A stretch of DNA of 62,734 bases, the filler included, from Sphacelaria rigidula (lineage: Eukaryota): NCBI GenBank assembly GCA_964200075.2. It is 9 parts of 9 records of this genome, joined end to end, with 100 filler letters (N's around TTAATTAATTAA, not from the genome) between each part and the next. Parts side by side here need not be neighbours in the genome. Positions count along the whole stretch, not along the records: positions 13,966 to 20,847 come from CAXNAA020017591.1; 8 more parts are not named here. One strand, written 5' to 3'. The notes beneath the pieces were generated by a model, which saw only the letters and a list, made by a program, of their open reading frames with translations, did no database searches and was not told the DNA's origin. Position 1 is the first letter of the stretch. Every line of letters starts with the position of its first letter. Positions 1 through 62,734 of this stretch are shown here, one piece after another. Position numbers and translations under genes: made by a program.

Positions 1-1039
1 AGAGTTTCGATCGGTGCACGTGGGTTTGTTTGCGGGCGGGCGTGCGTGGATTTGTGTATGTGTGTGTCTGTGCGTGTGTTTTGTTTTTACGTTTTTCCCC
101 CCCCCCCCCCCCCTTTAATAACGCATCGCTTCGACAGGTTGCAAACAAAAAATGTTCCCGCTCAGCTACGAGTACTGTACCAGTTTTCCCACCTACCGAG
201 GCGGACCCGTCTTATTTTACACCATTTTTTTTCACGACAACTTGAGCTTCTTCCCAACAGGATGTCTCGTAATGCGGGCGCCCACTGGTGTACTGTACAA
301 TTCTGTCTTACCGGTATCTGGATGTCCATCGCGAAGAAGTAGGCGATGTTGCCCTGGGCCGTCTTGCGCGGTCGCCGCAGCCGCTTTCAGCATTCTTTCT
401 TTTCTGGTTTTCGCATATTGTGCCGTGCTGGGAGCATCGCTGCCGTAGGAGGCAGAGTGACGACCCCTTGACTATTTTATGTCAGCCTTGGCGTCAGGAG
501 AGCGCCCTCGTGCTCTTGACTTGCAGCGCATGTTCTTCGGTTGTAGGACACCTTGCACATGACACCGCCCCTTGGGTCGAGCAACGTTTCTGCGGCCTTC
601 CAGAAGGCGGATTGCACCTCTTTGCTGGTCAGCACGTGCGCCTTGACGACATGGAGCTAGGAGATTTCGAACACTCGCATTTCGTGAAAGTATCAGCCAT
701 ACCCAGCACGGGGGTCGGTAACATCTCGCGTACCCCGTACATTAACCTGTATCCCGTCGAATAGGACATGGGTTAAACAAGTGCTTCTCTGACCCGTGGC
801 ATTTCCGGCCAACATGTACAGGTCGGGCCGTGTTTGGTGCCAGGCTATAGCAATTACTGGCAGCCCGCTACAAGCATGAAGCCAACTTGTTGCTTTACGC
901 CTGGCGTGTAGCAATGTCCTATTTCCTATCCCCTTTCAGCCAGAACTCAGCCGCCATTTAGTGTCCCGCTCTTCTCTTCTTTTGATGGCTTTCGATTTGC
1001 AAGGCATTTTGCATCTGCTCAAAAAAGGTCGAGCATTTC

Positions 1040-1236
1040 TGTAATGCGTGAGAGGATCGCGTGCTTAGAGGACCGCGCCGTGAACCAAAACACCCAGGAT
1101 CGACTTTTTTCGAGACCAATCGGATCAGTCCCTGCAGGTACCACGCCCCTGACCCTAACCCCAACACTAACCCTAACCCTAACCCTAACCATGGGGATGT
1201 TCAAATTCCGATGCGGTCCTCTCATCACGCATTACA
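1040..1236 (+). mobile_element. MITE family A copy 1 (TGT...ACA ends, internal CCCTAA repeats)
   Basis: Starts TGTAATGCGTGAGAGGA and ends GCGGTCCTCTCATCACGCATTACA, with internal (CCCTAA)n. Co-linear with the copy at 6445-6655. Confidence 0.85.
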
Positions 1237-1826
1237 GTCCCGTTCACTTGACGTACCCACCGCTACTCATCTTTGGAGTTCGCTGGAAGAACGAGCTGGT
1301 GCCTACTCTTTATGCCGCAGGGTTCTTTTACTCAAGGTTTGCGTCGTCCGCAAGGAGTCACAATCTCCGGCACAATCAGCGGGTCCACTGATGGCCTTAA
1401 GAAAGTTGTCGTAACAATCCGAGTAGGGGGTGCTCATTCACCACAACTGCATGTATCGACGTGCAGTTCGACACAAATGAGACTAGAGATGCAGAACAGA
1501 TCGTTGCGGTACACACCTTCATTCTACCTCCATTTCTGCCGTTGCCTTTCGCTCAATCACGGGTGATGATAAGTTGATTGAAAAGCAACGTGCACGACGC
1601 GGACACCAAAACTCCCGCCGAAAGACAGGGTGCTCGGTGGAACTGTGGCACGACTGACAGGAACGATCAGGCGCGCTGTGGTTGATAGGTGGTACACATA
1701 GGTGACGACGCGTATGTGAGACGCGAACAACGACATCCGTCGGAAGAAATCAGGAAGGCGGTGTGCTCGGTGGATCTGCAGTACAACTACCAGAAAAACT
1801 CAGGCGTGCCGAAGGTGAGAGGTGCA

Positions 1827-2044
1827 TGTGATGCTGGAAGGACCGCGTGCTTTAGGGGACCGCATCGAAATTGAATCATCCCTATGGTTGGGTTCAGGGT
1901 TACGCTTACGTAGTAGTGTAGAGGTCAGGATCAGGGGCGTGGTCGCTGCAGGGACTGGTCCGATTAGTCTTGAAAAACGTCGATCCTGAGGTGTTCTGGA
2001 CTACGATGCGGTCCCCTAAGCACGCGATCCTCCCATGGATGACA
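1827..2044 (-). mobile_element. MITE family A copy 2 (diverged, reverse orientation)
   Basis: The reverse complement aligns to copies 1 and 3 (GGACCGCGTGCTTTAGGGGACCGCATCG...CTGCAGGGACTGGTCCGATT...GCGGTCCCCTAAGCACGCGATCCTC). The telomere-like tract is degenerate. Confidence 0.75.
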
Positions 2045-2057
2045 ATGTACACGTTAA

Positions 2058-2710
2058 CAGGCACATATGAGCGACAGCAGGAGGTGGGTCCACACGGAAG
2101 CGCCGTTTGTGAAAATGTCGTACTTTACGGCTTTGCTGTCTCTTGAGACCGACACTCTAATGAGAGCCGTTCAAAAATTCTGTTTAAACTGCCTGTTTGG
2201 CCCTTCTCCGTCGTTTCACGCCTGAAAGCAGGGCAAGGGGGATGTTGACGCCTTGGAACGACTTGCTGTACTCATTGAGACCGTTCCAGGGCAACTTTGC
2301 ATTTCCCGCTCGCCGCAATTTTTTCTTGCCCGAACACCGTTTTTAATGAAAAACGGCCAGGTTATCAAAAACAGGGAGGGAAATTGATCACCTGACCGTT
2401 TTCTACTGAAAACCCGTACTTGGCCTGGTTTGGCCAAAAACAAAGTGAGGCCTGCGGGAATTGCAAAGTTGCCCTAGAACGGTCTCAGTGATTATAGCAA
2501 GTCGTTCCAAGGCGTAGACATCCCCCTACCGTAGCCCTGCTTTCAGGCGTGAAACGACCGAGAAGGGCCAAAAAGGCAGTTTTGAACAGAAATTTTGAAC
2601 GGCTCCCATTAGAGTCGGTCTCAAGAGTAAGCAAAGATGTAAAGCACGACATTTCACAAACGACGCTTCCATGTAGGCCCGCACCTCCTGCTGTCGTTCG
2701 TATGTGCCTC
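2058..2710. mobile_element. Non-autonomous DNA transposon with ~250-bp imperfect TIRs and TTAA target duplication (possibly Kolobok-like)
   Basis: 2058-~2310 is the imperfect reverse complement of ~2455-2710 (CAGGCACATATGAGCGACAGCAGGAGGTG vs CACCTCCTGCTGTCGTTCGTATGTGCCTC). TTAA lies at 2054-2057 and 2711-2714. The superfamily is inferred only from the TSD and non-CCC ends. Confidence 0.8.
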
Positions 2711-2714
2711 TTAA

Positions 2715-2812
2715 CCCTTGGACCGCGAGGTTAGTCTTCTGTTGAATCGGCATCAATTTCGAGTAAAAAAAAGTATGCATGATCCAGAAAGACTAATCTC
2801 GCCGTCTAAGGG
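2715..2812 (+). mobile_element. piggyBac-like MITE copy 1 (~100 bp)
   Basis: TTAA|CCCTTGGAC...GTCTAAGGG|TTAA. CCC/GGG termini with a TTAA TSD are the piggyBac signature. Confidence 0.85.
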
Positions 2813-2816
2813 TTAA

Positions 2817-2917
2817 CCCTTGGACAGCAAGAAGAGTAGTTCATCTGCTGAATCGGCATCAATTTCAATCGAAAAAAGTATGCATGGTCCAGATAGACTA
2901 CCCTCGCGGTCTAAGGG
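2817..2917 (+). mobile_element. piggyBac-like MITE copy 2, in tandem with copy 1
   Basis: Shares the TTAA at 2813-2816. Same termini and the same internal GAATCGGCATCAATTTC...AAAAAAGTATGCATG; TTAA at 2918-2921. Confidence 0.85.
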
Positions 2918-3213
2918 TTAACGTGTACATGAAGTTGAGCACGCAAAGGGGTACATTCGTTCGAATGCCCGGACGCAAATGGAGTGACCTGCGGTCGAAC
3001 GGTGGAAGTCAGCGCAAACACACTGACTGTGTATATACGTGTTATACTACAACTATTGTCAAGTCAACTGCAGCATCGGCCTCCTCACTGCCAAAAGACA
3101 GAGAACAGGCCTAGCGGACCTTTTTTATGCTTACGGGAAGCTACATCACACTCGTCTTATGCGAGCGGGCTTGATGTCCCTGCAGAGGAAGAGGTCATCT
3201 TTCCGAAGTTTAA

Positions 3214-3312
3214 CCCTTAGACTGCGAGATTAGTCTTATCTGGATCATGCATACTTTTTTCAAGTGAAATTGATGCCGGTTCAACAGATGACCTACTCTC
3301 GCTGTCTAAGGG
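3214..3312 (-). mobile_element. piggyBac-like MITE copy 3 (reverse orientation)
   Basis: TTAA|CCCTTAGAC...GTCTAAGGG|TTAA; the interior is the reverse complement of copies 1 and 2. Confidence 0.85.
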
Positions 3313-4734
3313 TTAAGACAGTGTTTAGCCCCGAGGTTTCAGAATCACAGCCTCGCTTTCTTCTGGTCGAATTTTTTGTGGGGGGAGTGATAATGCTTGC
3401 GGCGGCGTGTACTTCATTCGTGAGCAAGTACTATTTGCCTCGCTATTCAGAACGACTCAACATCCCTAAATTCCACAAACCGATAATATATTCGGCGTGG
3501 GCAGCATGGAGGGGTTGTGTGTGGTGCACCGCAGCAGGTTTTGGCAGTTGTGCTGATAACTGCACATTTGAGCACAGAAGCACGTTTGAACGAAGTCCCA
3601 ACCATTTATACTTTTGTCACATGGCGTGTTCGGTTTTGCTGAACTAAACGGGTCCAGGATCGGCTATTGTCATCAAGTAATTTACAACTGAGCGGAACAA
3701 CCGATCTCGGGACTCTTTCGTGCCACATCGATCATTTCTGGGATCAGTAGAGGTATCTCCAACTCGAGGTTCCCGACATACCCAACTGTAAACTATTGCC
3801 GTGAAATATACCTGGAATCTCGAGTTTGAGTTAGCTCCAAGTGTTCTCTGTGCTGGTTTGTACTCCCGTAACAGCTACCTACGAATAGGCCTGAGCGTAC
3901 TACACTTGTATAGCATCACGATTCTCATCCGCCGACATCCACTTCTTCTCGCCAAGCCCTAGGTGATACTTCTGGTGGGTCTACTTTCTCCTCGGAAATT
4001 TCCGAAGTTTCGGGGGGAAGCAATTACTCCGAAAAACGTTCAAGTAGATTTCGTAGCCGGTGTCAACCCTGACCAATAAGGCGGCCCCGTAGGCGTACAA
4101 GGGCGTGCGCAGATAAGCCGTCGCAGGCGAAAACGAAGAGGGCGGGGCAACTCTACAGTATTTACTCTATTCGTTCCTTTGTCCATACCTTTGGTGCCTT
4201 ACTTCATGCCCGATATGCGCTCTTCGGGTAAGACCGCAATATTCCTCAAGGGGGTTTTCTTACACTTGCCTCGCTTTCCAATTCGCCTTCTATTCCTGCC
4301 TTAGTAGTAGACGACACAATGGCACTGCTCAATCCCTAACGCCCATGGGCAAGTATTTTGGGTGCGTGCACGAGCGGAACAGCGGTGTGAAAATGTGTGG
4401 ACAGCAGCAAGTCTAGGCGCAGCAGCAAGAGCAGTGGGAGCAAAACAAAATAATGTTGTGCCGCTGCTACAACAGGCGCAGGTTGCACCGCGTCGGCAGG
4501 ACGATGAGTAGCTAAACCAGCTGCCACACGCGGGCATTCGGTTACCTCGTAGAGGAATTTTCAAACGTCATCCTCGGTTCCGTCCGTTTGAAAATTCCCC
4601 CCTGGAGGGTCTTGGGTATTCGTAATCCTTTAAAGGCTTTTCAATGTCGGGGCCCTCGAAGGTCTGTGTCGATATTAAATTTCCCTGAATTGTGTTTTAA
4701 GACACAAATGCTATGAAAATCTGGAATTTTCACA

Positions 4735-4800
4735 GCTGTTCGAAATAAGTCCTGATTCCAAATTATTGGAATCAGCCCAAAAAGATTTATTTCGAACAGC
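4735..4800. repeat. Nested inverted repeat (hairpin)
   Basis: GCTGTTCGAAATAA/TTATTTCGAACAGC (14 bp, perfect) encloses CTGATTCCAA/TTGGAATCAG (10 bp, perfect). Confidence 0.8.
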
Positions 4801-6444
4801 AGAGGCTGTACAAATCCCATATACACTCGCAAATGGACTTTGTACACCAGAAGCTCTTCGAAATAAATCCTCATTTTAATCACCAATACCTGAATTGGGC
4901 AGAAAAATACTCTTATTTGCGAGCAGCTTTTTTTGCTGTTCAAGTCCCACATACGACACACACACACGGTATCGGTGGATGAGAGTCGAGAGACAGCAGA
5001 AGTCGTTGGGAACTCATCCTCCTGCCCCCGTTTCATATCTTGGGCAAGCGGATCGACCTCTTCAACAGCTTCGACTGGTTTCAAATCCCATACACCGATT
5101 GCCAATGTATGTACACACAGCCATGCTATGTAGCTTTAGCTCGTGATTATGATGTTCAAACTGTAAGAACCTCATTTATCTAAACATACAAGCTTCGACA
5201 CCCCGTGGTGCGGTGTTCACCATCCGAACACCAAAGTGAAGCATTTTTTCGAGTGAACACGCGAAAAAATTATAATCGTGGTTTATCCTGTACGTTGATG
5301 GTGATACATATGATCATCACAACAATAAGCATGGTTTGATGCTGTACTGGACAAAACAATACCGTGTAGGACAGTACCATATCGTGCTTGTATACGTGCT
5401 GTACAAAATACTGCAGAGTTAGCGCGGCATATGCGCCACGTGCGGCTAAACAAAGTGGATGCCTGTAACTTTGGGTGCATGGGGATGTTATATACCGTGA
5501 GCTACTGACTATACGCACGATGCCCGTTCTTGCAGCGTGCTCACCGCTACAGTCAGTAGGACGTGAAAGGGAAGCGCACAAAGTACAGTACAGACAGCGC
5601 AGGACTTTATGTACCTGTTCCGCTCACAGTGCAACGTGAAAAGGACTTGAACAGTGTGCGCAGCTTTGTCTGCCTGCACTGTTCATGGGTGTCTATGCAG
5701 TGAACCGCCGGTTGTGGCTCGCCCCATACCCCGCTGCTCAAGTTCAAACTTCCACCAAGACATACATCATGCTCAACTACTGCAGTGTATATCTATATCC
5801 GTCCCCAACTCGTGCTCTTTGCTGCAGGGTTATCGTGGTGGTATTATAGCTGAGGATAAGTGTTGTCGGGTTTGCAATTCAATCTGTGAACGGCGGGTGA
5901 TACATATTTTTTCTGGCGTGATGGTCTCAAAGGTCCCCTGAAAGTAGTTATAGGACACAACAAGTGCACAAGTGCTGATGTACACGCTGGAGGATACTGC
6001 ACGGCTATGTCTTCCGGAGTCGCAACAAATGCCTTAGAGGTCATAGTCGGTCCCTCCGCTAGAGGAATGATGCTCCTATTTCCCTCTGCCGTTCATATTT
6101 CCCTCCAAGGGGCGTTCGCGAAAACCACGTGCTCCAGTGCACCATATTTTTGGTACTCTGACGGGATTCAGACATCAGCAGTCACTGAAGCATCAGATGC
6201 CCTCCAGAGGATTCGTTTCATGACCGGAACCGAGTATGAAATACCCTCTAGAGGATATTTTTATCCTCCCGAGGGTCACTTTGCCCTCGAGAGGAGAAAA
6301 ATCGCGATAGAGGATTCTTAGGGGGTAGCCGAATGGTCGCGTGTGATGTGGCGGCGATGCTCCGGGAGTTGAACCGCGTCCTTGTGCAGACATGGTACCG
6401 CTCGATCCTCAGCAGCAGGAGTGTCGTGCTTCGTGGTATCCTAC

Positions 6445-6655
6445 TGTAATGCGTGAGAGGACCGCGTGCTAAGAGGACCGCGCCGTAGTTGAAAACACCG
6501 CAGGATCGATGTTTTTCAAAACCAATCGGGCCAGTCCCTGCAGGCACCACACCCCTGACCATAACCCAAACACCAACACTAACCCTAACCCTAACCATAG
6601 GGATGTTCAAATTCCGATGCGGTCCTCTAAGCACGCGGTCCTCTCACGCATTACA
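6445..6655 (+). mobile_element. MITE family A copy 3 (intact TIRs, 4-bp TSD)
   Basis: 37-bp TIRs with one mismatch (TGTAATGCGTGAGAGGACCGCGTGCTAAGAGGACCGC / GCGGTCCTCTAAGCACGCGGTCCTCTCACGCATTACA), flanked by CTAC on both sides; internal CTAACCCTAACCCTAACC. Confidence 0.9.
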
Positions 6656-6883
6656 CTACTCTGTAGTGTTAGTCGTCAGTTTGCAGTCTGCAGTCTGCAG
6701 AAATGTCTCGGAAGAGGAAACAACGTGATTTTACAAATTGGGGATGGATTTTCTGTTGGGGATGAAAACCCGGAGACTTCAAATCTTCGTGTCAGGCCGG
6801 ATATTACAGCATATATATACAGATTTTGGCCCACGGATTGTTCACTTCTGGGACATTTGACCCCCTTTTTGACCCCCAAACAG

Positions 6884-6983
6884 NNNNNNNNNNNNNNNNN
6901 NNNNNNNNNNNNNNNNNNNNNNNNNNNTTAATTAATTAANNNNNNNNNNNNNNNNNNNNNNNNNNNNNNNNNNNNNNNNNNNN
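6884..6983. other. Artificial contig-join spacer (first of eight; others at 13866-13965, 20848-20947, 27830-27929, 34811-34910, 41792-41891, 48773-48872, 55754-55853)
   Basis: Each is 44 N + TTAATTAATTAA (stops in all six frames) + 44 N. The contigs between them are 6883, 6882, 6882, 6882, 6881, 6881, 6881, 6881 and 6881 bp, i.e. length-sorted. Confidence 0.98.
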
Positions 6984-7060
6984 AAGAGTATTGAGGTCAT
7001 ACCCAAGTGATACTCTATACTCAAGTATTACTGAGAGTGCTTACTCAATATTTGAGTACA
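6984..7060 (+). repeat. Fragment of a dispersed repeat (second copy reversed at ~31295-31370)
   Basis: CTGAGAGTGCTTACTCAATATTTGAGT occurs here and as its reverse complement at ~31297-31323. Confidence 0.65.
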
Positions 7061-8598
7061 GGCTGGGCCGGCCAAGACGCAAATTCGTGGTTTGCAAACC
7101 CCGTCTCAACCTAATTTTGCGAGTTAGACTTCGAAATTTGGTACGGAGGAAGAATAGGGCATGCTGAAACGCGGTCGCTCGGGACGAGAATATTTTTTTT
7201 GTTTTCGTGAGGTTAACCCTTTTGGAACCGTTGATGGAAAATTGACGATTTACATTTGACGTTTTTCGGGCAAGAAATGGTTGTTCTTCTACAGCCTTTG
7301 AGCAGACGATTCGCCCAGTGCGTGGTTTTTAGACCCGTGCAAATGGAACGTGGGAGAAAATAAGGTTCTCTATTCTACGGGTATGACGAATTTTTCGACC
7401 CGTCGGTGTTTTGTAATCCCCGCCAGATGGCATGACTGACCTTTCGTGAAGCGTGCTGCAGTACATGCTTCGTGCCGCATCGTAGCAAGCCTGCGCCTAA
7501 GTTGCAATAACAAAGGCGACGCCGACGGCATTTTTACCGCAGTTATGCCCCCGTCTACTGTCTGTATTCAGAGACCGTCACCGTCAGGCCCTGTGGGGAC
7601 GTGTTCACCTACTCCTCTGTACTGCGTGTGATCATGATATTTTCAGCTTATTTCCAGTGTAAACTCACGTCATGTACGTTACTGTACTCCGTCGTGCGCG
7701 TTTATACGGCACCACACTGCGGTTTGATGATTCCATAACGGTGACGAGGGTGCATGTACCCCGCCGATATACATACTCCTGGTGCAGCGTAGGCGGGGGC
7801 CGTTACTATGGCATATCCGACACAGGCTGTCACTTTGTAGGCTGTGATCTTGCCGCATATCTCATCCTGCGCTTTGTGCTGTACGTTTTCACGACACCCC
7901 CTCTATAATGCGGGTTGATCATGCCTGAACGTCGCACAGCCCCACTTTGTGCTGCGTGAGGTGTATTACTCCGGCTGGCGCTATCGCCTTCGGACCGGAT
8001 GTCCTCGTGGGCGGCGTTGGGGTGTCATACAATGATATTACACACCTTCTCTCCTCTTGCATGGAACACCGTAACATCGTTAGTCAGTTATGGTGGACTG
8101 TAGTTGATTGATCGATTGATTATCTCACAGTAGCTGATGGCAACAATCCAGCCCTTCGTCAGGAGCAGCAAAAAAAACAAGAGAAAAAGACAGAAGCAAC
8201 GGCCGCAGAAAGATCAGAAAGGGAGCAGGGATAACAACAAAACAACAACACCACCAACATCAAACAACAACAGCAATAACAATAGACTAACGACAAACAA
8301 ACTCATACACAAACACAAACACAAACAACACAAAAAGATAATGATCTCGCATTACGTAGCTAATTGCAACACTCCACCTCGTGATCAGAAAAAAAGGAGA
8401 AAAATGGAAGAAAACGTAAAGAAAGGAGTACAATAGACAAGAAGGCAGAGCCAGGCTCGGTTCCGGCGGCAGGGGGGGGGGGGGGGGCACAGACGAAAAA
8501 AAAGAGGCAAAGAAAAAAAAAAAAACCATCGGGAACAAAAGAAGAAACAAGCAGNNNNNNNNNNAAAAAGAAAAAGAAAAAAAAAAGAGAAGGAAGGG

Positions 8599-8638
<40 letters not shown>

Positions 8639-8699
8639 ACGAAAGAAAAGCAGACAAGAAAAAAAAAGAAACCATCAGGAACTAAAGATGAACAAATCA

Positions 8700-11190
8700 G
8701 AGATGGGAACCAAACACAATGCTCTTTAGGCAGAATGTCATTACCCTTGCAGTAGGTGCTTAGGCGGCGGGTGATTATCTTGAGGAGCACCTTGCCGACG
8801 TTTGACACGAGTGAAATTCCTCTGTAGTTTCCGCATTCCGTCCGATCGCCTTTTTCGTGGAACACGATGATGGTGGCATCCTTCCATTCTTGTGGTACAG
8901 CTGCTCCGCCCCAGATGTCAACGATGATAGTGTGGAATCTCTGTAGTCGGCTAGTGTCGTCGCCGATGAGGAGTATCTTCAGCAGTTCAGCCGGCAGTTC
9001 ATCTGGGCCAACGGCTTTTCCGTTGGACATATATCGTATGGCATCCGCTGTCTCGTCTACCGTTGGCACCTTGTCTAGCGATGTGTTCAGAAGTTGCGCC
9101 TGGTGTTGGTCGATGATTGCTGGGTTGAGGCGGGGCCGACTTGGTGTTGGGGAGGGTGTGAAACCACTGCACCCACCGCGGGCGGATGAGCTTAACGTCT
9201 CTGAGCAGTTGACCCTTCGTCGTCGCGGGTATATTGCTGCTGTGAGCTACATAGTTTCCTCCCTTCGACATCGATTCCCTTCAGGTGCCTGTAGAAACCG
9301 CGTTGGTCACCTCTCGCGATGTGCGCTTCAAGTCGACTGAGGTAGGCTTCGAAGAATCTCTCCACCGCATGTGCTTTAACACTACGAAGTTCCTTGTTGG
9401 TCTTTTTCAAGACTTTCTTGAGGTTTGCGTCAATGGGCGTTGACATCGATGCCCTCCGTGCTTTTTCCCTCGCCATCCATGCCGCGTGGATCTTTGCCTT
9501 GGTCTCGGCACTCGCGCACCAGCCGTGGGAGCCTCGTTGGTTTCTCTCGTGGGGCGCGATGTCTACTGCGGCAGATACCAGCATCTTGCTGAGGCCCGCA
9601 GCCATGTCAGCGGCGGTAGCATCTACAGGCAAGGGGTCGAGAGGGAAGACCGTTTGCAACGTCACTGCTCTCAACGTCGGGTCAGCCGTCAGCCTTTCAA
9701 GGTCGGCCGTTCGGCGTCTTGCTGCACGTCTCCGCATCTTGAGATTGGGCGCGAAGCGACCACGGAGCCGGACCTTTGCAGATACGAGGTTATGGTCAGA
9801 CTCGCGTTTTCCGAGTGGTGGGTGGCGGACGGAGATGTTGCGTACGAGTTTTCGGTCCGTCTGTCTTGTGAGGATGTAGTCAAGGCGATAGCATCCCTTC
9901 CCGGCGTTGGAGCTTTGGAACGTCTACGAGATGCCCCGCTTTGGTGTTCTGAAGAACGTATTTAGCACAGTAAGGCGCTGTTCCTCTGCAAAGGCCAGTA
10001 GCCTGTCACCGTTATTGTTCAGTACATCCCGTCCGTATTCGCCAAGTACCTTGCTATCATTCTCTCCACACCCCTCCCCTCGTTTTCCAGTGCGGGCGTG
10101 GGCATCCATCATGACGAATAGATGTTCCTTGCCAGGTGCTTGTGAGACGGTATCGGATACATCATCCCAAAAGTTGTTCTTGTCGCGCAGCGGAGCAGTC
10201 TCCGTCGGGGCATACCCAACCACAAATGATACTGCGTTGGATTTGCCGTGTAGTTCAAGTTTCACCTTCATAAGTCGAGCACTGAGGTACTCGACTGTGG
10301 CACCTTTTCCTCTCATCTCCTCCAGGATTGACTCCTTGATAGCGATCCCTACCCCATGTTGTCCTGCCCTTCCCTTACCCCCGCTTGTGTCACCAGAACA
10401 AAATACCGTAAATCCCGCCGCACTGAACACCGATTGACCATCTCTCCTGGTTTCCTGTAACCCTACGATATCGCATCCCAGATACTGACAAGGTTTCAGG
10501 ACAATCTCACTGTGGCCAACGCCGTACGCACCTTTGAAAGCAAGTGTGCGAACATTTTGGGTGCCAACTGTAAGCTCGCCGATCCTGGCCCTCGCCCTCG
10601 CCGTATTTTTCCTCTTGTCGGCTACCCTCCAATCTGCTCGTCTCCTACGTCTCTTTTTCCGTGCGGCGTGTTTTTTCTTCTCCTCCGTCCCTTCACATGC
10701 AAGTATATGTTCATGTTCTGAAATGGACACTGCTCCGTGCGTGCTTGTCATCAGACATGATTTCGGGGGCAGCAGTCCCGACATGCCTCGACCGGTTCCA
10801 CCACCGCATCGTTTCTTGTGCTCACGGACGTGTAGATACCTAGCAGCTCTACTCTCCTTGCTTTGTTTCCCACGCTTCCGGCGATGGTTACCTAGTGCCG
10901 CTGCTGCGGGCTGTGTAGCCGCGGCAATTTTTGCCGTTGGGAAAACCCCGTCGGGAAAAATTCCGCCGCATCAGGATTTAGTGCCGTCATCATCGTCAAG
11001 CGTAAGCAGCAGGTAGGGTAGCAAGATGGTTTCTACCCTATTACTGATTTTGCTGTTGTTACTACTACTATCGACGATGATGTCTTCTCTACACTTCAGG
11101 TGTGTGCGTGCAGGTTCGCAGTTCACACACCCGCCCCAGGCCAGGCAGCCCGGGAAGGGAAGAAGACGTATACAGTCACCCGAATGGCCA
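8700..11190 (-). mobile_element. RTE-clade LINE, decayed: 5' UTR, N-terminal extension, AP endonuclease, linker, first part of RT
   Basis: APE motifs GTQNVRTL, DIVGLQETRR, GVGIAI, GYAPT, MMDAHARTG, LNTFF, LDYIL, SDHNLV (9780-10580). RT N-terminal motifs [44 protein letters not shown] (8700-9069). Contains stops and frameshifts and breaks off near the low-quality stretch at ~8.5-8.7 kb. Confidence 0.95.
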
Positions 11191-11659
11191 TCCGTGTTGC
11201 ACTGTCACACTTTTTACGTGAAAATGACACCTGTGTTCTTTCCAAAGATCCCGCTGAAGGCGTCCCCTGATCTCACACAGCACACCACGTTCACGAAGCG
11301 TTGACCTCATGCGCCACAGCCTCACTTTCTCAACATTGTGGGCTGTACTCAGAGAGATGTAAGTCCGATTAAACACCAACGCGTCTGCTTAGCTGCTACA
11401 CCCCCGTTAAAGTAGAATGTGTGTAATTCTCATCATCATCGAGGGGGGTTGATATCGGTTCCTGAGCCTACAAACGCAATCACTATGCACTCGACACTTG
11501 TTCTGCAATGATATCATGTTTGAGTCACTCGGCTTTTGCACATGTATTGCTGTAATGTAATCCATGAAACAATAAAACAAGGGTAGACTGCAGTAACCTC
11601 TGTGTTGAAGATCCCCCCTCCAACATCAACATCACCTGCTCAGTGAAACCCACCCTCAG

Positions 11660-12330
11660 GCCGACAGTCCTCATGTTGGATGTCCTGCCTCCACAAAGAG
11701 GTGGTGGTCGCTGGGGACTCGCTTAACAATGCTCTTCGACTTACTCCAGCAGATATATTCTCTTATCTTGACTTCGATCCGTCTATAGGAGCATAGGCAG
11801 CCATTGCAGCATTTCATTTGCCTGCGAGGTTGAAAGTCGTCGACATAGGGCGTTCGCTGATGACTGCCTGACTCCACGTCGCCTTATTGGTGATCAACTC
11901 CTCGATCGCCAGCCCGGTCACATGTTGTCCAGCCCTTCCCTTGTTCCCTTGCGCCCCGCAGCACCAGACATGACATCCCGCCAAACAAAACTCGGTTCGG
12001 CCCGCTCTCCTTGTCTCCTGCAGTCCGATCACGTCACAACCCACCGCTTGAAAGTTTTGCAGAACCACCTCAGCATGGCCAGCTCCGTTCTTTTCCGTGC
12101 GGGACAGGGTACGTACATTGTAGGCCACCAATTCGAGCTCCCCTGTACGTAGCCTAGCTCCAGCCTTCTCTACATTTAAGCCGCTTTCTCTTTGTTCCTC
12201 CCACCTTATCGGTCTGACTCGCCTTCTTGTTTCTCGAACGAGATTTTGTTTCTATTATAGCCTTTTGTTTGGCCCGTCGATGCAGTTGAATAAATAAATC
12301 TCCTACATCAATCCCACGGTCATCTGCAAG
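11660..12330 (-). mobile_element. Second RTE LINE relic (AP endonuclease N-terminal part)
   Basis: VAYNVRTL, DVIGLQETRR, GRAGQHVTGLAI, AYAP. Homologous to, but distinct from, the adjacent LINE. Confidence 0.88.
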
Positions 12331-12342
12331 AACTTCAAGCGC

Positions 12343-12900
12343 TTTTGCTGCGCGAGACGGCGAAGCAGCGACGGGTGCCCTTGGTGGACGATTTTTTGGA
12401 ATGCAAGGGGTGCTCTCTGGCGAAGGGGTTGCGAAATCCACTTCACACACGTGTAGTGAGGCCGTTAGACAGAGTTTGCATGTATGCGTCTGGTTCGAAG
12501 TCGGGACAGAGTGCTGATGGGATGAGGTATTCATTTCTGAATAGGAATGATTTCCCGCGGAAAATCTTCATGTACTTGGGAAACATAAGTCGAACACCAC
12601 GAGCTTTGGAGCAAGCAGTTCCTAGCGGAAGTTGGATCTAAATGCATTCCCTCGGTGGTATAAACTATGAGATTTGATACTGGAGGCGAGTTTGCGGGGT
12701 CTTCTAGTGATTGATCTCGGTACGAGAAGAGTGATGCCATGGAGGGGAGCTACCGCGAAGCAGCGTGTTCGTTGACGTGGCTCTCCAACGATACACGTCC
12801 CGACAATGCCGACGTAGTTAGGGCTGCATCTCGCCATGACGAAAATCCTACCCCTCAAGGCTTGGCGAAGAGTATTGCGCATTTTCGAACACCTCAAACT
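12343..12900 (+). mobile_element. Ty1/copia relic: GAG-pre-integrase and integrase core fragment
   Basis: LLRETAK...ECKGCSLAKG...RPLDRV...SG....S..GMRY....DF.RKIFMY, then RFDTGGEFAG in another frame. Heavily disrupted. Confidence 0.8.
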
Positions 12901-13965
12901 CTACCTTAGACTCAGCTATCACGTACCCCAGGGAATCGAGCAGGGCGTTTGTCGGCCTTTGTGAATGCTGACCACGCTAAGTTGACTTATCAGCGTTCGG
13001 TGTCGGGAGGGGCGACATTTTTCTGTGGAGCCACCGTAGGACTTTCGTCTAGGGCCCACAAGAACTAATCTATCTTCAACGCATGCAAAACATGTGGCGA
13101 AGGGGGACATGGTGAAGGAGGCACTGTCAGCGGCGGTGCTGAAAGTCGTGCAACCGCACGAAGGGGAAATTATTCCTTTGTTGAACGGTATACAAGGACA
13201 ATCAGGGGGCAATACAGCTTGTATGTAATCCTCGAAGCTACCAGAGCAGCGAGCACATAAATGTGACATCATTTTTCAGGGGAAGAGAGTAGCGGCGCAG
13301 GTTTTTATTGGTGTGGTGATTTTCTACGATAGTCTCGCCAAAACCAACCCAACAGTGTCACGAAAAAAGTGGGCATACAGCACCTCATGTTGGGGTTTAG
13401 GCTGCATGAAGCGCCTCATATGGGGGACATGGCGCGACCTATTTGCAGGTGGGGTATGCAAATAAGAGCGTACAGGTCGCGAACGCCTCCAGAATCAATT
13501 CCACGACCCACCCAATTTCAAATGCTCATGAGCACACTAAGCAACAGGCATACTCCACAGTAGCGCACAGCAGGGCTGTAACACCGATCATATTTCTTTT
13601 GTTGCAGGGCAGGATGCTGTAAACGTAGGCGGCGATGAGTTACTTACTCCATACTATTGGGAATCGTAAAATCAATCGTTTTTTCTTGGGGCACGTCTTC
13701 AAGCCAAGTTCTTAGATAAAAAAAATATGTTGATGGTTGATGGTTGCTGCGGCATGGACAACATGATATTAGCTGGGTGTTCAAGTGTAATCCTCTCGAC
13801 ATGAGAGTGTACATTACGTAATGACAACCGTTCACACCCGCCGCAGCCCATGCGCAGGAATACAGNNNNNNNNNNNNNNNNNNNNNNNNNNNNNNNNNNN
13901 NNNNNNNNNTTAATTAATTAANNNNNNNNNNNNNNNNNNNNNNNNNNNNNNNNNNNNNNNNNNNN

Positions 13966-14038
<73 letters not shown>
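13966..14038 (+). repeat. (TAA)n microsatellite at contig start
   Basis: About 24 perfect TAA units. Confidence 0.97.
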
Positions 14039-15411
14039 CGGACCGAAAATATAGTTAGATAAATATTCTTAGAATATCGAACCACAACCGCGGATAACGA
14101 TCTTTTTGTCGATATCCCGAAAATGACACGATACGTATCGGGTATCGATATTCGATACGATACGACTGTTTTGTTATGGCCGCGGTGTACAAAACCGAGC
14201 AGTACACTGGCACACTGACACCCTCACTCACTATTGTAGGTCGCTTATATACCACATCTCCTAGACAGATTTTCAGCGCTCACTTCCTCCTCACCAGAAG
14301 CGATGCCAGGGCTGAACTGGGCGGCGTTGGAACCATCTCGTCGACATAAAGTAATCGAGCTTTGAAAATCGCTCCTGAGGGTGTGGTATCTCAAGCAACC
14401 TACGTACGGTAGTTTCCAGTGGACAGCAGGGGACACATGTACAGCAGCGGGTGGTGTACAAATTGACATCATAGCAGCGGCGGCATGCGGTGATACAGCT
14501 GTCTTACGAATATACAATATTTCGTCATCGTGCAAGAGGTAGTTGACCACAGCGGGCCGGGTGTGGTACTGGTCATATACACTGTTTTCATTTCTACGGC
14601 CACTATTCCGTGTGTTTCGATCGAAAGAGCGCATACCTCGACTCTGCATATTCACTAGAAAAGACAAGTGTCAAACCTTGAACACGCACAAACTCAATTG
14701 CGCGCTCTTTTTTCAATGTTTTTCACTACCGTTGACAGGCAACGTCGGCGGCATGCGTCAAGTTTGAATTTTTGGGTGCCAAAAAAAATATGTAGTATTT
14801 CCCTTGTCCAAAAAATCAAATACAACTAGCCATCCTCAAACAATCTTCAATTGATAAGATTATTCAAGTCAAGTGTGAAATTACCTGCTGTAGAATGTCT
14901 AAGCTTGCAACAATTAGAATGTCCAGACTAATGGATGGAAGGGAAAATAAATCCAACACTCGTCACACATGAAGGAAAGGCGAAGCGACAGTACCATATC
15001 CTCATACTCCGGAGGAATAGCTGTTTCCTACTGTTATCTGCAGCTTTGCATTGATCGTGACCTCATATCTACTCCGCCACGCCACCCGTATGTTGCCGTT
15101 GGTGAAGGCCCCCGCTGAATCAGATCACCAAACCCACGAGGCACCAGCGGTTACTCTGTCGCCTGCTATCCTACGAAGAGATACTGCATCCATTTGCACA
15201 CCGTGCAACCGCTCTACAGCTATACTCGCAAGTGCAACTTGTAAACACTGCGGAAATGCCAAACACGCAGTAGCAAGTTGGTTACTGCGGCGACTGCTTA
15301 TGTGGAAGAGCGCAACCTTTCTTGGACCTCGTGTTAGAATCGTCCATGTACCACCCGCCCCCACGTTTCCTGTGACGACGGTTTCGAGAAATTGAGCTAC
15401 TGCGGCGATAA

Positions 15412-15547
15412 AGGGGCCAAATATCGAGCGTATCGATATTCGATATTGATATTCGATATTGATATCCGATATTGATACATATCATATATGTATATCGGTT
15501 TCCTACGCTCCGATACCGATATGGCGTATCGCCGGTATCCAACCCTG
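15412..15547. repeat. CGATAT/ATATCG-rich element end, probably a non-autonomous hAT-type terminus; similar tract at 14040-14170
   Basis: Clustered CGATATT/CGATAC motifs ending in CCAACCCTG (CAGGGTTGG on the minus strand). Confidence 0.45.
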
Positions 15548-17919
15548 CTGCATACATCTCGAATCCGCCGCGTGTCTCACTCAACCGGCGCTTAATCCGC
15601 CACATCTTGCTCTGTATCTCTCTGCCGATTGTGGGGAAAACGCTCCGGCTCTTCCATCCTGCCGTACCCCTGTAGCTCCCGATTACCAACGTCTGCAGAT
15701 CTCGACGGGCAATGACGCGTCTAGAGCTGCACGCTGTCGCGACCCTTGGTGAGTTTCCAAGAGAAACCAGCTATCGCATGTGCGCAACGCACGGTACAAT
15801 CATCGCTGCCTGAAATCTAAAATAGCGTACGGAGTACAAAATCAGCATCTTGGCGATTCACGAGCATCTGCATGTCTGTCAAGCTTTGACCCTTGAGTCG
15901 CGCGAGACAATCATTTCGATCAGCCTGTACGAAAATGTTTCTGACCTCATCACACAGACTGAGTCCACCGCCTGGGAATTACACTCAACACCGTGTAAGC
16001 ACAGGGCACCGGCCAGATGTCTAGACCCTTCAGTAGCCACCCTGACACATCTCGTCAGTTCCTGACACAGAATCTACCACAGTATACTGTACTGTTGTGT
16101 GAGTCTAGGCAGACTGACATTCCTGGTCAGTAAATCGTACGTCCACCGTACTATTAATAGTCAAGGTCATGGACACGTTCACAAGGTATGATTGCACCTT
16201 GCAGCAAAGCGTATGAATTTGTTTTGAGGTATCCCTTTTGGAACCCTCCCCTCCTGTCCCCTGGCCAAACGTCTTATTATTATGAGAAGCCCTGACGAAG
16301 AGGAAAACATGGAAACAGAATAGGCCGACGGCAACCATTTTTTATAATGGAAGCCCGAAGAGGAATGTCCCCCCTGGAGAATTTGGGTAAGATTTGTCCA
16401 ATCATACCACGCAACGAATGAAGCGTGTCCAATTATATCCATCGACAATAATTAGCAAAACCACTATGAACATTCCATTCAAAAAATAGCAATGGGCTCC
16501 AGGGTCCAACCTGGCACGTTTGTATATTAGCATTTTTTGTACATTAGGGGAGCACCGCTTTGACGGGCTGCAGCATCGGGTGGCGAGTTTGCCAAGCCAC
16601 ACCGTACATACAGCATAGTATGGCTGAACCCAGCGAAGTCCCGTCACCACATGTGGAAGGCACAGTGGGTTGTGCGGGCGGTACATGGCGGGCGTAATCG
16701 CACGAGTCCGAACAAGCGATATACATGTACACGGGAGGGAGCCAACGGACACCGCCTACCGTAATCAGGCCAGATGAAAAACACTACAGTCAGTAAATGC
16801 AGTAGGTTATAGGATTGACTTGCGGCTACACTCCGTGCAAGAAGAAATATGGGCATGTCGTGAAAAGTTGGCCACGAGCGTAGACGGCACGAGACGATAG
16901 CGGTAGCCAGCGTCATGAATCTCATGCAGCATGAAGTATGTCTGTGCAAGGGTCGGGAACGATCAACCCGCGGTATAGATGTGGTGGGGTAACTGTGCCT
17001 TTCGCTACGCCGTTGTGTAATAGTTAGCCCGAAGTATGATGCTGTCGGCACGCACTTGCCAGAGCGCAGTTCTGTGCATGCCCCGAGTTATACAGAGATA
17101 TTTTCAAAATATAATACAGACATGACACGGAGCAGTAAGGTATCACCCCTGGGGTGACGGCACTTGGCAGACTCTACACCACAGTGACGGTGCATAACTG
17201 CAGGGCACATGGCGTCTGCGTCGCCTTTTCCCATTTTTCAAAGGGCGGGATGGTGCTGGCGGAACGTGCATGAGCGCGATGTTGTGCATGACGTGAGTCT
17301 GCAGTCGAGATTGCCCCAAACTGCTGTAAACACACCCAGTACTGTACAGGGCAGTGTCGCGGCACCCCCGGCGGCACGGAAAGGTGACTGCCTGGGATTG
17401 TATACACCGCCAGTTTATACATTTAGCGAATGTGCCATCGGCGTTGCCCTTGTTGCTATGACACTGCAAAGAGTATAAACTGCAGCGGGCAGGGCGTGCA
17501 GGTCAGGCGGGAAGCATGCTTCACAGAAGCCTGCCGCGCACTGTGGCCGGGGAAGGAGCTCATGAATGTAGAAATAAACGCCGACGGGTCCTGGACCTCG
17601 CCGCAGCAAGAAAATAAGAAACCTTCTCTTGTGCTACATGTCACTCGTACGGGTATGAAAAATACGCGTTTGGCCAAAGTTGTTGCGTCTAAGCTGTGAA
17701 CCATCAACCTTATCTTGCTCAAAAACCGTCAATTGCAAATGATCAATTTTTTATTGTGAGTTCCAAAATGGTTAATTACATATTTCTCAAAACAAGACTA
17801 TGGTTTCAAACACCGATAATATTGTGCTGTATCTCCCATATATTGCAGAACCCCCTGTTTCTTTTTCTTGCTCACATGTCGAGGCCGCTTCTCAGAGTAG
17901 ACAAAAAAGACTACATGTG

Positions 17920-18324
17920 AAAGTGCCTTTTTGGAGCGTTTACGTCGTTTTACGCCCCCAGAAAGAGCTGGGCGGATTTCGACACCTTGGAATGCCTTGC
18001 TGTCCTCGTTGAGACGGTCCCGGCACACCTGTGGGTTTTGCGATGCCCGCAGCTCCTTCGTTGCCCAAACTTACATTTTTCTCGGAGACCGCTGATTCTT
18101 CTCAAAGATCGGTCAAGTCCACGAAAATTCGCGAAGTCTTTGTGGACTTGACCGATCTCCGAGAAAAATGCAAGATGGGCAAGACACAAACTGCGACAAC
18201 CCGAAAAACGTACAGGTGAGCCGGAACCGTCTCAACGAGTACAGCAAGGCATCCCATGGTGTCACAATCCGCCTGGCTCTCTTCCACCACGTGAAACGAC
18301 GTAAAAGCTCCAAACAGGCACTTT
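17920..18324. mobile_element. Foldback (almost fully palindromic) element related to the 2058-2710 family
   Basis: AAAGTGCCTTTTTGGAGCGTTTACGTCGTTTTACG pairs with CGTGAAACGACGTAAAAGCTCCAAACAGGCACTTT. Perfect 16-bp central arms at 18107-18122/18142-18157. Shares the GAC(A/G)CCTTGGAA...CTTGCTGT.CTC.TTGAGAC motif with 2247-2281. Confidence 0.8.
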
Positions 18325-19754
18325 TAACAGCCAATTATAATTTTTGGGGTTGAACGCCGAAATGGGGTTCAAGTAGCATAACCGTTCTGCAGGGATGACG
18401 CGGAACAGCTACACCGAGCGGAACCACATTCTCCCCCGAAAACGTCTGCAGCAGTGAAGCGGTTGTGGCTAGGTGCACCGAACGAATGCGGTGTACACGC
18501 GTGTCGATGACGATATCACCAGAGAGACGAGCAACGGCAGAGAGGAAGCTCCTCGCCCGTGTCCTTTGTGTGTCCTCGCTCGGCGGTCACCAACCGCTCG
18601 AGAGACTGGCATCATGCACGTTACCAGCATGTACCCAATTTTCCATGCACCGGTAGGCAGGTTATATTGCTGCACAGCCCCCCAGAAACATCGAGGTGCA
18701 GAGGGTTGTCGTCTCTTCTTGTCTGTGGAGCTTACCTATGCAAAGATCGATTTCTCTCTGCCTATTTATTTGGACAGGACGCGCCTCTGTGAGCTGCAGA
18801 ACACGTCGTTGAAAAACAGGGCGATGTTCCCGTCACCGCTGCTCTTCTCTGTCACACACATGCCAGCAAGGACGGTGCTGCGGCAATGACAGATCCAACT
18901 TGAACTTGGGGGGTGATATGCATCGTTGATTTTTCCCGACATGTGACCCTGTGCGTGCACGACGACAAAAGCGTGCCACACGCCAGTTGCGGGGGTGTAT
19001 GGTAGATCAAACACTTGTGGACATCTTCTAGCCATGCGGGGTGAAAAGATACCTATGGTGGTGACCTAACTGTTGCTGGCGTGGCGCATGGGGGTGCCTT
19101 CATACTGCAATCTGGAGCACACACCCGCGACCGCGGTACAGTAGCTTTTAAGAATTCCCATGTGAGGAGGTCATCCATTACAAGCTGGGGCGAGGTATAT
19201 TTCACGAGGAACAAGAGTGCTCTGTGATCAACCACTTATCGTTGCATTTGAGACCGGTGCCATCAGCCGCCGACCGCAAAGGTCTCGTGGCTTTCAGGCA
19301 ACGCTGGCGACAGTACGGCAGGCAAACCCGATCATAGCTAGCTTTCGTTGCTCTACTGTACTGACTGTCGTCTGCACAGTCACCGTAACAACATGCACCG
19401 AAATTCATAACGGCTGTAAAATTAGACAGTTCAATTTTCTCAGCTAATTCCACACAATATAAAGCACTCTCATGAGCTGAAAAAGGGTGGCTTTCCCGCC
19501 CCCCCCGCCAAGAATTGAAGAAAATACGACCGGGGGTTTGCAAGTGCATATAACACTGACGGGGCACAGATAGTTTTTCCGAGTGAAAATCCGTGTTTTC
19601 CCACCTGCAAACCGTTTCATGCGCATTGCTTTCTATTTAGGACGGTAACCTGTCCAGTTCTGTTCAGTTCTGTACTGATTGTCTGATGCCAGTCCCAGCA
19701 AAGTTTGGTATTGCTGTTCGACAGTATCTTCTTCACTCTGGACAATACAATATG

Positions 19755-20640
19755 TAGTATATTTTTCCCGCTCAAAATGTCGAAGCGTCGTGTTGTCCAT
19801 ATATGTTTTGCGGGCAATATGATGGCACGAGAGACACGTCAATATATATCGTGCCATCAATATATCAAGGCTGACGACATGCAATGTGTATCGACTGAAC
19901 AATTTATCACGACACGCGCCACCTCAATATATAATGAAAGAGCAATATGTTGGTGCGGTAAGGCACCAATATATATTTGTTGAGTAATATATTGGCTGCC
20001 ACAAGAGGTCAATGTATATTGAAGATTCAATTTACTCAACACCCGAAGCGTCAATATATATGTCCGCCCCGATATGCCGTGCGTCAGCGCGTCCAATATA
20101 AGTCATTGAGCGGACAATACACGAGGGAACCGATGGTCACACTGCAGGTTGGTTTAGCAATTATATTTATGATTTAAATGTAGATTGAAAACTGTATTGA
20201 AATTAGTATGGTGGGCAGTTTTATGTTCGCGGGCGCCAATGGAAGATGTATCACCACATGCCGAAAACGCTCAATATATTCCTCCGCGAGCGTGTTCAAT
20301 ATATATTTGCTGCACATTAGCTATGCGATGAAGATGCGCAGTATGTATATTGAAAAAACAATAATTTTGCAGGGTTGATGTTCTCTATATATTATGGTGA
20401 AAAGATGTTAAGCATCGCTTCGACTCGATATACATATATATATATATATATTGGCACTTCAATACCTACACGGCCGGTATGCACAATATATATATATATA
20501 TATATATATATTCAGTGTTTTGTTCCCGGAAAAAATGCATGTCCAATATATTTTGTCATGTATTACTTCACGATCATGACACGAGAAATATATATTGCTG
20601 CCTCAATGTCTCCGAGGACATTTCAACACAATATTTATAT
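19755..20640. repeat. Regularly spaced dual-palindrome array, 42/43-bp period, unique spacers
   Basis: Motif A (consensus CAATATATATTG) at 19755, 19797, 19840, 19882, 19925, 19967, 20010, 20052, 20094, and again at 20297, 20339, 20544, 20586, 20629. Motif B (consensus CAATATATTG) lies exactly 18 bp after A in the first eight units. Confidence 0.85.
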
Positions 20641-22100
20641 ACAAGATCGCTCTGCTTCGCATCACACGCCCAATTTTCCCATTCTTTCTCACATTGAAAT
20701 GGAATGGAAAAGGGACAGAAGAGACAGACGCCCTCAATGAAGAAAAGCAAGAACGGCATACAAGCAGAAGAAGGGACTGTAGCCAAAATACACCAAGGCG
20801 TATTAGATGTAGCATGTAGGATCCTGGATGATGACCAGGGGACAAGGNNNNNNNNNNNNNNNNNNNNNNNNNNNNNNNNNNNNNNNNNNNNTTAATTAAT
20901 TAANNNNNNNNNNNNNNNNNNNNNNNNNNNNNNNNNNNNNNNNNNNNCTTGCACGTTCTGGGCAATTCTCAGCCACCGAGATCAACTGCCTATATACCGC
21001 TTCTTCATCCCCGCCTACTACATACATGTTAACTGTACAATGCAAGTCATCGGAATAGGGATAAACAGAATTCATGACGGTAGCTCATTTTGTCTTTCCA
21101 CGACCCGCCTGGGTTTAGTGCCTCGTGAAAATGAGCACATTGTAGCATGTACACTCCTGCCCGGTTTTGTCCGGTCCACCCTGTGTTAGTATAAATTACT
21201 GCGTTTCAATATAGAATTGGGACCCGAAAAACACTCCGGAAACACTCGGGAACGCTATACTAAGTGCAAGTAATACCATATTGTGTTCGTTAATCATAAA
21301 AAACAAGTCTTCGAGCGACCTGCCCAATCATCGCGAGACGAAATTTATCGACCAGACCCGAACGACTAGCGCAGGGATTGTTGTCGAGTGTGATGCCATT
21401 GTAAAGATCGTGTGGGGGCCCTGTCCTTGGCCTAGAAAAGCCTCCCCAGGTTTCTAAGTGCAGGGTGGTCGCAGCTTGTTCTTATGGTGTCTTCCACACA
21501 AACGTCCGTTACAAAGATCATGATATATCTAGTCACACAGCACGTGAGGAGACAACAAAACTTTCAATGCATAGCTGAGACATACACGAACGAGTGTATC
21601 ACGTTTCAGGGCGAGAAACCGTTGCCGCAAACGAAACACGACGGTGAAGGCAAAATCACAAGCAGCAAACTCGTACTGCAGTGTCATTTTTGTGAGGGTA
21701 CGAGCATCGCGGTGGTTTCAAAGGTCGGGATAATTTTACATAACGCAAACACTGATTCCAAGTAATTCAATAAACGTTTTTGACCAGTCCCTCCGCAAAA
21801 TACAAGGCACTAGATAATACAAGCTTGATCTCAGTATGCGTTCCGGCATACATGGGTTTACGGGCCTTCCGAGGCCCGCAGCCGCAGTAGATTACAGTTC
21901 GGCGGCGGGTTGATATCCAGGAAAACGGCGGCCCGACAAGCGGTGGGTGCTCTATCGTTTGGTATACGGTTTAGTGTACGCAACGTTTGTTTCGAGCGTT
22001 GCCGTGCCCGCGGTATGGTTGCGTCCGCCGGGGTCGGTGTTGCAGTCTTATTCCCGCTCAGCTTGCTTCTGCATCTTGCGTGGCTTTTGGATAGGGGGTA

Positions 22101-25100
22101 TGAGCCAAGATAGTGCCAAGGTAGTCGTTGTGTGTTGTTTCATGCTGCGCGGACGTAACCACCCCCAAAAGAGGACTGTTCCCGCATCAATGCTGCTGCC
22201 CCCCCCTTATTGGCTGCCGTGCTGTTGTTCTAGATGACTTGTGTTGATCGGTGCCATACAGACCGTTGCCACGCGCGATGCCCGCCGGCTAGCCAGGATT
22301 GGCGCATGTTGCGATACAGATACAGTTGGTACCGGGGAGATAACCAAGCTTTCTACCCACGAGACATCATACAGCTGACGTAGACACGGATCGTGCGCGA
22401 CCTCGTGTGTTCGAGTGCTGCTTCCTTCTGGAAGTATACCGTACGCTTGCTTCACGACTTCGGGCTTGTTAAAATACTATCGATACTGGCTGAATGTGTT
22501 TTTCTAGCTCCTCTGTTGCCGCTGTCCTGGGCTGCAGCAAGCTAATAAAGGGAAATGCAGCCCACACCAGGCCTGAACAAATACCCGAACAGCTCAATCT
22601 TGATCTCTCTGCGGCACATGAAGCTTGCGTAACGCACGTGCATCCACCAACAGTCCAAATCAAATCTGTACAAGAGTCATGGAAACGAACGACAAAAAGG
22701 CTGATTCCAGTTTCACCTTTCGGGACCGGACCCGTAGTAGGCAAGAAGTGGGTCAGACGTGAACGTGATCACCGTGGGGGTGACCAGTTCCTCGGGGGAT
22801 GTTGGGCCGCCCTGAGATTGGGCTCTTCCTGGCATCACCCCGAGTTGTCTACTATCGTTGGCATTACAGGGCCTCCGTGATCAGGTCTTTTCGGACCGTT
22901 CCTACCTTGTACCTGCATGCGCTGGTTCTTCACAAATGTGTGGCATCAGTCTCTGATATGTCACTGCAAAGGAAGTCATCGCCAGCCTCGGAGTCCCTCC
23001 GGCATCAGGACGACATCTTCAACGATAGTCTCCCCCGTAGGTCTCTGTCTACCCTAGTGATACGCCTTCTTCATATTGGCGACACCAGAAAACAAACTCA
23101 GGCAAGACAGTCATCAGAAGAAAACGCAACATTACACCATGCCGAGAAAAAAAGCCGTCTCACAAGACATCCAACCAACATGGCGGAAACCACGCGGGAA
23201 CCAACCCGACCAGCAGAAAAACAACTCAAGTGAAGGACAACGCAAACACCATCGAGCGTCAATCCAAATATGTCAACCCATCTACTTCGGCCTCGTCGGC
23301 AAAGGCTGCAAAGTCAAGGGACGCAGCCCAGCCAGCTATAACTGTGTTGGCTAACACGTCCATGCCAGCCCAGTCACCATACCACCACGGGGGGGAAGAT
23401 GGCAGTGACGACTCTGACAATTCTGAACAGAGCATTGATATTCGTCAAGTATCCACGGGACGGCTCGATGTGTTACGCGATTCTTCGACCTCGTCCTCAC
23501 CCTCTCCGCCAGCCCCAGCATCACAGTCCGTCATGAAAGAGCGGGCAGCGGAACTAGCACACAACACGCTGGAGAGGAGCGGTAAGGAGAGGACGAAGCC
23601 AGCTCCATGGGTAATGCAAGCGTTAGGATTCATTATACCTCAGGACAACGGGATCGCACAGGTATCGACGTCTTGCAACCCGGTAGCACCAGAAATTGAA
23701 CATCCGAGTAACAGTTGGATGCTACAGAACAATACGAATAACCCCTCGGATAGTGTCAACGAATCCGTCGAAAATTCCGGCGTCGAACTGCCTAACACTA
23801 CGCCAATCCAATTCACAGAGAACTCTACTACCCCGACTTGAGATCCGCCAAGAAGCCTCGCTACCGTACAGGAAGATAATCACAACATAGAGACTCTGTC
23901 CGGTTCAGTGCTGACTCCGCCGCTTATAAGCCACAGCAGCACTATGGGAACTCAAATATTCTCGATGAAACAACCGGATCTCTCGACAACGTTAGTCCTA
24001 GAAGGGAAACGGAGTGAGGACGTGTCTGCAATTCTCGGCGCGTTTTTAATTTGAGTTCGAATTCACGCTCCTGACGACGGCGCAGAATCCACGTTACAAC
24101 GCCATGCCATAAAACACACACCACGTATCCTCAGAGGGCCACCTCAAAAGTTGTACACTTCCATGGGGAGCGGAAAAGTAGAGCGGCGTCCACCGGCAAT
24201 GATACAAGACCTCAAATCGAGAGGACAAGATACTGCGCCCAGAGCACAGAAGTGGATCTAGTAGCAAAACCCCCAGTACGGTGAGATCCGCCACGGGTAA
24301 ACAAGTTCAGCAGTCATGCTCGTATACGTTTTGTAAGTGCAGGGAACACCATACGCTGGGAAACTACCAACAGGCCAAGAAGCACAGGGAGGAAATGATC
24401 GCCCTTGGCCTTTGAAGGTGCCCGCCGCGGAATCCCTCGCCTGGCGAGGGGAAAGTGCGTTTAGCGAAAAGAGTAACTACCATAGCACAGTCGACGTTCA
24501 AGACAAAGCAGGTAGCACGCATGACGCTGAGTAGTGATGAACCGAGGGAAAAGCTCTCTCGTCGGTAAGATCGGAAAGAGCGTGTGGCTTTCTGGAAGTA
24601 CAGTACAGTAGCCCCGTCAATGAGATCGAGTGCGATTTCTCACCAAGAGGTAGTAAAAGTACATGCTAGAGTCAAGCAGAAGCTCAAAGTGAGCAACACA
24701 AGTCGAAAAGAGGTGCCGTGTAGCCAGCCTCCGTACTTCGAATAGTTTCTAAGCAGCCGTTAGAACAGCTGTAAAGAAGCGATACATCGGACACTAGTCC
24801 AAAATTCGTCGAAAATGAAGCTCAACTCGTAGTGTCATGTTACATTCTGCGCGGTACGCCAAGGAATCCGTAATGTCATGTCCCATTTCAACACATGTTC
24901 AACCTGCCACGAGAATGAACGACTCTATACTTAGGGGCTGTTGATTCCACATAGGAACTACCCACAATTCCTCTAAAAGATCGTTCCATCACATAGATTT
25001 TTTTATTTAGCACCTGGATATTTGAATCTGGATCTTTAAGTGGAACAATCACCGTTCAACAACGAGGAGAGTGGGCTTGCTTGCTACAACGTAGCCCTTC

Positions 25101-27750
25101 CGTAAAGTCATGCAAGAGATTGCATGTAGAGGTGGTTACAGAGGCTGGTACGCGGGAGCAAGAGTAAGATGTTGAGTAACCGGCATCGACACCTGGGCGC
25201 AGCCTCCCACAATGCTTCGTGAGTAAGACATGTCGGGAAAAATAGTACAAAAACCGATTACATTTTTGACTCAAGATTCTCAACAATTCGAAGCTTTCCA
25301 CGTGTCATCGTTAGCTCGATACCCGAAGGGACCTGCAACGATGCATCCGGCTTCGGTAAGAGTCCAAGTGCCAGCTAGGGTGACTATAGTGCTGTGCAAG
25401 GCGATGGCCTCCGACCTACCTATTATCAGCCTCAAGTTCACCCATTCGCATCCCACTCTGAACACGGCGGACATCAAATCAGTTCCAAACGGGTCTTTGG
25501 CTCTTAGAAGCGCGGACAATTCACCCATCAAAGTAGTCGGCTTCATTCGTTTCGACCTCACGTTTGGGGGAAAACCATGCCCGTTGAAACATTCCTTTTG
25601 CGCGATTTGGGTCCATACTGCACGCTGATCAATAATTCACTGATGGCAGCGTTTGGAGGCATTTAGACTGGGAAGCTGAGACATTGTCGTTCCGAAATTC
25701 CAGTGTTAGAGACAAACCTACACACAAGACACGGAACGGGCAAAACAATTCTACACGCAGGGGCCATGATACATGTTCCGTTGTCAGAGTAGAAACTGCG
25801 GCGGAACTTATCCCGGTATATCTGCGAAGAAAACGTTGTGTTCCTCCGCAAAGTGAGATGACCCTTCATATCGGATCTGATGAACATCCTGAAGTGACAT
25901 TCACTGCAATAATTGAGCCGCACGTCGTCACAGAATAGGACGTTCAATCGTTGGACATACCACAGGCTTTCAACCGTCTGATCGTGGCATGAACGGTTTG
26001 TACATGGTCAGCGGTGAATAATGCAGCCATGGTTCAGTTCGCCAATACATCCAGCAGGCATGTCTGTATTGAGCGAAACACTCTGTGAGGATACATCACA
26101 CCTAAATCAGAAGTCCGGACAGTGAAAACGACCGCCACAGTGCAGTCGCCGAAAATGAACAAAACACTACCGACACCCGTCAAGAGTTGGGGAAGGCACT
26201 CAAAAATACTTTTACAAACACCGCATTTTCGCAAGAACATGAAGACCAAGTCCTCGAACGTTGCACTAAATACTGGGCAGTCTTTTCGCTTTCACCGCAG
26301 GAGATAGGGTGCTGCAGAAAAGGTGAAGCTACATCTCCACTCCGACGGGATACACAACCAGTCGACAGACCTCCCCACAGCGCCAACCCAAGAGTACAAG
26401 AAGTCATCGACAAGTGTGAACACGAATAGGAAAGAGACGGCATTATTCAGCAAAGAGCTAGCCCTAGGGGCTCTGCGGTGACTGTTGTCGCTAAAAGTGA
26501 TGGTACAGCTAGAAAACAACCTTCGTCCCGAGCATAAATTAATGGGTATTCAATCGCTTCCTATTCGGATAAGCGTCCTCCCTGTTGTTTTTTTCACGAA
26601 AAATTGCTTTCTCTTTCGCACACTTTGGACCGGAAAGTGGCCTCCTGGTGTACATGAACGATTTAATCGCGTTTTCTCCTTGGGAAAGCCACCTGACTCT
26701 ACTTGAGGACAAATTCAAGCAGCGGGCCTCACCCTGAAACCGTCAAAAGTACAGTTTGGGCCAAAGGAATTCAAATATCTAGGGCATGCTTTGTCAGCGA
26801 AGGCATTAAGATAGGCGATGACCGTATTAAAGCAATACTGGACCTACCAAAACCGACAAACATCAAACATTTGTGCTCATTGGTCAGCATGATTAATTTT
26901 GTGAGACGGTTCACATTAAACGTGGCCGAGGTCACTGCACTCTTGGTTCACTGCACCCTTTGTTGATCTCACAAAGAAAGAAGCGCTCAAGAAGTAGCAA
27001 CGTTGGAAGGCAGAACATGACGAATCTCGCGCGGAAGTGAAACGACTTTTGACGACTGCTCCAGTTTTACTCTTCCCTGACTTCTCTAAAGAATTCGTGG
27101 TTCAAGTTGATGCCAACAATCAAGGAGTGGGGGCCCACCTATGGCAAAAGAAAGGCGATGACCAAGCGATCATACCTAACTTCAGTCGACGTTTTAACGA
27201 TGCCCTAAGGCACTATCTGCGACCTTCAAGGGATGCTATGCTGTAATTTTGGCGATCCAACATCGGCGGTCTTTCTCATGGTGCAGGCATTTCATTCGTG
27301 TGACGGACCACGCGGCGCTGCGATATCTGTATACGATGCAAGATACAAGAAATATCCTTATAAGGTGGGCTGTTGCTTTGTAGTAATATGACTTTACGAT
27401 GCAGCGTAAGCCGGGAAAACTAAATTCCATACCCGACACTCTATCATGACTCTTTAAATTTGAGCAACAGCAGGAAGACGAAGTTAAACCACTACTTGCT
27501 CCGATTTGTCGTAATGTGCTGGAGGGCCCCGCAATACACACCACAAAACTGCACCAGCCGTTTTAATTCTCGGTGGACGAACTGGTTGATCTAAAATCAA
27601 TACAAAGCGACAGGGAATCGTTTACTGTAAAGTCTGTCTACAGCAGCCCAACCAATGTCTCTATATCTGTAAACAGGGAAAAGTTGGCAAGCAGAACAGG
27701 CAAGAAAATATAGCCCGTACATGACACTTTCCACAATACCCACCCCCCCC
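22101..27750 (+). mobile_element. Ty3/gypsy LTR retrotransposon, strongly decayed (LTR, PBS, gag-like region, protease, partial RT, RNase H)
   Basis: Protease-region LRSADNSPIKVVGFIRFDLTFGG (~25500); RT end LKPSKVQFGPKEFKYLGH (~26735); RNase H LLTTAPVLLFPDFSKEFVVQVDANNQGVGAHL and VTDHAALRYL (27037-27330); PBS-like TGGCATCAGTC at 22941. Many stops; the RT catalytic segment is not visible. Confidence 0.88.
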
Positions 27751-27929
27751 CTAAAATCAGCAATGAGTACGCTCCCCCCCCCCCCCCAAAAACCAACCCA
27801 ACACTTCCACCAAACAATCGTCATACAAANNNNNNNNNNNNNNNNNNNNNNNNNNNNNNNNNNNNNNNNNNNNTTAATTAATTAANNNNNNNNNNNNNNN
27901 NNNNNNNNNNNNNNNNNNNNNNNNNNNNN

Positions 27930-28660
27930 CGTGTGGAGGGCAAGAACGCGTTGGAGAACTACGCGTACTCGATGAGGAACACTGTGAACGAGGAGAAGGT
28001 GAGACAGTCGATGTTGGTTGCACCCACCTACGCGGGAAGGAATCGCTGTGAGTGTGGAGCGTGTGCCGGAAATCACAAGTCGGCGTTTAGTATTGAGAGT
28101 TTTGTATTCCGTGAGGTGGCGTTTTGTCCCCCGAAGGAGATGAATGTGACGGGGGGATGATACGTCATTGCATCGCAGGGGTTGAGTGGAGGCTGACATG
28201 CCGCAGTCGAGATGATGAAGGGTTGGGTTGTGTAATATCGAGCTGACCGCAATCGATGATGTGTGATGTGTTGACGTTGAGAATGTACGTGAAGGCGGAC
28301 CGGTACATTGGTGTTGGCAGAAACGACAAATTGGTTGTGTGTTGAATTCCCGCACAGGTGTCGGCGCAGCTGGACGAGTCGGACAAGACGACAATCGAGA
28401 CGAAGATCTCTGAGACGATCGCGTGGTTGGACTCGAACCAAAACGCGGAGAAGGAGGAGTACGAAGAGAAGCAGAAGGAGCTTGAGGCCGTGTGCAACCC
28501 GATCATCCAGAAGATGGCAGCTGCGGGCGGCGGGATGCCCGGTGGAATGCCCGGTGGGATGCCGGACATGTCGGGTGCTGGCTTCCCCGGGGGCGATGGC
28601 GGAGCCCCTGCCCCTGAGGCGGAGGCGGACGCCGGGCCGAAGATCGAGGAGATTGACTAG
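27930..28660 (+). CDS. HSP70: Cytosolic heat shock protein 70, 3' part (exons <27930-27998 and 28358-28660; GT-AG intron 27999-28357)
   Basis: [23 protein letters not shown] / [50 protein letters not shown]...[12 protein letters not shown]...GPKIEEID*. Phase-0 splice with canonical sites. Confidence 0.97.
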
Positions 28661-30748
28661 ATTATCTGGATGTTGAAAGGTTGCCGACAGAGGTTTCACA
28701 ACGCGCGGGGTGTCAAGCACACTGTACTGTTGTATATTGTAAGTGGAATTGACTCGGGGACTCGGGCTGATTTTGAAACCGAGATGGGCCCGTATTTCGC
28801 GATTGTGCCGTGTCATCACGCCACTGACCGGTGTTTCGAGGTCTTGGGTCGAGGATACTTTATGTTGCTACCGGTAGGGGGGTTCATCATTTCTATTTCG
28901 ATGTTTTCGTCTACCGTGCCCCGCATTCGAGAAATTGTGTAGACCCTGCTTGAACCGGCGATGCACGTCATGCTAAAATCGTCCTGAAACGGTGTAGCGA
29001 CCTCCTGGTCCGATCCTGAGAGCACTAGAAGCTCGTGTTGCTGTAAAAAACTAGAGGGGCGTCCCTTACGAAGTCTCATCTGGTGGAGTTTGCGAGGCGA
29101 AAAGTATTATCGGAGTGATAATTGGATATCCCGAAAGTGGGATGTGCATGCGGGATCAGGCCTTGGCCTCGGTGGTTATGGAGTGTCGTCGAAGTATTGA
29201 TTTATGCTGTAAATGTGGCAAAAACCGTGGTCAGTCATGAAAAGAGGAGCTTGGAACAAGAGTCCAGTGTACCGGAACGGGGTACAGCCACGGCTAACGG
29301 GTTTGCCTAGAGGCGGATTTGAGCTCCAGGAGCAATATCTTATCGACACGGTCGAGATGGGCCGTGACCCACATATCATATTGATCGTCAAACCAAGGGG
29401 CATGTACCCATCTGCCCAAAATTTTGGACCCACATTTTCGCTGATGAAACGCCATGTCTGGTGATCCCTATACATACAGGAGCTGGCTTCCATACTAGAC
29501 TGCATGAAACCCCCCATCGATGCATTCAGCGGATAATGACGCATTTTCATGTGGACATTCTCTGGAGCAAGGGGAGATACGATATCACTCATCTCCACCT
29601 ACCTCGTCATGGGGAACCACAAAGATGTGCCGAAGAAATATGCACCCATTTTTATGTGGGTCTCCTGACGAAAGGTTCTCAACTGTAGTAGAAGGTCCTG
29701 AACCAGTGAATCAAAATGAAGAAATACGTACCGAACCTACCTTGTCTATGCGTTCGAGAGCTCACACACCAGGTTCCAACACGAAAATTGAACGTGAGCC
29801 GGTGATTGGCCTGCGAAATACAGTTCCCGGTATCCACCGACTCGATTTTTCATGAGGCTCATGCTCTTGGAATTCAAGTTGGGCTCTGGAAGTTGGTATG
29901 GACCAAAGAATGGAATCGGCCCGCCCGTAGAGGGTAGAAACATGGCTGAGTATGGATTCGGCTCGTTCACACAGCGCCCATCCATACGGAAGAATGAATC
30001 GACTCGCTCACACAGAAGCCAAAACTGGTCTGTTATGAGTGGCCGCACGAACGATGCGCTATCACTGAGTGTAGAACCGGTCGGAGCACACCCAGTGCAG
30101 ACCCGGTCCGCTTCTACAGAATCTAGAGACGGATCGTTCACATCAAATGTAGAACCCCCTCTCCCCCCGGAACATGTGTACGGGACAGAACCAATTTTTT
30201 TCATATGGCAAGGGCATTTCGGTGACCCCTGAAAATTGACTATTTTCTACAAATGTAAAAAAACCTATTGTTTGATACTTCAGTATTTTTTTCTCTTGTG
30301 CCCTGTGCACTGTCTATACTAAATTTCAGGACCCAACTCTATAAGTATGACAAAGCATGGGCCTGCACACTTCAAATCCACCCCTAAGCTGGCCCAGCTC
30401 GCATACCTCGCCCGAAAACTAGGCTTTCTCACCTTCTCGTTGGCGAATATCCCAGCGACGCAAGCAATCTCATACGTCTCTTCTGACTTTGACATCGGGA
30501 CGACCTTGTGTTCCATGACAGATGAGTGCTCGAAATATCGAGGAACTACACGGACATTGCCGTGTTTGATATATTGACACTCACGGCAGCCGTCAACCAC
30601 ACCACACTGATGAGGGTAGTTTACTCTCCAAAATAAGTTGCATATTGCTTCTCACCGGTTTTTGTGGCGTCGCTCTTATTTTTTTTCATTATTGTGGTAA
30701 TGTGTCTGGTAAGGAATAGCAGGGACGGTATTGGAAAGTCAAGCCTAC

Positions 30749-30817
30749 GTCTGTGACCACGGGTTCGCAAGATCGGACTAATGTACGGAAATAATAATAA
30801 TAATCATAATAATAATT
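30749..30817 (+). mobile_element. 3' end of a non-LTR retroelement with (TAA)n tail; second copy at ~51443-51503
   Basis: GTCTGTGACCACGGGTTCGC(A/G)AGATCGGACTAATGT(A/G)CGGAAATAATAA is near-identical in two contigs and followed by TAA-type repeats. Confidence 0.75.
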
Positions 30818-33453
30818 GCGAAAAAAACGCCGGGTTATCAAGGCATGAGGGTTTATGTTTGCGGCACACCGTTCTTGCTCTCAAGTTGTTGGCTTGTACC
30901 TTGATACTGAAAGGGGTCCAGTCTCCCCCTCCCCCGTCAACCATGGGGTAGAAACGAGGTTTGAATCGCATGACACCGTCGAAAGATTCTTCGGCACTCG
31001 GCTGGAGCATTGTGGCACGCCCTTGTGGGCCTTCACGGAACCCGTGGTCACCCGTCGATTAAGGGGGAAAAGCGAAGGCTGTGAATGGAAAACATACTCA
31101 CACATGGGATGGCATCGCGAATTGGATACAACGCTACAGAGGAAATGCTACTGTCCGAGTCAACCCGGATAGCCTTGCATCGGCCTGTTCGACGCGCTCC
31201 TTACGAAGTGTCACTGAAAGGGGTTGACTACTTATTATACAGCCGTGTATACTCCACTCGAACTTTGAAAAGATTGAGTACGGCCTAAAATACTCGACTC
31301 AAATATTGAGTAAGCACTCTCAGTGAAGACGTGAGTATAAAGTTGCACCTCAGTATGACCTGAACACTCGCCCCAGATAGTCCACCCGACTTACCCGTCG
31401 TATATTTGAAAAAATGTTGCCGCCTGTCTTGCCCACCACACAGCGTGTGGTGACCCTCAGGTAGGCATTCTTCTCGTAAAGCAAAATAGCTCATTTCGCA
31501 GCTTGTAGCCGGCTTCGCTCATGTCTTTGAGCCACACGGTACTTGCCGTCGTTCTCCAAAAGCCTTATCATCAAAATGCAATAATTGAATATTTTTACTG
31601 TTCTAAAAATCAAGTAAACATTTTGAGGTGTCTCGATACAGGGTATGATAGCTCATGTCAGACTACATGAGCGCTTTGTATAGGCGATATTGGCGACACG
31701 AATCTAAATCCTGCGAATCCCTGGCTGGGTTGTGTGCTCGGCTTGTGTCATAGCGATTTAGATTCTCCTTCCTCAAACAGGTACTATTCCGAGGGGGGCC
31801 ATCGCGGCGTTATTTTAGTACTTGGTCAAACCTTGCGCCATGGCCAACGCCCCGTCCCCGCCAAGTCGCATTTTGACACTCCGAGAGGTTATGTTCTGTT
31901 CCTCCAAGAAATATGTTGAATCAACCCTTGCACATGTTCACTTTTCTTCGCGACAGTTCACACAGCACGTGGCGCAAAAACACGGTGCGTGCAGTACATT
32001 GAAGTATTGAAGCCAAACCAAGGCAAAGCTCATCCACGCTGTAGCTGCATGCTAGTATAAATTTTATCGGTCCGAAGGAGTTTATAGCGATGCAGTCCCC
32101 TTACAGTTGCGTCACTATAGCACTACCGTGCGTGTGAACGTGTGCGTGAGTGTGTACTTGTGGAATATCATACAAGAGTAAAAAGAGCGGTGCGTAGCGT
32201 GTGTTGCACTCCCAAATACTTCCCAAATTCCGAAATGCAGATACAAAACGCGACGATATTTTCACTTCGTAGAAAAACCGGCAGATACATTGTACGGTTC
32301 GTCATTAACTGAGAAGAAGCCAAAATCGTGTAAAAAATCATGGACGTCAAGAGGGGTGGTATCTTCAATCCTCAGCACTGCAAATCTAACGTTATTAACG
32401 TGCAACAAGTCATGAACAATCCGCTTCTCGCTACGATGAAGAGAGAGCAAAACGCCGTCGCACCGCTTCAAAGATACAACAACTACATGCTGGCGCTTTC
32501 ACCAACCGCGCCCCCCCTGCCCCTGCCACATACCCATTGCCCAGCGAGGTGGCAACTGTGAACTGCGCAACAATAAGACAAACGAGAACAATCGATCAAT
32601 TGCTGAACGATTCTTTTTCTCTACAGTGGGAAAATGCCACTGGTGCACCGGAATAAGACATCAAGAGTTTCCTCCAGGTCTACAAAATTTCTGGTCGATA
32701 AACCACATTTTTCGGGCGAGGTCATCTTCGGTTCCTTATCTCTCTTGCCAAAAAATGACGTCGTATCCAAGGTATCCTCATCGATCGATCAAGGATTTTC
32801 GACCAATCCGGCTTTCCCGTTAGTTTTTCTTGTTCTTCTTGAAAGAAACAGAAAACTGCGGGCACGTTTCCCCCATCTTCTATACAGAACCTAAATCTGT
32901 TGGAAACCAAAACGAAAACAGCAATCGTTTTCATGCCCTCCAACCCCCGATTAGACAACGCAACCGACACTGGTCAAAATGCAACCAGCGTCGGCTTGGA
33001 ATCGATCAGTGTAGGCGCGAAATCATGTTGGGTTACGGAGGAGCATGGTGCCATAACGTTTCCCACCCCGGCGGCGCGTTTGAAACCACCGACAGCAATC
33101 TGAATAAAAATAAAAGCGACCATACTCGTGTGTGGCGTTCGGTCGCTGTGTCCCTGCAGAAATCCCAACCCCCCGCGCAGCGTTGCCACCGCCCATTTTC
33201 TTACAACACTGAAGAGCAGAGTAGACATGGCGAGAAGACAAATATGTGCAACAACAACGAAAACAACAGCAACAACAACGAACAATTAATCATGTCTTAC
33301 GGTTGTGCTCTCACCTTCTCCATCCCCCGCAGATACGTCTATGCGTACACACACACACGCACACACACACACCCATGCACACGAGCTTCTCGGTAAAAAA
33401 AAAAAAAACGTGTGGTCCGTATAACTATGAATGACACTACACTCACACCACTA

Positions 33454-34098
33454 CTAGGACGATGATGCACCACCCTTTCCCCCTGAGCCTGCACTGCTTC
33501 CCGCCCTTCCCCCTGAACCCGCATTGTTTCCCCCTCTCAAGCCTGCACTACTGCCCGCTCTTCCCCCAGAGTTTGCACTGCTCCCCGATTTCCCCCCCGT
33601 GCCTGTACTGCTGCCAGCTTTCCCCCCCCCCGCGCCGACCGCCCCTCCACCGCTCCCGACTGGCCGCCCCCGCGCCCCTGAACTTGATCCCCCTCCCCCT
33701 CGTCCTCCCCCATTTGCACCCGCACCCCCCCGGCCGCCACTAGCACCCTTTCCACTGGCACCCCCTCGCCCCCCGGCGCTTGACCCTCGAGTAATGCCCA
33801 CGCCCCGGCCACCGCCGCCACCGTTCTTGCGTCCCCTACTGCTCGAGGCTGAGGAGCTCCTTATAACTTCGGTGCGTTCGATATCCATGGCGCTGCTGCT
33901 CGTCGCGGACGATGCTGTGTTTTGTTCGAATTCCGATTCGGAGCTGGTGTCGCTGTCCGAGCCCTGGAGGATGGCTTGCTCCGCTCGCCACATGGCTTTC
34001 CACTGCTTGTAGTGGTTGGTCTTTTTCCACATGTAGTAAAACTCGACCACGTCCGCCACCGTCTTGCCGTCTATGTGTGCCGCTACCTTGTGGAACAC
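33454..34098 (-). CDS. Last exon of a SANT/Myb-like domain protein (ELM2-SANT corepressor type) with a Ser/Gly/Arg-rich tail
   Basis: After the acceptor ...CCGATACAG: VFHKVAAHIDGKTVADVVEFYYMWKKT, matching the SANT C-terminal KTV.D.VEFYY.WKK pattern. 645-nt open frame to TAG. Confidence 0.88.
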   Translation of the reverse strand: MFHKVAAHIDGKTVADVVEFYYMWKKTNHYKQWKAMWRAEQAILQGSDSDTSSESEFEQNTASSATSSSAMDIERTEVIRSSSASSSRGRKNGGGGGRGVGITRGSSAGGRGGASGKGASGGRGGAGANGGGRGGGGSSSGARGRPVGSGGGAVGAGGGKAGSSTGTGGKSGSSANSGGRAGSSAGLRGGNNAGSGGRAGSSAGSGGKGGASSS

Positions 34099-35334
34099 CT
34101 GTATCGGAAGGTGGATGCGGAACAACACGCCCGTTGGCGAGGGGGGTAGGGATGGGGGGAGGGGGGCGTACTCATTTGTTGCTTGCCTTAGTCGTGTGAC
34201 CATTGACCACGCATCCCTTTCGAGACGGAGCACCCTCCCTACTCCTAATAGAGACACCTCCAACATTCCGGCGCTCATTTTACGTTTCTTCCATAGCGCA
34301 TTACGGTTCTTCCATACATTGCGCCAAAACCTTTTACACATCTGATCCCCGTCCTCAGGGGGGTAGGGAGGGGAGGGAACGTCGACGCTACGTTACCACA
34401 TATTGTTGCTATTCGACTGGGTCAGTGCTTCGGCAAGGCCGTTTGTTCCTTGTTGTTTGCCATGTTCATTATTCGTCCTCCATTATGTGGTACGCAATTG
34501 AAGGAGCCAGCACAGGGGAGAGGGGAGATACCAAGACATCTCACGACCCTCTTCCTGGACAGATAAAACCTGTGTGGGTGCACGCGACGCCAAAATGCAG
34601 TGATAACGCAGCTCTACAAGAGGGAACGAAGGAAGAGAGATGTATCACCTTCTCTTTTTCACCATCAATCAAAGGAGCACCGACATTGTCGGGAGAGCGC
34701 TAATCGATGAGACGAGGGGGGGGGGGGGGGGGGGGGGGGACAAAAGAAAAAAACATAGGGGGGGGGGGGAGGAGGGAGGGGAGGCGGGGGGGGGGGAGGG
34801 ATGGTAGGGGNNNNNNNNNNNNNNNNNNNNNNNNNNNNNNNNNNNNNNNNNNNNTTAATTAATTAANNNNNNNNNNNNNNNNNNNNNNNNNNNNNNNNNN
34901 NNNNNNNNNNCACACACACCGAAAGGTGTAGACTGGTGCCCAGAATAAATGGGACGACAACACACACACACACATTGCATTTGTCTTTGTTCTGTTTCCT
35001 TGCCCCCCCCTCCCCCGCGCGCAGTCATTCTATGATGTGACCACGACTGGATCGTTGGGGATCGGTTAATGTGCGACAACCAATCAAGTCGACCTACCAA
35101 AGTCGTTGCGGGATTACGAACGACCCGAAACGCCTACTGGTTGTTTTTTTCTCGTCAACGTCGTTTCTCCGACCACCATTGCACGTGGCTGCCTCGGAGG
35201 AAATCAAAATACACCCGTCAACGTTTCTACACTGTTTATGCTATCCCACTCACATCTCTTACCGGGTGCGTAGCCAAAAATTGCCCGTGTGCGCTTGTCA
35301 TTGTGTGATAGCACCGGATAGTACAAAGCCGGTC

Positions 35335-35681
35335 GCCCCGTTCACTCAGTCCGTAAACCCGAAACATTTTGACGGTCGGGGGGTGAGTTCGAATCTCGGC
35401 GAAGTCACACGACCTGGACTTTTTGTCACATCATGCCCAACACTAGAGAGCGATCTATGTCGTGGCTGCACAAAGTTCGACTTTACAGTCGACGAGGGAA
35501 AGGGATCACTGGACCTTCCTCCCACTGTAAAAAAAGGCAGGCGCGGCAGAAGCAGGGTAGAGTACCAAAACAAGATAAAAAAAGAACGGTTTTAACCTTC
35601 CTCATGTGTGACCCCAGCTGATACACCCACATCTACCGAAAGGTGTAGACTGGCGTTCAGAATAAATGAGGTGACAGAAAC
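35335..35681 (+). mobile_element. tRNA-derived SINE; 3' end of a second copy at 34918-34975
   Basis: A-box-like TCACTCAGTCCGTAAA and B box GTTCGAATC (35387-35395). The 3' segment CCGAAAGGTGTAGACTGG....CAGAATAAATG is repeated at 34919 followed by (CA)n. Confidence 0.6.
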
Positions 35682-36499
35682 ATGCACGATACCCGTGTGT
35701 CTTTGTACTTATATGCCATGCACGGATATCCTCACTGTGATGCGTGAGCAGCCCTCGCCGTGTGGACTCAACGCCCAACTGCGCATGCAACTTATTATCG
35801 TAATATCAGGAATGATGCGTGCCGAAATCGGCAAGTTCCTCTGTGCTTGATGTCGTCGATGAATTCTTCGTTTCCGCTAGTGCTCTCTCGGCAAACCCGG
35901 TAAGCTGTTCCGTGGTATACGACGTCGTTGCATCCCATCCCACGGACGACATGACCTGAAGAGTGGTCAAAGATACAGCGGACAGGGGAGGGCGAAGGTT
36001 TTTTCCAGGGTTCATGTGTGTTGTGCGAACGATAGCCTCAATGATGTGCATCTATCCTATGTGCGTGCTCATGTAGGTGCACATACCCGATGCAGCAAAG
36101 ACTGGGGAACAGGTGCGCTGAAAGAAGCGTCGGTCACGATGCACAGGATGACAGGCTCATTTACCAACAGCGTTCTACCCACACGAGGCGTACCTTTCAT
36201 CCTGTAGCCTACTGCACCATGACGTCGTCATCGAGCGGCCATCATACTCATTGTTGTCAAACGAGGGGCGGCGTGCTTGGGAGAAAGCTAGGGAAGTGTC
36301 CGGCGAGTGCAGTGATGGTCGTACTTGGGGTACGGAAAATGGCACGTACCATGTGCGTACGCTGGTCATAATAGCCCGCTCATTGAACGATTGGCTTGCG
36401 TTTTCTGGAATAACTATGAGTCCCGTCCTCAAGTCGCCATAATGATGCAAACATAACATTATGAAATTGCGCACATATGTGATGCCTTGATTTGGGTTC

Positions 36500-39400
36500 A
36501 GCAGAACAGCTCCGATATCATTTTCTCACCTCATCTAACGATTGCGGAGACGACTCGGTGACAGATGGGCTCGATCTCCGTTTTTGGGCAAGGTCTCGGC
36601 GCAACTGTCAGCAATCGAACGCACATGATTTAGTCGGAAGAAATCAACATAAACAACGCTTGTCGTGGGGAAGTATCTAAGCGAGGGGTGTAGCTACTCT
36701 ACCGAGCCATCGGTTTGACGAGAGTTTGCGCTTCCTGACGAAACTATCAATGTTTGAATCGGACAGTGTAATATATGTGACAAAACCAAGGTTCGTGCGT
36801 GATAAGATCATTTCGTTGGAGCACCAGGCTATCGTGAGATTCTCCACTTTGGCTGTGGCTACGATTGTGTGTCAGTTTGTGCCGCACCGACTGTCATTGT
36901 GATCGTTTGTGTCCATCACGTGTGCTGCGGTTAACAAGTGATCCGACACGCAACACGCTTAACGGCAGGATTAGTAGTTTAATCTCGCCTTTTGTTCTCG
37001 TCTAAAACCTTCCACCATTTTTCGGCGCAACCGCTTTGCCCTTGATCTTGAATGGTCCACCTCCCACTCTATCTGTCTTTGCAGGGACTTCTCGGTTCGC
37101 AACGAGCTAGGGCGAGACGATTCGGAAGCGCTGCCCTCCAACAGCTCCTTTGCGGCCTATTGTTGCGGGTGAGTTGACGAGAACATCAAGCAAAACGACG
37201 GTGTTTATACGAAGCCGCCCCAGCATCCCGATGTAATCCACAACACATACAGCACTATAGTAGTAATCGTACCACTTCTAATGGTAGCATGACAGCACCA
37301 GACAGCCGTTGTACGCACGTGTACGAGTATCGCGGAGGCCGAAGTATTTTTGCATTAAAACGTTGTAAAATATTTGCGCAACATGCGAGGGGTATAGAAT
37401 CAATTCAACCATACACGCATACGCCCATGACGCAGGAAAAGCTGCTAAACTCGTGAGCCGTCTTCGCTTGGTCAGCGCTAACCCTGCAAGAAGTGAGTAC
37501 CCTGCACCTGCGTGCGCAACAAGATATTCTGCATCACAGAGGCCGCGGCAAGGGCTCGTGGCTCCCAAGCACGGTTGCACCTGAAACCCATTTCACTGGT
37601 CACTTCTTGAGTACTCTAGTCTGTGATATAGGATGGCATTGTTGTCGCTGTGAATACGGATCCAACCTGTCGATAAGATCGGAAGAACTCACCCCCTGCA
37701 TAGTCGCTGCTGTATCCTGGATAAACGCGATCAATGCCGGTGAGCTCGTTCTATGCCTGCGAGTGCGACAATCGTTCAACTTGCTTACAGAGCAGGTGAA
37801 ATGTCAGATGCGACATGACAGTCCGTGGTCCAGCGTACGGAGCACATGCTTAGTAGCTCGGGCCCTGGGTTGGGCACATCAATGGTTCCCGTAGGCTGTG
37901 GACGTTACGAGTTCGGTCACTCACGTTTTATTGTCCGTGAGAGTAGTGGAAGTTGTGTCGCCTCCGATGCTTGATTTTTTTCCGAAAAGCTTCCTTGAGT
38001 CTCTCCGGATCGCTTCGGTGTGACGGTAAAATCGAATCGCAAATTCAGTGACACGTGGCCAACAGTGAGCGCACAACAGAAATTAACATGAGTTGGACGC
38101 ACTACGTGTCGCCGACTGAGACCTTTCATCGGTGGCACTCGAGAGGGCATTCGGGAGGGGGGGCGGCATTCGGCTTCTATGTCACGGTCGTATGGATGCG
38201 TACACTCCAAGACTGGACGACATCAGTGGTCTGCAAGGTACATAAAAAATGAACGTTAGGCTCAAGGCGATAGTGTCAGCATTGAGGGGGGAAAGGGAGG
38301 GTCAAATAAAGATCTTGACTTGTTGGACATCGCCGAGGCCACCGATTTCTGACGTTGGAAGTCAGCCTGCACTCTTCACATCACTTCCCGAAATACGATA
38401 CTTGTGGACTCGTGAGTTGTTGTGATCCAGCTCTTCCATTACCTTCAGTTTCACCGTTCATGCCACTGTCAGCAGCTCGATCGGAGGTCGCCTTGGTCCC
38501 CGGTCTCGAAGATAAATCAGGAGAGTGACTGACTTTCCCAGGCGTCGTGCCCACCTTGCTCCGGACCAGAGCGGTACTACTAGAATGAAGAGAAGCCGTC
38601 TCCGCTGCGCCCTCCGTGAGCTGCAACGGCTTTTGTGAGACGTTGCTGTTTTTGCTTTTTTCGTCGCTCACTTCTGAAGTGCCTGTGGGGAAAATATGTA
38701 CACACGCCCCTGATCCTTCGTGGGCAAGCTGCCGTATGCCAATGTCCACGTATACTTTAGTAGACACTTACCTTACATGCCGCTGCACGGGGTACCATGT
38801 GTATTCCGTGTCTTCAGGAACACCCGCAAGCTATATCGCAGTGTTTGTGCTACATGTTCTTGCTATTGACCAATATGGGAGGGTATGCTGATTGGGTGAC
38901 TCCTAATGCTCAAGTCTCTTGGGGCCTGAATCCTTCCTATGCTACCTCTTTGGACGAGGTCTGTTCTTAGACCTCGGAGAATACCACACAGCAACATCAA
39001 CTTATCATCCCCCTCGGTGAGAAAGAATGCACTGCCCCACCACCCTCCTTCAGCCAGAACCGTACACGTACCTGAACCCTCACCGCTTCCTGAGTCAGAC
39101 TCAGCAGATGAAGATCTCGACCCGACTTCTCCGCTATCGCTGTCGGAATTGGTGCTGTCGTCACTGGCATCAGCATCCTCGTCCTCCGTGCTATAACTGT
39201 GCCCGAACGTTGTAATTAGCTGAGATGTTTCGTTCCACCGCATCTCGACTGCTGCAAAGGGGATGCCTCAGCACGATGTCTGCCGGTGTGTTGCGACTGG
39301 TGTGCCTGAGAATTGCCGACCTATGTCCATTTACATTACAGGAACCTCCGCTATCGCCATACACATAAACGAACTCTCGACATCGTACTTAAAGCACAGG

Positions 39401-39870
39401 GTATGTATGGCGTCGCTATTAGCATTTCTCCTGTGAGTTAGGTCATGGAGTGGTGTTGCACTTGAACGTTTACAGGTACGAGAGACGGACGGAGCCGAAA
39501 CTGGTTTGCTATTTTGCAATCCATCCAAGCGGTGCTTCCGTTACTCCACGTTCGAGTGTCCAGGCCCTAGGCCCTTATTCCAAAGTCAATTGCTACCGTT
39601 CGGAAGTCTAGGGCAACACATTATAATGCACACGAACCGTGGAACTGATACGTTTGTTGTGGCAGCCAGAATGTCCTACACTACAAGGCAAAGCGAAGCA
39701 TGTCGTGTACCGGTACAAGCGTACCCTTCTTGGATGTGGCCAGTCTTTTCGTCGGATGAACTAGATTCTCCACCTTCTCCAGCAGAAGCCGCGATGTCGC
39801 TGCTGTTAAAGGTAGACCCTATGCTCTTCGTTGACCCATCCTTGCTGGTGTCTGAGGCTTCATTGCGATG
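36500..39870 (-). pseudogene. Multi-exon gene or pseudogene of unknown function with Ser/Asp-rich low-complexity exons
   Basis: Exon-like blocks with AG/GT boundaries at ~39724-39860, ~39072-39252 (AVEMRWNETSQLITTFGHSYSTEDEDADASDDS...), ~38772-38830 and ~38381-38682. Downstream blocks contain stops. No recognisable domain. Confidence 0.4.
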
Positions 39871-41094
39871 AGAAGGGAAAACTGCTTCAGTTGATCCGCA
39901 ATGCACAAATACGCACATATGCTTTGCTCTGCTCTAACTAGACATCTGGGTCTAGTGGGAGGGGAAACTTTGCAGTCATGGTATGGAAAGCGAACGTACA
40001 TAACGCAGTGTAATAATGAAGTACTAGTAGCGTAGCAACAGCAGCCAGGTATATACACTTTTCGCGCCATTAAAAATTCTCACCCAGGGACCATCTTGAG
40101 CCAGTACCACTGCTACCGTGCCTCTCTCTGCGACGGTCCCCTTCTCCACCCGTAGTACCGAAGCTGCCGCGACTGCTGTCACCGACACTACTGTCGCTCA
40201 GGTCTTCCAACCGTCTCGATGGTGGGCTTGGCACCTAGGCATCCATGAACATACTTTTCTCTTCACTGTTCGGAATATCGAATGTGTAGGGCCAACATAT
40301 GGTGAGAGGGGGAAGAAGAGCGCCGCCGCTTTCACTTTCTGCCCATCTTATGGCACACCTCCATGGTGAATAGTTGCCAGGAACACGTGCCTGTTCGAGC
40401 TGTACCGAGGATGCTAGACCATCACCACCGGACGGGAAGCTCCATGAAAATACTTGTTTCCAAAGCTTTCCTTATCGAATGACTTTGCGCTCCGAACACC
40501 TCTCGTTGTCCGCATAGTACGATATGGTATTGACCGCATGGACAGCTCTCAAGGATTTCTTGAGAAGAACTGTGCACCGCATCGTTTCTCTGGAGATACT
40601 ATGGCTCACCGTGTACCCTGCCGGGAGGAATTCCTCCGTTGTCGGTGCGTGTGTCCTCCTTTCTCCCGTCTCCCTGGCGCAACATGGCATGGTCGAATTT
40701 ATTTCGGGCGGAACAGTCTAAGCTCAGGGAAACGGTGTGGAAACTTGTCCTCATGATCACTCTTTGCAGAGTCCTTGTTGCCATGCGATACCGACGGTAC
40801 TTCTTTTCTCAGCTCTATATCCTCCCTTTCCTCGGGAGGAGTCCGTGGTCTCAAGAAACCAACCCGTCTCTCCCTTGGTACACGCCGTACATGTTGGTAT
40901 TGGGGGTTGGATCATGACCAAACACTCATGCACCGCATCGACTGTCGTTTAAAAAGCTCACCAAACCGACTTTTTGCTCTACTCACGTCTTCACAGTCTC
41001 AACAACGGAAATCGGATACGTCTGAGAGAAATGCCATCCTAGACGTACCTGGCGGGAATTCGCAGACAGTACTCGTGGAGGAAACACGGATACT

Positions 41095-41735
41095 ACAGTG
41101 CGTATGCCGGAATGGTATGACGACCCGGACACGATAGCAACAGACGAGGCAGCGCTCGCCAAACGACGGGAGGCACGTCGACTGATGAAGGACTACCGGC
41201 CCCCAGCAACGTGGAAAGCAGTCCGAGTCGCGTGTAAGGAGGTACATACAGCAATGAATGACGGCGTCCACGCACATCTGGAAAGGAAGGTGGCGAGGCT
41301 AGAAGCGACCTACAAGGAATCGCGACATAGGAGGCCTGAACAAATGCCTCAAGAGGTTGGTGGGCCTTAGCGGGGGGGCATTAGAGGGATACTAGTTCAT
41401 CAAGGACAAGAAAGGCGTTCTCCCGAGGAACAAGCCGGATATCCTATAACGGTGGGCGAGATTCTTCGGCACCCTGCTCAACACCAAAATGCCCACGCTG
41501 AACCCAGCCATAGTCGAGGAGATGAAGCAGCGACCGACATTATGAACCAGCTAAGATTCGGTACTACTTGGGTCAGCACCGAGCCTGGATGACACCAGAC
41601 GAGCAGTCCGGGGGATGCACAGCTGGAAAGCGCCGAAACATGACTGCGCCCCTGTGAAGCTGCTCAAGATCGACGGTCGGAATTCATCGTTCCCAAGTAC
41701 TTCCATGCTATCCTCGTCAAGGTGTGGAATGGATG
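41095..41735 (+). mobile_element. RTE LINE relic (APE-RT linker and RT start)
   Basis: PEWY...ALAKRREARR...LERKVARLE, FIKDKKGVL...RWARFFGTLLNTK, APSLDDTRRAVRGM.SWKAP..D..PVKLLKI; homologous to 8900-9550. Confidence 0.85.
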
Positions 41736-41895
41736 GGGGGGGGGGGTGTACTCATGATCATGCATGCCATAGTCATCAAACCATTGACCTCNNNNNNNNN
41801 NNNNNNNNNNNNNNNNNNNNNNNNNNNNNNNNNNNTTAATTAATTAANNNNNNNNNNNNNNNNNNNNNNNNNNNNNNNNNNNNNNNNNNNNACAT

Positions 41896-44800
41896 ATGAA
41901 ACAGATTGGCGCTGCTTCAGCAGCTTGCGAAATCACCACCAAACCTCGAGTATGGGGCGGTTTTGGTGACTCCACCGCACCTTTGACCACACGAATATCA
42001 GTTCGTCTCAGTGTGCAATCCTTTCACAACACCACTCGTAATGCCAGCCTTGCAGTCTGGGCATATGTTGTCCCCGACAGCACCATGGGTCACGCCTTAC
42101 TCATGGGCCGAGATAGTTACATGCGGTTTGATCAACGCACCTACCGCACGCTACCAGCATCATCGCCACAGTCTGCGCATCGAGGAGAACTCAACCTTGA
42201 ACATTTCGGTACTCTTCACGGCGCCTTGGCCTACCAAAAAAATGAAGAAGCTACCGGAGTTGCTTACCACCTTCGATACGATGGTACTCCTGGTGTTACC
42301 CTCTCCGATGATCCTCAACTGTTAGAAGTTGCCTTAGTTCGCCGAAATGGCATGCCTGCCCTTACGGGACATTACCTCGCTGAAATGCTTCCTCGGGTTG
42401 GTGCGCCTGCGGCACAGAACACTTCGTCTCCGCAGGGAAACAACTTTTGCCACTCACGGGTCACGCTAACTTGGAACCCGGAGATGTTTCGGGTATTGCT
42501 GCTGCTCCCCTTATGCACATTCCACTTGAGACATGTGTCACTGAACCCTCTACGCTCAACCCAGCGCCTCCGACAGACGGCTCTGTCAATTTCGTCGATG
42601 AGCCTTACTTCGACGTAACCTCCTCGTCTCCATCACGTATTCACACCGTGGACCCTGCACCGTCAACGGCCGAACCTCCTGCCGAAGTGCTGCAACGCCC
42701 AGCACCAGAATCTCGGACAAGTTTCTTGCACATGTGGGATCAACTTCCACCCCATTTACGTGACATCAATTTTGACCTACATGGACCCGGTTGGGAACCC
42801 CCTGTAATCAAAGAATTGAGCGATGTTTTATTAGAGTACCAAAACAGATTTTCTCGATCCAAAACGGATCTGGAGCATTGCAAAACGCTGCCCTTTGAAA
42901 TCACCCTTCAACCTGGCGTTTAGCCAATCTCTTCTCGACCGTATCGCACGAACCCCCTCCTTACCAAAGAAGTTAACGCCATTTTAGATGCGGACTTAGG
43001 TGCCGGATTAATTCAACACTCCTCTTCTCCGTGGGCTTCACCGCTAGTGGTAGTTCCCAAAACGGATGGAAACATACTCATCACCGTGAATTATCAACGG
43101 TTAAATCGCGTTACTGTAGTGGGAAAACTTCCCATTCCCCGCATAGATGAAGTCTTCGACTCTCTAGGCAAAGGAAAAATATTCAGTACCTTCGACCTCG
43201 CTTCTGGATTTTTCCAGAATGCTATCCACCCTGACACAGTCCCGCTGACAGCATTTTGTACATCTTCTGGACTCTACGAATGGCTCCGTATGCCGCAAGG
43301 TGCCGCCACTGCACCAGGTTGTTTTCAACGCTTAATGCAACGCGTTACCGAGAATCTCGAACACGTCATCATGTACTTGGACGACGCTATCGCATTCGAT
43401 GCCTCTCCCATTGAACATGTGCACACCTTACGCGAGTTTCTTTCTCGCCTGCGGAAACATAATTTGAAACTGTCTCCATCCAAAGCTCGCCTTGGCGCGA
43501 CTGAACTGGATTTTCTGGGACACTCAATTTCACCGGCGGGTCTACACCCCGATACCAACGAAGTCAGGGCGATGACTGAATTGCCAATGCCCACAAACAT
43601 CACTCAGCTCCACTCATTATTAGGTGGACTGTCCTACTATCGCAAATTTTTGCCTAACCTGTCCAAACGGATTCGCTCCATTACGGACTTGCTAAAAAAA
43701 GGCGCGGCGTTTGTCTTCACCAAAGATATGGAAGCTATCGTGCGCGACTTGCTGAAAACACTCACCGAAAAACCGGTCCTTTGTTTCCCGGACTGGGATG
43801 CCGTACAAGACGGCTCTCGCCCTTTTCAACTACATACAGACGCGAGCACCGACGGGCTCGGCGCGGTCCTGAATCAGCCTCAACTCGATGGCTCTATTCG
43901 ACCCATCCTCTATATCAGTCGCGCCAACCTTCCAAACGAGGCCAATTGGAGTCCACTGGAGCTGGAAGGCGGAGTCATCACTTGGGCCATAAAGCGCCTT
44001 CGACAATATTTGTTCCATGTGCCTTTTCTAATCTACACGCATCACGGAGCACTTGAACAACTCGCCAAAGTTGGCGAACATAACCCGCGTGTGCCACTCT
44101 GGTTGGAGTTCCTGACAGCTTATCAGTATACTGTCAAACACCGCCCTGGCAAAACCAACGGGAATGTTGACCTCTCCCGCTTGCCCCTCCCTCCAACGGC
44201 TGTGGATTTCAGCCCCGCTTGCCGACTAACTGAACCCGATGAACCCGGTGTGTATCCTATCCGGCGTTTCTCAACGCCCATTTACGCTCTTGACCTTCAT
44301 TGCCCAGAGACGGGTATGCACATAGGCGGCCCCCGCCCCCTGCCGTATGATGCAGTCTTGTATAAGCTACAAACCACCGACGCCGATTTCGCCGATTTCC
44401 GTAAGATCGGTCCTCGCGCCAAAATTGCAGTTTCGCCCCCTCCAGTTGTCCATCTCATTTCCGATAACACGCGCTCTCGGTCTGCCGCCCGTGCAAACCC
44501 TCCCCGCGCCATACCGCCACCGACAACACCTACTGCTCCAGCAAGCAGCGCAACGCCGCCTCCTCGCAATACCGCACCACGAGCCTTGACAACCCTCCGC
44601 CACGCGCAGTTCTCACAACAAGCGCCGCGCGCGATCTCTGTCGCGCACTACTGCGACATCACCGTCTGCCGCGGTCCCGTCGGTGCCCAGCCCTTCTGAT
44701 CCTTGCGATGTTCACATCGACGTTGGCACCTCCCCCCGGTCGCCTGTTCCACCGCCTCCTGAGCCACCATGTCTGGTTGGCTCTCCGGCGGAAGGCCAAC

Positions 44801-47024
44801 TGCGCGAATTTCTCGCCAGTTACTCCCATCGTGATTGGGCTCGTGAACAACAAACAGAACCATTATGCCGCGCAACCATGCGGTACCTCCGTGCTGGCTG
44901 CCCTGCTCCTATCCCGGCCAATGTTTTGGCCCCGATTGGCACACTGCCACCACCACACGCCGCTGAAGTGTACGAACTCGCACGTGAAGGTACTATCTTC
45001 AAAACTGATGCCGGAATCGAATTGTTTGTCCGCCGCCCGACGCCCCAGCTGGTTTTAACTTCACCCGCGCCCACTGGACGACATGCACGCCTGCTTGACG
45101 ATGAACCCACTCGGATATATCTCCCATTTTTGATGCGACCGTGGGTATTCAAAGGCTGCCACACTGACCTGTCTTGCCACCTTGGAGTCACGCGCACACT
45201 AGCGTTACTCGAACGTTTCTACTGGTGGATAGGTATGGAAGTGTCCACCCGCTTGTGGATTCGATGTTGCTTCAAGTGTCAAGCTCGCAAAACCTCACGA
45301 CAGACTATACGTTGGCCAGTTATTTCGCTGGCACTTCCCAACGCTCCTGGTCACCTCGTGTCTTTCGACTATTTTGGTCCTTTACCGCCCACTGACCGTG
45401 GTAACACCTACATCTTACTCTTTACCGACCGCTTCAGCCGTCACGCAGCCATATACGCAGTCACCGCTGGAGACTTCACAGCGGCGGGCATAGCTATTGT
45501 CTTAGTTCACGACTATATCAAGCACTATGGTTGCCCGAAACGGCTTCTCTCCGACAATGGTCAGCAATTTTGCTCCGATCTCTCGGACGAACTGTATACG
45601 CTCCTGGGCATTCGGAAGATTGCCACAAGCGCTTACCACCCTAATGGTAACGGTGGTACTGAACGAGTTAACCACACCATGGCCCAGATGCTGTCTATGG
45701 TAGTCAACGATCGACAAAACGATTGGGATCTCCATCTCTCACATGTCATGTTGTCTTATAACAACTCCGTCAACGCTGCTACCGGTCTTTCTCCGAACGA
45801 GTTACATCTCGGCCGCTACCCGCGTTTGCCCATCACCGTGTTTGAGAGACACACCTTCGATGGCCGCCAAGGCTTGGATCAGGATCAGATATCCTACCAT
45901 GACCTGGCGCGTGCACGCCAGCGCAAAGCTTTCACTCTCGTGAGTGAACAACACGCTATCAACGCCTCGCGCCTTGAGAGATCTCATAATGCTCTTCACA
46001 ATCTGATGTACAAACGGCCTACTTGGAAGGTTGGCGATTGGGTCTGGGTTTACAACAGCTTGTCAACCATTCGTCAAGGCGCTGACAGAGCTGCCAACGA
46101 GACAATCTTGAAGACTAAGCTATCCCTCAACTGGACAGGACCATTCAAGATTCGGACCGTTGGGCCCTCGCCATCTTCACCTGATGGTAAACATGTCGGT
46201 GACAAACTTCTTTATCTCGATCTTCCTCGATACCTTCGAGACATGACGCCAAATCTCGCGTCTCTGTACACCGTTGCAAACCTTGCATCAACCCGCATGA
46301 CACTAGAGACATGCCCGAATATCTGCCTGCCGGTCTTACGCAGTACGTACTCAACAGCTATTCGACTAAATCGCCGCCTAATCACGTTACTACCGACGAT
46401 GTGACGGAACAACCCCTTCGTCTCGCCGTGTCCCACATTTCTGTTCACCAGATCACTCGCGGTCGAGGCGGTAACATTACTGTCATGTACAAAACTCACC
46501 GGCAAGGCCTTCGGAGAGCGTCTTGGGAGCGAGAATCCGACATTCAGTTGCACCGCCGAGCTATTCTCCTGTACTGGACACAACCTCAGCAGCAACATCT
46601 TGCTAACAACAAGAAATATCGCAACATGCGCCGCGGCGCAGCAGCACGCAAACTTCACCGTGACAAAGGTTTGCGCTTTGTCGCCGATGGCTATGAATTG
46701 GTGGCCACCCAGCATTGGAAAGAAAAGATCCGCGCAAAACAGGAAGTCCTCCCCAAAGGCGTCTACCTCTGGTACAAAGGCAGCGACAACCTCTGGTGGC
46801 TAGGCCAGACCCACTCCACAGACCTCATCGCGCCTGACACCTACATCGTGCGCTTCATCGATGACCCCGGACCCGTGCAGCTCAAGCTCCGCCCAGTGCT
46901 CTATACCACCAGTCCATCCGCACCACGAAGGTCTTGGTGTCTACAGCGACTCAAATCCAAAGGCCTTCGCCGCGGAATCCAACATAATATCGATCGCACA
47001 CATGATGTTAACGCACCGCTTTAA
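41896..47024 (+). pseudogene. pol: Gypsy pol polyprotein broken by a few frameshifts and one stop (ORFs 41896-42618, 42447-42923, 43047-44699, 44683-46404, 46311-47024)
   Basis: Protease LLMGRD; RT FSTFDLASGFFQ, WLRMPQG, MYLDD, LDFLGH; RNase H LHTDASTDGLGAVL, LELEG; integrase HHCC (CHTDLSCHLG...CFKCQ), SFDYFGP, LSDNGQQF, GGTERVN, WTGPFKI. Confidence 0.95.
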
Positions 47025-48385
47025 GCTCCCACAGACCTTCTGCTTTCCGATCTCGACATTGTTTTTTTACTTTCTCTTTTATTTTCTTCCCGTGTCGTTT
47101 AGATATTTCTCCCTGTTTCCAACATCCAGGACACACCGGTGCCACCCATCGACTTCTTCAAGAGCCTACAATCGGAGCTCCTTCGGCGCACAACCACGGA
47201 CGACGAATGGAGCTTGCGTGGAGCACGTTCATCCTTGACTACTGGAGCCTTTCGTATTCTCGCTTTTGGCTTTTTATATGACTGACACTGGACCCCTTGC
47301 AGTCTTGGAGTTGCTTATCCCCTTGCTTCCTCAGCCACCATGCGCTCGCCGCATGTGATTGACTTTTCGGCGGTTGACTTTGGCACCACCCACGTAGACG
47401 TTGCGCCCCTGGTGTATTTTCTCTTTTGCCTCTTTATTTTTGGCTAGCACGTCGAAGCATTTTGTGTTCGTCTCTTTAGTTCGCTAGCCCGCAGTAGCTT
47501 TGTGTGCTCCTGCGTCTTCAAGCGCACTTGCGCTTTTCGGTAGCAGATTTCGCTTCCCTTGTTTGAGGTGTAGGAGGATCGGGCAACGGAGTGGATGTTG
47601 CCCTCGTCGTCTGGGGTGTACCTTCGTTTTTAGCCACTTCGGCCTAGTGCGTTTATAGTATTGAGTTCGCCTTCCTTGTCGCTCATGACTTGACGTAGAG
47701 AAAAACCTCGATTTTCGTCGCTTTTCGAGATTTCTCACCGCAACTGTGATAGAGGTTCCTCTGGATGGGCGAGTATCATGAAGCTAGGAGGCGTCTATTG
47801 CCAAACCTGGGATTCTATAAGTTGCGGGTCTGATTGAGCTTGGCTAGGCCGGATGTGAGACTAAAGATACAGGCATGGGTCCTTCAGCCCTCTTGCGGTA
47901 CTCGCCCGACTGGAGCTGATTGTTAAGCCATTGCTATAGCCGGAGAGCGGCTGAGAGAGTATTGAAAGGAGCGATAACGAATACGAGTGAACAATAATCT
48001 TTTGTATCAAGTGGGTACAGCTTACTGCGTGAAGCTATTGTGGTGTTACCTGATTTGAACACGTCTATAACCCGATCCCTTGTGAGGACAGAGCCTTGGA
48101 AGTATCTGACCTCTGACCCGACCGGCGTGCACCAAGAGGGTGCATCCCGCCTAACACTATAACAATCGTTGATACTGCCCAACATTTGGCACAAGAACAA
48201 GAGTCCTGCACACCCCAGTTAGGGGGGTGTATGAGAGATCAAACACTCATGAATACCTTCTTGGCTCGCGGGGTGGAAAAAAATACCTCTGGCTATGAAT
48301 TAGCCGTTTCTGACGTACCCCATCTGGGAGCTGGCATGCTGTAACATAATATGAGCTTATCTGAGGTTCAGTCGGTAGCGTGCGC

Positions 48386-48388
<3 letters not shown>

Positions 48389-48429
<41 letters not shown>
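48389..48429 (+). repeat. (GT)n microsatellite
   Basis: About 20 GT units. Confidence 0.95.
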
Positions 48430-48430
<1 letters not shown>

Positions 48431-49289
48431 TTCTTTCAAAAACTCGATTCTGAGGAGGCCGTTTCAGTCGTGACCCACGCCGTCGAGGGTTGAGAGAAAG
48501 GTCTTGCCTGAGACACATTGTTTCGCAAGCTTTCACTCGACGGAATTGGCAGTAGCTCAATGAAGGTCGGAAAGTTTTGTTTGTCGCACTGACTGACTGT
48601 AGCTAATCGATGCTTACAATTTTACAGGTGCGAATAGCTATGATAGTTCACTCTCATTCCATAGAATAACAAAAGCCATCAAAACCTGGGAGAAAGCGCT
48701 CGCTCACACGTGGATAGATAGCACCCTGTGAAGGGGGTCTACAGGGTTTACGTACCCTGTGCAGTGTCTCTGNNNNNNNNNNNNNNNNNNNNNNNNNNNN
48801 NNNNNNNNNNNNNNNNTTAATTAATTAANNNNNNNNNNNNNNNNNNNNNNNNNNNNNNNNNNNNNNNNNNNNCGAGTCGACTCATTATACTAAAACCAAG
48901 TAATTTCCAGACGTATCATTATTTGTCCGACCCTTGGAAACTTGGAGCACTATTTGGGCACGTCACAGACAGCATGTTGCTTGGGCGGCGACACTTCCGG
49001 TCCGTGGGACAGAAGTGACGACGCGAAGAACGAATTTCGGCAAAACTGTGTATACGCACTCGAAACGGCTGCCCCGCTGCCCAGAAATACGTGCACGGTG
49101 AGTAAACGCATGTTAGAAGTAACTTGTTTACTTACTTCGACATCATCAGCACCTGGGACGCTGCTGTGCTGGGAAACAACCGTAGATCGTACCGGGACAC
49201 TCACTGGATGATGACAATCTGTGCGAAACGCCTGGGCGTATTACCTGAAGAGGTGCTCAGTTCGAGATACACGGCAGCACGCGCGCTGT

Positions 49290-49450
49290 AGGTGCTGCGA
49301 GACGCTGAAACTTCGCCCACATCTCATGACAGCCATAGACAACAACCCCATCTCGCTCAATCTGGGGTGGGGCGTTGCAGCAGTGCGTGTCGGTGTGAAA
49401 ATAGGTAATATTCTGTGCCGTTTTTTTCTCTTTCTTTCGGCGCAAGACTG
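49290..49450 (+). repeat. Dispersed repeat fragment (second copy ~55570-55732), probably the subterminal region of a DNA transposon
   Basis: GCTGAAACTTCG..CACAT.TCATG...GACAACAACCCCATCT.GCT.AATCTGGGGT is shared by both copies. Confidence 0.7.
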
Positions 49451-50595
49451 CACGGATCAGACGAATCAATGATTCGTCTGGAAATTACTTGATTTTAGTG
49501 CGTGATTGATTCGTACCGTACGAACCAATCCTTGTGCTTTGTTTTCAGCGTTGCAACCCAGGTACGTGCAGCCCAGGCATGCGGAATGGAGCAAAAGTTG
49601 CGTGGGAGCCTTTTTGATCATCGGTCGACTTTTTTCTCTCTTTCGAGCAATCAGGCCTGAAGAAATCGTGGATTTGGTGATTCGAACCGGCCATGATTCG
49701 TCCGAACCGTGCAAGACTGCATCGTTATTTAACGGGCGGTAGGCCGTTTCTTATCGAGACAAGAAGTAAACCGAGAATCGTCACTAGCGTCGAAAGCAGC
49801 ATGTAGATAACTCGCCACAACTTTAGACTTGCCTCGCGACCAATCAATACGCTGCTTTGGCCGCTTGTTTCGTTTCTCGTTTTTTTTTTGTCTCGGTAAG
49901 ACACGGCCCTACGGAACCGCGATATATTTTCCGCTTTGTAGAGATGCAGCATGTAAATCGACAATTACGCCGCACCACCTTCCCCCCTGGTCCCGGGTGA
50001 GTGACCGGCAACCTCATCCCTCTAGAGCGAAAGCGAGTCTCTAAGTATCATCGCATTGTATAAACTTACGGCATAACAGCGCAGCACAATGCGATCATGT
50101 CCACGATGCATTGGACTTTCGAATCTTTCAAACCCCCACAAGCGTACTGTAAGGTCCGTCAAAACGCCCCCCCCCCCCCCCCCCCCCCCTACAGTACTTC
50201 TTTTTCTTGCCCCAACTTTTCAAGTTCATCATCGACCAAAAAAACTCAATGTCCTCTTCACAAACTAGACGCGATGCCTACAACAGCAACGAATGGATAT
50301 TTGAAATAGATAAATGTTGGGAAACTGTTCAAGTAACCGCATTGCTTTTCCTGGGTCATCATCTGAACTTGACCAGCTGCTGCAACGGACAGCCTCGGGG
50401 GAGGAGGCGTTCTGATCTATTCCAGCAACGATAGTTTTCTTCTTGAAGTGCTGCTTCATCTCTCAAAAGTCGACACATTTCTACTAATACTGTACTGCTG
50501 TCTGTGGCACGATCCATTTTTGGTTTCAGTCTGCTGAAGTTCTTCTTGTACGTTCCTGCAACAACACACACCCACACGCGCGAACACAAACTCAC

Positions 50596-50928
50596 AATGG
50601 GATCGTCATCTGTCTCCTCCTGCTTCCGGTCCCGCCTATTCTCTTTGCCGTCGCCGCCACTACCGCCAGCGCCGCTGCCTCTATCAGACGCGGCGCACAT
50701 GCCAAGCCTCCCGCCTACAGCAGCAGTGTCCCGCTCTTTCCTATACTCAACCCTAGTGCTAACGAAAAACCCCTCGACTGCATGTTGCAGAGGAGCAGAA
50801 AGCGTGGAAGAACCCAGCGCGCGGGGATTTACCCCGAGGCGTACGCCGAAGCCCTGCACCACTACGCCCGGTGCCACCATTAGTACCAGCAATAGTGTTT
50901 TCCCGGGGCGCATGGCTGGTGCTTGCAA
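50596..50928 (-). CDS. First exon of an unknown protein with a bipartite (signal + transit) plastid-targeting-like leader
   Basis: MQAPAMRPGKTLLLVLMVAPGVVVQG|FGVRLGVNPRALGSSTLSAP...: hydrophobic signal followed by Phe at +1, as in ASAFAP-type leaders. Ends at a GTGAGT donor after 111 codons. Downstream exons not resolved. Confidence 0.6.
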
Positions 50929-52163
50929 TGTATGTAATTACAGAGAGAACTGTTGTCGAGGCTTCTTGTGCTGTCTCTGCTGGTACTTTGACGCACTCCC
51001 ACAGCAAGTCGGGAAAAGAGGCTGCGCAGGAACCACCGTCCGTGTTGGTAAATTATGCTCGGGGACGTGATACACACGGCTAGGACGGTTGATTCGTGAT
51101 TGATCGGGAGTGCCCGTAGAGACTGTTACCGCAATTCGGTGAGAAAAGGGCGGAAGGGTATGGATTGTTCTGGCTACGAAATCAAAATACGATATGCTTT
51201 TCAGGCTGTGTCGTAAGATATCACCCTCTAGAGCGAAGAAATGTATCATGACGACAAGAGGTTCAAAATAAGAAAATATGTGAAATCATTTTTTTTCGTA
51301 CAACACTACAGCAATATGATGTATTGTGAGGATCTTGAAAAGTGCAGCAGACACGAGACCGAGCGTATCATGTGATATACCTGACTTTCCGGCTGAGATG
51401 GTAAGATCAAACTTGATCTTTCTACAACATATTATTACTATAGTCTGTGACCACGGGTTCGCGAGATCGGACTAATGTGCGGAAATAATAAAATTATTGT
51501 AATAAGGAAAAAAAGATACACTGGATTGCGGGTCTGACTATCATGTAATTGGAACACAATGAAAGTGGAGAGACGTTGTCGTTTCTGTCAAAAGCGCAAC
51601 TGACACCACTTCTGGAATCTGCACACGATTTCGTCTGGTTTATAAACAAGAATTTTCTAGAACACCTCGTCCGATGATCGAATCCACGCATGTTGATCCA
51701 TATTGCCTGTTTAGGATTGCAAAGCTGCAAAGCACGTTGACAGTATATCGATCACGGATCTGACGGAGTGAAGTTCGAACGAAAGTGATGTAAGGGCAGT
51801 ACAAAGTGTAGAAACGACGGTCGTCGGGCAACGCGTGCACGCACCGTAGCAGCTTCTTTGTCTTGTTAACCCAGTACGACGAGCATAACGCTTAATATTT
51901 ATACAGAGACCGCAGGAATCTTTAATATCAGCACGATCGTCCTTATACCTCCGAATTAAGCACCAGGGAGATTGAGGGAACTCCTTCACCGCGGGTCCGA
52001 CTTTTGGGTAATGACCAAATAACAAGGTCACGGGTCACACGTAAGCATCGAAGTAACTGCGCCATCTTGCTCCACGTACAGGACGCGGTCAAGTAAACGC
52101 CGGAGACTGAGCTAGACAAAAAGCGAGGCCCATATAAGAAGTAGGGAAGAAACGAAGGCTAAG

Positions 52164-52340
52164 ATGGTACCGGAAGCTATGCAAAGGACGCCCGATGATG
52201 TACGGCAGAAGGTCGATAGGTCAAAAAATGCCTCTCCGTCGAACGGAGCAATGGCAGAAGCTTCGTTTCCTGCACCCGGAGTGCAAGCTCAGCGCGAGGC
52301 TATCGCGGAGGCAATGAAGCTGAAAATGAGTGTTGGCCAG
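52164..52340 (+). CDS. First exon of a probable ubiquitin-specific protease (USP4/11/15-type, start of DUSP domain)
   Basis: ...PGVQAQREAIAEAMKLKMSVGQ resembles the DUSP first helix (Q+..I...+K..L..G just before WYL). 59 codons ending at a CAG|GTATGT donor. The next exon was not found in this contig. Confidence 0.55.
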
Positions 52341-55300
52341 GTATGTAATATCATAGTAGTGCCGACTAGGAAATGCTGCCCTTTCAAAACATGGTCGTTG
52401 TGTCTTGTGTGTGCATTTATGTCCGAGATGGGGTCGGATGCACCTCTCTTGATCGTGCCGTTCCAGAACATTCATTACGGAATTGTTTCTCGGTCTTGGC
52501 CCTTTGTGGGCATGTACACCTGTACAGTACTCCCGCGGATAGCGGCGAGCGGTAGAAGCCCATATGATGTGTTGTTCTCCTCGAGCCACGATATATCGCA
52601 TTGTGGCCCTGGCTCTGTGGCAAGCAGTTTAACATGATGCCGCCGACACACGGTACGTAGACCTCAACGCACTGCATGCACGGGCGTGGTCTCCCGCATT
52701 GCACCGACATCGGATGTACCCCCTCTGTGTGCACCATTAAAAGCAATCATGGATACAGTACAGTATTCGTCAAGTGTGGTCAAAACGTCACACGCAGTGA
52801 GGGTGTTGGTAAAATGTTCATGCGTGCGACTTACTTCGTCAGCGCCTCGGGCATTCGAGACATGGAACGCGGCGCGATTTCTCAACGGTCAACATGCTGG
52901 TAGGGCAATCGGACGCAGATGTGCTCTTTCGTGGTTGATTTTATTTACCCTTCGACCGCTGTGTGCCGTGCAGCGTACTGTCTCATGACGATGTAGTGTT
53001 AGGCTTGGACAGGGAAGCCAGGGAAGGGAGCTTACTACTGCGTTGGTTTGGGAGAACTGCAGACGTCTGTGTTGTTGGTGTGAATGGTAGCATCGTTTGC
53101 ATTGGGCAATTTTGTCGGTACAAACAGACTGCGCAATAGGCGTTATACATGCGAGGGGTTCCCTGTAGAGACACATATTTTATTAGCATATCGATTAGCA
53201 CACAGCACCGCATCCTTACCGCTGCTGTGCTCTAGAACAAAAGTACTCGTGTGTTACACCGCAGCAACGGTCAGAGGTGTACGGCATGATTTCCCAGCCA
53301 AACATTTCTTATTGATCCATTTGATCCCACAAAACAACAGTGGTACAGCTGTGGTGTGGTGCAATTCCTGGCACTGGGATATGGTCTGGTCATGGTGGCT
53401 TTTACCGTACGCTGTGCAGCTGTCGTCCGTACATGACATTTACAATTACATACCGGAGGATTACCGGGGGCGTTCCGTGCGGACTGACACGCGCCTGTCT
53501 GACTTTTTGCGATGTACTATCGACGCCCGACACCATGAAAGCAAGAAAGTTACCCAGCTGCCCGAGACGTGGCAGCACCTCACTGAGGGAGCCGTAAGCA
53601 TTGCTTGCAACGCGGCTGTAACGATGTCAAAGCTGTAGGTTCACATGACAGCACGATGTTCCCACCGCTGCAACGATGACAAGCAGAGAGCAACGTAACG
53701 GCCGTACCGTAGTGAAATGAGGTGGGGGTTCCTCGCACTCTGTTACAAATCCACTTTTCTCTAAGCTGTAGCCATTTGCTTGCGATCCAGCTGCACCCTT
53801 ATTCAAACGGTACACGTACGGTCACACGGCATGTTCCCACCCCTGCAACGACTAAAGGCACAGAGCAGCGCAGCGACTGTGTGACGAAATAATCGGGAAA
53901 TCCCCACACTACCTTCCATTCAAATCCACTTTTCTCCCCGACATGTGCCCCAGCAAGCGTTTTGGGGAAAATAGTTACTTACATCTACATTCCCTTTGTG
54001 CTGGAGGTCATTTGGCTGGGTCTCGCGACCAAAGAGTTTACCGTGTGAGCGCCGGATTTGAGCGCCCGATTGCCAATTGGCTTGTTTTTTTGTTGTTGCA
54101 GCCGCTGGTCCGGTGTAGCTGAGAGACGACACCTACATTGACAAATTTTCGTCATGCACATTCCACTCATCACAGTACGGTCACTCGTGGAAAGTAAGCC
54201 GGAGCCACCGTTGCAACTTCAAAGTGTACGGTACAGGGGTACAATCCGTGGTCCCGCAAGCTGTAGGATGTTCATATCGTCAATATACACAACTGTTCGT
54301 TGATAAATAGTAGGAGAGTGTTGCGTATTTGGTGCTGAAGTGTAAGTGTTGCAGGCGGCGCGTGCGATTGTGGTTCGGTGGTATTATATAGTTGTGTGGC
54401 GGGGATTTTCGAGAGTTTCCCTCCACCCCCCTCAACAGCCGATTGAACCAGGATTAACACACGTTGACACGAACGAGACGCATGAGACTGTAGCGGTGAG
54501 CTTGTCTTCTCCATACCCGTTCCTGCTGTTTGGTGCTCAGCCATAGGCGGACACAACCTACAAAAGGTTGGACTGCAATACTATTATATCCGCCAAAGCC
54601 ATCACGGGAAATGAAATCTGTGAATTGCCTGGATGGCCAGGTAGCGGCCATGTAGGCCTACGCTATCGCCGTCCTCCGAGAATCGGCAGGACTTCCATTT
54701 TGAATCAGGCAGTTGGCGTGGGCACTAAAAGGGTCGAATCGCTGCACTCTTTTGATTTCTGTTCCGAGAATCCATCCGCTGATAGCCCCACGTGTCCGTG
54801 GGGCGTGATTCCTGCAGGCGTCGATGGGTGCAAGAAAGGCCATGGTTGGTGGGTAGTGCTATGATGCAAAATTTGAGATTTGTACTCAATGGGCTCGCAA
54901 CAACATTTTGCACCTGGTAAAAAGAGGATGATACCCGTGTCCATTTTGTTCATCCATCATTCTGCTGATTTGCACTGACATCTTCGCTTGAGCATGACCA
55001 CATGTACTGCTGGCGCGACCACTACTGCTCGTGACTTCATGTGTAAAACAGAATTACGCCAAAAGAAAAGAAGCAAGTCAACTGCCAAAATTCCCGCATA
55101 CAAAAATCATACGCACCGAATGTATCTTTCGACGGTTTAACAGGGTTTAGTACTTTATTTTCAGTACTAATCAAGGGTTATTTTGCTTTTGGATTTCTCC
55201 GCCGTGTATGTTGTAACCAGCCTGAAATTTGGCACAGAGGTAGACCACAACACAGACAGCATATTCCCGGGGCGACGAAACGTTTTACGTGGTTCGCTAG

Positions 55301-55853
55301 TAGCACGAAGCAAAATACGGATTTTGGGGAATGCCATCGATACGCCCTCAAAACGCAGTCCCTTCGGCCCAGACTGCGTGAGACGTCAGTGGGTGCATAT
55401 GTTGACACGCAGATACGCACACTTCCTGCTGGGTGGCTCCTGCCCCGGCAAACGAACACATCGATCCGTATTGCGCACACTCTGGATGATGTATTCTACG
55501 CGATACCTATCTTGGTATCGCCTGTAGAAGTGCTCACTACAGGAGACACGGCCGTGCAAGTGCTGTCAGTGCTTTTACGTGCTGAAACTTCGACCACATG
55601 TCATGTAGACTACGGACAACAACCCCATCTTGCTGAATCTGGGGTTGCTCGGTGTGTGGGTGCGTATTGGGGCGAAAATAAGTCTGATTCTGTTCCGATT
55701 TTTTCCTCTTTTTTTTTTTTCGAGTAAGACTGAAAATAACAGGGATGCGGTACNNNNNNNNNNNNNNNNNNNNNNNNNNNNNNNNNNNNNNNNNNNNTTA
55801 ATTAATTAANNNNNNNNNNNNNNNNNNNNNNNNNNNNNNNNNNNNNNNNNNNN

Positions 55854-56300
55854 TAACTTGTCCCTGCTTGCGCTGGGTCTGTATACATGTGTGATATCAG
55901 TCTCTGATATGTCACTGCAAAGAGATATCTCCCACACATGCACACGAAACGGGAGGACACGTGGGCAAACACAAGGCAAAGCAAGCTGAGGCGAACCAAC
56001 ACAGATGCCGAGACCAAAGCAACACCAAATGCAACGACAAACAAGCCCGAGAATATAGACAAAGCAAGACCCAAATGAATTACGAAGGACAAAGCAACAC
56101 CATGGGAACAGAGTTATGGCAGTACAATCTTCTGCTGAACTGCCGACCGAAATCAACGACAATGAACACTCTTCCATTACCCTTCCTTGCAATATACCGC
56201 CTGACCCACACACGGCGTAGCGGCTGACACACATCAACAAGTACAAACACACTCGGTGTGGACGACGGTGTTCGTTGTACTTTACTTTACAGCGCGATGC
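55854..56300 (+). mobile_element. LTR end, PBS and leader of the same gypsy family as 22101-27750
   Basis: 55855-55922 aligns to 22903-22971 (CCTGC.TGCGCTGG.TCT...ATGTGTG..ATCAGTCTCTGATATGTCACTGCAAAG). Confidence 0.7.
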
Positions 56301-58699
56301 AGTACAATGATATGCGCGGAATGAATATCTAAAGCCGACTCTACGAAACGATGGGAAATCGGCCTTAGTTTGAAGGAGTTCGGCGAGCAACAAGAAAAGG
56401 CTTCTCCCGATTATACCGGCGCGAGTTCCCAACATAATTTGGCCTCGGGAGCATAGAAATGATGAGGTTCGTCAGGGAGGGCTCATTCTTTTGGAGGAGC
56501 AATGAACAACCACAACTTCTGCCAACTGTGGTTTGTCAGCATACGTTGCCGTCTCCACGCCGGCGTGCTGCAACATACTCGCTACTACACTGGTATCAGC
56601 GCCAGGTCCACGGGTGTGACTGAATGGGCGAGTGTGAACAGGATATAATATCCACCAGTGGCAGATGGCAAATGATCCGTCCTTGAGAGTACACCTTCAA
56701 CAGTACAAGTAGCGAAGTAGTCCGGTATGAAGTGTGAAGCTCCGAGTAGCGAAATGGGGTCGCAGGGCATGATGTGCCACACCTGCTTGCGACGACAATG
56801 ACTATTGGAGAGAAAATCTGCATAACCAGGAGCATAAGTTAGAGGGAAAGTGCATGTTATGTACTGTATATATATACATTATTTGCTTGTCTTCTGATAA
56901 TGGCGGACATAGAATGGACGAGGTGCCAACTTAACCTCACCATAGGCGCGAAGAAATTCGACCAAGTCAAAAACGGCGAAGAAAATAAGTCATTCGTGAT
57001 CCCAACCTCAAGCACATGAATCACACTATCAAGTGCGACAGCAGCGAGGAGCGCGTGACGTAAAACAGCTACACTTGCTACAATAATAACAACAGCAGCA
57101 ACAGCACAGAAACGAAAACGAATTGTCGAATGAAACTACATCGCTTTTTATGATACATACCCCACGTTTACATACAACCCAAACGCACATCCATCGTGTC
57201 CATAACGGGTGCAGTGCGCATGCGGACGTGATGAAACACCCCTTTCCCGAACGTTCGAATCCCGACGGCATCGCCAAAACTTTGCCGAGCCATCATGACC
57301 GAAGGCGCCTTGGTCCGAACGATACAGTTTTCAGACATCCTTTTCGTGAATAAAACGGCTTAGTAATTTGGAGTTGATCATCAAACTCACAAAAAAATGT
57401 GACTGCCCGAGTTATTTCATGATTTTTTTTCGTGACTGAAGCGGCCTGAAGAATTGGTTTATCTGTGTCGGGAGGAGGATGATACAAACAACCGAAATAT
57501 TCTACCCGCCGTCACATCCCATTCCAGTCAATCATCATCGATGGATGAACAACATTATTCTAGTGATAACGTCTACCATTTCCCGACAGGTTACTCGATT
57601 GTTGAACGAATCAATGAGCCTCGTGCCAAACTAAAGCGCCACCGCAGAACGGACATGCTGACTTACACTCAGTCTGGTGCCCTTGAGAAGCTCGCGGGCC
57701 CCTGCTATGCGCATGTCAGGCGGACCAACCCACTCCCTGGACGTCGTCCATGTATTTGCGACAAACCGTGTCGACGTCGAATAACAGCATTTGGCCGTGT
57801 GAGGCCTGCGCGCGGCACCGTCGACAGTAGACCACCGGCATGGGGGAGGGGGGGGGGCTCCGGTATGGACAATGGGATAATAGCAGATTCTACTTGAAAA
57901 GGGGGTGGGGCGGGGGCAATGAGTGAACAAAATGGGGCATGATATTGCCCCCCGTACGCCGCGGTGCTGTTGGGCGCCAAAAGCAAGGAAGAATCAGGGG
58001 GCAAGTGGTGGTCGTGCTGCGGGACGTCTGCGCGCGTCGTAACAGCACGTCAGAAATTCGGGGTGGCTTCGGCGAGGTTGGAACGACTGTACTCTACTAC
58101 TGTCGCGCGCGTGTTTTCACGTCACCCCCCATGTTGCCGAAAACGCACGGCGGTGTGCTCCCTTGTGTTTGCTGCCCCTACAAGATAATATCCCTTTTGT
58201 TGTCGCGAATCAGACAGCATAATCATCATGTTTGAAACCACCTCAACTGTGGGCGTTCGACGATCTCGCCGGATACTGAAATACTGGTTGGTTGTTGTGG
58301 AGATACGCGTATTGGCGTCAATTTCCCGAGACCTTTGATGACGGACGCATACCGTATTTAGGCTTGAATAATTTTGGGACAAGTCATTCAAATAGACGTA
58401 TCTCCCCAACACTGTTTCGAAAATCCGGCTGGATCGTTCAACGCCCACACTTGACGCGGTTCCAAATATGTTGGTTATGCTGACTAAGTGGCGACAATGA
58501 CGGGGCAAGAATTCAACCGTAAAGTGAAACGCCTTGCTTCCTCCAAGCGCAAGTAAAATGTAAACGCCCGACATCAGAAAAGCACCTACGTTCGAGCTCT
58601 TCGGGCGAGATGCCCCGTTTCAACCCGGCATACCTGCATAAGAATCACTTCATGAAAACATCCGCCTGGATCGTTTAACGCCCAGAATGTGGGGAATTC

Positions 58700-59175
58700 T
58701 CAAGGCCAGTTCTTATGGGGATTGGGTTGTTTACGATTGGTTTGTTTTTTGGGGGACGCTTGACCGCGTTTCCGACCCCAAAACCAGCGATACCGCCACC
58801 AGCTGTCTTCACACTATGTACAACCTCACTGACAGAAGCCCGGCCCAATTGTCCGATTCGCAAGGCTGATAGATATCTACCATGGCCACTGGAAAAAATC
58901 CGACTGGATAGGAAGAAAAGTCGAGATGATTCCAGATCCGTTCGACTATTTTTCATGTCCAATTGGAGTTTTTGCAAGTATCCATATTAAAAGTCTACGG
59001 ACCTATCGAGTTGGCCTCCTTGACTAGACTCCTCTCTGTGAGCTTGTGCATACTGTCCAACACAGCTCGTGGCGGTATCGCCGGTTTTGGGGTCAAAAAC
59101 GCTGTCGAATGTCTCGAAAACAAAAACACACGTAAAAACCCAATCAGAACAAATCCAATCCCCATTAAAGTTCGT
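58700..59175. repeat. Imperfect ~100-bp inverted repeat with ~260-bp spacer
   Basis: GACCCCAAAACCAGCGATACCGCCAC (58774-58799) pairs with GTGGCGGTATCGCCGGTTTTGGGGTC (59069-59094), extending out to TGGGGATTGG/CCAATCCCCA. Confidence 0.75.
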
Positions 59176-60909
59176 TATGCTAATCGGGGCCCAAAAAGTG
59201 AACAGGCCAGTTGAGGACACCATTCCGACCAGAGTTAACCCATACATTTTTTCACTTTTTACTGGGATGCTCCGCCCGGGTGCACTTGATTGTAGAGTCG
59301 ACCCTTTTCACGGGAAAGTCGAGCGTTCAGGGGAGGTCCTCCCTGCTCGCACGCTACATACTCCTGCACACCGTCCTCGCCGACCCTATAGCAGTCGCCT
59401 TGTCCTACTATAGTGTTTTGAACCCGTACACTCTAAACCTCGAAAAAAGTAATTTTCCGGTTTGCTGTGCTGATCGCAGGACGTTCCCTGAGATGACCAG
59501 TGCTGTATGGTGCATTGGGGTTTGAAGCACTCAACGCAACAATCCGCACTCGAATCGAGGACGTAACTGTGGAGAACCGCGAGGGCACTATCTATCCCTC
59601 AGCGGAATGTTGACAGCAACGCGCCGTTTGCAATAAATGCAACTGAAAAATCATCACAGATAGAAGGGATCTCGGACGGGAGGTCTGAGTCGGAGTAACT
59701 TCGTTTCGGTGCGTGCGCATGTCCAAGTGCGATGCGCTCCGACGTTCTGTTGATAAAAGCGCCGCCGTTTGTGCACGCAGCAGCACAGGAAACCCAAGTT
59801 AAAGAACATGGCGCGTACTGGACCAGACACCATCGGGATTGAATTTTGCTCTTCTCTTCGTCTGTGGTGGTAATTCTATTGGGACCGTCATGCTCGCCGT
59901 ACTTACAGCCTACGTCCGCTGCGACTTGAGCTTGTACGTCGGGAATACACGGACAAGTGTCACTCACCCCAGGGTCGGTCACATGCTGCATCAGCATACT
60001 CACTTGAAAAACAAATGCAATACCCAATTGACCCACCCTTGTGGTCGGAGGGTTCAACTGTAGAGCCGATTATAGGAAGAGATGGTCATCTCAAGATACT
60101 TTGACTTGAAAAATGAAAGCAAGACACCACCTTGGCGATCAAGTGTCATTTTAGAACTGGCGGGAGAAGTGGCGCTTTCCAAAGGAGTAATCATTCGTGA
60201 TATCTATAGACGAAGGAAGGAATGCAGCGAGCACGGAGAAGATAACACCGTTAGCTACGCTAATCGAGCCCCCAAAAGCGTCCAGGTTGTGCATGACATC
60301 ATACCGACCAGAGACATGTCATCCATTGTTTTTTCCCTGGGGTGCTCCGCCCGGTTATTCTTGGTTTTAGCGTCAAACTTCTTCACGGGTGAATCGCGCG
60401 TCGAGGAGACGCCCTCCCTGTTCACATCCTGCAGCAGCGGCCGTGTCCTAGTGCTTTGAAAGCGTACCCTTGAAACCTGAAACAATATAGATACATATGT
60501 ATTCCGGATTAGTGTGCTGAGCACGGGACATTTCCGGGAATGGAGACAACTGTGTGATGCATTCTGATCTGGATCACCCACCGCAACAACTAGCACTCGA
60601 ATTGCACACGTGGCCGGAATGTTGTTGCTCTGTATAGGCTCCTCATGGCCGGAATGTCATGTGACGGTACGCAGACGAGTGACGGCGACGCCAGGAGTTT
60701 ATAGGCCGCACGGTGTGCCTGGGCTAGCCGATGACGAATAAAATACATCTGAAAAAAACTGTCTCGATTCGTGTGTGGGACTCGACGCAAGAGGCGATCG
60801 ACTGCAAGCATGTCTGGTGGTAGACGGGGGCTGCAAAATGGAGATAATTTCTAGTATAAAAGTCGATGATCCACCGCGCCGCTCTCTCATGATGTGCTCT
60901 TTACTCGAA

Positions 60910-61430
60910 TGTTGTACCACGAATACTACACGCGTTGTGCACGGTCCAGTACGGTATGTGATGGGATGGCAACACACGGCTCACTGTTGCGTGCTGGGCT
61001 GTGCCGTTGTGTCTGTACTCGAGTGTCATGTAGTGTCCCGTCATGTACTGGAAAGTGCCGTGCACGATCCGGTACGGTGCACTGTTGGGCGGCAGTACAC
61101 AACACACTGTCCTGTGGAGTCGCGTGCCGTCGTCTGCTGCACTCGGGTGTATCGTAATCTGTCCTCTACTGATCAGGGTGGTGCGCGATCACGTGCGAGA
61201 TCGTGTGCGATGACAACAGAGAACACGCTGTCTCGTGCTGCCCGACAGTGCTGTTCACAGTAGTCGACTGCAATCCACCCGACTGTTCCGTACTGGAAAC
61301 GCTCGTAAACCGTCCAGTGCAGTATACTGTGCTGCACTTTGCTGTTCTCGAAGGCACTGATTTGTTTATTACTTTGCTGTACTGTCCTGTAAAGTGGCGT
61401 ACACGATCCACTATCATGTACTATTCGGTA
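60910..61430. repeat. Diverged tandem repeat, ~122-bp period
   Basis: GTGCACG.TCC.GTACGGT-like anchor at ~60938, 61060, 61181 and 61305. Confidence 0.6.
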
Positions 61431-62734
61431 TCACCATGTGCACTTTGTGTCCTGTACTGCACTATATGTCTGGGTTCCGTCACAGGGTACTGTTGTGTGT
61501 TGCTCACTGCTGTGGTGAACGCTTCGGTAGACAGCGCGGACAGTTGGAAGCTTCATGGCACCTTCCTTACCCGCTGGCGTTCGCAACATACTTCCAGGTC
61601 TATCACCATGAATACGCCTTGCGAGGAATTTCGCCGGAGAGGGCAGCCGTCACCCGAAGATGAAGTACATGGCGCCATCACACCGTTGAGAGATGCCCCC
61701 TTCTCATCATGCACAATATACTTGTCATGGTCAGCCGCCGCACTCGATATTGTGTCGAAAAGGGTACGGCTTATTCAAAGGTGAACAATAATTCACGGGT
61801 GATACCGACCTTCTCCCTTCCCCATCCTCCAGTGAAGACCATGACCGGCCTTGTTGGTACGGCGTGGGAGGGTCTATTTGGCGGGTGTAAGGCCGGAATC
61901 ACCTTCAAGGAGTGATTCCTTCTCACTACCACCCTTGGCCAGGGCCGTGGTGTGGTGGTAGAGTTGGGTCAGCGCGGTGCTCATCAGGCACACCCACCCG
62001 TGTTGTAATGCAGCAGCATAAGATGTCAACACCCTGAGTGTGGGCATATCCTGCGTATAAGCAGTGTGATGTGTCAACACCCTGAGTGCGGGCATGTTTG
62101 GGGTTCCATGTGTGCGCCGTGGCAGATGATACCGCTGTCGGAAGCTGGCACGCACACCTTTAATAGAAAGGAGCATGTGCCAGTGTCTAGACTGGTTTCG
62201 GCGACAAGGATGGAGGAGAGGCGGTCGTCGACGGACGGGTTAGTTCTGGTTGAGACTCCTGGACGAGGCACTTACTCTAGACCAGAACCAGAGTGCATAA
62301 CGAAGGAGGAAGTGTTTCATCACGAAAGTAAGAGGGGGCACTGTTTGGGATCATGGACACCGGAGAGGATGGGCGGTTGGGTTGGCCATGGACGCTGGTG
62401 AGAATAGATGGAAGGGTCAGGAGGTCAACTTTGAAGAGGGCGTTGCAGCGGGGAAGAGCAGAGCAGGCAGATAATATCGTTGAGGGCGGAATATCATTTT
62501 TTTGTTGGGTTTTCGATAGTCGTTTGTTGCGGATAGTACATACAGATGGTATCCCCTGTTGACAGCCGATCATCTAAATTGAGGATGGAGCTTTTCATTG
62601 AGGATGAGAACCCGGAGGATCAAATTTTTTGTATCCACACCATATACGGAAATATGGTTTCATTATTTCACCCACTGGTTGGCCACCCATGAGGCAGTGT
62701 AAAAGCCGTGGCTGTCTCTGGAAGTGGCGATACC

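Follow-up and report, generated by a model that had tools for sequence, protein, structure and literature searches.

A periodic array of two alternating AT-rich cores, A and B, set between GC-rich spacers, lies near the end of one short contig of Sphacelaria rigidula. We analysed it within the window, i.e. the whole 62.7-kb stretch of DNA (62,734 nucleotides), which is a chain of nearly equal contigs of ~6.88 kb joined by linkers of the form N44 + TTAATTAATTAA + N44 every 6981-6982 bases (6884-6983, 13866-13965, 20848-20947, then every ~6982 bases). Adjoining pieces are not genomic neighbours. The features on which the analysis rests are the following:

13966-20847, no strand assigned: array contig, the sole genomic context of the array, which lies 200 bp from the contig's end
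19488-19747, no strand assigned: left flank, which may belong to the array's repeat family; contig depth is of similar order and the boundary is undefined
19748-20136, plus strand: regular array of nine 42/43-bp units, used for register, mismatches per unit, column conservation and lags
20137-20271, plus strand: degenerate, AT-richer stretch in which only vestigial motifs are left and the phase is lost
20272-20640, plus strand: irregular continuation of the array, with cores at 20272, 20297, 20484, 20544, 20586 and 20629 (repeat families D5, I4 and I5)

Layout and periodicity of the array

Within the regular array (19748-20136) a unit consists of an A core resembling CAATATATAT, a 6-nt spacer, a B core resembling CAATATAT at +18 and a GC-rich spacer of 14-15 nt. 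An earlier account of this DNA, made from the sequence alone (hereafter the sequence-only reading), had listed the unit starts, their periods (42, 43, 42, 43, 42, 43, 42 and 42 bp) and a set of spacers, all of which are indeed in the sequence. In the 42/43 register the cores align over 19797-20094, and the units at 19755 and 20094 are weaker; units one, two and nine of the regular array are degenerate. The mean period between 19797 and 20094 is 42.43 bp, which corresponds to 4.04 turns at 10.5 bp per turn. In a k-mer distance scan run over the entire window, the array windows stand out at lags 85 and 42, and in the lag analysis motif identity peaks at lag 85 (0.62), which is why we take the true unit to be a 42+43 dimer of 85 bp. 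Tandem Repeats Finder leaves the array uncalled even at a score of 30 and sees just the two (AT)n runs within it. The same k-mer scan picked up hidden periodicities elsewhere in the window, of 105 bp at ~2401-3300 and of 48 bp at ~61501-62550, both of them uncalled by Tandem Repeats Finder at a score of 80.

Exact matches to CAATATAT number 14 across the window against 0.99 expected, a count reached in none of 100 shuffles, and 12 of the 14 fall within 19840-20597. The array cores are all in direct orientation and amount to ~20 repeats over 0.9 kb. Past 20137 the placement of B at +18 is lost (4-10 mismatches). The sequence-only reading had the register resuming after ~20270, and this is right as far as local spacings of 42/43 bp are concerned, which do recur; the phase, however, is shifted, since the distance from 20094 to 20297 is 203 bp and no multiple of 42.4. 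The (TA)n expansions reported inside two A motifs are real: A cores are expanded to (TA)n at 20428-20453 and at 20484-20513, the repeat runs proper lying at 20428-20451 and 20486-20511, and the two expanded cores together form an AT hairpin.

Two further repeats on the array contig deserve mention. The contig opens with a perfect (TAA)24 microsatellite (13966-14038), and a 13-bp tandem repeat lies at 15431-15477 (3.6 copies, 94% matches), the reverse complement of which contains the A-core-like string CAATATCG. CGATA-rich text resembling the latter is also present at 14130-14165, with no extended similarity to the array region.

Conserved cores and chance-level spacers

With the nine units placed in a fixed register, the A core has a pairwise identity of 0.70 against a null of 0.33 and the B core one of 0.56 against a null of 0.28; neither value is reached in any of 2000 shuffles. 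In contrast, identity of the 6-nt spacer is 0.218 against 0.231 in shuffled controls held in the same register, and that of the 14-nt spacer is 0.250 against 0.273. GC content likewise separates the two compartments, at 0.56 and 0.63 for the spacers and 0.21 and 0.31 for the motifs. The description of an array that keeps motif and spacing among unrelated, GC-rich spacers therefore holds within the array. Spacer identity is 0.27, 0.26 and 0.25 at lags 42, 43 and 85, where the background is 0.262, and a gapped comparison yields only a faint above-chance spacer likeness (reached by 5-6 of 400 shuffles) in segments that include motif edges. The spacers do not align to one 42-bp monomer; spacers that did so had been put forward as the mark of a decayed minisatellite. 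The CpG observed/expected ratio is 1.39 in the array, compared with 0.98 in the window; since CpG is undepleted, the spacers, GC-rich as they are, do not represent hot spots of CpG decay.

The two motifs had been described as palindromes, of 12 and 10 bp, and this part of the description stands only in half. The idealised 12-mer and 10-mer have 0 and 0 exact occurrences in the whole window. The nine A sites are 1-4 letters off the ideal, and the same holds for the eight B sites that lie at +18 in units one to eight, which bears out the reported offset of B without yielding one exact ideal B; in the ninth unit B is 8 letters off. By column counts, the 5' part, CAATATAT, is retained in 7-9 of the nine units and the 3' ATTG half in 4-6 of nine. 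Since the 5' half is kept and the 3' half is poor, what recurs is a direct repeat of a half-palindromic core, and a palindrome conserved in one half makes a symmetric dimer site less likely. Conservation is best in the letters CAAT (8-9 of nine units), which is not a slippage-prone dinucleotide run.

The spacers also carry inverted repeats. Those of at least 7 bp with at least 4 spacer letters number four against 0.35 expected, and none of 500 spacer shuffles reaches four:

19820-19830/19849-19859, no strand assigned: perfect 11-bp inverted repeat of spacer letters flanking an A core
19978-19987/20032-20041: spacer-borne dyad, 10 bp
20061-20067/20110-20116: spacer-borne dyad
19950-19956/19963-19969: spacer-borne dyad

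The arms of the dyads follow an A core and a B core closely on the 3' side, in neighbouring units. These dyads may be traces of inverted duplication or may reflect a real requirement for hairpins. Folded as RNA, the segment 19797-20136 is somewhat stabler than its shuffles (z -2.71 on the plus strand and -2.39 on the minus strand), and a similar stability on both strands is what DNA dyads would give.

Copies, coding content and relatives of the block

The public runs in which the stretch occurs bear the label of one organism and that of 'algae metagenome'. Contigs from four public runs of the same organism were aligned to 14040-20847 at an identity of at least 85%, at which run X1 yields 26,640 matching contigs and run X2 yields 20,828. 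The X1 contigs fall into identity classes of 3026 at 99% or above, 7006 at 95-99%, 10367 at 90-95% and 6241 below 90%. Nearly the whole contig is repeated DNA, with segment depths that differ more than 100-fold and many loose ends. It has a low-copy look only at 15629-16082, where summed depth is 126-282 in X1 and 54-101 in X2, and where contigs that match exactly have depths of 71-86 and 25-32, respectively. Over the four array bins, summed depth is 26,452-61,134 in X1 and 12,498-29,784 in X2, ~100-550 times that of the least-covered bins in the two runs, although summed depth is not a copy number. Judged from these contigs, the number of copies of the array block is probably of the order of hundreds. 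The bin over the left flank (19488-19714) has a summed depth of 30,048 in X1, compared with the 26,452-61,134 of the array bins.

Summed depth is higher still over two other repeats of the contig. A ~405-bp foldback (MITE-like) element with nested inverted repeats occupies 17920-18324, its arms pairing 17920-17954 with 18290-18324 at 91% and 17964-18042 with 18202-18280 at 85%; bin 17899-18125 has a very high summed depth in X1 (154,343, which is not a copy number), and another contig carries a diverged, partial relative at 2180-2582. The most abundant repeat of the contig is 18353-19260, with a summed depth of up to 2.2 million (X1, bin 18353-18579); loose ends cluster at 18464/18466 and at 19044 and mark repeat boundaries, and it contains no Pfam domain.

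The spacers had been called unique. Within the array they are, but many other copies in the genome contain them too. Stretches of several units with their spacers are covered by dozens of different contigs at an identity of at least 85%. The variant spacer positions listed in the regular array are 19873, 19874, 19896, 19938, 19939, 19981 and 20087; at each of them, 9-87 distinct X1 contigs carry another letter, at 35-71 letters from the contig end, so these contigs cross whole units, spacers included. One 265-nt contig of run X6 matches 19810-20003, i.e. ~4.5 units, with 19 differences and 2 gaps. In one X1 contig, the 70 bases between 19834 and 19905 are replaced by 27 other letters, a net change of -43 bp or one unit, which is the behaviour expected of a tandem array. 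Since the copies share spacers, the spacers are not unique in the genome and must have diverged from each other before the family spread. The sequence-only reading had proposed that many copies with identical spacers inside a known transposable element would make this an ordinary subterminal binding array; copies with shared spacers there are, within a carrier element to which we could put no name. X6 and X8 contigs cover 19810-20003 and 20105-20293, and the two runs, only guessed to be RNA, may be DNA.

When the window copy is compared with most copies, all seven differences listed in the regular array fall in spacers (40 of 901 rows listed; two pairs are adjacent). Among the sites that differ from other copies in X1, 269 start from A/T and 301 from G/C, a per-base excess of G/C-starting differences of ~1.26-fold at 47% GC.

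The array contig has no recognisable protein domain. Its 98 stop-to-stop frames of at least 45 aa (13966-20847) match no Pfam family at cut-off in a scan with E up to 0.1, and the Nop domain is absent from them; a protein-database search with the 98-aa frame that runs across the array gave one candidate, which is not significant. No Rfam family is found on the contig at gathering scores. At E up to 1, Rfam gives only sub-threshold matches to miRNA models at 20421-20519, which are the (AT)n hairpin, and one at 20666-20718. Over 893 bp, box C (RUGAUGA) has 0 matches on either strand, and box D (CUGA) has 2 per strand against ~3.5 expected, i.e. it is at chance. The sequence-only reading had seen neither box C/D motifs nor an effector gene, and we concur.

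Neither did we find element ends. CACTA or TAGTG is missing from 19300-20847, the contig ending at 20847 so that an end may lie further out; inverted or TIR partners for the array flanks on the contig are limited to 11-17-nt matches; and no terminal inverted repeats, target-site duplication, LTR or transposase turned up on the array contig. This is in line with the earlier statement that no TIR or ORF that would explain the array had been found.

Frames with domains lie on other contigs of the window. A LINE-like endonuclease/RT remnant occupies three frames at 8287-10970 on the minus strand, with Exo_endo_phos just under the cut-off, and a Ty3/gypsy pol (RVT_1, RT_RNaseH, Integrase_H2C2 and rve) is split over overlapping frames at 42924-47024 on the plus strand, with the RVT_1, RNase H and integrase domains at 42924-46404. 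In the ESM Atlas this pol falls among generic RT/RNase H clusters drawn from many phyla. A 312-aa frame at 33454-34392 (minus strand) has a long Gly/Ser/Ala-rich tail derived from a 30-bp tandem repeat at 33477-33628 and no Pfam match at E <=0.001.

Relatives of the array proved equally elusive. Within the 62.7-kb window, blastn of the contig reveals no second array copy, just (TAA)n, (AT)n and three short matches to other repeats. The pattern scan that had been suggested brought up no related array in metagenome, genome and viral contigs, only chance matches. A three-core pattern hits 17 metagenome loci, none of them related and all showing by blast only (AT)n microsatellite likeness; the core-only pattern gives 7 single matches in viral contigs, which is chance level; and the pattern with the short spacer gives 8 single matches in bacterial contigs and 1 in a viral contig, without blast similarity to the array contig. 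Searches of the literature for the motif strings returned, among the matches listed, only primers or unrelated uses.

Interpretation of the array

What the analysis shows is a periodic array with conserved cores amid chance-level spacers, in a high-copy block whose copies share their spacers and which has no coding or known-RNA content. From this we infer mobility, dispersal as opposed to a tandem macro-repeat, a class of element, protein binding and a type of binder. The reading we favour, with a probability of about one half, is that of a phased protein-binding array carried in a dispersed, probably mobile, non-coding repeat. It agrees with the earlier suggestion of a phased protein-binding array of about four helical turns per unit, serving a transposase, a recombinase or an origin protein; such an array is the best explanation of motifs kept against chance-level spacers, a 4.04-turn period and a high-copy repeat. 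The non-coding, presumably dispersed block of ~0.9-1.2 kb would be a non-autonomous transposable element or part of one. Its ~20 cores of the CAATATAT type, arranged in A/B pairs, would recur once per 42.4 bp, that is, per four helical turns, so that all A sites would face one side of the helix. The cores are putative sites for a sequence-specific protein that would assemble cooperatively along the array, and this binder may come from an autonomous partner, as its transposase or DNA-binding protein, or may be a host factor that the element recruits. Cores and spacing would be kept by selection on the master copies that propagate, while the letters between the cores would drift to saturation. 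The setting is transposon-rich, with the LINE-like and Ty3/gypsy pol genes on other contigs of the window, and the array has the many diverged copies that characterise dispersed repeats and transposable elements.

Among known systems, the array is most like the subterminal or internal binding-site arrays of transposons. In Spm/En, the protein TNPA is described as binding subterminal repeats that act as cis-determinants of transposition (PMC2613891). Like the array, the TNPA sites of CACTA/En-Spm elements are a short motif repeated many times across several hundred bp of non-coding, mobile, multi-copy DNA that is variable between the motifs. However, CACTA/En-Spm elements have CACTA terminal inverted repeats, which were not found in 19300-20847 (the contig ends at 20847), nor was a transposase found on the contig; and their motifs, bound by an element-encoded protein, are both direct and inverted within a few hundred bp of each end, whereas those of the array are direct only and come in A/B pairs. 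The array is strictly phased at 42.4 bp over at least eight units, which is probably more regular than the subterminal repeats of En/Spm. MITEs such as Emigrant/Lemi1 also carry subterminal motifs.

The gypsy insulator offers a second parallel: it is described as having a consensus repeat in 8 or 12 copies within 340-430 bp, with Su(Hw) binding to some of them (PMC3022720). It is transposon-borne and illustrates how long arrays of binding sites for a host factor, in this case a zinc-finger protein, can travel with a mobile element. It differs from the array in its motif, in its period of ~30-35 bp and in its known place in a coding LTR element; the array has no linked LTR element or coding capacity. 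As to the class of the putative binder, HD-Zip sites are pseudopalindromic (CAATNATTG), with the half-sites CAAT and ATTG around an AT centre. The array has the same CAAT/ATTG half-site, but its centre has 4-6 AT letters instead of 1 and its 3' half-site is poor; this likeness could therefore serve as a lead only.

The alternative to be taken most seriously, although we hold it unlikely, is that the array is a functionless, decayed minisatellite carried passively in the repeat family, its 42/85-bp tandem having arisen once in a master element; the AT cores would then seem conserved only through slower mutation or regeneration by (TA)n slippage. As in transposon-internal minisatellites, the array has a head-to-tail period of 42, 43 and 85 bp, one copy differs by one unit length, and microsatellite growth within units, seen in the (TA)n of two A cores, indicates that slippage acts here. 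The faint spacer likeness under gapped alignment points the same way, and so do the private changes of the window copy: all seven of those listed in the regular array are spacer changes, which, on the assumption that a copy decays neutrally once inserted, hints at a lower mutation rate of the cores. Minisatellite units, however, are alignable over their full length, whereas the array spacers (20 of 42 columns) are at chance at every lag and Tandem Repeats Finder is silent, and yet the non-slippage letters CAAT are the best kept. Furthermore, since A/T and G/C sites change at near-equal rates (~1.26-fold) and CpG is undepleted, mutational bias cannot explain the contrast between cores and spacers. 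Cores that are functional are favoured because neutral decay, if uniform, cannot have scrambled 20 of the 42 columns and passed over the remaining 22.

We consider it improbable that the array is instead a host chromosomal cis-element, such as an origin, an unwinding element, a matrix attachment region or a centromere/heterochromatin repeat, the AT cores of which would bind a host architectural protein. Helix-phased AT cores between GC-rich spacers, the high copy number and the missing transposon hallmarks would all suit such an element. Against it, the more than 100-fold depth mosaic with many loose ends is typical of nested interspersed repeats, and the copies are 85-99% alike as after a transposon burst.

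That the array gives rise to small guide RNAs in the manner of CRISPR or TIGR systems, or to ~42-nt phased small RNAs, is highly improbable: the two-repeat, two-spacer layout, the above-chance short spacer-borne hairpins and the fold stabler than shuffles are offset by a multi-copy block whose spacers are not unique (copies of the order of hundreds would share them), by a box C count of 0 and a box D count at chance, by 98 frames without a Nop or other domain, by the lack of an Rfam family, by a fold stability alike on both strands and by the eukaryotic host. The TIGR-like precursor suggested by the sequence-only reading, and with it the CRISPR/TIGR-like reading as a whole, is rejected on the grounds of the missing box C, the missing Nop or other gene, the eukaryotic setting and the multi-copy spacers. 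The likeness to TIGR-Tas and CRISPR, namely two alternating repeats and two spacers per unit, is superficial. TIGR-Tas systems are described as having an adjacent gene for a Nop-domain Tas protein and as producing tigRNAs of 36 nt (PMC12045711), compared with the 42.4-nt unit of the array; they further differ in having box C/D and a prokaryotic or viral host. CRISPR arrays have near-identical repeats of at least ~23 nt, genome-unique spacers and a cas gene, whereas the array cores are 8-12 nt long and degenerate and its spacers are multi-copy.

Returning to the phased binding array in a mobile repeat, a bolder and doubtful version of it is that the block represents a new family of non-coding mobile elements, the body of which would be a helically phased scaffold of ~20 paired CAATATAT sites, spaced at four turns from pair to pair, with selected sites and spacing, saturated spacers and hairpin dyads. 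Such a scaffold might support a cooperative protein filament or single-strand/hairpin recognition and could serve in transposition, replication or partition. To our knowledge, filament or hairpin recognition of this kind is undocumented for eukaryotic transposons.

The array opens no eukaryotic CRISPR- or TIGR-like system, and in windows made of concatenated short contigs the copy number of a candidate array should be checked before its spacers are called unique. If, on the other hand, the array is the binding scaffold of a mobile element, it would present a clean natural case in which selection acts on the identity of the sites and on their helical phase and leaves the spacers free to evolve. 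The CAATATAT core would then be a handle with which to look for the partner protein of the element in a repeat-rich genome that has been little studied.
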